Notes under the pieces: model-generated
What the model saw: the letters and a program-made list of their open reading frames with translations, nothing else
What the model was told of the DNA's origin: nothing
Database searches by the model: none
Origin: Botryllus schlosseri
Lineage: Eukaryota
Direction: 5' to 3'
Assembly (NCBI GenBank): GCA_051294905.1
Contig: CM119371.1
Location: 32,118,001 to 32,182,000 of the forward strand
Length of the DNA stretch: 64,000 bases
Made by a program: the position numbers and the translations under genes
Shown here: one piece after another, positions 1 through 64,000 of the stretch
How the letters are laid out: every line of letters begins with the position of its first letter
Numbering within the stretch: position 1 is the stretch's first letter

Positions 1-207
1 GAATTAGTACTAGAAATAAGCACTTTACAAAAATCGCAACTAGAACTAGAGCTAGAACTACTCCCTATTCCAAAACTGCAACTATAACTTGAACTACTCA
101 CTTTCCAAAAGACACAACTAGTACTAGAACTACTTATTTTTCAAAATCTGCTAGAACTATTAGAGCAACTCATCAATTAACTATATTGTTAGTTTGTACA
201 AGTCCGC
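1..207. repeat. End of a dispersed MITE-like repeat built from TAGAAC/TAGAACTAC units (related copies near 6090-6560, 21955-22980, 32150-32290, 39970-40485)
   Basis: Arrays of ACTAGAACTA-like units ending in a shared GTTTGTACAAGTC(C/T)G terminus seen at several loci; boundaries approximate. Confidence 0.55.
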
Positions 208-2289
208 TGTAAATGCCAAACGCGCAGCGAGCTTGCGTCCGATGTAGTCATTTTCACAGTTAGCTAGCGTCGAGGTCAAGGTCGTTATAATATTTTTCTC
301 ACATCACCGCTATGTTATGCTGGCAATTTTGACATGTCGCTGGCATTTTCCACTTAATCTCCTTGGCCAAAGAATTTAATCCGATCCGTTTTGTCAACAA
401 ATTGTGTGCTTTGAGGTCGTATAGCATGCTAAATATGTCGTCATGTGAATTTCTATCACCTTGTTACACTGAAAGATCATCCATAAAACGGTTTCGATAC
501 GGAATGTTTGTTTGTACAACGTAAAAGTGTTGCCTCGGAATAAACAATGGTTAATAATAACTAGGTTGTCGTCACGAGCCTGGTCGATGCCACTGACTGA
601 CCTTTTTTCTTTTAGTAGGCTATATCGATGCCTGATCAAGACAAAATTGAATGAGAAATATCGAAGATATTCAATTGAATCATAACTTCAACAAGGACTG
701 TTGACAACAATTTTGTCCAGATTCCAGGGATTCACTGATTACACTGTTGGGTTGCCTAAAAAAACGCTGCCCGCCAAATTTGGCTCGCAGGAGTTTGAAA
801 ATTTTGCATTTAATATAAAAATTGAAAAGACATCCAAATTTCACTGTTAATCCCATGAAATTGATAAGTTGTCTAGAAGAACTATGCTCAACAATTTTTT
901 CTCACTTCCAACTGGTAGACGCAAAGTTATTGCGGTTGAAAACTTTGGATTCGCAAAAATAGCCTTGGCGCGGGTAGGCTAATCCTAGAATTATTATAAT
1001 GAAAAACTCAGATAACTTCGTTTCTACAGGTCGGAAATGCGTCAAATTTGTTTTGCATCGTTTTTGCAGACAACTCAACAATTCCATGGGTTAGCCGGTA
1101 CAATTTGTAACATAATTTTCAATTTTTTATAATAAATTCAAATTTTTTCAAACTCCAATAGCTTCACATCTACTCGTTGGAATCGAGCCGAATTTTGCGT
1201 GCAACATTTTTTCAGACAACCTAACAATTTTAGCTCGTAGCCGCAAAAATTTGACAAAAATTTTATTTTTGAACCACCCAAACGGTCATTCACATCCTAC
1301 TTAATACTGCATTTGACGACAATACTCACAGATTTCCGGCGATTCGTCGGATCTGTCCTGGCAATCATATTCGTTATCGCAAGTCCAGCCTTTGGCGATG
1401 CAATTTTGTTTGTCGCCGATCTGCTCTTTGCAAGTGAACTCGTTCGGCTTGCACGGCTCCGGATCTGAACGAAAACTTTCGGCTCGAATTCAAAGGGGAA
1501 ATGGCAGCACAAACTGCAATGAAGATTGGATAACTTTACAAAAATGCGTATTATCCTTCAACTTCTATCAGCTCAGTGAGTCAATATCAACGGGGAATGA
1601 ATTCACTCCGGCAGCATTTTCAGGAAAACCCCACGTTGGTCTAGAATTAAAATTGAGCATAAAAACATTTCAATTAGATTTGAATTGCAAAACCGGCACT
1701 TTGCACCAATTAGTCTAATTGAACAGCTAGAAATATATTATAGCTGTTGAAGTCTGCTATAAGCCAATCTCTGGTTCGCTGATTAAAGTGTGGGCGATTG
1801 ATAAAAGAAGGATGTTAATAGCTTTTAACACATCCAAGCGGTATAACCAAAACCATGGGCAGTCAGTTATTTTCAGTATGAAATTCAATCGCTAACTAGA
1901 AGGCATATTGAAGTGTCACAGTTATGCAAAGGACAGTGAGGGAATCAGCAAAATATTTATTTATTGTATCTACACAGTGATTATATTACCTACTATGTTA
2001 CCTTACCTACCCGAAACACACCTAAGTAACTTTGACAACGGGCTTTTCATAAGAAGTTCATATAATATGATGAGCCAAAACTGATTCTACTGAGAAGCTT
2101 GGAATAGTTATATTCCTACCATGATTCCAGGTATATGTCACAGCAATGACTCAGACATAACAAAACACGCGCTATCAGGAAAACAGTGCACTACAAATAT
2201 ATGTAGGCTATTACATTCATTCAAAACCGTCTCAAAACAACACAGAAGACCGAATTTTCTTGGATTTTACGTCTTTTAACATAAATATC

Positions 2290-2890
2290 ACATTCTATAA
2301 TCTCGCATAGGGATCCAAGGTAGCATTCTTGTGGCTGTGATTGACCTCTAAATACGCCACAAGACGACAGCTGTTTTTAGGTTCTATGAATAGTTATAGT
2401 CAATTTCCGTATATGAATGCTTAAATGAGGGATATTAGTTATGTCTAAAGCCGTCTGAGGCTGCTTGTGAAAACCGGGAAAGAGAATTCTTGCAGACTAG
2501 CGTCACACGCATGGAGGAATACCAGTCAAACAAGGATAAATCTCGAGTTTTGCTGGTCATATACCGCTATATATCGTGTCTATGAAGACTAAATTTAAAC
2601 ACACTATGCTAACATCGAAATAACAACTCGTAGTCAAGTATAAATTGCAACAAGTCCATTATTACTCAGCGTAAAATCCCCCGCAAAATTGTGCGTCGAG
2701 TGCTGGAATCTATGAAGAGCTATCACATAACGACATCATAGTATGTTGTAGTAATGATATGTGTTTCCAGTTTATTTCAAGGGATAGCAGTCGCTAATCT
2801 GCGATTCTAAAATGACCGATACAGAATCTATAGAAGTCTAACTGTATGTTTTTGAATAAACTAGACGGTGAGATCCAGATGTAGGCTAGC
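2290..2890 (-). mobile_element. Internal fragment of the hAT/Charlie-like MITE family at 11753-12430, opposite orientation
   Basis: Blocks such as GATTGACCTCTAAATACGCCACAA and CATAACGACATCATAGTATGTTGTAGTAATG are reverse complements of sequence inside 11753-12430. Confidence 0.6.
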
Positions 2891-2929
2891 TACCTTTACA
2901 TTTTTGTTTGGGAGAGCGTGTCATCCAAG

Positions 2930-3871
2930 TTACAGCGATGTCTTATTGATATTGAGCTCTGGATGACACAAAATCGTCTATAGTTAAACAAAGAGAAAAC
3001 TGAACTGATCATTTTTACGCCAACCAGACGCCCGATCGACCACAATCAATTCACCATCAGATTCGGACCAGACACCATCCAAGCCAAGACCTGCGTACGT
3101 AACCTAGGTATTCACTTTGACGGCATGCTCTCAATGGAAAAACACATCGACTATACATCAAAGATCTGTTTCATGTATATCCACAAGATCAGTCGAATCA
3201 GGAACTACCTATCTGAGGATGCATGCAAAGCCATAATACTGTCGCTGGTGATATCACGGCTTGACTATGGAAATGCTCTGCTTTACGGGGTAAACCAAAA
3301 TTGCATCGACAAGCTACAAAAGATCCAAAACATCGCTGCTCGTTTGGTAACTCGGTCAAGGAAGCGTGATCACGTAACACCGATTCTTTGATCCCTTCAT
3401 TGGTTACCCGTGAAATTTAGGTCTGAATACAAGCTTCTTCTGTACGCCTTCAAATGCATGGAGGGAAGTGCACCAGCGTATATTCGTGAGCTAGTGTCAA
3501 TGTATAATCCCGGAAGAGCGCTACGTTCTCAGTCGCAAAAGCTCTTGTACGTTCCAAGAGTCAGAACATCGACCTACGGCGAGAGAACCTTTTCTTCCTA
3601 GGCCGCCATTCAGTGGAACAATCTTCCAATTTCTATCAGACTATGTGACTCGCTATATGTTTTCAAACGCAAAATCAAGACCGTTTTATTCACACGTGCG
3701 TTCGAACTAGAGTAGTGTTCATTCCGCCCTACAACTATGCACTTCGTCTTTTATACATATCGTTTACTTTAATATTTTATTGCCATTTATGTACAGCGCC
3801 CTAGTGTAGTAATGATATATTGTTATATTCGGCGCTCTATAAATTATTATATTATTATTATTATTATTATA
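2930..3871 (+). mobile_element. 5'-truncated L2/CR1-group LINE (RT C-terminus and 3' UTR), decayed
   Basis: Translates to WMTQNRL*LNKEKTELI...VRNLGIHFD...LVISRLDYGNALLYG...LQKIQNIAARLV...HVTPIL*SLHWLPVKFR...YGERTFS...WNNLP, typical L2-clade ORF2 C-terminal motifs with stops; ends in an (ATT)n tail at 3843-3871. Confidence 0.9.
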
Positions 3872-6677
3872 ATTAGCCTACTCGACTGTTTCATGCAGCT
3901 CCATACGTACTCTGAGGTTTGAAATTACTAGCTTGCATGAAAATCAGCTTTGAAACCAGCAAAACATGCGACCCAGATTGCCGGGTACGTGACTTTTCTA
4001 ACGACAAATTGCAGGATTTCACCAACTGATGCTAGGTTAGCAGTTATTCATTATTATATCCTAATTATTCTACGGCCGCATGTGGAACTAGATGAGCATA
4101 TTATTGGTTTAAAGAAGATAACCACACCGTCAATCAGCCACAAGTAGAATGACTCAATGATTGGCTGATTTTCAAAGTTTTTCCAGAAAAATTCACTAAC
4201 AAAGGTATGAAATGACTACTCAGCCTCACGCCACTGATTACAGAGCAGATCATAAGCTACTGACATACATGGCCTTGAACTGCGAATGTTAATTAGGAAA
4301 TTATCCTGTATTGTTAAATCTATAAACGGTCATCATTATGATAGCAGTAACTGCATTTAAAGTTTAATTTAAATTGGTAGGCCTATATTTTGTGACGTCA
4401 TCAAGTAATGCAGATTTCCTCAAACTAACCTAGGGAACAGCTAACTGCCCAGTAGGGCTGTTCAAAAGTAACTATACCCCATGAAATCGCTGGGATATCT
4501 GGAAAAACGATACACAACAAATTTGACTCAATTCCAGCCCGTAGAAGCTAAAGTTATGGATGCATAAAATTTTGGAATTCAAATCATAGTATTTACGGTG
4601 GGTAGATCGTAGATCTATCATAAATAAAAGAAGAATTTGCCACCGTATATTTTCCAAATCCAAAATTTTGAGCTACAATAACTTCTACTGGTTGGAATTC
4701 AGCCAAATTTGACGTCCTATAATTATCTGGCTGGCCAAGTCTTGTTAAAGGTTCGTGACCAAGGAACTTAACAATATCTCTCAAATCCTTTTGAGCCTTT
4801 GGAGAGACATTCTCCCATCGTATGTTAATCACAGGCTTAAAGGGGCTTGTGGAAGTGCATTAAACTTTAGGAAATGATTATGAAATTAATCCTCCTATAC
4901 AGTAAAGTAATCCATACTGATAAAAGTAATCACTATTGATAAACTAATCCCGCATTCTGGGATTATTATGTAGACTATTTTATCAGACCACCTAGCTTGA
5001 AGGTTAATTAGCATACATTTGTGCACATAGATACAGCGCAATTACAGAGATTGATGGGGTGTTGGAGAGTGGATTTCCGTGTTCCATTATTCAATATTAC
5101 AGGAGAAATAAACAAATTTGGTATCCCACTCACTCTGAACCGCAAACTCTGTTTTCATAAGTGCTGACCTACAAAAGTAGACTTTTAGCTGCAAAACATT
5201 ATCAAAGGCATATTTGTCTTGGATTTACAAGGTTTTCTTGATAACAAGAGTCAGTTCCACCAAAAGGTGGGTTAAATCCCAATACTAACTACTCAATAAT
5301 AATCTGGGTACAGATAAATAGCCTATGTCTGAATGGAAAATTTCTGAAAACCTCAACAGTGGATCGCTAACCAATAAATGGCAGTGAATTTGGTTAGTGC
5401 ATCGATTTTAAGGGCTGAAATTACAAAGCTAAAACTGCAAACTTTCAACTCAAAAATGGTAAATCGCATTGACAATAGCATAGTTGATCAGCAAATATAT
5501 TTCATAAATCGTCAAATTTTCTAAAACAAATCATGAAGCAGGTATATTATATGAGGGAATAGTCAATTTCACCATTTTTGTTTTAGCCTACAATCCCCAC
5601 AAATATTACCAATTACATAGTATCGATATTGAAATAAATCCGAATATTTTCACCTGTGACTGGTTGCTGACGATTACCCCTGATAAGTGTCAGCCGAAAA
5701 TATTTGGGTTCATTTCAATTTCAATATGAATATACTACTCAATTGCATATTGAAGTTCTGTACCTCCAAGAAGCTCTTCAAATATTAGCTAGGACTTCGC
5801 ATGATTCTAACTAAAAATATCGCGTTCCATTATATAGTCATGTTCCATGTTATTGTGCTGGAGCTAGACATTGCCCACATACAGAGAATCTGTCTTATAC
5901 AGAGGAATACATTTTTCATATTTCCCAGTACTAGCACAAAAATAGCAATATTTCAAGTGGATATAAACTATGCATTTTTCATGTAGGCCTCTAACTACAA
6001 AATCATTGATGCTACTAAAAAGGCAGATACGATTAGTTTGGTCATCTCATTAATGAAACAGTATTATTTAGCACAGTAGGCCTATAAAGTTAAGACTTGG
6101 ACAGCTAGATAAATAGACCAATTAGCGCGAAATGCAGTTAGTTTAATTTTAATCTAATACTAATGCTAATTCTAATTTTGATCTAATTTTGAAATCACGG
6201 TGTAGCTCTGCTTCTAATTCTACTCTAATTAGGGAAAAATTGGTAGCTGTAATTCTAATTCTTTTAAAAAAATGTGTAGCAGCAATTATAATTTTAGCCT
6301 AATTCAGAAATCACCGTGTAGCTATAATTCTAATTCTACTCTAATTCAGAAATAACTCTATAGCTGTTATTCTGATTCTAATCTAATTTGGAAAAAATGT
6401 GTAGCCTAGCTATATATAACAATAATTTTTTTTCTCATTTGGAAATCACTGTGCCACTATGATTCTAATTCTAATCTAATTTGGAAGAAACTTTGTAGCT
6501 GTGATTCTACTTATAATCTAATTTGGAAACTTACAAATTTTGAAATTGTCCAAGTCTGTGTGACGTATATTTACAAGATATATCACAATATATTGTGTTA
6601 TTACGAATGAAAGTTACATCTTTTTGCAGAGATTCCTAGCCAGAAAAAGGGGGCCAGGCAACAAATAGATTTCTCAC

Positions 6678-9600
6678 CGCAATTAATTTCGTCGCTGCCA
6701 TCTATGCAGTCCCAATCGCCGTCGCACCGCCATTTCAAGGAAATGCATTTCTTTGACCCTCCCACGCAAGTAAACTGCTGTGATGTGCATGTCAAATCTA
6801 AACGAAAAAAATCAGCGGTCTTGCAAGTGTTGTGAACCAAAAAACATGAATATTGTGTATACGAGTATTTTAAATCAGATTTAGAAAACTAGATAATTCT
6901 AGTTGACATGCTAGATAATTCTAATTAGAGCTGAATGCTGGCAATCTTATTCTAATCTAATTAGTGAAATGTTTCTATGCTTTAATTATAATTCGAATCT
7001 TATGTTTGGCTTCCCTGATAATGTTATAGGAGAATTGTATAGTGCGAAACAAGCAAAAATTGTTGTGTACATACATTTAGAATGAACCCACAATCAATAT
7101 GAACTGAGCTTTGTTTTTGTTCCAGGATTTCTTTTGTAAACCCAGTAATTCCAATTTTAATCAAATTTGGAAAAAATCGTGTAGCTATTATTTTTATATA
7201 ATTTGTAATCGACGAAATCGCTCGAAATTAATTGGAAGTTGAAAGAACTTGGTATACCGTATCGACAAAAGTATACCAAAATCCTTTTGAATTTGGTACT
7301 AGTTGCTGACGATTACCATTGACGAGTGTCAGCCGAAAATATTCAGGTTTATTTCTATATGAATACATTATCCAATTGTATAATGAAGCTCTGTACCTCC
7401 AAAAAGTTCTCCTAACTCATACTATATTTACCAATATTCAAATCGACGTTAAGATAGGTTGGCTTTAAGACTTAATCTGGATTTAGTCTATTGCATTCCA
7501 TGAGTCATTCTCTGTGTTTTCCCCACATTCATTACTTTTCAAGTGCGTCCTATCTTGATTTGATGACCGTTCAAAACTTTTAATCATATACTCCTGCAGA
7601 CCACAGATATACAAATATGCCCTCAATTTTGATTTGTGCAATGTTAAAATGACATGATCAAGACCACATTCCTTACAAACCATAACAAGACGCTCCCCAC
7701 TTTACCCTAATAAAACAAAGCACAAAAGTTTACGCATTCATCACACTTGTCGAGCGTGACCCGTGGATAGGGTGAATCTACCATCACTGACAAGTTACGT
7801 GTCATTTAGGTTCAAGACCTTGTTACTTAAATCTCAAGAATAGAGAAATTGGAGCAGTAAAACATGCTTGCAGAACGGGAAAATTCCATTGTAAACACTT
7901 GGATAATATAATCGAACTTGTACAATAGGGCTGTTCAAAATAAACATTTTCTTCAGATTTCACTTGGCTATGTGATAAAATTGATTGGTTGGTTAAAACA
8001 ACGATGCACACCAACTTTGGCTTAATTCCTACCAGTAGAAGCGAGATTCTTGCAGCAGAAAGTTTTGAATTTATCATTAAAAAATTCAATTTCAAAATTT
8101 TTCTGTCAACCCCATAAAATTGTTAGGCTGTCAGTAGAGATGATGCATACCAAATTTGGCTCATTTCCAACCACTAGAAGCGAATTTATTGCAGTAGAAA
8201 AATTTCTAACTCCATGATGTTATAATAAATAATCAAAGATTTAGCCACCGTAAATACTACTTTATTCAAATACAAATTCTTCTACTGCAATAACCGATTG
8301 AATAGTATATTCATATTGAAATGAATCGGAATATTTTCGGCTGACACTCGTCAGGGGTAATCGTCAGCAACTAGTAGAGAATTGGAAAAGAACATTGTAT
8401 ATCAACAATCGTATCACAAAATTTGACTTCACGTTATTCAAAATTTCATGCTGGTGATGTCATATTATGAGATATGTTCGTTGATAGAGGATGTTCTTTC
8501 CAATTCTCTACTAGTTGCTGACGATTAACCCTGACGGGTGTCAGCCGAAAATATTCCGGTTCATTTTAATATGAATATACTATTCAATCAGTTAATAGTT
8601 AGTTGTGTTTTCGTTAGTTAGTTGCCAATTTTTAAAGGTCGTTAGTTCTGGTTACGAGTTTGAAAAGTTGGTAGTTCTAGTTGCGCATTATGAAAATCCA
8701 GTAGTTTGTGCAAGACTGAATATAATAAATCAATCAGTAAATTATAGCAATATTTCCAAGTATCAAGTCTTTAAACAATGGTCTGCTATTAATTCTCGAC
8801 ATCAACACATTCGTGATATAATGAATTGGGATTAAGTAGGCCGATACAACGCTACAGGCTATTCACGAATAGAATACCCAACTGTTCGACAGCGATATGG
8901 AACACTTGAAAATATTCTTCTGATATTTCCGCATCATGAGAATACAACCACAAGTCCGCGATGGGCCGTTAAGTAATCTGTCATCTTAGTTGTTGAACTT
9001 GCGGTGCGGTATTTCAACTGATTACAATATTTTAGTGAAAACGCAGACAGTGAGTCACCCGTTTCGAGTTGAAACCAAACACCTCGTACACAACATGTAC
9101 TCACAAAATTTTGGAATTCTAGGAAAAAGTAGCTTTGCCTCATAAATAACTTCTTAATAATGAATTTTCACCTAATATTTGGTGATACGGTTGTTGATAT
9201 ACAATGTTCTTTATAATACTCCACTAGTTGTTGACCATCACCCCTGACGAGTGTCAGAGGAAAACATTTGTGTTCATTTCAGTATGAATATAATATTCAA
9301 TGAAATACCTTCTGTATTTTGTCATGGCCGAGTATTTTGGCCTTTATTGGTTACTCAAGGAGATCGCTTATACTTCCATATTTTTAGATCATTACTACCG
9401 TACATTTCTGGTGTGAGAGAAATTTAGTCGAGTGGAAATTAACTCACAAACTGTGCGCTATTTTTACGATTAATCGATCAATCAATCAATCAAGTATATT
9501 TCGTTATTATAATTGGCAATTGGTCTGAATAAGGATCAGAGAAATGGGAAACGATTTTAAAAGGGTCTGCTGTGAAGGCTATATAAAATCCTTGAATCAC

Positions 9601-11275
9601 CTGTATCATGTGAGCAATTGAAAAATAAGCTACAGATGATAAACCTAATGATAATTTATAGTGATCATTAGCCCGATTATTTTTTGACGTTGCAAAAAAG
9701 GTCAAAATTTTTAGGTTGTTAGGAGTAGGGCTGGGCAAAATCGAGTACCTGGGTGATTCGATTCTGAATCATGTAAAATGCTTCGAGTCGACAGTCGAGT
9801 ATTCGAGTATCACTCATTATGACGTCACAACCTAGTGTACTGTGTCAAAGTTCAAATATGAACCATTTATACCACCACGAAGAACATAATGCGTCTTATC
9901 CGTCACATTCAAGATACTTTGGTATTTTTTCGACCATAGGCTAACGATTTCATTGCACTTCTTGACAATGTTGTGGGATGATCATGACTTCGGAAATGTG
10001 TTATTTCCAGTAACGTTCCTAGCTTTGTACTATGTCTCATATGCTGTGATACGGCCAATCAAGATTTCAAGGCTTCCTCATTGGAAAATAGTATCAAAAC
10101 TATAACTCTCGGTCTCGTTAGTAAATTAACTTTCAGTTGCGAGGAGCGTATAATTTTAGTACTCGAATAAATCGTCTTTTACTACTCGACTCGAATCATT
10201 AAAATCCATACTCGATTCAGATTCGAGTACTCGAATCATTGTGCCCAGCCCTAGTTAGGAGCACTCCAGCAGTCTACACTGAAATTCAATTCTGTCAGCA
10301 AACAATTGCTGCTGTCGAACGTTTTTTTTTTCTCTATTCGTGCCGAGCAACTTAGTAAGGACACACAGTTTCAACCAGAAATGTAGGCTACTTCAATTCT
10401 AACGTTATGCGCAGCAATGCCTAATTTAAATACTTGAGCACAAAATTTTGTCGAAATTTGTTTTACGGACAAAATATGTCAAAATTTTGATTTTTTAGAG
10501 CAAAATCGTCTGTTTTTCAGGTAAAAAAATAATCGCCAAAGTGAACAATAAATCTTAACGTTACCGAGAGCCGCGAGAGGCAAGATCACATTTAATGCAT
10601 CAATCAAAGTGTAGAGAATTGCCCAGTAACAACAACTTTGACCTTGCAAGTTGAGCTGTATACAAATGAATGAAATCCACATAAATGTGAATTGAGAGTG
10701 ATAAACATTCGAACCATTATTGACTGAATAAATAGGTAAATGCCAAGTATCATTTACGACAAGAACAAAAATATCACAAGCGAAATTGCAGCCGTAAAAT
10801 GCAACACTTTGTTTGCTGCGCCAATAATAATGTTGGATATTAAACATACCATTAATAACATTGATAAAATACTAATCTGACCAATAACGTTAAATCGAAA
10901 ACCAACTGTCATTCCAAATTCCGTGCCGGTGACTGCATATTTGGTGATAAGATTGTTGATACACATTACAATGTTCTTTCCAATTCTCTACTAGTCACTG
11001 ACGATTACCCCTGACGAGTGTCAGCCGAAAGTATTGGGGCTTCGTTCAATATGAATATATAATGCAAATAACAGATGCCATAATATAGGTTATGCATTAT
11101 TGAATACTTTTACAATGACAGTCTACACCAATTCAGCGTCATAAAAAAGTCAATGCTACTTACCAGTAGGAGGTATCGCCCATATTCCATCATAAACGAG
11201 CAAAGTAAGTAATATTGATAAAACACTCATCTTTGTGTTAAATCCAATATAGCGATTATCCATAAAATCTCCCAT
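6678..11275 (-). CDS. LDLa-repeat protein, paralogue B (partial; further exons not found in window)
   Basis: Exon 11164-11275 ([40 protein letters not shown], signal-peptide-like, phase-1 GTAAGT donor) and exon 6678-6797 (TTTAG acceptor, [45 protein letters not shown] donor, phase 1-1). Confidence 0.8.
8325..8368 (-). ncRNA. Minimal type I hammerhead-ribozyme-like motif (best-conserved core) in a dispersed repeat of about 150 bp; other copies 5666-5709, 7305-7348, 8517-8560, 9230-9273, 10997-11040, 27522-27565, 35785-35816(-), 36158-36200
   Basis: Consensus GCUGAC-GAUU-ACCC-CUGACGA-G-UGUCAGC-C-GAAA-AUAU-UC-GGGU: CUGANGA and GAAA cores, UC cleavage site, ACCC/GGGU stem I, palindromic AAUAUU stem III. 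Each individual copy carries some mutation. Confidence 0.6.
9726..10253. mobile_element. hAT-type MITE (TAGGGCTGGGCA family)
   Basis: TIR TAGGGCTGGGCA...TGCCCAGCCCTA; 8-bp TSD GTTAGGAG. Confidence 0.9.
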
Positions 11276-12600
11276 TTATATCAAAAATGGGACTTGACTC
11301 CTTGAAGTCATAAAACGGCTCCGAGAAGGAATTTGATCGACAGGTTATTGGTAAACAACAGTGTAATCCAAGTGATCAAGCAAGCAATAGGAAGTTATTC
11401 CATTTCCAGTGACGTATCAATCATTGGCTGCATTCTAGTTAAAACAATGAGTTTGAAAATATAAGCTGGAATTCAATACAGAATTAACAACGCCTGTTAC
11501 TGCAACACAATTCCATGCAATGTCAATAACATTTCATAGCGAAGACATACGAGCTTGTAAGATGCAAAAACATTTCCAGCCTGGTTTTTACATACTCCAG
11601 TTGTAACACACAGAAACAAGAAACTGACATCCTCTGGTCATATTTATTCTAAAATGCAACATCTGAAGCATTAGCATTTTAGCAAGGCCATGTAGATTAG
11701 CAAAATCCTTCCTATTATTTCCTGCTACAAACATTGACATCAGCAGCTAGAACAGTGGTTCCCAGCCTTTTTGGATGTCGGAGCCGCATGAAAACACTCG
11801 AGTACGCTACTTATAACGAAAATCTAAATGCAACTAGCCTACTTTTGGATCTCACCATCCAGCTAATTCAAAAGCATGCACATAGACTTCCATAGATTCC
11901 ATATCGGTTATTTTAACATCGATAGACGCAGATCGGCGAGCGCTATCCATTGAAAGAAACTGGAAATGCATAACATTACTACAACATACTATTATGTCGT
12001 TATGTGATAGCTCTTCAATCTTCATACATTCCAGAACTCAATACACATGTTTGGGGGCAAGTGATACTGGACTCATCGCAATTTATATACTTAACTAGGA
12101 GCCGTTATTTTCATGTCAGTAAAATTGTGTTGAAATTTACTCTTCACACAAACGATATATAAAGGTCTATGACCAGCAGAACTCAAGATATATCCTTGTT
12201 TTGATACATGCATTTGACGCTAGTCTGTAAGAATTCTCTTGCCCGGTTTTTAAATGCGGGCTAGGGCGGCTTTAGACATTACTAATATCCACTATTTTAG
12301 CATCCATATACAGAAATTGACAGCGATTATTCATAGAAACAACAACTGTGGTCTATTATATTTTTGCGGCATATTTAGAGGTCAATCAGAGCCTGCCTTG
12401 GCTCTTGAGAGCCGCGGTTGGGAATCAATGACCTAGAAATATACAACATTGATGTATTTTCAAACCAGTAAAACTAAAATTAGTTTATAGTTAAATGCTT
12501 TCCACCTGCGGCGTCTCTGCCAATTACTATAGGGTTTGGCAAAATCAAGTACCTGAATATTCGATTTTGAATGTATTAAGCTTAAAGTTGAGTATTCTAG
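10558..12600 (+). repeat. Local segmental duplication (promoter/exon 1/intron 1 of the LDLa genes), paralogous to about 25825-28420
   Basis: Colinear diverged blocks, e.g. GAGAGGCAAGATCACATTTAATGCATCAATCAAAGTG and GGAATTTGATCGACAGGTTATTGGTAAACAACAGTG, with different insertions in each copy. Confidence 0.85.
11753..12430. mobile_element. hAT/Charlie-like MITE
   Basis: CAGTGGTTCCCAGCC...GGTTGGGAATCAATG termini; TSD AGCTAGAA/ACCTAGAA (7/8); absent from the paralogous site near 28260. Confidence 0.8.
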
Positions 12601-13589
12601 TATTATTCACTTCTACGTCGTAACTAGGGCGATTTTTTAACCAAAAAAAAACGTGGATTTTGACCTAAAAAATTAAAATTTTGACATTTTTGACTACAAT
12701 AAACTTAATATTGACCAGATTTTGACCTTATGTAATGTAAATTATGTGTTGACCCACAAAATGTTAGAGTTGGACTACTTATCTTCATTTTTAGTTGGAA
12801 CTGTCTGTCCTTACGAAGTAGTTTGGCCTGGAAAAACTTATCTGACTAAAAAACTAACAAATTTTGACACAGAACAAACTTTATTTCAACAAAATCTGGA
12901 CTTATGAAGAATTCCACAGTATAGTTACATCAAGCATTATGATAGAAATAATGAACACTTGTTGTAGTACAACGAAAGATACTCTCCAACATTCTCGGGT
13001 AGAAAGTGTCTGTCCTTACTAAAATATAGCTTGCCAAGAATGAAGACACAACGTTTAACAGCAGCAGTTGTCGGCTGGGAACACTGAAGTTGAAGATTAG
13101 AAGAAAGAAGTCAATGTAATCAAACAATCAAGTTCCCACTTTCACATACAAATGTAGTGAAAAATTGAAGAAGTTATAAATGATGAGGCATGCAATTGCA
13201 CACTCATTGAGAAACAACCTACGTAAAGAGTTATCAATAGATATGCAGGTGACAAAAGAGGCATGCTACAGTACTGGGAACAATCAGAGTGTCAAAATCT
13301 GTCTGGCAATCTCAATATTGATGCTATTTGTACAGTAGGAACTGCTAGATTAGACTTGAAGTTTAAAAACACGTCGCACTTCCACGTCGTCCAACTACCA
13401 TATAGTAGACAAAAAAATCACTCTTTTAAATATGCCAGACCCGATTAGTGGAACATTATCTCGCCGTCTATCCGACAATCATCGAGCATGTCCACATTTC
13501 AAGTCGAAACACACGCAATTTCTACTGAATAAATACTAGTTAATCCTCTAGTTTACCGGACCACGGCCTGGTCTGCCTGGTCATTTATT

Positions 13590-15912
13590 TGACAATGACA
13601 TCACACTGTTTGCTGATGACACCAGCCTATAGTTATACCCGGTAAAAATGTATCTGATGCATTTGACAACATTAACACTAAGCTATCGACAGTGTCAAAA
13701 TGGATGGCATCTAACCAACTTCAGCTCAATGCCTCCAAAACCAAAACTCTTGTGTTTCATACACAAGTCAATAGCAGTGGAATTACAGTAAATAACGCAC
13801 ATCTTGATACACATAAAACTGTTAGATATCTTGGCATTATCATTGATGATAAACCCGGATGGTCTGATCATATCAACAATATAAAAACTAAAATCTCGCG
13901 TAGTGTCGGGGCTCTCTATCGCCTTAAAAATTTAATTCCTCATCAAACTCTCAGATCAGTCTACTATGCCTTAATTCACTGCTATCTTATTTATGGGATC
14001 CTAGTTTGGGGACCTGCTGCGAAAAAACATCTGCAGAAATTGCAAGTCTTGCAAAACCGAGTCATACGAATTCTCTGTCGGAAATCTAGATATGAGAATT
14101 GTAATAGCATGTATCGTAGCGTTGGAATATTGAAAGTGGAAGACGTTTTCAAATTTGAGGTAATGAAATTCATGCATAGCTATCATCAGGGTGAACAGCC
14201 ACTTTATTTTGATAATCTGTTCAAGATACCTTCAGATACCCACCAACATCATACCAGATTTTCTTCTAACTTGTCTCTGTCTGTGCAACACCACTCTACC
14301 AGTCTAGTACAAAATTCAATCAGTTTTATTGGTGTCAATGTTTGGAATAAGCTGCCACCTAATCCCCGCAATTTAGACTCTTGTGCTTTTAAAAAACAAT
14401 GTTTTCATTCTCTTATCTCTAACTACCGCTAAATTGTATTTGTGTTGTATTTCAAATTGGTCCATGATACTGTGTCTTATTTTTCCTATTGTTCGTTGGT
14501 TTATTTTAATTTTATTTTATTTTATTTTTTTTTCATTAGTTATCGTCATCGACTGTGAAAATTGCTCCTGTCCCGGGTGGCTCGGCTCTGAAGACTATGT
14601 CATATCGAGCCTCCCGTCTACCTTGCATGTCGCATTTCACTGTTACATTTTTGGGGTCAAGTGTAGAATACGGCCAGTGCTCCCCATGACCATCACCGAT
14701 CAATGTTTCACATGAACATGTCAAAACTCATAGTTCTTCACATGAACACGTCAAAATAAATTGTTTATATTTTGCCTGTGGAGAGTCGGATATTAGGGTT
14801 GCCGGAGGTGGGACATTAGGGTTGCCGGAGGTGGGTTATTAGGGTTTGGGGGAGGGGGATATTAGGGTTGGGGGATGGGGATATTAGGGTTGGTGGAGGT
14901 GGGATATTAGGGTTGGTGGAGGTGGGATATTAGGGTTAGGGGAGGTGGGATATTAGGGTTAGGGGAGGTGGGATGTTAGGGTTGCCGGAGGGGGGAGATT
15001 AGGGTTAGGGGTATGTTAGGGTTGGGGGTATATTAGGGTAGCCGGAGGGGCTGAGGTTAGGCCATCCCAAGATTAAGGTTGGGGTGATGGATATAGATCT
15101 CCTAACCCTAATATCCCCTCCCCCAACCCTAATATCCCACCTCCGGCCACCCTAATATCCCACCTCCCCTAACCCTAATATCCCACCTCCCCCAACCCTA
15201 ATATTCCACCTCCGCCAACCCTAATATCCCATCTCCGGCAACCCTAATATCCCACCTCCGGCAACCCTAATATCCCACCTCCGGCCACCCTAATATCCCA
15301 CCTTCCCCAACCCTAATATCCCATCTCCGGCAACCCTAATATCCCACCTCCGGCCACCCTAATATCCCACCTTCCCCAACCCTAATATCCCATCTCCGGG
15401 AACCCTAATATCCCCCTCCCCCAACCCTAATATCCCACCTCCGGCAATCCTAATATCCACCTCCCCCAACCCTAATATCCCACCTCCGGCCACCCTAATA
15501 TCCCACCTCCCCTAACCCTAATATACCACCTCCCCCAACCCTAATATTCCACCTCCCCCAACCCTAATATCCCACAACCGGCAACCCTAATATCCCTCCT
15601 CCGGCAACCCTAATATCCCACCTCCGCCAACCCTAATATCCCACCTCCGGCAACCCTAATATTCCCAGCATCCCTGCTCCCCCAACCCTAATAGCCCCTC
15701 CGACAACCCTAATATCCGTCAGTCCGTCACGCCACAGGAAAGAAAAACAATTTATTTTGATGTGTTCATGGGAAGCATTTGTTGGTGTAATGTGAAACAA
15801 TGATCGGTGATGGTCATGGGGATCACTGGCCGTATTCTACACTTGACCCCATTTTTGTAGTGTTATGTTGATATGTAATGTATACGAATAAAGATTCTCT
15901 CTCTCTCTCTCT
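13590..15912 (+). mobile_element. 5'-truncated CR1/L2-group LINE, 3' UTR interrupted by the 14653-15850 element
   Basis: LFADDT RT motif at about 13606, then 246-aa ORF (WMASNQLQLNASKT...YLGIIID...YGILVWG...WNKLP); AATAAA plus (CT)n tail at 15887-15912. Confidence 0.9.
14653..15850. mobile_element. Foldback non-autonomous DNA element with internal inverted 23-bp TTAGGG-containing minisatellite
   Basis: TIR of about 50 bp GGGGTCAAGTGTAGAATACGGCCAGTG...CACTGGCCGTATTCTACACTTGACCCC; 6-bp TSD ATTTTT (14647-14652/15851-15856); (GGGATATTAGGGTTGCCGGAGGT)n at about 14787-15085 and its complement at about 15100-15718. Confidence 0.85.
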
Positions 15913-16329
15913 GACAAGGTCTGTGTCTGACTGATACTGATGGACACTTGGACTCGCAGCACTCGCTTGGTATACATGGCGTTTTTGGTTTGATTGATCT
16001 CTATAGCTTCAGACTATCTTGAATTGCTACGAACCCTTACTTCCCGAACACAAGATGAGATACAATGTCTGTCATGTACCTACATTGAAGTTGAAAGTTG
16101 CGACCTGTTCACATTAGCAGACAGCGCACATTCACTCCCGCGTCAGCATGAGAAAATGATCCTCTCTGTAATATAAACAATCCGTATCCCTTCGGTGGCG
16201 CTACTCATACGCAAATCCACGGTTGACAGATTCGCATAGCGCCATTTGGTTTTGAAAGCTCATTCTCAACACTACTCAACAACACTTCAACACTATTCCT
16301 ATCAAAGTTACAGTGCGGAATTCTTTGTT

Positions 16330-17690
16330 GGGGTGCTGCCTGCAATAATACGATTTACTCACGGCAAAAACTGCAACATTGGATCATCCGTATCATTTCC
16401 AAAGCCCCACGGGAGCCTGGATGTACGTACATCGTACAACTGATAAAACCATAGTGTCCTATATGGTGTCGACACAAGCAAATCTCACGGCTCAGTGAAA
16501 TTGTATCACGTCACAATTTTCATTTGGCTACAGGCAATTTGACGGTCATTTTTGACCGGCTTGCCGAGCATTAAATTTGGTAAAACGGGTATCAATCGAA
16601 AGCTGACTCTGCACTGATTACGAAAATATAAATTTTATTCCGCTCGTGGCCCTGGAACTCCCACAATCAGCCTCGAATTTTTCATTGTTATGGAAATTGG
16701 CATTAGGACGCAACAATGCTGTCTGGCGAAACGAGAGAATAGCTCATGACGCAACAATGCTGTCTGGCGAAACGAGAGAGTAGCTCAAGAGAAAAAGGTC
16801 CAAAAAGCATTGTTGCGTCCCAATGCCAACCTCCATAACAATCAAAAATTCGAGGCTGATTGTGGGGGTTCCAGGGCCGCAAGCGGAATAAAATTTATAT
16901 TTTCGTAATCAGTGCAGAGTCAGCTTTCGATTGACACCCGTTTTACCAAATTTAATGCTCGGCAAGCCGGTCAAAAATGACCGTCAAATTGCCTGTAGCC
17001 AAATGGAAATTATGACGTGATACAATTTCACTGAGCCGTGAGATTTGCTCGTGTCGACACCATATAGGACACTATGATAAAACGCTATTCAAAATATTCG
17101 GTGTTCTAAACATAGAAGATATGAGAAAGCTAGGAATTACCAACTTTATGTATCAGTTCCATTGCGGTCAATGTCCCTCAAATTTCAACGACTACATTAC
17201 CTCGGAGTCAAATGCGCACATGTGCGGCACACGCGCGTCAACGAAGAACAACCATACTCTACCATATGATCAGGATGGAATACAAGAAAACGCATTGCTC
17301 TATGAAGTATGCCGGACCTCAATTGTGGAACAGCATCTCGCCGGCTATCTGACAGTCGTCGAGCATGTCCGTATTCCAGTCGAAATACAAGCAATTTCTT
17401 CTAAATAAATGCTAGTCAGCCTTCAGGATTACCGCCACGACCTAACATCGATCTCGCCTTCCGCCACATGCCACCTCACTTGTCGCTCGCCTTTCATATT
17501 CTCTGCTTTACTTTTCATTCAGTGTGCACTGTGCATGCCTCTTCTTTGCTTCGCTTAGGCCAAGGTGGGTGTCTGATCTCAAAGACTACTCCAAGTCGTT
17601 TCGACACCTGCTTCCTCTCTTTTCATTGTATCGCAGTTTTATAGTGTTTTGAAATGATGAAAATATTGTAATTGTGAAAGTGATTGATTG
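16330..17690 (+). mobile_element. Older CR1-group LINE 3' fragment (related to 22044-22756), split by the 16450-17076 MITE
   Basis: [27 protein letters not shown] and the 3' UTR resemble the 22292-22756 element; the sequence rejoins across the MITE. Confidence 0.75.
16450..17076. mobile_element. Palindromic MITE, P-element-superfamily-like
   Basis: Inverted arms of about 270 bp starting CATAGTGTCC and ending GGACACTATG; 7-bp TSD ATAAAAC; central 41-bp tandem duplication. Confidence 0.85.
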
Positions 17691-19163
17691 ATAGATATTC
17701 ACCTCGCCTCAGTATCAAGTTTTATTAATATTTAACAATAGTATTAGGGCAGCACCGTAACTGCCGCACCCCAAACCCCCCAACTGGGGGGGGGTGAGCT
17801 CGAAGGGGGCCCAAAATTATTTCGTGAATTAGCGTAAATCATAGAGTATTTTTTTGAAAATTTATGAAATTTGAATTGATGTAGCCAGTCATCTTTATTA
17901 TTGGGTATTGGGCCATTACCGCGCCACGACCCACCAATACATACAATCAAGTTTTAGGCCATATAACATGCGACTCCAAGAAGTGTGGCAGAACGATCGG
18001 CAGCGTGAGAACCTTGGCCGAAAAGGTCTGTGCCCTTATGCTGACCGAAGACTTCATTATATATACAAAATACATATAGGTTTAATTGTCCATAGGCGCC
18101 GAAATGACTGGCGCCGAATGTTCCTGTTTTTGCAATCTGAACCTCTCAAGACAAATACCATCCCGCTGGGAAAAATTTTATGCCAGTGAAGAAATACCAA
18201 TTTGAAATCGTGTGCGTCTCTTAGTTTAGAAGCCTACGTTTGGGCGATATCCAACCCACAAGTAAATATGTGCAAAAACAAAAATTTCGAAATCTGTGGC
18301 AGGATTCTATAAATTTAAATGATCATTTAAACTCGTTTCCAGAATAATCCATGAAATCATGATCATACCAAATGATTCAAAGCAAACTCAATGACGATTT
18401 GACGAAAGACTGTATATGATTCTAAATATCCTCAAAACATAGCTTCATTGTATCATGCGATTCACTCAACCATGGACACAATCATGAATAAATTTGGGGA
18501 TGGATACCGAAATGATCCATCGTTTTTCAGTTATCAAGACATGGACATAAATCGAATTCACTTTATGTCCATGAACTTATTCACGAAAACATGATCTAAA
18601 AACATTAGTAAAACTTGTTGGAAGCCATATTAAAATATGGTTTCTATGTTCTACATTAGGTTATCAACAAAGAAATGTACCACTACCACAACCATGAATC
18701 CATTAGGAACCAATATCAACTTGTCTCTTTTTACGTTATCTCTTCTTCTTGATTGTAAACACGGTCGGTCGGTTGCCTTGCTCCCCACTAGCTACATCGC
18801 CCAGTCGGTTAGGCTTTGAACTTCTGTGACCAACGGTCCCATAAGGACGTGTTTTTCAGTTTTGAAAAGAGAACCGGTTAAACAAGGGGTTCATGACCAT
18901 TTAACGTGTTCAATTCAGGCCTACATGTTCCAGGTTACAGCGGGTTGTTGTTTAAATGGCCGCTACAGGTCGTCTCGGCTGCCTCCCATCGAGTCATTTT
19001 ATCGCAATCTTGCTGTGATGTGGTGAAATTATTACCAAATAAGTAAGCCAAAAACTTCATCACGAACGCTTCGCCCGCCGAGTTCGGCCAAGTCACGGTC
19101 GGACTACGCCTGGTCATGGAATCAAGGCCAACATGTATACCGCATGCGTAATGGCCTTTCGGT

Positions 19164-21095
19164 CAGTGCTGGGATCGAGTCACGAGTCATTTAGAGTCAG
19201 TGCAGATTTTGACGCGAGTCAAGTCAATCGATTTTCGAAGGTGACTCGAGTCAAGTCAAGTCACTTGATTTTTGGAGCTCACTCGAGTCAAGTCGAGTCC
19301 AGTCAAGTCAAGTCCCGAGTCAAGTCACAATTCAAGTCAAGTTGCCATTTCGAAGTATGAAGCATGCTTACGTCATTGCATTTTAATAGCTGTCTGAAAT
19401 ACAGATTGAGCGGTCATTGATTCTGAACCGATGAACGAACATAGAGTTAAATATAAGCCTGCATCAAAAATTGAGTTAAATGTAGGGGAGATGTGGTACC
19501 GATGGATCACTGGGACCGAAAATACTTTGAAAATTCTCTATGATAATTCCATGATTGCACTCCGTCAACTTGTCTACAATTGCATGCTGGCAAAATCTTT
19601 CCTCACATACAAAAAAATTCGACGTGCGCGAGCTATGGGGTCTCTCACAGATGATTTTTGTTTTGGGGGGTCTAAACTAAATTTAGATCGACATATACAT
19701 TTTTCTTTGTAACCTTCAACACGAACAAACCAGCAATCATTTTATTGTGAAGTGTAGGGCTTGTATCAGGCTATATAATGGCACCTATTATTTTTTTCAG
19801 TACTTTCCTTGAGTGGACTTTTTTTCGATTCATGTATAAAATTCGTAGGGTGGGGACCGATGATACAATAGCCAAATCAAGCAAAATAATCAAGCATACT
19901 AATCATGAAACAAATGAAACATGCCTACGTACAGAAAATCTTTATCTAATAATTGCATATGATGTTTTATCGCTATAACGAGGTATTTGGAAGTCACACT
20001 GTCGATTTTCGGGCAATATGTATGTATCCACAAATTTATAAGTTCGAGCCTAAATCGAAACGTGATTTTATGACAACATTTGAGTTAATATTTATTCTAT
20101 TTTTTGACAGTTGCGACCAAACATTCTTCTTTGGCTTGCTGCAGCTTAGATTATAATACTGAGCAAGAAAAGTTGTCACATTTGAGTTTTTTAGGGTATA
20201 TGTGTCATAGGTCCCCGGGTCGTGTGTCATTGGACCCACCGGGTGGGGACCGATGACACGTTCGAGCAACAAATTTTGAACGTCCATAAATATTTTTTGA
20301 AAAGACGGATATTCATGTATATGTGCGCGATAGGTAGAGCTTGTATGAAAGTGCTGAGCCAGCAAAAGATCTGCTGTTTTCGGCTGAACATTTCGTGGCC
20401 AGCGATCATTTTCCAATTTTTGATCCATCGGTACCACATCTCCCCTACCTGTAATAAGGCGCTGTATCGCTCACACAAACGTATAACTGTTAAACTGCGC
20501 AAGTAATTGCACAGCCTCAGTTTATAGTTACCAACCAAAATAGAGAATAGAGAGACGAATTGATAAGATGCAATACATTGCCCATTTATACATATTGAGA
20601 TGATACAATCCGAGTCTGCGCCAATGGTTGAAAAGTAAATAAAATATAATCTATCTCAATTTCAACAAAACAAGAGGTTTGGTTAAGGTGAGAACAGAGA
20701 ACAGAAATAGATATTTTGTTGTTAAATTACTTTATTACTAGTTTACGACAACGTAAGCTGTAAGCTTCGATCACTTCGTTTGAGGATGTATTATTTATTA
20801 TTTATGAGAGAACAATGGAGGCTCAGTAAAACGCACGATCATTCAATGATTGGTCGCTCTCTCTCACGGGTTACACAAGCGTTACACGAAAAATCCGAAC
20901 ACGTGCAAGACACAGTGATTTTTATCGACACCGATTACTTGATGACTTGAAATTGACTCGTGAATTTTGCTCCGAGTCACAAGTCAATCAACATTTCTGA
21001 TACGCCGAGTCAAGTCACTTTAGCAAAGTGACTCGAGTCAATTCAAGTCGCACGAAAAAGGTGACCCGAGTCTGACTCGAGTCATCCCAACACTG
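19164..21095. mobile_element. hAT-type MITE with GACTCGAGTC subterminal arrays, carrying a nested element
   Basis: CAGTGCTGGGAT...ATCCCAACACTG termini; 8-bp TSD CTTTCGGT; colinear with 24395-25326 apart from the insert. Confidence 0.9.
19485..20445. mobile_element. Nested TIR element (TA-flanked, Tc1/mariner-pogo-like MITE)
   Basis: TIR GGGGAGATGTGGTACCGATGGATCA...TGATCCATCGGTACCACATCTCCCC flanked by TA; absent from sister copy 24395-25326. Confidence 0.8.
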
Positions 21096-21575
21096 CTTTC
21101 GGTCGCCCGTCGGCCGTGCATGGAGCCGAAGTAATTATATCATTCAAGTGGTTATGTTATTTTAGAATATTTTACTTTGTAAAGAACAAATTTTTCCTTT
21201 TGAAAGCACCAGTTTTTCCATTTCAGAGCACAACTTCTTACTTTTCGAAGAGCTACTATCTACGTTTCAAAGTAGAACTTTTACTTTTAAAACATTTCCA
21301 AAGAGCTACTTCTACATTTCAAAGGAAAGTATTTTACGTCCAAAAATTCTTTTGAAGCACTACTGATTATTTTCGAAATTTTTTTGAAGCTCTACTTCTT
21401 AATTTTCAAAACTATTTTAAAGCACTACTTTTTACTTTTTAAAGAACAATTTTTTTACTTTTCAAGGAACAACTTTCTACTTTTCGAAGCCATGCTTTTT
21501 ACTTTTCATAATTTTACTTTTCAAAACTTTGACTAGTACCGCAATTTGCCCCGCCTATAGCCCCGCCTCATACTC

Positions 21576-24500
21576 TCAGCAATTCGCGTTCTCATCCGAC
21601 CCATCAGGGCAGTCCGCGTCATGGTCGCACACCCAGTCCTCCAGGACACACCCGCCGTCTTCACACAGAAACTCGTCTTCTTCACACAGTGTCTTGCGCG
21701 ATGGGCACAGGTCCGGGGCTTCGTCCGCGCCAGTGCGAGCGCAGTCTACGTCCCCGTCGCAGACCCAAGACTGCGGTATGCAATGACACTCGGTGCACTC
21801 GAAGCCGTCCGCGCCACACGTAGAGTTTTCTGGTATAGGTGAGAAAAATGGGTCTCAAACCTTATTTTGTTGAAAGCGGATTTAGACTAGTGCATGATAT
21901 TTTGTATCAATTAGGAGTTTGGTGGGACTTCTAGCCAAGAAGTCATACCTGTATTGTACAAACTACCGATCTGGTTAGTAGTCGGCACATTACTGGATTT
22001 TCAAAATGCGTAACTAGAACTAGAACTACTCGCTTTTCAAAAATCATCATCATCATCATTGGTTTATTAGCAATTTTATCAGTTGAATGCACCACAAAAA
22101 ATGCGATACAATGAAAAGAAAAGAAGATGTCGAAGCGACTAGGAGTTGTCTATGGAATCAAACACCCACCTTGGGCTAGGCGATGTAAAGAGGAGGCATG
22201 CACACTGAATGAATGAAAGTAAGAAGGATAGTATAGAAAAAGGAAGCGACAAGAAATAGGGCAGCATGTCATGGGAAGCGAGATCGATAGGTCAGTCGTG
22301 GTCCGGTAATCTTGAGGATGGACTGTATTTATTTAGTAGTAATTGCTTGTATTTCGACTTGAATGTGGACATGCTCGTCGACTGCCGGATGGCCAGCGGG
22401 ATACTGTTCCACACACCAGGTCCGGCGTATTTGATAGAGCGATGATCTTTTCGGTCGATCATATGATATTTGGACGACGTGGACGCGCGTGTGTTGTACT
22501 TGTGCGCTTTTGATTCCGAGGTAAAGAAGTCATTGAAATATTCGGGGCAACGACCGCAGTGAAACTGATACATAAACTTGGCGATTTCTAGTTTCCGCAT
22601 ACCTTCTATGTTTAGGACGCCAAATCTCTTCAGCAGCGACTTATTGGATGGGCAGCCAGGCCCCTTTGGGGCCCTAGCTATGATTCGGAGAACTTTATGC
22701 TGTAATTTCTGCAGTGGATTGAGTGCAGTTTTACTGGCAGCCCCAGAGCAGCCCAAATTGCAACCAGAGCTAGAACTATAGCCTACTCTTTCTTTTTATA
22801 ACTGGCACCCTTAGAACTATTCATTTTTCAAAACCCTACAAATAGAACTACTCACTCTTTAAAATCCGTAACTGGAACTAGAAATACTCACTTTTCGAAA
22901 CTAGCAACTAGAACTACTCACTTTTGAAAATCCATAACTAGAATTACCAAAAGTCAGTAGTTAGTTGACAAGTCTAGTTGACGGACAACTAATCGTGCAT
23001 GGGTACATGCTGTAATACAATGATATACAAGCCTCTTATGTTGACGAACTTGCGCGTATGATAAGTTTACCAGCGAGTCCGGCAGTGCCGTCGATTAGCG
23101 TGTCCCTGATCTCTCGTGAACAAAAAATACGCATTGCGTTAAACGAAACCTTGGCGACGTTTTTCGCAAATCAAAATGTCCAAGTCTGTTGTGGAATTTG
23201 TTCTGTCATGGCACCGATTTCAGGTGAATCCGAACTTTATTTTCTTTTGATATCTCGAGCCTAACTCAACGCACATCTTTTGATCGTTACGATTTAATAT
23301 TTGCTGAATTCAATTACGCATGTTGAAGTCTGTTAGTTGAGATTGGATGTCGCGATGTCACTAGTGGACCAGAAAGACATGGCAATCGCTAGTCAGTAAA
23401 TCACCAATTCAGTATACACCTAAAGGTACCGTCTCTACTCGGCACCATGAAGGGATAAGAGCCAAAGCATACGAGGCTTGATGTAGGTGTAGACGCGATT
23501 GTCCAGGCCAGCGATGATATCATGCACACCGAGCCTGTACTACGCGGATTGCTCAGGCCAGCGGTGATATTTGCGCACCAAGCCTGTAACAGATGCGATT
23601 GTTCAATGTTCGTGCCAGCGTTAATATCGTGGGCACCGAGCCTGTTCGACGCAATTGTTCACGCATGCGAAGAAATTGTGAACACGAGACCTATTGCAGC
23701 AGATACTGCTCAGGCCAGCGGTTATATCGCGCGCACCAGGCCTGTTCTACGCGATGAATCAGGCCAGTGACAATAGCGGAGGTATATGAAAAAAATCTCA
23801 GCAGGCTATCGTGTGCTGTTGTGCAGTGTGCACCGTCGATTCTCGCTAACTGGCAACGCGCTTCTCGCTAATTGATAGCACGCAACACTGCTAACACGAC
23901 GTACCCATTTACAACTGATTATTGTCGATAGAATGGGGATTGCGAAAAGACAGGGTTTCGAGTTTCAAAATGGGGGTTCGACCACCAAAGCCCCCTCTGG
24001 CTACGCGACTGGTGTCAAATGCTACAAAATATACAGACTGCAAAGAAGAGGGTCTTCGTCACTTTTGTCAACGCAATCTTCGTCGCCGTCACACTTCCAA
24101 TTGGACATGATACAATGGCCGCTATTGCAAGCGAAATACGATTCGTCTTCACACACAGTCGGAGCCTCGTAGTTCTCAATATCTGCGAAAAATGCATCGA
24201 AATTCACAAGATGGTACATACACGTCAGAAATTAGCGTAATATTTTAAAATCCAAACCCATTTCTGGATATTTTTGATTCAAAGACAATCCCACATCTAA
24301 ATCCATGATTAATTTTCGAATCTGTCTAAATCTGAGTGCCTACAAGTCTTCCAAAATAACAATATAAAGTGTTTAATAAAGGCAATGACCTAATCAGTGT
24401 TGGGATCAAGTCATTGCCTTCGAGTCACGAGTCATTTCGAGTCATTGCACATTTTGACTCGAGTCAAGTCAAGTCAATCGATTTCCCAAGGTGACTCGAG

Positions 24501-27500
24501 TCAAGTCAAGTCACTCGATTTTGGAGGTGACTCGAGTCAAGTCGAGTCAAGTCACATTTCAAGTCAAGTTGCCTTTTCGAATGCCAACGCCATTGCATTT
24601 TGTTAGCTGTCTGAAATACAGATTTACTGGTCATTGATTTTGAACCGATGAACGAATATGAAGTTAAATATACACGTAAGACGGCGCTGTATTGCTTACA
24701 TATACGTAGAAATGCTAAACTACGCAATTATAATGGCATAGCCTCAGTTTATAGTTACCAGCCAATATAGAGAATACAGAAACGAATTGATAAGATGCAT
24801 TACATTACCCATTTACAAATGGATATGATACAATTCGAGCCTGCGCCAATGGTCGAGGACTATATAAACTATCTACGAATTTAATTTCAATAAACAGGTT
24901 TGGTTCAGATACAGAGAACAGTAATAGATATTTTTCTATTAAAATACTTTACTATACTAGTTTACGACAGCATAAGCTGTCCGCTTCGACCACTTCGTAA
25001 GCAGTCAATTTATTTGTGAGAGAACAATAGTAGCTCAGTAAAACGCGCGATCATTGAATGATTGGTCGCTCCCACGGGTTACACCAGCGTTTCGCGAACA
25101 AACCGATTGCAAGATACTGTGATTTTTATGGACATCGATTGCTTGATGACTTGAAATTGACTCGTGAATTTTGCTTCGAGTCACGAGTCAATCCGCATTT
25201 CTGATACGCCGAGTCAAGTCAAGTCAAGTCATTTTAACAAAGTGACTCGAGTCAAGTCAAGTCATACGAAAAAGGTGACTCGAGTCTGACTCGAGTCAAG
25301 TCATGACTCGAGTCATCCCAACACTGCTAATATATGCACTGACGCCCCTTTTTGACAAATACCAGATTTTGAACCAACGAGGAGACACCTCTGAATTCGA
25401 AGTATTAGCTAACAGCTATCTTCTAACCAAATTGAGTAAAAATGTGTGTAAAGTCACGGTGTGATAAGTATTTCCATATAATACGCCTTGTAGATTTAAT
25501 CAACAAAGCTTTGAAACACAGTTGTGTACAACGGTAAAGAATACACCCACACTATCATAGTTCAGTAAATGCATATTCTGTATAATGTTTAACTCCTACA
25601 GAAGCATTGTATTTCGTGGCAGTTCAAAAGTAGTCCTACCCAAGAGAATGGCTGATACATCTCTATCGTTTGTAATGATTTGTAATTATTTTGATCACGA
25701 TTGCTTGAGCATGAAACTATTTCAAAATTTGCTGCAGTCTACTTGGGGCGGCACTTTCAACGAAAGCCAGGGGCGGCAGCATATGGTCCTGGGCCACTGG
25801 CCCTAGTGCCATTAAATCCTATCAATGTTACCGAGAGGCAAGATCACATTTAATGCATCAATCAAAGTGGAGAGAATTACAGTACCAATATATTTGACCT
25901 GGTAGGAAATTGATCTGCGCCAATGAATGAAATCCACATAAACGTGAAATGAGAGCAATAAACATCTGAACCATTATTGACTGAATAAATAGGTAAATAC
26001 AAAATGTATTTTATGTCAAGAACAAATATATCACAAGCCAGATTGGAGCTGTGAAATGCAACACGTTACTTGCTGAATATTTCCAAGTATATTTAAAAGA
26101 TGATAACAGAAAATGCCATTGTCGTGCATTACGTCAGTATAGTCACGTCTAGTTATCATTTCTAGTGTTTACTAATTGGCGCCTTTGCGTTGCTCAGTTT
26201 TCTGTTTGGTGACTTATTTTGTTATGTGAATAAAGACACAACAACCATAACAGCAACGCTTCAACAAAAACGACATCTCCACTGGTCACACGAGCTCTGT
26301 GCAGTGGCGTAGCAGCCACTTGGCGGTTCTGGCTCTGCGCCAGGGGCGGCAGGCTCTAGGGGGCGGCAAAATGAGGCTGCACAGTGCACAGTGTACACTG
26401 TACACAGCCGGCTAAAAGCAGCGTAATTGGTAGTCCTATAGCTGGCGTCCCGTGAGCTAAAATGTAATCAAACTGCTCTCAATCGAAAGCTAGTGTCGCG
26501 CTGATTCCGAATATGTTAACATAGCAATGGAACCATTCCAAAATAGCCGTCAATAAGGCCGATTGTTCCTAACAATCGTAGTGCCGCAACACGATGACCA
26601 ATTGACCATGATGATGGAAATTATATCGAGCGATTATTCGGAACAATGCCGATTTTCTGACCAACCTTTAAATTGTATTTCCGGAATCAGGACAACAATA
26701 GCTTTCTATTAAGATCAGTACTGTTACATTTGAGCGCTCGGAGAGCCTGGCCAACTATAGGATGGCCAATTGGCCATGGCCATATGACCAAATATGCTGC
26801 TCTTAGTTGTCTCAGCAGGAGGCTTGTCCGGGAATTCAAGTGTGACAACTAAGTTGCCCATCTATCCATAGGTTAGTGATCTATACTCTGGGTCACGATT
26901 TGTACAGAGCTAAGACCGAGATAGCTGTGAAGTAAACGGGTCCTAGGAACTGTTTAAGTTGGTAATAATTGTGCAATTTACAGATTGACAAAAATACATT
27001 CGTTCGCTATTTCTTGTCTTTAATATTTTTGGCCTTATTAACGTTGGGACGGTGAGACTGAGACGCGTTATATTATAGCCTATGTAATAATTTTCATTGA
27101 AAAGATTGCTTGAACATGAATCTATGTCGAAATTTGCTGCGGTCTACTTAGGGGGGCGGCATTTCAAGCGAGAGCCAGGGGCGGCCGCACATGCTGCTAC
27201 GCCAGTGGCTCTGTGTGCCAATATTCACAACCATCAACCAACACATTCGAACTAATTACCGAGCAATCAATCAGTCGCACGGGCTACGATCAGCGTCCGA
27301 GGTAACAGTCGGTACACAAAATCTACACAAAGCCACGATGAACTTATTGTAATCTTGGATATTAAACATATCATCAATATAACATTGATAAAATACTAAA
27401 CTGACCAATAACGATTAAACGAAAACCAGCGATTATTCTAAATTTCGTGCCGATGACGATATATTTGGCGATACGACTGTTGATATACAAATACAATGTT

Positions 27501-27800
27501 CTTTCCAATTCTCTACTAGTCGCCGACGATTACTCCTGCCGAGTGTCAGCAGAAAGTGTTGGGGTTTAGTTCAATATGAATATATGATGCAAATACCAGA
27601 TGCCATAATATAGGTTATGCATTATTGAATACTTTTACAATGACAGTCTGCACTAGTTCAGCTTCATAAAAAAGTCAGTGCTACTTACCAGTGGGAGGTA
27701 CTGCCCATATTCCGCCATAAACGAGCAAAGTAAGGGCTGTCGATAAAACACTCGTCCTTGTGTTAAATCCAAAACAATGGTTGTCCATAAAATCTCCCAT
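21576..27800 (-). CDS. Small secreted protein with three LDLa repeats, paralogue A (169 aa)
   Basis: Exons 27689-27800 ([43 protein letters not shown] donor), 24039-24182 ([38 protein letters not shown]) and 21576-21829 ([38 protein letters not shown]...[36 protein letters not shown]); AG/GT sites and phases are consistent, total 510 nt. Confidence 0.8.
22044..22756 (-). mobile_element. 5'-truncated CR1-group LINE, young family
   Basis: [12 protein letters not shown]...KFMYQF...[13 protein letters not shown]...FKSKYK; AATAAA plus (TGA)n tail; near-identical to 62053-62641. Confidence 0.9.
23460..23770. repeat. Degenerate minisatellite of about 42 bp
   Basis: Recurrent GCACCGAGCCTGT...CGCGATTGCTCAGGCCAGCG.TGATAT units. 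Confidence 0.7.
24395..25326. mobile_element. hAT-type MITE, same family as 19164-21095
   Basis: CAGTGTTGGGAT...ATCCCAACACTG; flanked by 5-bp direct repeat CTAAT. Confidence 0.85.
26302..27207. mobile_element. hAT-type MITE (CAGTGGCGTAGC family)
   Basis: CAGTGGCGTAGCAGC...GCTGCTACGCCAGTG; 8-bp TSD GCTCTGTG; partial relative at about 25690-25810. Confidence 0.85.
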
Positions 27801-30800
27801 TCAGATAAAAATGGGACTTGATTCCTTGCAGTCATAAAACGGCTCCGAGGAGGAATTTGATCGACAGGTTATTGGTAAACAACAGTGTCGTAATCCAGCA
27901 GGCAGTAGGAAGTTATTCCATTTCCAGTGACGAAACAATCATTGGCTGCATTCCAGTTAAAACAATGAGTTACAAATGTAAGCTGGAGTTCAATGCAAGA
28001 TTAACGCCTGTTACTACAACACAATTCCATGCAAAAGCCAGTAACATTTCATAACGAACTCATCCGAGCTGGAAAGATGCTAAAACATTTCCGGCCCGGT
28101 TTTTACTTACATTTCAGTTATAACACACAGAAACAAGAAAGCGACATCCTCTAGTTGTGTTGATTCCAATATGCAACATTCAAAGCCTTAGAAAAACCAT
28201 GTTGATTAGCAAAACTCATGGTATAATTCGCTATACTTAATACAAACATTGACACAAGCAGCTAGTAACACAACTCTTCACAACACTGACGTATTTTTAA
28301 ACCAGTAAAACTACAATTAGTTTATAATTATTATTGTCCATCGGCAATGTCTCTGCCAATTACCAGGGCTAGGCAAAATCCAGTACCTGAGTGATTCGAT
28401 TCTGAATCACGTATTATGTAAGGTTCACAGTCGCGTTCCATGTGCGAACCTCAGAAATTTGGGGGTACACGTTCAAAAACGAACCTTGGTAGGCTCATCA
28501 CTGTGAATCTGTTTGATATATTACAACTTTTCAAGTGATTATAACTTCTCTGGTTGAAATTCTTTGCATTTCGACTTCGGACCACTCTATACATGGTGCA
28601 GGCTGCTTAAAAACGCAACACTTAACGAACATGCACCTCCAACAATCACAAAAATTCTACTTGCTTTGTTACAAAAGATTGCTCGAAATATTCATCTTTC
28701 CGTTTGTATATATTTAGTGACTCTTTCTGCTGTGAGCTTGACCTGCAATCACACAACAACAAGAACTAAATTCAATGCATTCACAAGACAGGGGATAGGC
28801 ATGTTACTAAATTGGCATGGTTGAATACGTGAATGAAGTCATTGAGTGCTCTGTTCTCCTTCTTAGCCCCTTCATTAGGGTTGCATTTTTGTTTAAAACA
28901 TGTTTTAAACAGTTTTTCAAGCAGAGGCCTTTAAAAAAATTGTTTTGTTTTTTCAAGTTGTAAAATCATGCCATAATTTCCCAAAACATATTGTATGAGC
29001 CTACGGACAATTACCACTTAATATAGCCGACGTATACGATATGGCACGGTTGGAGCCCTCAAAATAGTAGGTTCAACAGCTATAGTAGGCTGCGTAGATA
29101 TTTTGTTAAAATAGCTATCGACCCAGCATTATAGCATGTTGGGTTGAACTTTTTCAACTATGGAATGGTGATTCCGAGCCGCGCATTATTGAACTGATGC
29201 AACATACTGCATTGCCTTGATTAGCATGGTCTTCATTTATCCCATGTTCTTTTATTGTTTTTGTTACGAGTAAAAACCATAAAAATCCAAATATTCATGA
29301 TTTGAATGATCGCTTCGTTTAAAATCGATTTTTTATGTTCATGGCGTTTCATTGTGGTCATTTTACACCAGACCGATATTCTTCATTTTTGATTCCGTGT
29401 TTGCCGAATCGTAGCACGGTCCACTTCTAGGCTTTTTATAGGACACCGCTCCCGCTTGTCACGTAGCGAGGAGCCTAGATAAACTTCCAATACTTAGATA
29501 GGAGCTCTTGAGTTGACAATCACAATCACAAGTCGATTAAAATCAAAACAAGATTTCCAGTGACTATTTCAAAATCAGCTTCTTTCAATTTCGGGAAACT
29601 AACTTTTAAGGTTTTTTTAAAGTGTGCTCCTTTCCTTTTTCCAAAATATGGTAACCCTAGATTTTAGGGAATAGACCTGCTAACCTAAATAAGCCCTGAC
29701 GTTGGAGTCCGTTGGTGTTGAAGTGTCTGCAACAGCACAAACTCGCCTGGTATAGTAGACAGCTGTCGACTACGTACGTAGGCCTGTACATTGTGACACC
29801 AGTGATTGAACCACTGAGCTCCGATGTAATTTTTGAGAGGAGTTGACAAATACACGCCTCAGAACTCCTGCTTCGAACTTTTAAAATATGAAATGGAGAA
29901 TTCGCATGGCTCCTTTGAAACAGCGATATCAAGTCGACTAATATCCCAAGTATCTAAATGAGAGGTCCCCTACCTTCGATATCCCAGCCCCAACTAGTCA
30001 TAAAACAGTGAATTCACGGAAATGTTGATTTATTAAATTGGTTGCAGAAGATCAAGAACGATTTTGAGGAAATGCAACAGTACGATTACGTCAGCACGAT
30101 AGTATGTAGAGGTGCGTCATTCTATTTCACAGATATTGCAATCGGAAATACGAAAATATATGCTTCACGAATGTTCGACTGTATTTGCAGAGCGCACAAG
30201 GTAACTCCGGTTATACCATCATAGCTACGTTCGGCTCGATTATGGTGTTCGAGGCAGGAATTTAAGAAAATATATTGCTCAAAAACTTTATGCATAACAG
30301 GAGAATATAAAATTATCGACAATCACATTGCTGTGCTGTGCATTATGTCGTACCATCTGAGTCCACGCCGGCATTATATTTGCAATGGTTTACGTTATTC
30401 GGCGCCAAATTCGCCTAAATCACAAAATGTCAGTCTTAAATGTGCTGAATAAAGGACATGTCATATAAAGCTATACGGAATTCGATTTCCTAATCTGAAA
30501 CCAACGTTGAAAATCTTTTAAAATTCGATAGATGCGAATATATATATTGACAGCAATGTATGATAAATGGATATTGCATAATCACAGATTCATCAGATTT
30601 TCAACTTTAACCTATTGCCAATCTAAAATATACATATTAAGGCTGGTAATCCAATCAATATTCGGTAATTGCAACTGTCGAATTTCTATTCCGAATTTGC
30701 TGTACACAGATTCATATAGTCCTACTTGCGAACAGGAATATATAAAAACTGAAATGTTACAGATGTAATTTAATGCTACAGAATCGAATATTTCATAGGC

Positions 30801-30906
30801 TGTAATTGTTGAACCCGAATGGCGTGTATTTTCCTGAACGAGGGATTATTTGCATATACACTCGAATAAACGAATAGCCTTTGGTTGACTCCGACCCATA
30901 CGGTAT

Positions 30907-31212
30907 ACACTGAAAGTATATGGGTGGTAAACAGGCGTGTTCACCAGATTTTCACCATAGCGTAGGGTGCAAATGAAGCCATCTGCACTTTCTGAAACGA
31001 TATTTCTCTTTCACACCCATTCCACATGAAAACAGAACCTGCTCTCTCCCTGCGACGTATCTTCAACTTCATAGTTGTTGGTGTGCTTGACTGGTTTCAC
31101 CCTTCAGAATGGGTGTAAAAGCAAAATATCGTACCAGACTGCGTCATTTACCTGATTTGCACCCCATATTATGGTTGGAATCGGGGAAAACACACGATTT
31201 TCGGTTTCAGTG
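30907..31212. mobile_element. Degenerate TA-flanked MITE with CACTGAAA...TTTCAGTG ends
   Basis: Terminal CACTGAAA/TTTCAGTG and internal inverted blocks (GGGTGCAAAT/ATTTGCACCC, ACACCCATTC/GAATGGGTGT). Confidence 0.5.
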
Positions 31213-31856
31213 TAGATATCGGACCATCATAGTCAACATTCGCATTTCCCCAAAAGAAATCGACCTTCAAAACTATGCCAGTTAGCAAAATGGTGTATTA
31301 GTACCACCCTAAAAGGCAGAATATTATTACCACCCTAAAGGTGCATTCTTACCATGCACCCTCTACGGTGGTTCGCTCGATTAAAGCCTATGGTCGAGGC
31401 CAGCGGAGCAGCTCTTTGCGATTTACAGATGTTGTCTAGTTTATTTGTGGAGACGGGTCGTTTTTAACGCCTTTTAGTTCTGCTTTTGGCTAAAACTCAC
31501 CGCTTGTGCGTTGAATTTGGAATGAATCGGTGCGATCGCATTGCGTTATAGCCAAAGGTCATTTCACACCGTTACAGGTAAAATTTAGAAGCCGCGCGCT
31601 TGAAAATACTTATGACAGGGCTATAGGCGCGATGATTCACACTCGCACACAAGCTTACACGGGAGAGGTTTGGAAAATATAGCTTGAGAAATCGAGATAG
31701 CTCAAGGTAAAACCATATGTAAAACACTACATGCTGTGGCAGGCTCGAAAAGGCCCCGATTGAGCGCCATTATAAATTAGACTGATTATAATAAATCAAA
31801 AAATCACATCCATTGACTCCGGCGATAATACCATCATAGCCAACGCCGATTTTGAA

Positions 31857-34800
31857 TCACTCCTCCTTTCGCCCATTGGCAGCCTGAGCGCCTTTGCCGC
31901 CGAAGATAGCTTCGGAATAAAACCTGGTTTTCTTTCGCAAGGTGTCGTGGTAGCGATCGAAAATGAGGGTGTTGAAGCCGAAATTGACGTGGAAGTACTT
32001 GTGGTGATCGTCGTGGAAACGCACGGGCGGCTGCCAAGGCCAGAACGCCACTAGGTCGATGCCTAAACGAATCAGATATGCATATGCAATTATGCATGTT
32101 CGGGAACAATATAATCAGACTGTACAGTGTACATGTACAAGTGTACATTGTACAAGCTAGCAATCCAGTTAATTTACGGTCAATTAACAACTGGTATTTT
32201 GAGCATAGTTCTAGTTGCGGATTTTAAAAAGGGAGTAGTTATAGTTCTAGTTCTAATTGCGCATTTCGAAAATAATTTAGTAGTAGCACAACGACAGCAA
32301 CAACAACAACAACAACTAGAAAACAAATCAGACAAATGGCCTATTGTGACGCCATCATCGCAATAATCCAAGAGATACTGCTGATTTACGGCACTTCACA
32401 ACTTACGCAGATTATTTATCGACGTTAGCGTTCAAAGAAGTACTTACCAGACCAGATTCAGTCGCAAAGCAAATGCAATGGCCCTACCTGAATGGTCGAT
32501 CATGCCGTAATAATAGCTGTACATGACGCACGCCAGAAAGCTTACGAAATGGACGGGCACGGTAAACATAGGGATCACCAGGGCGAACTGTAGGAAGATA
32601 AAACCTTAGTTATATGCTATCTTAACACACATACGTACAAGTTGGGCCTATAGAATCCTATGGCATGTATTATATATACGGCTTGTATTCAAAATAGCGA
32701 ATCATACAACATAGGCTACAATATAGCGAGTGTCATAATCAAAGGTAATGCCGTGAATTTCTACCGCTCTCCAAGACATGCCACAGCTACTTCAAGTGCA
32801 GTAAAAAAATGAATGGATTGAAAAGTGCACAGTTAAGTAGCGTTCTAAAAAGTAGATGCCATACTTGCAGAGTCAAAAATTCCGCTGGGTGCATAGCGAC
32901 GGCTCCAAACGCAGTTGGCGAGTAGTAGCGATGATGGATCTTATGGAACTTTTTGTAAAAGTACGGCCAGTGCAAAGTCCTGAGGTAGATATAGATACAA
33001 GGGGTATCAATTGAAATCGCGGGCAGGATCGCTTGCCGCATTGACCAGTCTAATGATATCAAAACCAATAAATACCTATGTTTTTGAAGGGGAAGCTTCA
33101 TTATACAAATATATTCTAACAAGACTTACAAATCTGACGGAATAACGGGTAATTTGAAAATGTTTTGTGGGAATACTGTTGTGTTGACTAAAAAAGGTCA
33201 TTTTTTCAAATCGACTCCCGAAAACCCCGCTTTAACATGAGATTTTGTTCATCCTTGCTGTCGCTGCTGTCGAAATAAATAGATGTACAGTTTTTTCGCG
33301 TCATTTGTAGCCTTTTTAGTTGGGTGCAGTCTCTAGTGTATACATACAGTCCCGTCGCCTATAGCAGTCAAAGCTATAGAGAACGAATTGCCAAAAAAGA
33401 GGAGATTCGGGCGTCCTCGGAGGACATTTTCGATTTCTTGAAAAAGGATAACGTGGTAAGACTGGTAACCCTACTATGTTTTTTTTGTTCGTGTTATTCA
33501 TCTGTTTGTCGACTGCCATGGTCAATTGGTCGCACCAGGCCTATTGTCTTCATTTTGATTCGGTATCTGCCGACTTGTAGCACGGCCCGCTTTCAAGACA
33601 CGGGATCAGGTGGTGAGGAGGAGCCTAGATAAACCCGCAACACATTGGTGCTGCAGCCGTGAATCATACCGCTGCGCTACAATATCATTGCGGATATAGC
33701 GAATCCTCGATTGACCTTGTGACGTTTGTCTATCGTAAAATTGTCAAACAACCGTAGTAAGGGCAATGCATTGTGCAATATGTACTCGCATAATGACATG
33801 CTAACGCTGTACATAGGTCAGTGTGAGTTTCGTAGATTGATGGTATTTGCAGGACATGCGGGCAAACAAATAAGGTCGCACGCTTGAAATAGACCCAGAA
33901 ATGTCAGCAAACACCTCACAATGCTCTGCGGCCACATAATCGCAATCGCGTGCGGAGATAAAATGGGTTGGTATTGGTATACGGATCTGAATCGTACCAG
34001 GAGTGGTCAATAAAGAAGTTATTTTAATTTTCATCGTACTGGATTGTGGCTTTGTTTACTTTCATGGCTTACCCAAGTGGATAAACAATAGCACTAACAA
34101 ATTACTTTTTTAAATTATGGATTTTGTAAAGTAGAAAATATAGTTTGCGTCACATTTACATGTGGAAATATCACGACAATCGACCAATATAGCTTCTGTA
34201 TCAACGTACAACTGACGAATGGATGTATTTTCGAAAATTATACATCTCTTTACATTGTCATCAGTCATTTTGTGTTAGCCACAATCACGCATTTTTTTTT
34301 TCAATATAGAATAGAATTAGAATTCTACCTAAACTTATTTTTTCAAATTAGATCAGAATTAGGATAATAGCTAGTCTCTTTCAAATTAGACGAGAAATAA
34401 AATCACCGAATTCGCGAAAATTTGGAAATTTAATCAAGTCGAGTTCGTACCAAATCAAAGCCCATTCTTATAAGCATGAAAGCGGCAAATGTCTGTACGG
34501 CAAGCTTGGCTCGTTTCCCACTATACAGTTCTTCTGCAGCATTTTCAGAAAAACTCGAAATTAGATTACAATTAAAATTAGAGCATGGAAACATTTCACA
34601 AATTAGATTAGAATTAGATTACCGGCATTTCCTTCTGATTAGCCTAGAAATATCTAGTTGCCCAAGTCTGTTCCCAATTGGTATATTTACTCAAATGGTT
34701 ATGAATTTATACTCCTTCAACTTCACTTTAAATTGTTAAGTTAGTAGGCAAAGATATAGATGTAGAATACTAATTTCACGTATACTTCTACTTCTAGTAG

Positions 34801-37800
34801 AGTACGAACGATGACTATACTTTGACCAGCTTTGGTCGTGGGCTATATAGACTATGCAACCCCGGTTTATAAAAATATATATATACAGTGTTTGAGTGAA
34901 CAAAAGGCACCCGTTCCACATCAAAATTCGGGTTTCCTACGTTATCGCATCCGTTTTTTACGTCTCAATAGTTAGTTAGTAACATTCCCCACCTGTGAAT
35001 GTAATAAGCTGACGCGTCTTGGAACAAAAACGTCAAGACGGTGGTAACGATCAGGTACGTCCATCCGTAATCAGCCACGTTGAAATACAGCGTCGTGATG
35101 TCGGATCCGTTCAGCACCAAGGTGGCCAACACCCCGGACAATGAAGCGCCCAAGAATAGGTTGAAGGCACCAAGGAGCACCTCTTGGCGGTGCAGCTAAG
35201 AGACAGGAGGCACAGAACTTCAACACAAGGCCACCGAGTCACAAGTCAATCACACTTTTATAGTTTTGACTCGAGTCAGGTCGAGTCATTTTCAATTCAC
35301 CACCGAGTCAAGTCCGAGTCCAAGTCAGTGAGTAGGCCTACATAGTTGAGTGCGAGTCATCGTATTATGACTCCACTTAGAGTCTTGTTAAACCCACTTT
35401 TTATAACTCTGTTCGGTGATATCGAATGGTTCGCATTTATAATATACTAATTTTCTTCATTTTTAGCCGTTTCTGGTCGCATTTTCAAGTACCAGTACCG
35501 ATAGACGAAATATGAATGGTGCTGTTATTTTGCTATTCTTCGAAATTACAATGAAATGTTGGTCTTATCCGTATGAGTCTCGATTCATATGACTTGGTTG
35601 GAGTCATGAGCAATGACTGGAGTCCAAGTCGAGTCAATACACAGACTGACTCGAGTCGAATCGAATCATTCCCGTATTTTGAGAAAATGACTCGCGTCAA
35701 GTCGAGTCATCAGAAAATCGTGACTCGAGTCGAGTCATGAAACGAGTCATTACAACCATGCTTCAACATGCCATCATATAAACATATATTTTCGGCTGAC
35801 ACTCGTTAGGAGTAATAGTGATATACAATGTTTTTCCAATTCTCAACTAGTTGCTGACGATTATTTTTTTAGGGGCCTGGAGGAACCGCAGTAAACCTCT
35901 CGCCGAAACGCTTGTGACAGTGCTACGCGTATTGCACCACAGCACGGCGTCACAAGCGCCGTAATAGGGTCCTTTGTGTCGTAGGACACAAAGCAGCCAT
36001 CTCGGTTGCTTCAAACGTTTCTACCTGTTCCCCTTCTGTTTCAATGTACAAACGGCTGGCACAAGCAGGCTTTGAAAGGGGGCGTCTGCGGCCACTGATC
36101 CCTTTCGCCACTATGCTTGCGCCTGGGATAACTGGTGCTCGAAGAGCAGGCGCAGTTGCTGACGATTACCCTAACGAGCGTCAGCCGAAAACATTCGGGT
36201 TCATTTCAATATGAACAATGAACATATTATGATTAGAGTCGAATATAATATTCAAAGTATGTATTATTACGACACTTGACTAGAGTATATATTACTTGAT
36301 AAAATTTGGCGCCGCATCAACCCAGCATATACTTGAGTTCGACGATTCGGTTTTCGAATCATCTGATTCTATATTATAAACAAGTGATTCGATTCGGAAA
36401 TAGGTTTCGCATCAAATCGGCCATGGCATGAATTGATCCGCCGTTTTCATTATCTATGTCACTATGTAAGATACATGGTGTCAGCGGGCGGGCAAGATAG
36501 TGTAATAACTTACATGTGTAGTGAGAAATCTGTTCGGTTGGCATTTCCAAGAAGATGGTGAATCTTTTTTTTGGATGTAATAGTGCCTGTAAAGCACATG
36601 TGTATGTGATAAAATGACTAGGAACTAGGAAGCGTGTGTTGTTTTACCACGCATTTTGCAAAACGGAAAATAAATGTACCATTACACTATATGTATATTT
36701 GTATCTAGTACTAAATACTCTCTTCCAAATGACCGTTAGACTACGTAAATTATATTCAGATTTACCAAGAAATCGGAAGCTGGTCATAAACCATGTTTCG
36801 TGGAGCTATAGGTAGTCTACTGCACCCGATTGTCTGTATCTTGTCTATTTCATGCATGTCAGTAAAACATTGTACATTTTTCGGGTATAGGAAGCTTGGG
36901 TCGTGAGACCTTCAGGGAACTCAGTTATGGGTCGCGTCGGGGCCTACGATATCGAATGCCCCGGTCGCGCTCTAAAATGTTTGAGAGCTATTACTGACTC
37001 AGCGGCTAATAAATCATATTAGCATGAATTGTAGAGGCGCGTATGACACCAATGGTTAGCGACGAGGTTGCACAATGGTTTGATTGTGACGTAAAAGCAA
37101 ATGATGTCACAATGTTCAAAAATTTGCCCACTGGTGATACAGATACGGTCTCATTTCAAACTTTATGTTGTCTTCGAATATGCCAGAGATATATTTTTCA
37201 AATTTCACGTTCACGGTGGCAAAATCAATATAGAAGAATAGGGAATCATCCTGATTACTTTTGTAAGCATAATCTAAATTTTGATGCAGTCCTAATTGTA
37301 ATCGCACTTTTCGGAAGCAATCATAGTCGTATCGTCCCATGCCCGAAATCGAATGGAATCAATTGTGCTCATTATGTGGCTAAGAGAACGATTAGCGAGA
37401 TTATTTGCTCGCAGCCTATCTATTTTGCAACGCGTGTGTATAAGCCTACCTAAAATTAGCCTACTTATCTTGAAAGGTTATCTGAATACCTTCACGAAAG
37501 CCGTTTATTAAAATAGGCGCGTGGCAAAAGAAATGGGGGATTGTGCGTAACTCTACCAGAGGTTCTAAACCAGTGGTTCTCAAACTTTTCAAGACACGCC
37601 GCCTTTATGATAGTGAAAAAAATTCGCGCCCATTGCCCCATTCATATGATTTGTGATAACGAGGGCTGGGCAAAATCGAGTACCGGAGTGATTCGATTCT
37701 GAATCACGTAATATGCTCCGAGTCGAGTCGAGTAATCGAGTATCACTCATTATGGCGTCATAACAGAATGTAATATGTCAAAGTTCAAATATGTACCGTT

Positions 37801-39631
37801 TATGCGACCACTAAGAATATAATGCCTGTTATCCATCTCATAAAAGATACTTTGGTATTTTTTAGACCATACCGATTTCATTGCACTTGGTGACGATGCT
37901 GTGGGATAATCAGCACTTCGGAAATGTGCTACTTCCAGCAACCTTCGTAGCTTTGTATCATATGTTTCTTACGCTACGATACCGCCATTCAAGGTTCCGT
38001 GGCTTCAACAGTGAAAATTAGTATCTAAACTATAATTCTCGTTGATAAATTAACTTTCAGTGGTGAGAAGCGTAAAATTTCAGTACTCGTTAAAATCGTA
38101 TTTTACTACTCGACTCGAATCATTGGAATTATTACTCGATTCAGATTCGTGTACTCGAATCATTGTGCCCAGCCCTAGTGATAACACGCCCGTCATGGCC
38201 TACATGGCCTACAAGGTACAACTGTTATCTGCGGGTACTCGGTTCTCTATGTCATTTGTCATGCTACATGCCCGTAAAAATGAAGCGTACCAATATTAAT
38301 AATGTGTTCTTTTTGATGTGTGAGGATTGGGTCGCGAGATGCCATTAAATCTCAGATTTGGGTCGCGGTCTAAAACGTCTAAGAAAGTTACAGCCTCGCA
38401 TATATAGACTATATGTTATAAATGCACAAGATAGAATATTCAATCAGAGAAATGTGTGTATTTTGGGCAGTTATCCGGGGCCATGCGTCATGTCTCGTCG
38501 TGATTGGGAACCGATAATGAAGCGGGTGCCTCTTGACTGGAATTGTTGACTTGTCGGATGCGTCAAACGTCTGAGCGCAGTGCGTATTGTTTGCGTTTTC
38601 AGTAAGCTTGCTATAATCCCGGGGTCAGCTAATCGGTAAATGATTTTTTTGATCACATAAACTCAATATTGCTCGAATCCCGCATATCGATTCTTGCGTT
38701 ATATTTTATAGAACTTCAATCACATCGTCCTACCAGGACCAAAGACAATTGTTAATCTCGGTAACGGTGTGAAACAGCGGATCATTGATCGCCGAGCGTA
38801 GCCCCCAGGCAAAAATATACATTGATACGGGCAAAATAAAATGTCAGCAATTATGCAACACCAAATGCTGTCGTAATCTATAAAATCCAACACATTTGCT
38901 GGTGGCAATTTCTTAGAAGTGCCCAGTAACAAAAGATGGTCAGTAACAAAATAGTTGCATACATTCACTGAGAATTCGAGTGAAGTGTTAAGTTCTAAAT
39001 TTAGTAAGTAATTTAGAAAGTAGTATCTTTACAAAATTGCACCATCGCCACCTTGCAAATCGGCACAGTTACTTGCCAACGAAGATAGAGCGCCAAGGCA
39101 ACGTAATGCAGTTTCGAAATCGCGTCTAAATAATAGTATACATACACGTTTGTGTTAAAGATGAATGTGATGACACAACAAATGTATAATTGCTTATTTG
39201 CGACTTGCGTACGCTTACCATTGTAAGAATCCACCAAGGCCGAAAAAGATCACGTACGAAAACAGTATAGCGCTCGCCACGATATAGTGGACGTTATCCA
39301 AGCGATAATGATGTAACAATCCATCCAAACCGGTTGTCATGGCGTCGCGGCCTGCACTTATGTTTTTCGTGGCTTCTTCGGTTGCGTTGCCAACTTTTTT
39401 GAGAAATGACGGCGTGGTAATCCCAAAATCGTCCCATTTAAGCCACGCCAGGACCGCGTAAAGAAATACATCTCCACGCGACGCAGCTCCTAGCAATGCA
39501 ACGATGAGAGGACTGACTACAAATGCTAGCAGAGCACGGGGCGAGGTCACAACTGAGAGGATGCCTTTGATAGGAAGTTTCCTCAGCTGGTACAATTCCT
39601 CATGTTCTTCAACCTTGCAGCCTCCAGTCAT
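31857..39631 (-). CDS. Sterol desaturase / fatty acid hydroxylase superfamily protein (lathosterol oxidase / ERG3-like), 369 aa
   Basis: Six GT-AG exons with matching phases: 39219-39631, 36514-36586, 34993-35195, 32865-32979, 32488-32587, 31857-32062 (1110 nt). His boxes HRTLH, HKIHH, DHSG, HDDHH plus WKCQP, HPAEF, NFG and hydrophobic TM segments. Confidence 0.92.
35226..35760. mobile_element. hAT-type MITE (GACTC/GAGTC arrays), intronic; same family as 42345-42911 in opposite orientation
   Basis: 8-bp TSD CTTCAACA; internal AAACCCACTTTTTATAACTCTG shared with 42345-42911. Confidence 0.85.
35864..36153 (-). mobile_element. 290-bp GC-rich structured retroposon (non-LTR 3' end or SINE-like)
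   Basis: 15-bp TSD AGTTGCTGACGATTA (35849-35863/36154-36168), A7 tail on the minus strand, several hairpins. Confidence 0.75.
37661..38177. mobile_element. hAT-type MITE (TAGGGCTGGGCA family), nested in a Charlie-like remnant starting about 37572
   Basis: (G)AGGGCTGGGCA...TGCCCAGCCCTA; 8-bp TSD GTGATAAC. Confidence 0.9.
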
Positions 39632-42344
39632 GCTTCCAACCTACTGTACGTTACAGGCCTATGATTGCTTCCTGTTTGGCACGATATGCTGTAGCGTAGG
39701 TAGACGGATTAAGCATTGGCAGGTTCAAATATTCACACCAAACAGACATACCGTACAGCTACAGCCTTGTATGTAGCACAGCCTGAAGTGAGGCCACGAC
39801 TACACATTGTGATGAAGCTGACAGGCAGCAGCGTCTGGCAACAACACTGTACCGTGCAATACATATCGCGAAGTCAGCACTAAGGGAACATGAGATCTGA
39901 GACGCTATAGACATCCGCCTCTGTCTATGCATAGACTAGACTAGACAATAGTTTTGTGTCTGAGTTCGGACTTGTACCGGTACATTATGTACAAACAACT
40001 GATTTTCAAAGTGCGCAACTAGAAGTAGAACCACTCAATATTAAAAACTCGCAACTAGAAATAGAACTAGAACGGACGACTTGGTAAGATCCGCATTAAC
40101 TAAGTAAAACACAACTATACCTAGATTCAACCCTGAAGCAACTAATTCGAATTACTGCTACTGCATGAATAGTAAATTGCTAAGAAATTTCGGATCTGGC
40201 ATTTCAAAAGGCCGAGTCTTCGAGTTAGAATAGGGAATCCACCCCTTGCTACGTCTCTGTTAGTAGCGACTCAACAACGGCTGCAAGAACATCACACAAC
40301 AGAACACCGGTATCACGATTCACGGCAAACGACGACACGTATTTTGTAGTTGTTCGGCAACTAAATGTTTTGAGCGCGCAACTAGAACTACTCTCTTTTC
40401 AAAATTCGCAACTAGAACTAGAAATATTATAAAAAGATAGTTAGTTGACCCCCCACTGACTAGATTGGCAGTTTGTACAAGTCTGGTAGAGTCGTATCTT
40501 ATTCACAGGAACGGCGGATAAACATTGAACAACGCATTTCCGATTACCTCATTCACAATAAGTGATGGTTTATGACGTCACTCGTTAGATTGAGTCTGGT
40601 AGCGTGTACTTCAATATTAACCATCCCAGACGTTATAAGTATAGGCCTACTCGCCAGAGCTTCGCAGAATATGTTTTGAAATGAAGACGTTGACAACATA
40701 TTCACTAAAACTTGATGCATGTACATTTGTACAACATCAGTATGTATGCCAAAATACTACCAGGCTAAATAGCTCCTACCCGGCGAGTAATATGATAAGC
40801 GGATGGAGCTTGTGGAATAATACACCTGAGGCACAGCCAGTTTATTTATAGAAAATGCTCGATCGTGACCTATGCACTAGATAGCACGTTCGGTACGTAC
40901 AAAGGGCGCGTTTGCATTTCCCCGCCAGCGCAAACCGTTGTTATCAACCTCTGCAGTGGCAGATCTATATATTACCTTACGCAGTCACCCACTTCATAGA
41001 AAATCATGCTCTCCGCACAAGTTACAGTAAATATAGGTACGCATGTTATAGGCCATACTGAAAGTTTGATGTCGGCAAATTATACTATTATTGTTATTAT
41101 GCATAAAATGATCTCGTGTTAATTTAGGAATCAAACGCTTTTTGCATCACGACAAATATGCAATCTTTATCTACCTAGCTAGCAATCTAGCATATTCTAT
41201 GATCATGTAATATAACCGCACCGAACTGAATTTCTCGAAGTTGACTGCCGTATATGCTGTCTACAATTGTACATTTAAGAGCCACTCAATGACACTCAAT
41301 AGAGCATGATATTGTCGGCAATGAATCAAGAGTACCCGCCTAATTTTGTCTCTTAGTCTTAGCACACCTACAATATACTATTACTCATTGGAACTCGATA
41401 TACTATGCGCGCGCAAAATTATTCTTAGCAGAACACACTTTTGCGTGTGCTGCTGTAAATACGACCCAGCCATTAAAATGATTACTTTCCAGACAAAAGA
41501 GATAGCCTACTTCGTAACCCTGTTCCGTATTGCCAAAGGCGATAGTTAAATATAAGATAGCCCGTATCGTGCTGGCCCGATAAGCAATTTCATACAGTGA
41601 CGTGAGATGACGTAAAATGAGCTGTCTGAAGACTCTGATTGGTAATTCTGGTAATTCCAACCGCGGTGCATCTAAACCAGGGATATCCCTGATCTAAACA
41701 CACAACCGACTTCCGCTGTTAATTTCTATACCAGCTACTATCGCGTCTGCGGGGCATGAGCATTGAGCAACTGTTTTTGTTTTAGTAATCACGATTAGAG
41801 CCAGACCTGTATCTTATTTTTGGGTCGATAATGATAAAAACCGATAACTAAAACCCACCTCTTCATGTAAGCTCTAAAAAGTAGATCGATATTTCCAGTC
41901 GAAGAGCACAGTTTTCTGACTCATTATTGCCGTGTTGTGACGTCACGTAAATTGATAATACCAACATTTATATATTGTATGATGCGATAACGATCAATCG
42001 AGGTTTACAGCCATCCTAATGAAAAATAGTATCGTGTTGATAAATTTACTCTTAGTGTCATGGAGCGTATAATTTTAGTACTTGAAATATCGTATGTCGC
42101 TTCTCGACTTCATCATTAGAATTACTACTCGATTCAGATTCGATTACTCGAACCATTGTGCCAGTCCGAAATATTACAGGCGCATGGATAACAGAGTAAA
42201 TCCCGATTGAAATACGGCCAATTCCATTGCTATCACCTGTGATTCAACTTTGTCCGTACCTAACCCACTCATGGATGAGCTATATCGTTTCGATTCTGAA
42301 CCCCCCATAACCTTATTCATAATATCAGTTTCGCATGCTAGCAT

Positions 42345-42911
42345 CAGGGTTGAAACAAGTCTATTCAAGACTTGTCTCGACTCGAGTCACGATTTTATGA
42401 TGACTCGACTTGACTCGAGTCATTTTCTGAAATTACACAATCTGTGTATTGACTCGACTTGGACTCGAGTCATTCGGCATGACTCGAAACAAATCATATG
42501 ACTCGAGACTCAGACGGTCAAGACCGACATTTCATTGCAGTTTTTGAAGAATAGTTAAGTAACCACAACATCGCGATTTCGTCTATTGGTACTGGTACTT
42601 AAAATTCGACCAGAAACTGCTAAAAGTGAAGAAAATTAGTATGTTATAAATGCGAACCATTCGATATCACCAAACAGAGTTATAAAAAGTGGGTTTAACA
42701 AGGCTTTAACTTAAAACTGAGCAGTCAACACAATGTCTTGGACTCGGACTCGAGTCATAATACCATGAATTGGACTCAACCCTCTGCTCGCTGACTTGGA
42801 ATCGGACTTGACTCGGTGGTGAATTGGAAATGACTCGACTAGACTCGAGTCAAAACTATAAAAGTGAGATTGACTTGTGACTCGGAGCCTTGTGACTTGG
42901 TTACAACCCTG
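42345..42911. mobile_element. hAT-type MITE
   Basis: CAGGGTTG...CAACCCTG; 8-bp TSD GCTAGCAT. Confidence 0.9.
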
Positions 42912-43415
42912 GCTAGCATTCAAACAATATCGCGTCAGCATCCGGATGAATATTTACTCGGAAGAGTGGCAACAATTCAATACAAAGCAAACTGAAATTC
43001 TACGCATATATCGCGTTCCGTTTTGGAAAAATCTTAAATCGGATCCAGAGCTAACAAACTTGAATCATCTTTCGAGTTGCCTGATTCTATATTCGAAAAT
43101 CTAATTCGATTTCGATTCGTATCCAACCGAATCCTCTGTCATTGCCTTTTATAACGAAAAATGCACTGATTCAATTTCCAAGTTTTCGCGAATTCAGTAA
43201 TCTAAAAGTGTGTAGCTATAATTCTAACCAAATCTAGAAGCTGAAAATTTCCTAGCAGTCCAAGCCTTCAGGGGATAATGTGACATGAATTCCGGGTGGG
43301 GATTGCGTCAGTGCAACTATGTCTGGTTACATATTAGCGATGGTACACACGCAATTGACTTACCTTTCTGAATCGTTAATAGCGGCTGTTATCGTTATTG
43401 CGAGGGGCAACGCCC

Positions 43416-46400
43416 GTAGTTAGTATGATCGCTCGCGAACGGCTATTGGTTCTTATGGGTGCACCCGACCGGTGCCGCGAAAACTCGTCCTGAACCGGTG
43501 ACCCTTTCAGACCCCCCTTCCACCCGACCGGTGCCTGGGTTGGTATAGGCATCTCTCGACCGGTAACCCTTTTCGGTATAGGGATCACTCGACCGGTGCC
43601 TCGAAACTCGTCTTGAACCGGTAACCCTTTTCGGTATAGGGATCACTCAACCGGTGCCTCGAAACTCATCTTGAACCGATGACCATTTTCGGTATAGGGA
43701 TCGCTCAACCGGTGTCGTAGTGGTGATTCGTACTTTCGGGTATATGCATCTCTCGCACGGTGTTGAATATGTATCAAGTAAATAGTCACGTGATTGGCTC
43801 TTAGTTAATGTGTATATCCCAAATTATTATATATGACCGATTCGAGTTAATCCTAACGTTTACGGCGAGTGCGACTTTAATATATCGTTATTCTTATGAT
43901 CGCGGTGACATGGTAACGTAGCTGATATAGACATGATAGCGTTACAGGTATAGGGATCGCTCACACGGTTCTACATGAAGACATCATAGTTTAGTCGTGA
44001 CAAATGACTGATCGTGTTCTAAGTCTTTCCTCGCTATTGATTGCTAGCTGAATAATACTTCAGATCGGATTATTCGCACCTTGTATACCACTGTTTCGCA
44101 CCTATAGAATAGTCTGCTGTTCACAGTCGCAACAAGAATCACAAGTATACACATTACACATTCGTTGAATTCATTACTGTGAAATCAAACTCTTCACAAA
44201 AGCACGCACAATCGTATCATTCACTTTTTTACCATCACCCAAAATAATTTAAGTATTCCTTGGCTGAAAATCCTTGAGTTCTTATTATCAAAAATGTTAT
44301 GGTGCGGTGTCGGAATCCATTCGCAGGATGTTCTAAAGGTAAATTCAGATAATCCACCCGCGATCGCTCACAAGATAATACCTAAGACATAACCATCGCT
44401 CGCGACTCGCTGTTACATACATGCCTATCGTTAGCAATGTAATATTTTGGTAATTGGTTTGCCACAGAGCCGGCGTAGATTCGAATATCAACAATAACCG
44501 CGCTCACATACCAACACTTCAAAAACGTGTGAAATAGGTTACAAATCCTACGATCGCTCACAAGATAACACCAAAGACATAGCCATTTCTCGCGTCTTGT
44601 CATTACATACACCCCAATCGCTATAGTGTAATATGTCGATGGTTGTTACTCTTAAGTAATAAGTAATGAATAACAGTACCAGCACAGACCGTGATTCGAA
44701 AACCAACAATTTGACACTTGCACGCGATCGCTATATGTTTTGACGCTTCGAAACAGTCGTTGACTTTGTGTGATAAGAATCATGCGAATATTCAAGCAAT
44801 GTATCAATTGAATGGAATGAAACTTACTACACAGCTCAAGTTGATTCGTATCTGAATGTGTTAATTCGGTACAATTCTAATTAATTTGAGAAATCTTTTC
44901 GTGATCTTTTGATTCGACCGTAATCTGAATATTACTGACACCGACTTTCAGTCACATTGAATTATTCACACATTCCACGCCGCTGTTTTAACAGTTATAG
45001 AATCAATACCAACTATCTCTAACCCGATAATATTCAATCATTTTGGTAATTTACCAACTTTAAATCCATTCGCCGATGTACTAAAGGTAAATCCAAATAA
45101 TCCAAAATAAAATATTTGGACTTTGACATAGTCTGAATTGAAATAGATTGACAAACATGACTACCAACTTTCCCGCAGTCCCATTTCGATATTATATGCA
45201 CATTGATTTGAAACAAGTAATGAAACATTGCAACTCTATTCGCGATCCCGCTTTCCGTTTGTCAAAGAGATATTTTAGCATCTTACCATACTCACAAGAA
45301 TTCTTCACAACATTAACAATTGTTAAAAATCTAGTTTTCACTTCCTTGATTATATCACTACAACTCACAAACTTGAATTAATTCATCCTGGCTGTATTCG
45401 TATGATCGGTCTTTTTTATTCGATTGTAAAGGTCGTTACTACTCTGAAGACAAAGTATTTACTAATCGGTACATATACGATTTGACTTGGACATATTATA
45501 TTTTGAGTATACGAGATTTGAATGTCCGAACAATAACTGAGAATTAATTTATCACAATTAAATCCGTATATTACAGCGTAAAAGATATTGGGGTGTCAGC
45601 AACTCTGTACGGTCGTAGTTACAACCACATTAACTAATCTACCCAGGCAACTCGTCATGATCATTCCTGAAATCAACACAAACACGACCACTGACTTGAG
45701 TTAACCACGAAACAGCATCAAGTTTTAAATCCGCTTGCAGCTGACGGATTATTCGAATGCATCGATGGAGAATATTATTGAACTCGTCGGTATTGTTACT
45801 TCAACAAATTACACCGACTGCGAAAGTTAATATCGAATGGTAAGACTTGATCACATATTTGTTGATCACAGACATGACAAAAAAAAAAACATTACCGAGA
45901 TTTTATAAACTAGTCATATTACTCTACACATCTATCAATATCAAAATGCGAGTCATCCAATTTTTCTACTAAAGTAACATTGCACTTTCGGATTCGGATT
46001 CGGTATAGTCATACAAATTGTATTAAATCCAACATCAAAACAAAAGGAATTTTTTTTAGTTTATTGAAATCAAATCATTCGTCTTCGACTTGTGCTTTTC
46101 TAGATTGCACGCAACAATTCGTTACGAATGAGCTGTAACCAAAGTTAAGAATTCTTTGTGTCCACAGATATAGAAGATGAATATAGCTAACACAATCACG
46201 AATCGACGTTTCAGAGTATTTCACGGATGTAATAAACTTGTTAGTGTCGCCTATCTAAAAGTATGCATGCGTTCGATTTCCATACCGACTGTTGCGATGT
46301 TTAGGATTCGCATACAATGACCAAGAGTGAGGATTTAACATCAATGTCGTTACTGGAGGTATTCACAACAGAGAATCGAAACATTACACAGTGTGAAAAT

Positions 46401-49400
46401 ATATCTTTGATATCAAAGCATTATCCCAAGTACACGATTAATACTCAACTCCGTTCACACTTTCTATAGAACGTGCTAAACGTAAAATTTTACGAGGTTG
46501 CACTCTAAGACTTTGATCATTACAAAAGTAAATTGAATATGTTTGCTCGACGCATTCAATTCAACTAGAAATGTCTAGTGCACAACAATCGTAATATTAA
46601 GGAAGTACTTGCTACACTGTAATTCACTAAACGTGTTTTGCATTGTTGTTCATTTGTAGCATTGATTGATATTGTTTTTTGAACCCTCAAATAATAATTC
46701 CCGACATGAAACCAAACCGCTGAAAGTCGTTACCAACACAAAGAAACACTTTGTACGATGTTTGCCAAATGTACCCTATGGTTAGGTGTACTAGAATTAT
46801 TTGTGTAACACATACACCGACAACGTAATCGAGAATTTTTCCGTTGTCATTCGCTAAAGTAAATGTCATCACAATACTCTGTCACTAAAGATCTTGTATC
46901 TGATTGAATCACCGATAATTAACTCGCTAAATCAAACCATAAGGAAATTTCACTCACTCATCAGATATGAAACAGCGTCGCTTAATCGGTGTAGATCGTT
47001 TTTCTAAATGCAAATCATACCTGACCAACAGAAAACAATTTTCACTCACCTTGTAATGAAACCAATAAACACAGTGGAGTGGTCGAGCTTTACATCATCA
47101 AGCTGTTATTTGTAAATCAAGATTTCGGTAAACTTGTAAATGTATCGTTTAACTAACCAACATTTAGTGATTGTTGAACATACCACTTCGAAATACTGCG
47201 TTGATCGTAATTTCCATCATCGTGATAATCGAAGTACATTTCTTTCGAATTCGTAACAACCGACTATGACATGATAAATTTTTGACAAGTTATGCTTAGA
47301 AGATTGGTTGCATATCGCGAAAAATAATATACCACTCATATTGATACTGTTACTCCATTGATCGATATTTTCAAACGAGTAAAATTTATTACTTGAGTTT
47401 CTCCGCTTAATGTAAATGCAAACTCAGCTGTCTTTCAACATCGCAAAGACATCGATACAAAGTATACAATCAAACGCAACAAGTTTTACTTTTGTAGGTT
47501 GTGTATGGTTATCCTGCATAACTCATTTCTTACCAAAGCCATATGAAATATATTCATGTTACACGAAAATATTCGCTCATGCTACAAACCTGTACAATGA
47601 TTGGTGGTGCTTTCAAACTGTTTCGATACCTCAAGAACTTTATTGTCTGAATGGTTGCTCATGTATCGTAATAATCAAGCAGTTCAACACAGAACTAGTA
47701 TTAACAGAAACACCAGAGTTGTTTACACATAAGTTAGTATGTGTACAGTATACGAATACCATGTGTAAGTCCAGCACAATTGTGGTATCCATACGAGTTT
47801 AGTTAACACAATTTACGACACCGAGGTCGCGTCATCTTTCGTAAGACAACAAACCAAGGCTTCAGGATATGTCCATGTCATAGCAATGAATCAGCTACTC
47901 CAACAACAGAGTGCATATGTTTTCTAGTTACGGTGCTTACATCTTACACACAAATCAATCTACTTTGCTAACGAAAAGGGGTGAGTCATCATATGGTTAT
48001 CCTCACTAGTAAAACATACTATCATACAAAATGGTCGTTATAGTTTGCACACCAACGGTACATCGTACAAGTAACAAGTCTCGAGAATCCAGTTATTCAA
48101 AAAACGTGAAAGTGTTTCTACGCCAAGTCGTTATGTTGACGAAAGCATATATTGTAATATCATGATCGATTTGCATTCGTTGGTCACAAACTGTCACTAC
48201 TCTAAATAATTCTTTTTCACTCAAAGCCTACTTGTCACCATTCGTTTTCATCAAGTACGAGCTCAAGAAACTTACTACGACATGAATTTTTATTTTTATG
48301 TTGTGTAAATAGGTATTAATTAATTCAAGTAACACTATATCAACATCATCGAGTTGCGCGAATAGATTTACATGTGGTCTTGTGGTTTTAATCGAAGTAT
48401 ACAGCACGGTCTAATGTAGAGTCATCTCTACTGTACAGCAACTCGGTAATCGAAATGCATTAAAATTTAAACAACGATCTTGTTTCGTCGCATCAAAAAT
48501 ATGTTTACTATCGCGATACTCTGCACAGGCCGTGTAAATCCTTTTCACACTCGTAATAGTATACCAACAGCTACCGGCGACAACGTTTAACAATACCAAC
48601 AACACTAAACATACGATACCTACCCAAGTAAAATTACCATTTTCACCTAGAGGTCGGTCGTTACCCGAGTAGAAATACCATTGTCCTTTGGAGATTTATC
48701 GTTTACCCAGTGTAACAAACCCCTTTTCCTTTGGAAATATATTTTTTCTCTGGTTAACAAACCTTTTTCACTTGGAAATATATTTTTCCCCGGGTAACAA
48801 ACCTTTTTCCCTGAGCAACAAACCATTTTCACTTGGTGGTCCGTCGTTTACCCGAGTAAAAATATCATTTTCTTTTGGAGATCCGGCGTTTACCCAGTGT
48901 AACAATACATTTTCACTTGGAAAAATACTTTTACCTAGAGTAACTAATCATTTTCTCCTGGGTAACAAACCCTTTTCGTCTGGAAACTATCATTTACCTG
49001 AGTACCAATACCGTTTTCACTTGGAAATCTATCTTTTCCCTGGGTAACAATACCATTTTCGTTTTGAAAACTGACAACCACACCGGTCAATTTGATATTT
49101 TTTGTATATTGTTACAACAGACAGCGACAAAATATACACCAACAACGACTCCGATACATTTGTCTAATCAAATATTCACTTGCTCTGATGCATCCCATCA
49201 AAATCATTGGTTACTCACATACAATAACAATGTGCTGTTGTACATCGACATGTATGTTTCGGAATTGGTGAATAAAGGGGTTTCCGATATGTCCGTGATG
49301 TCCGGGTTCGTGCTTTGGATTTTCCAGAGTCAAAATGTCTGAATAAAACACCTCCTCGACTTTGGTAACTGGTTGATACACGGATAATGGTGTTTGGAAA

Positions 49401-49799
49401 ACGGATGAATTTATGTTCCCCATCGCGCTGACAACATCGGGTTACTTGTGAGTTTCCTCAGGTCTGTTTACTATATTGTGTCTTTACTGGTCAATACATG
49501 TCGCTCCAGTCAGCTGCAACCGGATCACTAATATGAGAAAGTGTGTGGGCCTGATCCGGATATTCACTCATGAACCAACGACCAATATTCAAGTAAACAT
49601 GTTACAGACCGTGTTTTGTCTCCATGAAAAATACCAATGCATACACCATCACATCAAGTACGTCACGATTGTTCACAAGTATTCGCGTAAACGAGGTGTA
49701 CATACAATGTGTCGGTGTACAAACATCATGGAAAACACATTCATGTTCTCAAGTATCATCATGCGACGACTCTGTACATTCAATGTGGGCATAGATGAC
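43416..49799 (+). repeat. Left arm (6384 bp) of giant inverted repeat
   Basis: Mirror of 50786-57168 (coordinate sums 100584/100585). Confidence 0.97.
43468..43715 (+). repeat. Subterminal 58-bp tandem repeats rich in ACCGGT (mirror copy about 56869-57116)
   Basis: ACCGGTAACCCTTTTCGGTATAGGGATCACTCGACCGGTGCCTCGAAACTCGTCTTGA repeated with 58-bp period. Confidence 0.9.
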
Positions 49800-50785
49800 A
49801 CACGACATGATACAATGGACAGTGCATTATGCATACCGATATATTCTCAGTCAAATATGCGAACCATACACAACCATATACCCTGATTTTCGCTGAATAT
49901 CCACAACACCAACAAATCTGTACATTTCTTTTCCCTTGACCTCGACGATAGAGTTGTCATCCCAATGTACCAATCGAGTGTATGGTTCATCAGGTGTAAA
50001 ATCCAAATCAAATGTCACCAAGGTATCGTTTTTCATTTTCAATATTCCCACCGCTGCATCTTGTCTGTGTCGTAAAACCACGGTGTGGGGCCAGAGGAAT
50101 CTATGGAACGTTACGCGTAGTCCCATAATTACTCGTGGATATAGTCAGGTAACGACAACGTTTTCTCAGTGGTCTGCGTGGGTGCACCGTTTCAATACGT
50201 AGCTGGATCAACTAGACCAAAAGTTTCCAACCACGTTTTATAACGACATGTAGAATTACGAGACAGCACCCTCTTGCAGAGTGGTTAACACGAAATCAGT
50301 CTTCAACCCGCAGAGACACACCTTGGATTACATTATCTAATCGTATTCGAACTCGAGATTCACACACACACAGAGTCCCTGTTTACGATTTCAATCCGAA
50401 GTCAGTGCTCACGATGTTTATCTGTAGTCGTTATGTGGGAGTAGCGACGTCTGACATATTCATCGCGTGAAAGATTGATAACGATGGTGATCGCCAAATA
50501 CATTAAAGCAACCGAGGTGAAACACTGTAGCCTCAGCGAAAAAGTTCGCAGGTTAGGACGAACAATACGTGGGGGATTGAGTGAGTTACGCAACCCGATT
50601 TTACTATATGTCGAAGTCTGGATCACGATACAAGTCTACTTGAAAATCCAGACAATCTTGCAAAATCAAGGTGTGAACCCATGAAAGGGTTGTACTCGTG
50701 TGAGATTCATTTTTCACAAGTTGGGTTGAGGCGGTTCATACTAAGACCATGTTACGTCCAAATATGGCTGCTTGCCTGTCTCCAA

Positions 50786-53700
50786 GTCATCTATGCCCAC
50801 ATTGAATGTACAGAGTCGTCGCATGATGATACTTGAGAACATGAATGTGTTTTCCATGATGTTTGTACACCGACACATTGTATGTACACCTCGTTTACGC
50901 GAATACTTGTGAACAATCGTGACGTACTTGATGTGATGGTGTATGCATTGGTATTTTTCATGGAGACAAAACACGGTCTGTAACATGTTTACTTGAATAT
51001 TGGCCGTTGGTTCATGAGTGAATATCCGGATCAGGCCCACACACTTTCTCATATTAGTGATCCGGTTGCAGCTGACTGGAGCGACATGTATTGACCAGTA
51101 AAGACACAATATAGTAAACAGACCTGAGGAAACTCACAAGTAACCCGATGTTGTCAGCGCGATGGGGAACATAAATTCATCCGTTTTCCAAACACCATTA
51201 TCCGTGTATCAACCAGTTACCAAAGTCGAGGAGGTGTTTTATTCAGACATTTTGACTCTGGAAAATCCAAAGCACGAACCCGGACATCACGGACATATCG
51301 GAAACCCCTTTATTCACCAATTCCGAAACATACATGTCGATGTACAACAGCACATTGTTATTGTATGTGAGTAACCAATGATTTTGATGGGATGCATCAG
51401 AGCAAGTGAATATTTGATTAGACAAATGTATCGGAGTCGTTGTTGGTGTATATTTTGTCGCTGTCTGTTGTAACAATATACAAAAAATATCAAATTGACC
51501 GGTGTGGTTGTCAGTTTTCAAAACGAAAATGGTATTGTTACCCAGGGAAAAGATAGATTTCCAAGTGAAAACGGTATTGGTACTCAGGTAAATGATAGTT
51601 TCCAGACGAAAAGGGTTTGTTACCCAGGAGAAAATGATTAGTTACTCTAGGTAAAAGTATTTTTCCAAGTGAAAATGTATTGTTACACTGGGTAAACGCC
51701 GGATCTCCAAAAGAAAATGATATTTTTACTCGGGTAAACGACGGACCACCAAGTGAAAATGGTTTGTTGCTCAGGGAAAAAGGTTTGTTACCCGGGGAAA
51801 AATATATTTCCAAGTGAAAAAGGTTTGTTAACCAGAGAAAAAATATATTTCCAAAGGAAAAGGGGTTTGTTACACTGGGTAAACGATAAATCTCCAAAGG
51901 ACAATGGTATTTCTACTCGGGTAACGACCGACCTCTAGGTGAAAATGGTAATTTTACTTGGGTAGGTATCGTATGTTTAGTGTTGTTGGTATTGTTAAAC
52001 GTTGTCGCCGGTAGCTGTTGGTATACTATTACGAGTGTGAAAAGGATTTACACGGCCTGTGCAGAGTATCGCGATAGTAAACATATTTTTGATGCGACGA
52101 AACAAGATCGTTGTTTAAATTTTAATGCATTTCGATTACCGAGTTGCTGTACAGTAGAGATGACTCTACATTAGACCGTGCTGTATACTTCGATTAAAAC
52201 CACAAGACCACATGTAAATCTATTCGCGCAACTCGATGATGTTGATATAGTGTTACTTGAATTAATTAATACCTATTTACACAACATAAAAATAAAAATT
52301 CATGTCGTAGTAAGTTTCTTGAGCTCGTACTTGATGAAAACGAATGGTGACAAGTAGGCTTTGAGTGAAAAAGAATTATTTAGAGTAGTGACAGTTTGTG
52401 ACCAACGAATGCAAATCGATCATGATATTACAATATATGCTTTCGTCAACATAACGACTTGGCGTAGAAACACTTTCACGTTTTTTGAATAACTGGATTC
52501 TCGAGACTTGTTACTTGTACGATGTACCGTTGGTGTGCAAACTATAACGACCATTTTGTATGATAGTATGTTTTACTAGTGAGGATAACCATATGATGAC
52601 TCACCCCTTTTCGTTAGCAAAGTAGATTGATTTGTGTGTAAGATGTAAGCACCGTAACTAGAAAACATATGCACTCTGTTGTTGGAGTAGCTGATTCATT
52701 GCTATGACATGGACATATCCTGAAGCCTTGGTTTGTTGTCTTACGAAAGATGACGCGACCTCGGTGTCGTAAATTGTGTTAACTAAACTCGTATGGATAC
52801 CACAATTGTGCTGGACTTACACATGGTATTCGTATACTGTACACATACTAACTTATGTGTAAACAACTCTGGTGTTTCTGTTAATACTAGTTCTGTGTTG
52901 AACTACTTGATTATTACGATACATGAGCAACCATTCAGACAATAAAGTTCTTGAGGTATCGAAACAGTTTGAAAGCACCACCAATCATTGTACAGGTTTG
53001 TAGCATGAGCGAATATTTTCGTGTAACATGAATATATTTCATATGGCTTTGGTAAGAAATGAGTTATGCAGGATAACCATACACAACCTACAAAAGTAAA
53101 ACTTGTTGCGTTTGATTGTATACTTTGTATCGATGTCTTTGCGATGTTGAAAGACAGCTGAGTTTGCATTTACATTAAGCGGAGAAACTCAAGTAATAAA
53201 TTTTACTCGTTTGAAAATATCGATCAATGGAGTAACAGTATCAATATGAGTGGTATATTATTTTTCGCGATATGCAACCAATCTTCTAAGCATAACTTGT
53301 CAAAAATTTATCATGTCATAGTCGGTTGTTACGAATTCGAAAGAAATGTACTTCGATTATCACGATGATGGAAATTACGATCAACGCAGTATTTCGAAGT
53401 GGTATGTTCAACAATCACTAAATGTTGGTTAGTTAAACGATACATTTACAAGTTTACCGAAATCTTGATTTACAAATAACAGCTTGATGATGTAAAGCTC
53501 GACCACTCCACTGTGTTTATTGGTTTCATTACAAGGTGAGTGAAAATTGTTTTCTGTTGGTCAGGTATGATTTGCATTTAGAAAAACGATCTACACCGAT
53601 TAAGCGACGCTGTTTCATATCTGATGAGTGAGTGAAATTTCCTTATGGTTTGATTTAGCGAGTTAATTATCGGTGATTCAATCAGATACAAGATCTTTAG

Positions 53701-56700
53701 TGACAGAGTATTGTGATGACATTTACTTTAGCGAATGACAACGGAAAAATTCTCGATTACGTTGTCGGTGTATGTGTTACACAAATAATTCTAGTACACC
53801 TAACCATAGGGTACATTTGGCAAACATCGTACAAAGTGTTTCTTTGTGTTGGTAACGACTTTCAGCGGTTTGGTTTCATGTCGGGAATTATTATTTGAGG
53901 GTTCAAAAAACAATATCAATCAATGCTACAAATGAACAACAATGCAAAACACGTTTAGTGAATTACAGTGTAGCAAGTACTTCCTTAATATTACGATTGT
54001 TGTGCACTAGACATTTCTAGTTGAATTGAATGCGTCGAGCAAACATATTCAATTTACTTTTGTAATGATCAAAGTCTTAGAGTGCAACCTCGTAAAATTT
54101 TACGTTTAGCACGTTCTATAGAAAGTGTGAACGGAGTTGAGTATTAATCGTGTACTTGGGATAATGCTTTGATATCAAAGATATATTTTCACACTGTGTA
54201 ATGTTTCGATTCTCTGTTGTGAATACCTCCAGTAACGACATTGATGTTAAATCCTCACTCTTGGTCATTGTAAGCGAATCCTAAACATCGCAACAGTCGG
54301 TATGGAAATCGAACGCATGCATACTTTTAGATAGGCGACACTAACAAGTTTATTACATCCGTGAAATACTCTGAAACGTCGATTCGTGATTGTGTTAGCT
54401 ATATTCATCTTCTATATCTGTGGACACAAAGAATTCTTAACTTTGGTTACAGCTCATTCGTAACGAATTGTTGCGTGCAATCTAGAAAAGCACAAGTCGA
54501 AGACGAATGATTTGATTTCAATAAACTAAAAAAAATTCCTTTTGTTTTGATGTTGGATTTAATACAATTTGTATGACTATACCGAATCCGAATCCGAAAG
54601 TGCAATGTTACTTTAGTAGAAAAATTGGATGACTCGCATTTTGATATTGATAGATGTGTAGAGTAATATGACTAGTTTATAAAATCTCGGTAATGTTTTT
54701 TTTTTGTCATGTCTGTGATCAACAAATATGTGATCAAGTCTTACCATTCGATATTAACTTTCGCAGTCGGTGTAATTTGTTGAAGTAACAATACCGACGA
54801 GTTCAATAATATTCTCCATCGATGCATTCGAATAATCCGTCAGCTGCAAGCGGATTTAAAACTTGATGCTGTTTCGTGGTTAACTCAAGTCAGTGGTCGT
54901 ATTTGTGTTGATTTCAGGAATGATCATGACGAGTTGCCTGGGTAGATTAGTTAATGTGGTTGTAACTACGACCGTACAGAGTTGCTGACACCCCAATATC
55001 TTTTACGCTGTAATATACGGATTTAATTGTGATAAATTAATTCTCAGTTATTGTTCGGACATTCAAATCTCGTATACTCAAAATATAATATGTCCAAGTC
55101 AAATCGTATATGTACCGATTAGTAAATACTTTGTCTTCAGAGTAGTAACGACCTTTACAATCGAATAAAAAAGACCGATCATACGAATACAGCCAGGATG
55201 AATTAATTCAAGTTTGTGAGTTGTAGTGATATAATCAAGGAAGTGAAAACTAGATTTTTAACAATTGTTAATGTTGTGAAGAATTCTTGTGAGTATGGTA
55301 AGATGCTAAAATATCTCTTTGACAAACGGAAAGCGGGATCGCGAATAGAGTTGCAATGTTTCATTACTTGTTTCAAATCAATGTGCATATAATATCGAAA
55401 TGGGACTGCGGGAAAGTTGGTAGTCATGTTTGTCAATCTATTTCAATTCAGACTATGTCAAAGTCCAAATATTTTATTTTGGATTATTTGGATTTACCTT
55501 TAGTACATCGGCGAATGGATTTAAAGTTGGTAAATTACCAAAATGATTGAATATTATCGGGTTAGAGATAGTTGGTATTGATTCTATAACTGTTAAAACA
55601 GCGGCGTGGAATGTGTGAATAATTCAATGTGACTGAAAGTCGGTGTCAGTAATATTCAGATTACGGTCGAATCAAAAGATCACGAAAAGATTTCTCAAAT
55701 TAATTAGAATTGTACCGAATTAACACATTCAGATACGAATCAACTTGAGCTGTGTAGTAAGTTTCATTCCATTCAATTGATACATTGCTTGAATATTCGC
55801 ATGATTCTTATCACACAAAGTCAACGACTGTTTCGAAGCGTCAAAACATATAGCGATCGCGTGCAAGTGTCAAATTGTTGGTTTTCGAATCACGGTCTGT
55901 GCTGGTACTGTTATTCATTACTTATTACTTAAGAGTAACAACCATCGACATATTACACTATAGCGATTGGGGTGTATGTAATGACAAGACGCGAGAAATG
56001 GCTATGTCTTTGGTGTTATCTTGTGAGCGATCGTAGGATTTGTAACCTATTTCACACGTTTTTGAAGTGTTGGTATGTGAGCGCGGTTATTGTTGATATT
56101 CGAATCTACGCCGGCTCTGTGGCAAACCAATTACCAAAATATTACATTGCTAACGATAGGCATGTATGTAACAGCGAGTCGCGAGCGATGGTTATGTCTT
56201 AGGTATTATCTTGTGAGCGATCGCGGGTGGATTATCTGAATTTACCTTTAGAACATCCTGCGAATGGATTCCGACACCGCACCATAACATTTTTGATAAT
56301 AAGAACTCAAGGATTTTCAGCCAAGGAATACTTGAATTATTTTGGGTGATGGTAAAAAAGTGAATGATACGATTGTGCGTGCTTTTGTGAAGAGTTTGAT
56401 TTCACAGTAATGAATTCAACGAATGTGTAATGTGTATACTTGTGATTCTTGTTGCGACTGTGAACAGCAGACTATTCTATAGGTGCGAAACAGTGGTATA
56501 CAAGGTGCGAATAATCCGATCTGAAGTATTATTCAGCTAGCAATCAATAGCGAGGAAAGACTTAGAACACGATCAGTCATTTGTCACGACTAAACTATGA
56601 TGTCTTCATGTAGAACCGTGTGAGCGATCCCTATACCTGTAACGCTATCATGTCTATATCAGCTACGTTACCATGTCACCGCGATCATAAGAATAACGAT

Positions 56701-57168
56701 ATATTAAAGTCGCACTCGCCGTAAACGTTAGGATTAACTCGAATCGGTCATATATAATAATTTGGGATATACACATTAACTAAGAGCCAATCACGTGACT
56801 ATTTACTTGATACATATTCAACACCGTGCGAGAGATGCATATACCCGAAAGTACGAATCACCACTACGACACCGGTTGAGCGATCCCTATACCGAAAATG
56901 GTCATCGGTTCAAGATGAGTTTCGAGGCACCGGTTGAGTGATCCCTATACCGAAAAGGGTTACCGGTTCAAGACGAGTTTCGAGGCACCGGTCGAGTGAT
57001 CCCTATACCGAAAAGGGTTACCGGTCGAGAGATGCCTATACCAACCCAGGCACCGGTCGGGTGGAAGGGGGGTCTGAAAGGGTCACCGGTTCAGGACGAG
57101 TTTTCGCGGCACCGGTCGGGTGCACCCATAAGAACCAATAGCCGTTCGCGAGCGATCATACTAACTAC
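50786..57168 (-). repeat. Right arm (6383 bp) of giant inverted repeat
   Basis: Mirror of 43416-49799; at least 5 substitutions and one homopolymer indel distinguish the arms. Confidence 0.97.
51525..52174 (+). pseudogene. Decayed type I membrane protein relic: about 14-aa repeat stalk, TM helix, cytoplasmic tail (mirror copy 48411-49060, minus strand)
   Basis: Units of about 42 bp GAAAATGGTATTGTTACCCAGGTAAA...CCAAGT read ENGIVTQGKDRFPS/ENGIGTQVND with frameshifts, then in frame ENGNFTWVGIVCLVLLVLLNVVAGSCWYTITSVKRIY...TLH*. Confidence 0.5.
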
Positions 57169-60100
57169 TAACGCATAATGCGATATCCATTTTACAAGAA
57201 CGTTATACACCACACAATTCGATTATCTCCATACTACCCACTTCTATCGAATAATTATATATACCAACAATTACGATGCGACCTAATTTACGGTGTTATA
57301 CACCCCGTCTACATTCTACAATCAATAATTCAACAGAACGATATCCTTTTCGCCGGGCGAAATTATTCTTGTGTGTACTAATTCCACAATCTTAGAAGAT
57401 GATGTCTCGAACCCAGACTGTAAACTGAAATTGTGTGACAAAACAATAGAGTCTGCATGTGATGGAACAATGGTAGCGAATTTCTTTGGACTCATTCTGT
57501 GTTAGCAATACCTTATACCTGTTTGCATAGTCGAGTCATGGAACTCATTCAGACTGGAATAATGTAAGGCTGTAGCAGCGGTACGAAATTTTGTAAAGTA
57601 GCTGTGCGTACAAATCCGATTGTATTTCGTATCATGTCTATATCAATCAAATCAGGTAATCGTAAATCCAAATCGGGTCAAACTATACCGGTGGTTTTTA
57701 ACCTTATGAGCCCTTTCGCTAATCTGCACGGCTTCAGCGAACCCCCTAATTTTCGACTGATGTAAATAGATATCACATTACAGATCTAGTCATTACTGCA
57801 GCAAACTAGTGAACTAAATGAACTGCGCATCGACAACAGTGTTAAAAGAACGGGACCGTTAAAACATGATTTACACACAAAGCAAAAAGATTATGATGAA
57901 TATTTACTGCAATATCAGAGCGACTTCTGCTGTTTCACTTCAGATACCATAGGTCAGATATGTGAGGCTTCACCATTGAGCCAGACCAGACAAATTATTC
58001 TTTAGAAAAATCCAAATCCGCGCAGAATGGCAGATTTTGAGAACTAGATAATTACAGTTTTCCAATTAGGCAAATTAGAGCGAAAAGCCGGTAGTCTAAT
58101 TCTAATCGGATTTGTGAACTGTTTCTTTGCTTTCATTCTAATTCTATTCTTTTTCTTGAAATGTTCATATGCTCTAATTTTAATTCTAATCCAATTTCGG
58201 GTTTTCCTGTAAAAGCAACAGGAGAACTGTTTACTATACGAAACGAGCCAAGCTTGCTGGTATCGTCAAAGTTATGCGAGAGGCTGACTTATCTATTTCA
58301 TATTCAGATTATATTGCGGAAAATTAGACGTCTCATGACGCAAATAGGCCACCCTAGTACAACAGGCTGATGCCACGAATTCAGTAATTCATATTCTAAT
58401 CCAATTTGTAAAACCTGTGTAGCTATATTTCTATTTATACTTTAACTTGAAAAAATCTTCGTAGCTGACATTCTAGTTGTAATTTAATTTGGAAAAGCTG
58501 AAATTTTTCTAGTTGTTCAAGTCTGCTCATCTCTGCTACTCTACTGAAATGATCATTTGGATTTGGATCTGCATTTGGAAAACCAGGTTTTTGTTCGGAT
58601 TAGCATTGGCTACATCTGCTGACCTCGATTCACTAATATCCTTGAAGGCACCATGCACATGTGCTTTGAGCTCAGCCCGTGAACACAACTACACCAATAA
58701 ACGCATAGCGACACCAAACTAAATCCTAATGTCGATAAATGTCAGTAACCAAGTATTTCCGCTGCACTGACGAAGTACTTCCGCTGTAACCGCAGTAACG
58801 TACTTAAAACGTTTTCCTTTACGTTCGAAATCAAAGCTTTGTGATTTTAGTGCACCAGTCGACATACTATCATTTCCATACTATCTGAACACCTTCTTTC
58901 GTGAGTACAAAATGATATAGTTTATGAATGGATGGATTATGGATTTGCACCCTATCAATGAATTGAATAGTCAATGTACGTAAAATAGGTTTTGTGTCTA
59001 TCATACTCACAGCTACGCAAACAGACAATCGCACCAATCAAACAATCAATCAATTCATTTAGCCATTTATCTCCAGCAATTCTAGCAATGAATTCAATTC
59101 AATACACAGATTCTGCTCCCAGCTGTATTGGAATGCTGGAATTTAACATACCCTAACCACTTAATATTATGTCGTAGTTAGAAATCTATCTTTTACTAAT
59201 AGCATAAATTGTGCTTAGCCTGCTGATCTACATACTCACAAGCTGCCATCATGGCATATTATATACCTCTGTCGCTAGACAAATCACAGAAGCTGGCTGA
59301 ATGGTGACTTACACCGGATGCTTGCAAATGTACATTTACAATGAGACATGAGATATTGTACAACGTAAATCATTGCATATGGCAAAGCATCAGGCTACCA
59401 CTACAGCGTATACGATTGAATTCGCTGACTATTCTTCCCTTCGCCGCTAACCTTTCTGTATGGGTCGATACGGGCAAGTGCTAGGCCGGTATATCGATTT
59501 GTATGCTTCTACTCTATTATATTTAGGATCATTAATCCAAGAGATCCTTACTACGTATTGTAAAGTTGATGTGAGTATTAAATAATACATGGTGCGGTTT
59601 GCCAGTAGGCTATCAAAAATTTAGTGTCGGCTATAGTCAACGTGTATAAACTGAAATACTTTGTCCCTGGCAATAATTCCCACTAAGTCAACTTGTTACA
59701 ATGACAATAATTCCCATACGGACAACATCAAATAGCTATAGCTATATAGACTCATTTGAATGTGAAACTTTAAAACAGTTGCAGATATAGGGCGATAGTG
59801 ATAGGACGATTAGGTGTAACTTTATAATGGACTATACCAGAGGTTCTCAGCCTTTTTGTCTTCGTGGACTCCTTTTGGACCATCACGGACCCCCTCACCT
59901 TTTCGTTCAAATTAAGCTCAGTTATCGAGCAATCGTGATATGTCTTGCGCAAATGTTAACTGTAGGCTAGTGATAAACAGCGACAAAATGAATTTTCATG
60001 AAAATAACATATCATACTATATTAATGTAAAAATTGGGTAGACTTTTTATGTTTCAAAATGAATCCTGAAACTACATTTCATTAAATACGTCGTCGTGTC

Positions 60101-61019
60101 TTGAAAATTCGCGGCTTCGATTTGTCACGTACGAGTGCCTTAAATCCATTTCTACAACGATAGGTGGTGGTGAATGTGACAATAACGCGCAACGCTTCCG
60201 ACGATACATTTGGATATGATCGCAACAAATGTGGCACCAAAATTGAGAACCAGATTTTCTAATTAACATAATAACGCCCAACCTGTTCATTTTCATCTAA
60301 CAGCTCATCTTGAATTTATTATGCAATAGTGGTTATGTATATCACAGGAGTAAATATTTCGCAGTCATCGTGATTGACCTTACTATAATACTCCAACTTT
60401 TCATTTTCCACAATGCCCAAAAAACATTTGTAAACAGAAATATGTTTGTATCAGTAGGCTATTGGCAAATTAGCAATTAAAATGAGTTTGCAAAGTCGGT
60501 TATTTCATCTCAGACGGATTTTTACCAGCAATGAAGCGAAACTGCCTCGTTATTTCCCTAATTAAAAAATGCGAAGTAGGTTATTTATCAACCATTTTGT
60601 AAATATACAGGCTTCGCGGCTCCCTGAAAATACTTCACTGGACTATACGATATATCAAGTCATGAAGAGTTGATACGTCAATTGTAGGTCCTATACTATT
60701 TTCCACTGCGGAAGATTGTAAACATCGATTTACGAAACGTATTACAAGGCAGTATATACGCACTTCAGTGGCACTTCTGTGAATTCCTGATCAATCAGAG
60801 ATACACACAGCGAGAGAGCGAGAGAGATATGCTGCACCACCGAGATGCGATACGACCGTAAGGTCACCTGGTCTGCACACCCGTTTTCCTTTCTCCTCCA
60901 TGCCATCAGTGGATGCTGAGCGCTTGGCACGATAGCTGCGGATACCAGTTTTCGGGTCTTTGGTCTTTGGAATCGAACCCACGACCTATACCAGCGGTCG
61001 GGAACCTATGGCTCGCGAG

Positions 61020-61515
61020 TAGGGCTGGGCATAATGATTCGAGTACTCGAATCTGAATCGAGTAGCAATTTAAATGATTCGAGTCGAGTAGTAAAATACG
61101 TTTTTTTCGAGTACTGAAATTATACGCTCCTCGCCGCTGAAAGTTAATTTAAAAACAAGAATTCTAATTTCGATACTAATTTTCAGAGAGGAAGCCTTGA
61201 AACCTTGACTGGTCGTACCGTAGCATACAATACATAGTACAAAGCTACAAACGTTACTGGGAATAACGCATTTCTGAAGTTCCACAACATTGCCACCCAG
61301 TCAAATGAAATCAGCGTGGTCCAAAAAATGCCTAGCTATCTTTAATATGATGGATAACGGACATAGGTACATAGGTACATATTTGTACTTTGAAATACTG
61401 TATTCGGTTATCTTATGACGTCATAATAAGTGATACTCGATTACTCGACTCGACTCGAAGCAGAATACGTGATTCAGAATCGAATCACCCGGGTACTCGA
61501 TTTTGCCCAGCCCTA
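61020..61515. mobile_element. hAT-type MITE (TAGGGCTGGGCA family), reverse orientation
   Basis: TIRs as at 9726; 8-bp TSD CTCGCGAG. Confidence 0.9.
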
Positions 61516-62052
61516 CTCGCGAGCCATATATGGCTCTTTTGGGTATAAGATATGGCTCTTTGCCAAATATTTATTTTTTAACTGAATTGATCAATATTGC
61601 AGCAACTTGTTAGTAAATTTTCATCACGACCATAGTAATCATTCTCGTGACCGTATAAATATGCCTTTTGAGGAGTAAAGACAATGCCGTCTTCAGGGTT
61701 AGGGGCTCGGACCCCCCCCCTTTTCAAAATCCCCAAATTTAAGTTACTGTGGCGCGGTGACCAATATCACTAGCGAATTCGATGTACCCGACTCAAAATC
61801 TTGGATTGCACGATACGTTGATTGATGAAAGAGAATAGCAGACATGACGATGTCCATATGACAATGCAGTTATCAAATAAATGCGCACTGTCTTTCTGAT
61901 CTACGGCGCGAAATGAGCTGCCTTGGAAGTGACATTAACAATTGCAAACTCGAATTACAAACAACGCCATATAGTTACCCACGTTATTGATTGGTAAGTC
62001 GCTTCGTAGTACCGGCGATGAAATGTAGGCGTGTGGCGCAACGTTATATGTT

Positions 62053-62641
62053 CATCATCATCATCATCATTGGTTTATTAGCAATTTTATCAGTTCAATA
62101 CACCACAAAAAATGCGATACAATGAAAAGACAGGAAGATGTCGAAGCGACAAGGAGCAGTCTATGGAATCTGACACCCACCTTGGCCTAGGCGATGTAAA
62201 GAGGAGGCATGCACACTGAATGAAAGTAAAGAAGATAGTATAGAAAAAAGAAAGCGACAATAAATAGGGCGGCATGTCATGGGAAGCGAGATCGATAGGT
62301 CAGTCGTGGTCCGGTAATCTTGAGGATGGACTGTATTTATTTAGTAGTAATTGCTTGTATTTCGACTTGAATGTGGACATGCTCGTCGACTGTCGGATGG
62401 CCGGCGGGATACTGTTCCACACATCAGGTCCGGCATATTTGATAGAGCGATGATCTTTTCGGTCGATCATATGATATTTGGACGACGTGGACGCGCGTGT
62501 GTTGTACTTGTGCGCTTTTGATTCCGAGGTAAAGAAGTCATTGAAATATTCGGGGCAACGACCGCAGTGGAACTGATACATAAACTTGGCGATTTCTAGT
62601 TTCCGCATATCCGCATATCCGCATATCCGCATATTCCGCAT
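62053..62641 (-). mobile_element. 5'-truncated CR1-group LINE, same family as 22044-22756
   Basis: Near-identical [19 protein letters not shown]...PDHD* and 3' UTR; (TGA)n tail; (CCGCATAT)n at the 5' junction. Confidence 0.9.
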
Positions 62642-64000
62642 GTTCCAGCCTTATACTTTGAGATTTGAGAAGTCGAGCAGTATTTAGATATTCGGAATCA
62701 GTGCGACCATCTTAAATTCAATTATTATCTGTTATTATAAATTCTAAGCTATTAACCATGAATTACGGTATCAATGGTGAAGCTTGACCCGTCTGTGCAT
62801 AGCTTATCGTTTCAGGCTTTATTTTCGAATAAGTAATATGCAAATTCCCTAATTTAGGGCGGTAAATGTTCAAAATTCAGTCATTCATGAACATCGATAG
62901 AAAATGACAATAGTGATTGAAGGTTTCACAATTTTCGTTCACTCATCCTGGCGACAGGTGACGAACTGCCTCATTTGGCTCCCCTGACCCCACGTCACTG
63001 ATGTAACGCACCTTACATTGGGTATATACTGCTGTAGTGACCTTGAGTTCTCGCAATTGAAAGGAGCATCACTACGAAGCTGCGTTCTCGTAACTCAAGG
63101 TTCGCATGCTCGAATAAGGTTATACCAGCATGATTAGTACGAGTATTTACGAAGAAAATGAGGCACAACACGATGAACCCCCTGTAGTGAGATTGTATAA
63201 GAGCTAAAATGACGTCACAAATTTTCAATTGTGACGTAACAGTTGATTGACATGTATGGCTCTTTGGGAGTTAAAATGGGAAAAAATCGGCTAAAATGGC
63301 TCTTCCGACGAACAAGGTTCCCGACCACTGACCTATACCGATCGATGAGCCGGACGCATCACCATTACACTATCTCGCCCGGTGGTCACAGCCTTGTCCC
63401 GAAGTCAAATGAAATAGGTATGGTCGAAAACAACAAATAATTTGTAATGTGATGTGGGAGTGGCATTATATTCCTTGTGATCACATAAAATGAACATATT
63501 TGACCGTGTCATTTCAGCTGCCGATTTTGACTAGCCATAGTTATATAAATGTCGGAATTGTGAACCTCACTGCTGATTGTTACATCACAAGTGTTATCTA
63601 CGCGTCGTCACTGACTATCCAAGCTTGGTAGAACCTAGGTATTTGACATGGGCTAGCGCTAGCTTGACTGATAGACTAATGCTCTGCTATAGTTCTGGTC
63701 ACCAGCAAGTACCGCTAGCTCCTATCGAAGGGGAGTGACAAGCAACACTCGATTAGGGCTTTTCTGAATCGTGCATCTGTTGCAATTAGTAAAACAGATG
63801 TATGTTCGTGCTTTCGCCATTTAACCGAGATTTGGTTTTTGCTGCTGGGCGAGTAGTGCGCAAATCGGGTAAGAGCTCCTCAAACGATTATAGATTTGAA
63901 AATCTTTTACCCGTCCAATAAGACACACATCAAGTCATGAAAACTCAGTGGTTGCTCACAGTGATCGCATCAATCGCTGGCTCGAACAGTCCGTGCTAAT

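Follow-up and report, generated by a model that had tools for sequence, protein, structure and literature searches.

A family of giant foldback elements with Maverick/Polinton-type ends in the genome of Botryllus schlosseri

Mavericks, also called Polintons, are reportedly self-synthesising virus-like transposons, as set out by Kapitonov and Jurka in 2006 and by Pritham in 2007; protein priming via single-stranded panhandle intermediates, their supposed mode of replication, has to our knowledge never been observed in animals. Sea-urchin TU and Caenorhabditis elegans Tc4 belong to the classical foldback transposons, and the arms of Drosophila FB consist mostly of short tandem subrepeats. In primate Y-chromosome palindromes, arm-to-arm gene conversion homogenises the arms. 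An inverted-repeat structure of adenovirus incomplete-particle DNA is said to have been described by Daniell in 1976.

Vertebrate Mavericks are described with (AGT)2 ends, target site duplications (TSDs) of 6 bp, terminal inverted repeats (TIRs) of 46 to 1447 bp and sizes of 12.7 to 24.6 kb (PMC8097293), and the Polinton model outlines an ssDNA intermediate with a TIR panhandle as origin (PMC4046053). Butterfly polintons are described with ~2-kb TIRs bearing genes, together with polB-less polinton-related insertions (bioRxiv 10.1101/2025.02.07.637071). Galileo, like Drosophila FB, is treated as a classical foldback transposon (PMC3573991). AAV snapback genomes are an example of snap-back defective viral genomes (PMC8235507), and adenovirus incomplete particles are described as carrying left-end DNA, the left end holding the packaging domain (PMC5033970).

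The 64,000-nt stretch of B. schlosseri DNA analysed here (the window) contains a foldback element of 13.8 kb, a length inside the range given above for Mavericks. Like Mavericks, it has (AGT)2-type termini, 6-bp TSDs, terminal inverted repeats, and ends homologous to those of resident autonomous copies. Unlike them, it is without pPolB, integrase, ATPase, protease and capsid genes and has a single orphan gene of 91 aa in its loop; its inverted repeats measure 6.4 kb each, or 93% of the element, against the 46 to 1447 bp described for Mavericks. Butterfly polintons, as described, are comparable in being Polinton-derived mobile units that still insert with unusually long TIRs or without polB. 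However, their TIRs hold second copies of capsid and protease genes, and most of the gene set is retained, whereas the foldback arms lack coding sequence and account for almost the entire element. With a short middle enclosed by inverted arms of great length that are more alike within a copy than between copies, the element recalls the classical foldbacks. Those belong to other superfamilies, with other TSD lengths and arms mostly of short tandem subrepeats, whereas the arms of the Maverick-ended foldback are largely unique sequence and several-fold longer.

Layout of the window copy and its family

The element at 43415-57169 is one genuine member of a highly abundant family of mobile elements. 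Its features, in window positions, are as follows.

43415-57169: complete foldback element, 13,755 nt, two inverted arms and a central loop
43409-43414, no strand: left 6-bp TSD copy, AACGCC, 5/6 identical to the right copy
43415-49799, + strand: left arm, 6385 nt, starting with C
43416-44296, + strand: terminal segment of Maverick origin, comprising a TIR homologue and sequence specific to the left end, 87-94% identity to autonomous Mavericks L040-L043
43521-43714, no strand: subterminal tandem repeats, 58-bp unit in 2.7 copies with an overlapping 33-bp array, common to the Maverick TIR
48698-49069, no strand: inner-arm tandem repeats with 146-bp and 42-bp periods, inside the part of the arm spanning element positions 5200-6200
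49800-50785, no strand: central non-palindromic loop, 986 bp
49851-50126, - strand: 91-aa ORF of the loop, conserved orphan (codons 49854-50126, stop 49851-49853)
50786-57169, - strand: right arm, 6384 nt, inverted copy of the left arm
57170-57175, no strand: right TSD copy, AACGCA

Inverted matches paired 45880-49799 with 50786-54705 and 43416-45888 with 54696-57168, and the arms together account for 12,769 of the 13,755 nt. On exact comparison they are 99.9% rather than 100% identical, differing by five substitutions (at 44250, 45683, 46312, 47680 and 49581) and a 1-nt indel in an A10/A11 run near 45880. The outermost base is also mismatched (43415 C versus A, the complement of T at 57169), the left end reading C followed by GTAGTTAGT and the right end ACTAACTAC followed by T. 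Tandem repeats in the 6.4-kb arm are confined to the two arrays listed. BLASTN of the element against the remaining window, which is itself repeat-rich (157 non-self HSPs), gave no matches. The first-pass annotation had described 6.4-kb inverted arms around a 986-bp spacer, Maverick-like ends flanked by AACGCC and AACGCA, a lack of repeat families from the rest of the window and ~93% self-complementarity, all of which were reproduced. The 6-bp duplication of Maverick type that it had read from these flanks matches at five of six positions here and is perfect in nearly all other copies checked.

A search for further copies recovered 12 in full (nine plus three nested). All 12 share the foldback form of the window copy, in which a short middle is enclosed by inverted arms, here of 4.3 to 6.4 kb, that account for most of the length. 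Loops homologous to that of the window copy (888 to 976 bp) were present in 7/9 other copies, and the arm segment spanning element positions 5200-6200 could be aligned in 10/10 other copy groups. Across the genome, the terminal motif GTAGT-N6-GATCGNTCG occurred 978 times forward and 969 times in reverse (reversed control, 2 and 4). AGTAGT begins 1936 of these 1947 termini; the right end of the window copy conforms, and in its left end C replaces the first A. A 20-mer from the inner arm was found 792 times forward and 799 times in reverse, mostly as convergent pairs ~1.9 to 2.0 kb apart (~800 pairs genome-wide), and a 20-mer from the loop 284 and 333 times; controls gave 0. Copy number is put at about 800 to 1200 (at least ~800 from word counts), or ~2% of the genome. 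Because the architecture recurs genome-wide, the foldback structure lies far beyond chance.

Maverick ends, autonomous partners and the loop gene

Two autonomous partners, C1:5923771-5942033 and C13:23253664-23269681, carry the termini of the foldback family, 6-bp TSDs (GCCGAG and GGCGTT, respectively) and TIRs of ~0.4 to 0.8 kb. The C1 partner, the one of the two in which open frames were catalogued and scanned, has a 1214-aa pPolB (PF03175; E value, 5.5e-8), an rve+chromo integrase and an ATPase-like ORF; the C13 partner could be aligned to it at 79 to 96% over most of its length and contains a pPolB match. No stop codon interrupts 34 of the 38 pPolB copies scored. Positions 2-882 of the window arm share 87 to 94% identity with the left end of the C13 partner, the match to the C1 partner being 89% over 335 bp, and positions 715-882 match left Maverick ends only. 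All 12 foldback copies compared have a Maverick-end match (82 to 98% identity to Maverick TIRs), the homologous outer segment spanning ~0.4 to 0.9 kb across copies and ~0.9 kb in the window arm. In 5 of these 12 (the window copy and four others) it reaches left-specific sequence beyond the TIR, in both arms.

The remaining ~5.5 kb of the arm and the loop had no match to the two autonomous elements compared. A Pfam scan of 62 ORFs of at least 45 aa from the arm and loop identified no families, including no transposase domain, and Maverick ORFs, used as TBLASTN queries, had no coding match in the element; by these searches, the Maverick replication/integration genes and those of the capsid module (major and minor capsid proteins, packaging ATPase and protease) are not in the element. 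Its termini, 6-bp TSDs and homology to the ends of resident autonomous Mavericks support the first-pass reading that the element is mobile and non-autonomous and ends like a Maverick/Polinton. The autonomous partner which that reading called for was also located, as intact Mavericks with pPolB, integrase and ATPase, matching termini and ~0.9 kb of end homology reside in the same genome. The accompanying proposal, that one 6.4-kb end of a parent had been copied back, may hold in part. Left-end-specific sequence in both arms, as seen in the five copies, is what copy-back of one end would predict, but only ~0.9 kb is recognisably Maverick; as no Maverick origin could be detected for the ~5.5 kb of arm or for the loop, copy-back of an end would explain the outer 0.9 kb only.

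The loop had been described as a spacer, and the parent element as having lost its core genes. The loop is more than a passive spacer, and the element is not devoid of genes, as the loop encodes a conserved orphan protein of 91 aa. Its ORF, the 3′ end of which lies 52 bp from the left arm, is open in 9/11 other copies with 54 to 97% amino acid identity and conservation of the Met and the end; of the 150 highest-scoring matches among 1200 genomic candidates, 148 are free of stops. Between subfamilies, its dN/dS is 0.30, versus 0.69 and 1.52 in the other two frames (dS, ~1.0). At the level of codon comparison, the ORF is shown to be under purifying selection, and it is the single conserved gene of the element; no further ORF of at least 75 aa is open in diverged copies. 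No homologue of the predicted protein was found outside its own family, and its structure model is poor (pLDDT, 46.8). A weak resemblance of the ORF to an ATPase (BLASTP E value, 5e-5) found no support in profile comparison (probability, 0.1%). The dS of ~1 of the loop gene marks the foldback architecture as old, and this form has been passed down through deeply diverged subfamilies. The idea that the foldback arose at the window copy itself is rejected, this old architecture being common to ~800 to 1200 copies.

Proposed origin and wider meaning

A real Maverick-dependent foldback family carrying its own gene is very probable, and the explanation as a whole, in which this giant foldback family is a satellite or non-autonomous derivative dependent on Mavericks/Polintons, is likely. 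Each arm comprises a Maverick terminus ((AGT)2-type, with 58-bp subterminal repeats) followed by ~5.5 kb of fast-evolving non-coding DNA. The founding foldback may have formed by copy-back of one (left) Maverick end through a template switch. Copies would then be made from the common ends by the protein-primed polymerase of Mavericks and inserted in trans by their integrase. Among the read and contig joints examined, none matched an empty site, and no extrachromosomal form was seen. During copying, the displaced single strand could snap back into a 6.4-kb hairpin in which arm-to-arm mismatches are corrected, an analogue of adenovirus ITR panhandle correction, and such correction would keep the arms near-identical along each lineage. 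Chromosomal gene conversion between arms may make an additional contribution.

As proposed, the element would resemble snap-back and copy-back genomes in its inverted-duplicate end, two origins and dependence on a helper; the left end of adenovirus, as described, holds the packaging domain, and the foldback arms hold Maverick left-end-specific sequence. Snap-back genomes are transient by-products, whereas the foldback is a germline-integrated, long-lived lineage of about a thousand copies with its own selected gene, and most of its arm is not helper-derived. It is rather unlikely, if conceivable, that the family lives as a genuine satellite of an endogenous Maverick virus, with a self-complementary genome, Maverick origins and Maverick capsids. 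The ~5.5-kb arms would then be mainly length-conserved stuffer, the hairpin would reset the arms to identity in each replication cycle, and the 91-aa protein, as a factor of the satellite, would exploit or redirect the helper machinery. If true, such a Maverick-packaged satellite would give animals their first equivalent of the helper-dependent satellites, among them virophage-associated and phage-inducible elements.

The family could serve as a natural reporter of the Maverick cycle, with about a thousand Maverick-end-dependent, 93% self-complementary copies whose arms stay in lock-step over deep time, and in which the mode of arm homogenisation, the narrow length range and insertion polymorphism are measurable. 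As the family illustrates, a parasite of a virus-like transposon can outnumber its helper, occupy ~2% of a genome and keep its own gene; the 91-aa protein is a candidate for some new function, in exploiting the helper or in binding DNA ends. The family also matters for genome annotation, its large body of near-perfect palindromes being bound to confuse assemblers and repeat classifiers.

Arm identity and competing readings

Perfect 6-bp TSDs flanked 8/8 other pairs examined first, 21/21 pairs of 12.9 to 15.5 kb on chromosome C1 and 28/30 of all chromosome C1 pairs checked. Two of three nested copies also had perfect TSDs; the third had none. Pooled arm-to-arm substitutions numbered 152 in 91,743 aligned nt (0.17%; range, 0.04 to 0.54%; 13 copies), so that the arms within each copy are ~99.8% identical. 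Among the 36 to 40 candidates scored of 3276 to 4527, the closest relatives of three copies were only 96%, 98% and 98% identical. Like Y palindromes, the element combines near-perfect arms (~99.9%) with an old structure; Y palindromes are fixed at a single locus, whereas the foldback is a dispersed mobile family with TSDs.

We infer the cause of this within-copy identity, and homogenisation chiefly in the replication or transposition cycle has a nearly even chance of being correct. An explanation in which the same Maverick-dependent element has its arms kept alike mainly in the chromosome, by gene conversion or fold-back repair between close inverted repeats, is somewhat doubtful, and homogenisation chiefly in situ is put no higher. 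The window copy, 4% from its nearest scored relative yet with arms only 0.08% apart, is in keeping with in-situ upkeep. So is the nested copy without a TSD (C1:16768420-16810257), whose arms have 4 differences in ~6.1 kb, versus 10 in ~6.6 kb in the younger element inserted into it. Its palindrome extends at least 2.5 kb into flanks of ordinary dispersed repeats (inverted identity, 100% over 500 bp and 99.8% over the next 2000 bp); with the missing TSD, this suggests that a palindrome formed or was converted in the chromosome, or that the locus is misassembled. Short, distant inverted ends are less uniform than the foldback arms (TIR identity, 99.5% and 96% in autonomous elements and 98.4% in a 3.3-kb derivative), and panhandle correction alone is therefore no guarantee of identity. 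Against upkeep in the chromosome, one-sided insertions persist in arms of a C9 copy and the nest, neither copied nor erased. Moreover, only 1 mismatch was found in 192 TSD sites; with TSDs almost undecayed, the copies look young, and extra in-situ homogenisation is not needed. This suggests that they are about as young as their 0.17% arm divergence implies.

Other readings concern the nature of the family. It is improbable that the family's main role is to supply long hairpin RNA, processed into small RNAs that silence Mavericks and lead the host to tolerate or favour the element, which would then be more than a parasite. A read-through transcript would form near-perfect 6.4-kb dsRNA including the Maverick end sequence of the arms, but this common segment is non-coding. 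The few RNA reads on both arm strands are of minimal depth (at most ~3) and not assignable to one copy, and a selfish replicator better accounts for the perfect TSDs and for deep lineages that are under selection and have an ORF to themselves. Descent from a foldback transposon of a different superfamily (P/Galileo-like, FB-like or another DDE type), resembling Mavericks in its ends only, is very improbable. The long arms do recall classical foldbacks and none of the element's own genes links it to Mavericks; however, ~880 bp share 87 to 94% identity with the ends of two pPolB/integrase-bearing elements, the 21-nt terminal motif and 6-bp TSD length are common to both, and the 62 ORFs scanned contain no transposase domain. 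An assembly artefact, whether from chimeric foldback reads or from an inverted duplication that was collapsed, can scarcely be credited. Reads and contigs examined do not cross the structure, the contigs being too short, and the palindromic flank at one related locus is suspicious, but the ~800 convergent word pairs and the 13/13 full copies of the same architecture, each with its own sequence, its own TSD in all but the one nested case, and arm differences that are copy-specific substitutions, refute it.

Architecture and abundance of the foldback family

The two inverted stretches around a 986-bp middle that the first-pass annotation had described were recovered at the same positions, and the element divides into the following features.

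43415-49799, left arm
49800-50785, loop
49854-50126, minus strand, 91-amino-acid open reading frame (ORF) within the loop
50786-57169, right arm

Exact alignment showed that the arms (6385 and 6384 nt) differ by 5 substitutions and by 1 nt in the length of an A10/A11 run, giving 99.9% rather than 100% identity. The outermost base was mismatched, with a C at 43415 in place of the A expected from the opposite arm. Both the ends and the hexamers flanking them (AACGCC and AACGCA) matched their earlier description; the hexamers form an imperfect target-site duplication (TSD), identical at 5/6 positions and adjoining the aberrant first base, and two neighboring A-to-C changes would account for both anomalies. 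The arms carried no long ORF. Comparison of the element with the remaining window returned 0 hits, against 157 non-self HSPs elsewhere, in agreement with the earlier remark that no MITE or LINE family from the rest of the window was noticed inside it. What had been observed on this copy is confirmed, and its interpretation is partly supported. At some distance from the element, window positions 15001-16000 stood out locally in composition, with a GC content of 0.51 versus ∼0.39 around them and a GC skew of −0.45.

The BLASTN search with the terminal 400 bp that had been proposed for finding other copies uncovered a large family with 6-bp TSDs. Many matches were found in the 495.5-Mb assembly (58 matches listed; 40 of 1546 candidates scored), mostly as inverted pairs 10.8 to 20.3 kb apart. 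Nine further pairs were examined over their full length and all nine were foldbacks, with arms of 4.3 to 6.4 kb; the same plan was seen in three more copies (inner, middle, and outer), one nested within another, at C1:16768420-16810257. The terminal motif GTAGT-N6-GATCGNTCG occurred 978 times in forward and 969 times in reverse orientation (reversed control, 2 and 4 times), and A preceded 1936/1947 motif-bearing termini, so that the family start reads AGTAGT. An inner-arm 20-mer (≤1 mismatch) was found 792 and 799 times, mostly in convergent pairs 1.9 to 2.0 kb apart, and a loop 20-mer 284 and 333 times (control, 0 for each). At an estimated minimum of 800 copies of ∼13.9 kb, the family would account for roughly 2% of the assembly's sequence. 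A very large family of the same architecture throughout the genome rules out an artifact. At C3:30393510-30429926, C8:27585793-27619447, and C6:19121268-19140053, foldback arms were regularly spaced, several in the same orientation, as though entire copies had been duplicated locally, in tandem or as segments.

Perfect 6-bp TSDs flanked 8/8 further foldback pairs. Among 30 pairs followed in positional order on chromosome C1, perfect TSDs were seen in 28, one had a single mismatch, and one was evidently no pair. Despite heavy turnover of arm sequence, 21 of these 30 spanned 12.9 to 15.5 kb (mean, 13.9 kb), all 21 with perfect TSDs. This narrow size range would fit a constraint on length, for example by packaging, although not a strict one, since perfect TSDs also flanked pairs spanning 3.3, 6.6, and 9.8 kb. 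The 3.3-kb element (C1:19317205-19320506) had a perfect TSD, TTCGTA, and 368-bp terminal inverted repeats (TIRs) that were 98.4% identical. It was considered as a mini-foldback and rejected, as its ∼2.5 kb of foldback sequence comes from one arm and has one orientation, and the loop ORF is missing; the element is an internal-deletion derivative that retains one arm. The deletion may have followed insertion, and the perfect TSD is no proof that the short form moves.

Maverick ends, autonomous partners, and related systems

Two elements whose termini match those of the foldback family were identified on C1 and C13. The C1 element (C1:5923771-5942033; 18.3 kb) carried the terminal motif; its TSD was 6 bp long (GCCGAG) and its TIRs measured ∼0.4 to 0.8 kb. 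Its open frames encoded a 1214-amino-acid polymerase (PF03175; E value, 5.5e−8), an integrase with rve and chromodomain, and an A32-like ATPase that fell below Pfam cutoffs; four of its eight long ORFs had no Pfam family. The C13 element (C13:23253664-23269681; 16.0 kb; TSD, GGCGTT) was similar to it, and both are apparently intact autonomous Mavericks. The published hallmarks of vertebrate Mavericks are (AGT)2 ends, 6-bp TSDs, TIRs of 46 to 1447 bp, and sizes of 12.7 to 24.6 kb (PMC8097293). The C1 Maverick has an extra 2.9-kb segment missing from that on C13, and within it a 236-amino-acid ORF (L040:2448-3158, in the coordinates of the C1 Maverick locus; minus strand) with a CCHC zinc-knuckle-like motif and no Pfam match. 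When the genome was searched with the polymerase protein, 38 of 437 candidates were scored; all 38 were 92 to 100% identical and 34 were stop-free, so intact helpers are plentiful. In a pattern shared with the foldback copies, the autonomous copies have open genes and yet differ by 5 to 8% in protein sequence.

Positions 2 to 882 of the window arm were 87 to 94% identical to the C13 Maverick, and the match over 715 to 882 was confined to the left ends of both Mavericks, beyond their TIRs. All 12 foldback copies compared matched Maverick ends, five of them into the left-specific part. Shared termini, 6-bp TSDs, end homology, and the polymerase and integrase frames on C1 together support the first-pass reading of Maverick-like ends and place an autonomous partner in the same genome. 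For the proposal that one Maverick end had been copied back, the left-specific sequence in 5/12 copies is favorable; the rest of the arm lends it nothing, as from position 883 inward no match was found by BLASTN or by TBLASTN with the full set of Maverick ORFs.

The foldback differs from an autonomous Maverick in having no polymerase, integrase, or capsid genes, which places it outside that definition. Judged by its sequence, it agrees at every point that can be tested with a Maverick-mobilized derivative, which it would represent. It belongs to the same structural class as classical foldback families, but where their arms consist of subrepeats, those of this element are made of unique sequence and exceed them several-fold in length. 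The likeness to snap-back defective viral genomes lies in what may be one helper end carried twice: incomplete adenovirus particles are described as holding left-end DNA, the site of the packaging domain (PMC5033970), and snapback genomes of AAV offer a further parallel (PMC8235507). Unlike these, the foldback family is heritable, ancient, and present in roughly a thousand copies, with a selected gene of its own. Polintons of butterflies whose 2-kb TIRs carry genes, and polinton insertions lacking polB, appear in a preprint (bioRxiv 10.1101/2025.02.07.637071). Full-text literature searches turned up no account of a non-autonomous Maverick/Polinton in foldback or snap-back form. The family bears on Maverick replication and on how Mavericks become parasitized, and is of considerable interest in both respects.

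A conserved gene in the loop

The view of the middle segment as a spacer without genes did not hold. The loop ORF encodes 91 amino acids from a conserved Met, and 52 bp separate its stop codon from the left arm. The ORF was identified in 11/11 other loops examined, open in nine and interrupted by one stop in each of the remaining two, at 54 to 97% identity to the window copy; the overlapping plus-strand frame contained a stop in 8/11 matches. Between the two main subfamilies, dN was 0.30 and dS 0.99, a ratio of 0.30, compared with 0.69 and 1.52 for the two other frames, and dN/dS inside subfamilies was mostly 0.1 to 0.5. All 91 codons were open in 148 of the best 150 of 1200 genomic candidates. 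In 7/7 copies checked, the ORF pointed toward the nearer arm and ended 52 to 126 bp from it.

No other ORF of ≥75 amino acids stayed open in diverged copies. Pfam returned 0 matches for the 62 ORFs of ≥45 amino acids in arm plus loop, and this sequence held no Rfam family and no tRNA. Three short arm ORFs (47601-47729, 47769-47924, and 48415-48534) were rejected as genes because of frame shifts between copies and are instead conserved noncoding blocks.

An HMM of the loop protein searched against 1.84 billion representatives recovered one 91-amino-acid family member, a spurious WD40 protein, and nothing else. No relatives were found in Pfam, PHROGs, PDB sequences, or the ESM Atlas, nor in viral or metagenome contigs, and by these searches the protein is an orphan. 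Its AlphaFold model was all-beta and of low confidence (pLDDT, 46.8). The loop ORF gave a BLASTP match to the Maverick packaging ATPase (E value, 5e−5), and 4/10 ORFs gave TBLASTN matches (E values, 5e−4 to 5e−3). Origin as a truncated packaging ATPase found no support and was set aside, given a profile-profile probability of 0.1% and the all-beta model.

Arm identity and the window locus in public sequencing runs

Arms of different copies were 81 to 96% identical over the alignable 1.4 to 5.4 kb. The blocks common to nearly all copies were the outer 400 bp, positions 4200 to 4600 and 5200 to 6200, and the loop portion containing the ORF. Seven of nine other copies had homologous loops of 888 to 976 bp, and dS of the loop gene between subfamilies was ∼1; therefore the foldback plan is ancient and inherited across subfamilies, and did not originate at the window locus. 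Inside each of 13 copies the arms differed by 0.04 to 0.54%, and the pooled divergence was 152 substitutions per 91,743 aligned nt (0.17%), a figure in which a few HSPs are double-counted in three copies. Individual copies look young, as pooled TSD sites carried 1 mismatch in 192 (0.5%; upper 95% bound, near 2.5%). The nearest relative of the window copy was 96% identical to it, and two other copies had nearest relatives at 98% (36 to 40 of 3276 to 4527 candidates scored). Similarity was mosaic, with a fall from 98% to 85% within one arm, and lineages may therefore have recombined with one another. The simplest reading is that many long-lived lineages exist whose insertions turn over rapidly; arm identity would therefore be restored along each lineage.

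Two processes could restore it. The arms may be kept identical mainly at the replication stage, a reading we hold tentatively. Adenovirus ITRs are corrected through panhandles. In protein-primed strand-displacement replication, the displaced foldback strand, 93% self-complementary, would snap back into a 6.4-kb hairpin; differences between arms would then lie in heteroduplex, open to repair, and the duplex end of the hairpin would be a normal origin. Such a process would extend the panhandle model put forward for Polintons (PMC4046053). It is favored by TSDs that have not decayed and by one-sided arm insertions that were neither erased nor copied. Arm-to-arm gene conversion or fold-back repair in the chromosome is somewhat less likely as the main cause, and the evidence for it comes from the nested copies. 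There, the inner and middle copies had perfect TSDs (AATGTG and AATACC), and the outer copy had none; its flanks, made of ordinary dispersed repeats, were instead mutually inverted for at least 2.5 kb (100% identity over 500 bp and 99.8% over the next 2 kb; C1:16765921-16812756). The arms of the outer copy also showed 4 differences, compared with 10 in the younger element inserted into it. However, this locus could be a misassembly, and the palindromic flanks reflect either that or chromosomal palindrome extension.

Public runs under the Botryllus schlosseri label were aligned to window positions 42400-58200 as Logan contigs, the longest piece of which (<0.5 kb) was below arm length. No empty-site joint was present among 15 of 455 joints listed. 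RNA depth at the element was at most ∼3 and was ambiguous within the arms. In run X5, which comes from another sample, a 442-nt contig matched the right flank at 57176-57543, with 79 further letters that did not enter the element; the match ended at 57176, the first base past the TSD, and the contig is possibly an empty allele of the window insertion. At 42400-42926, word depth was very high in all DNA runs and RNA depth was ∼27 on each strand, the highest in 42400-58200; the sequence there, immediately left of the insertion, is an element both highly repeated and transcribed.
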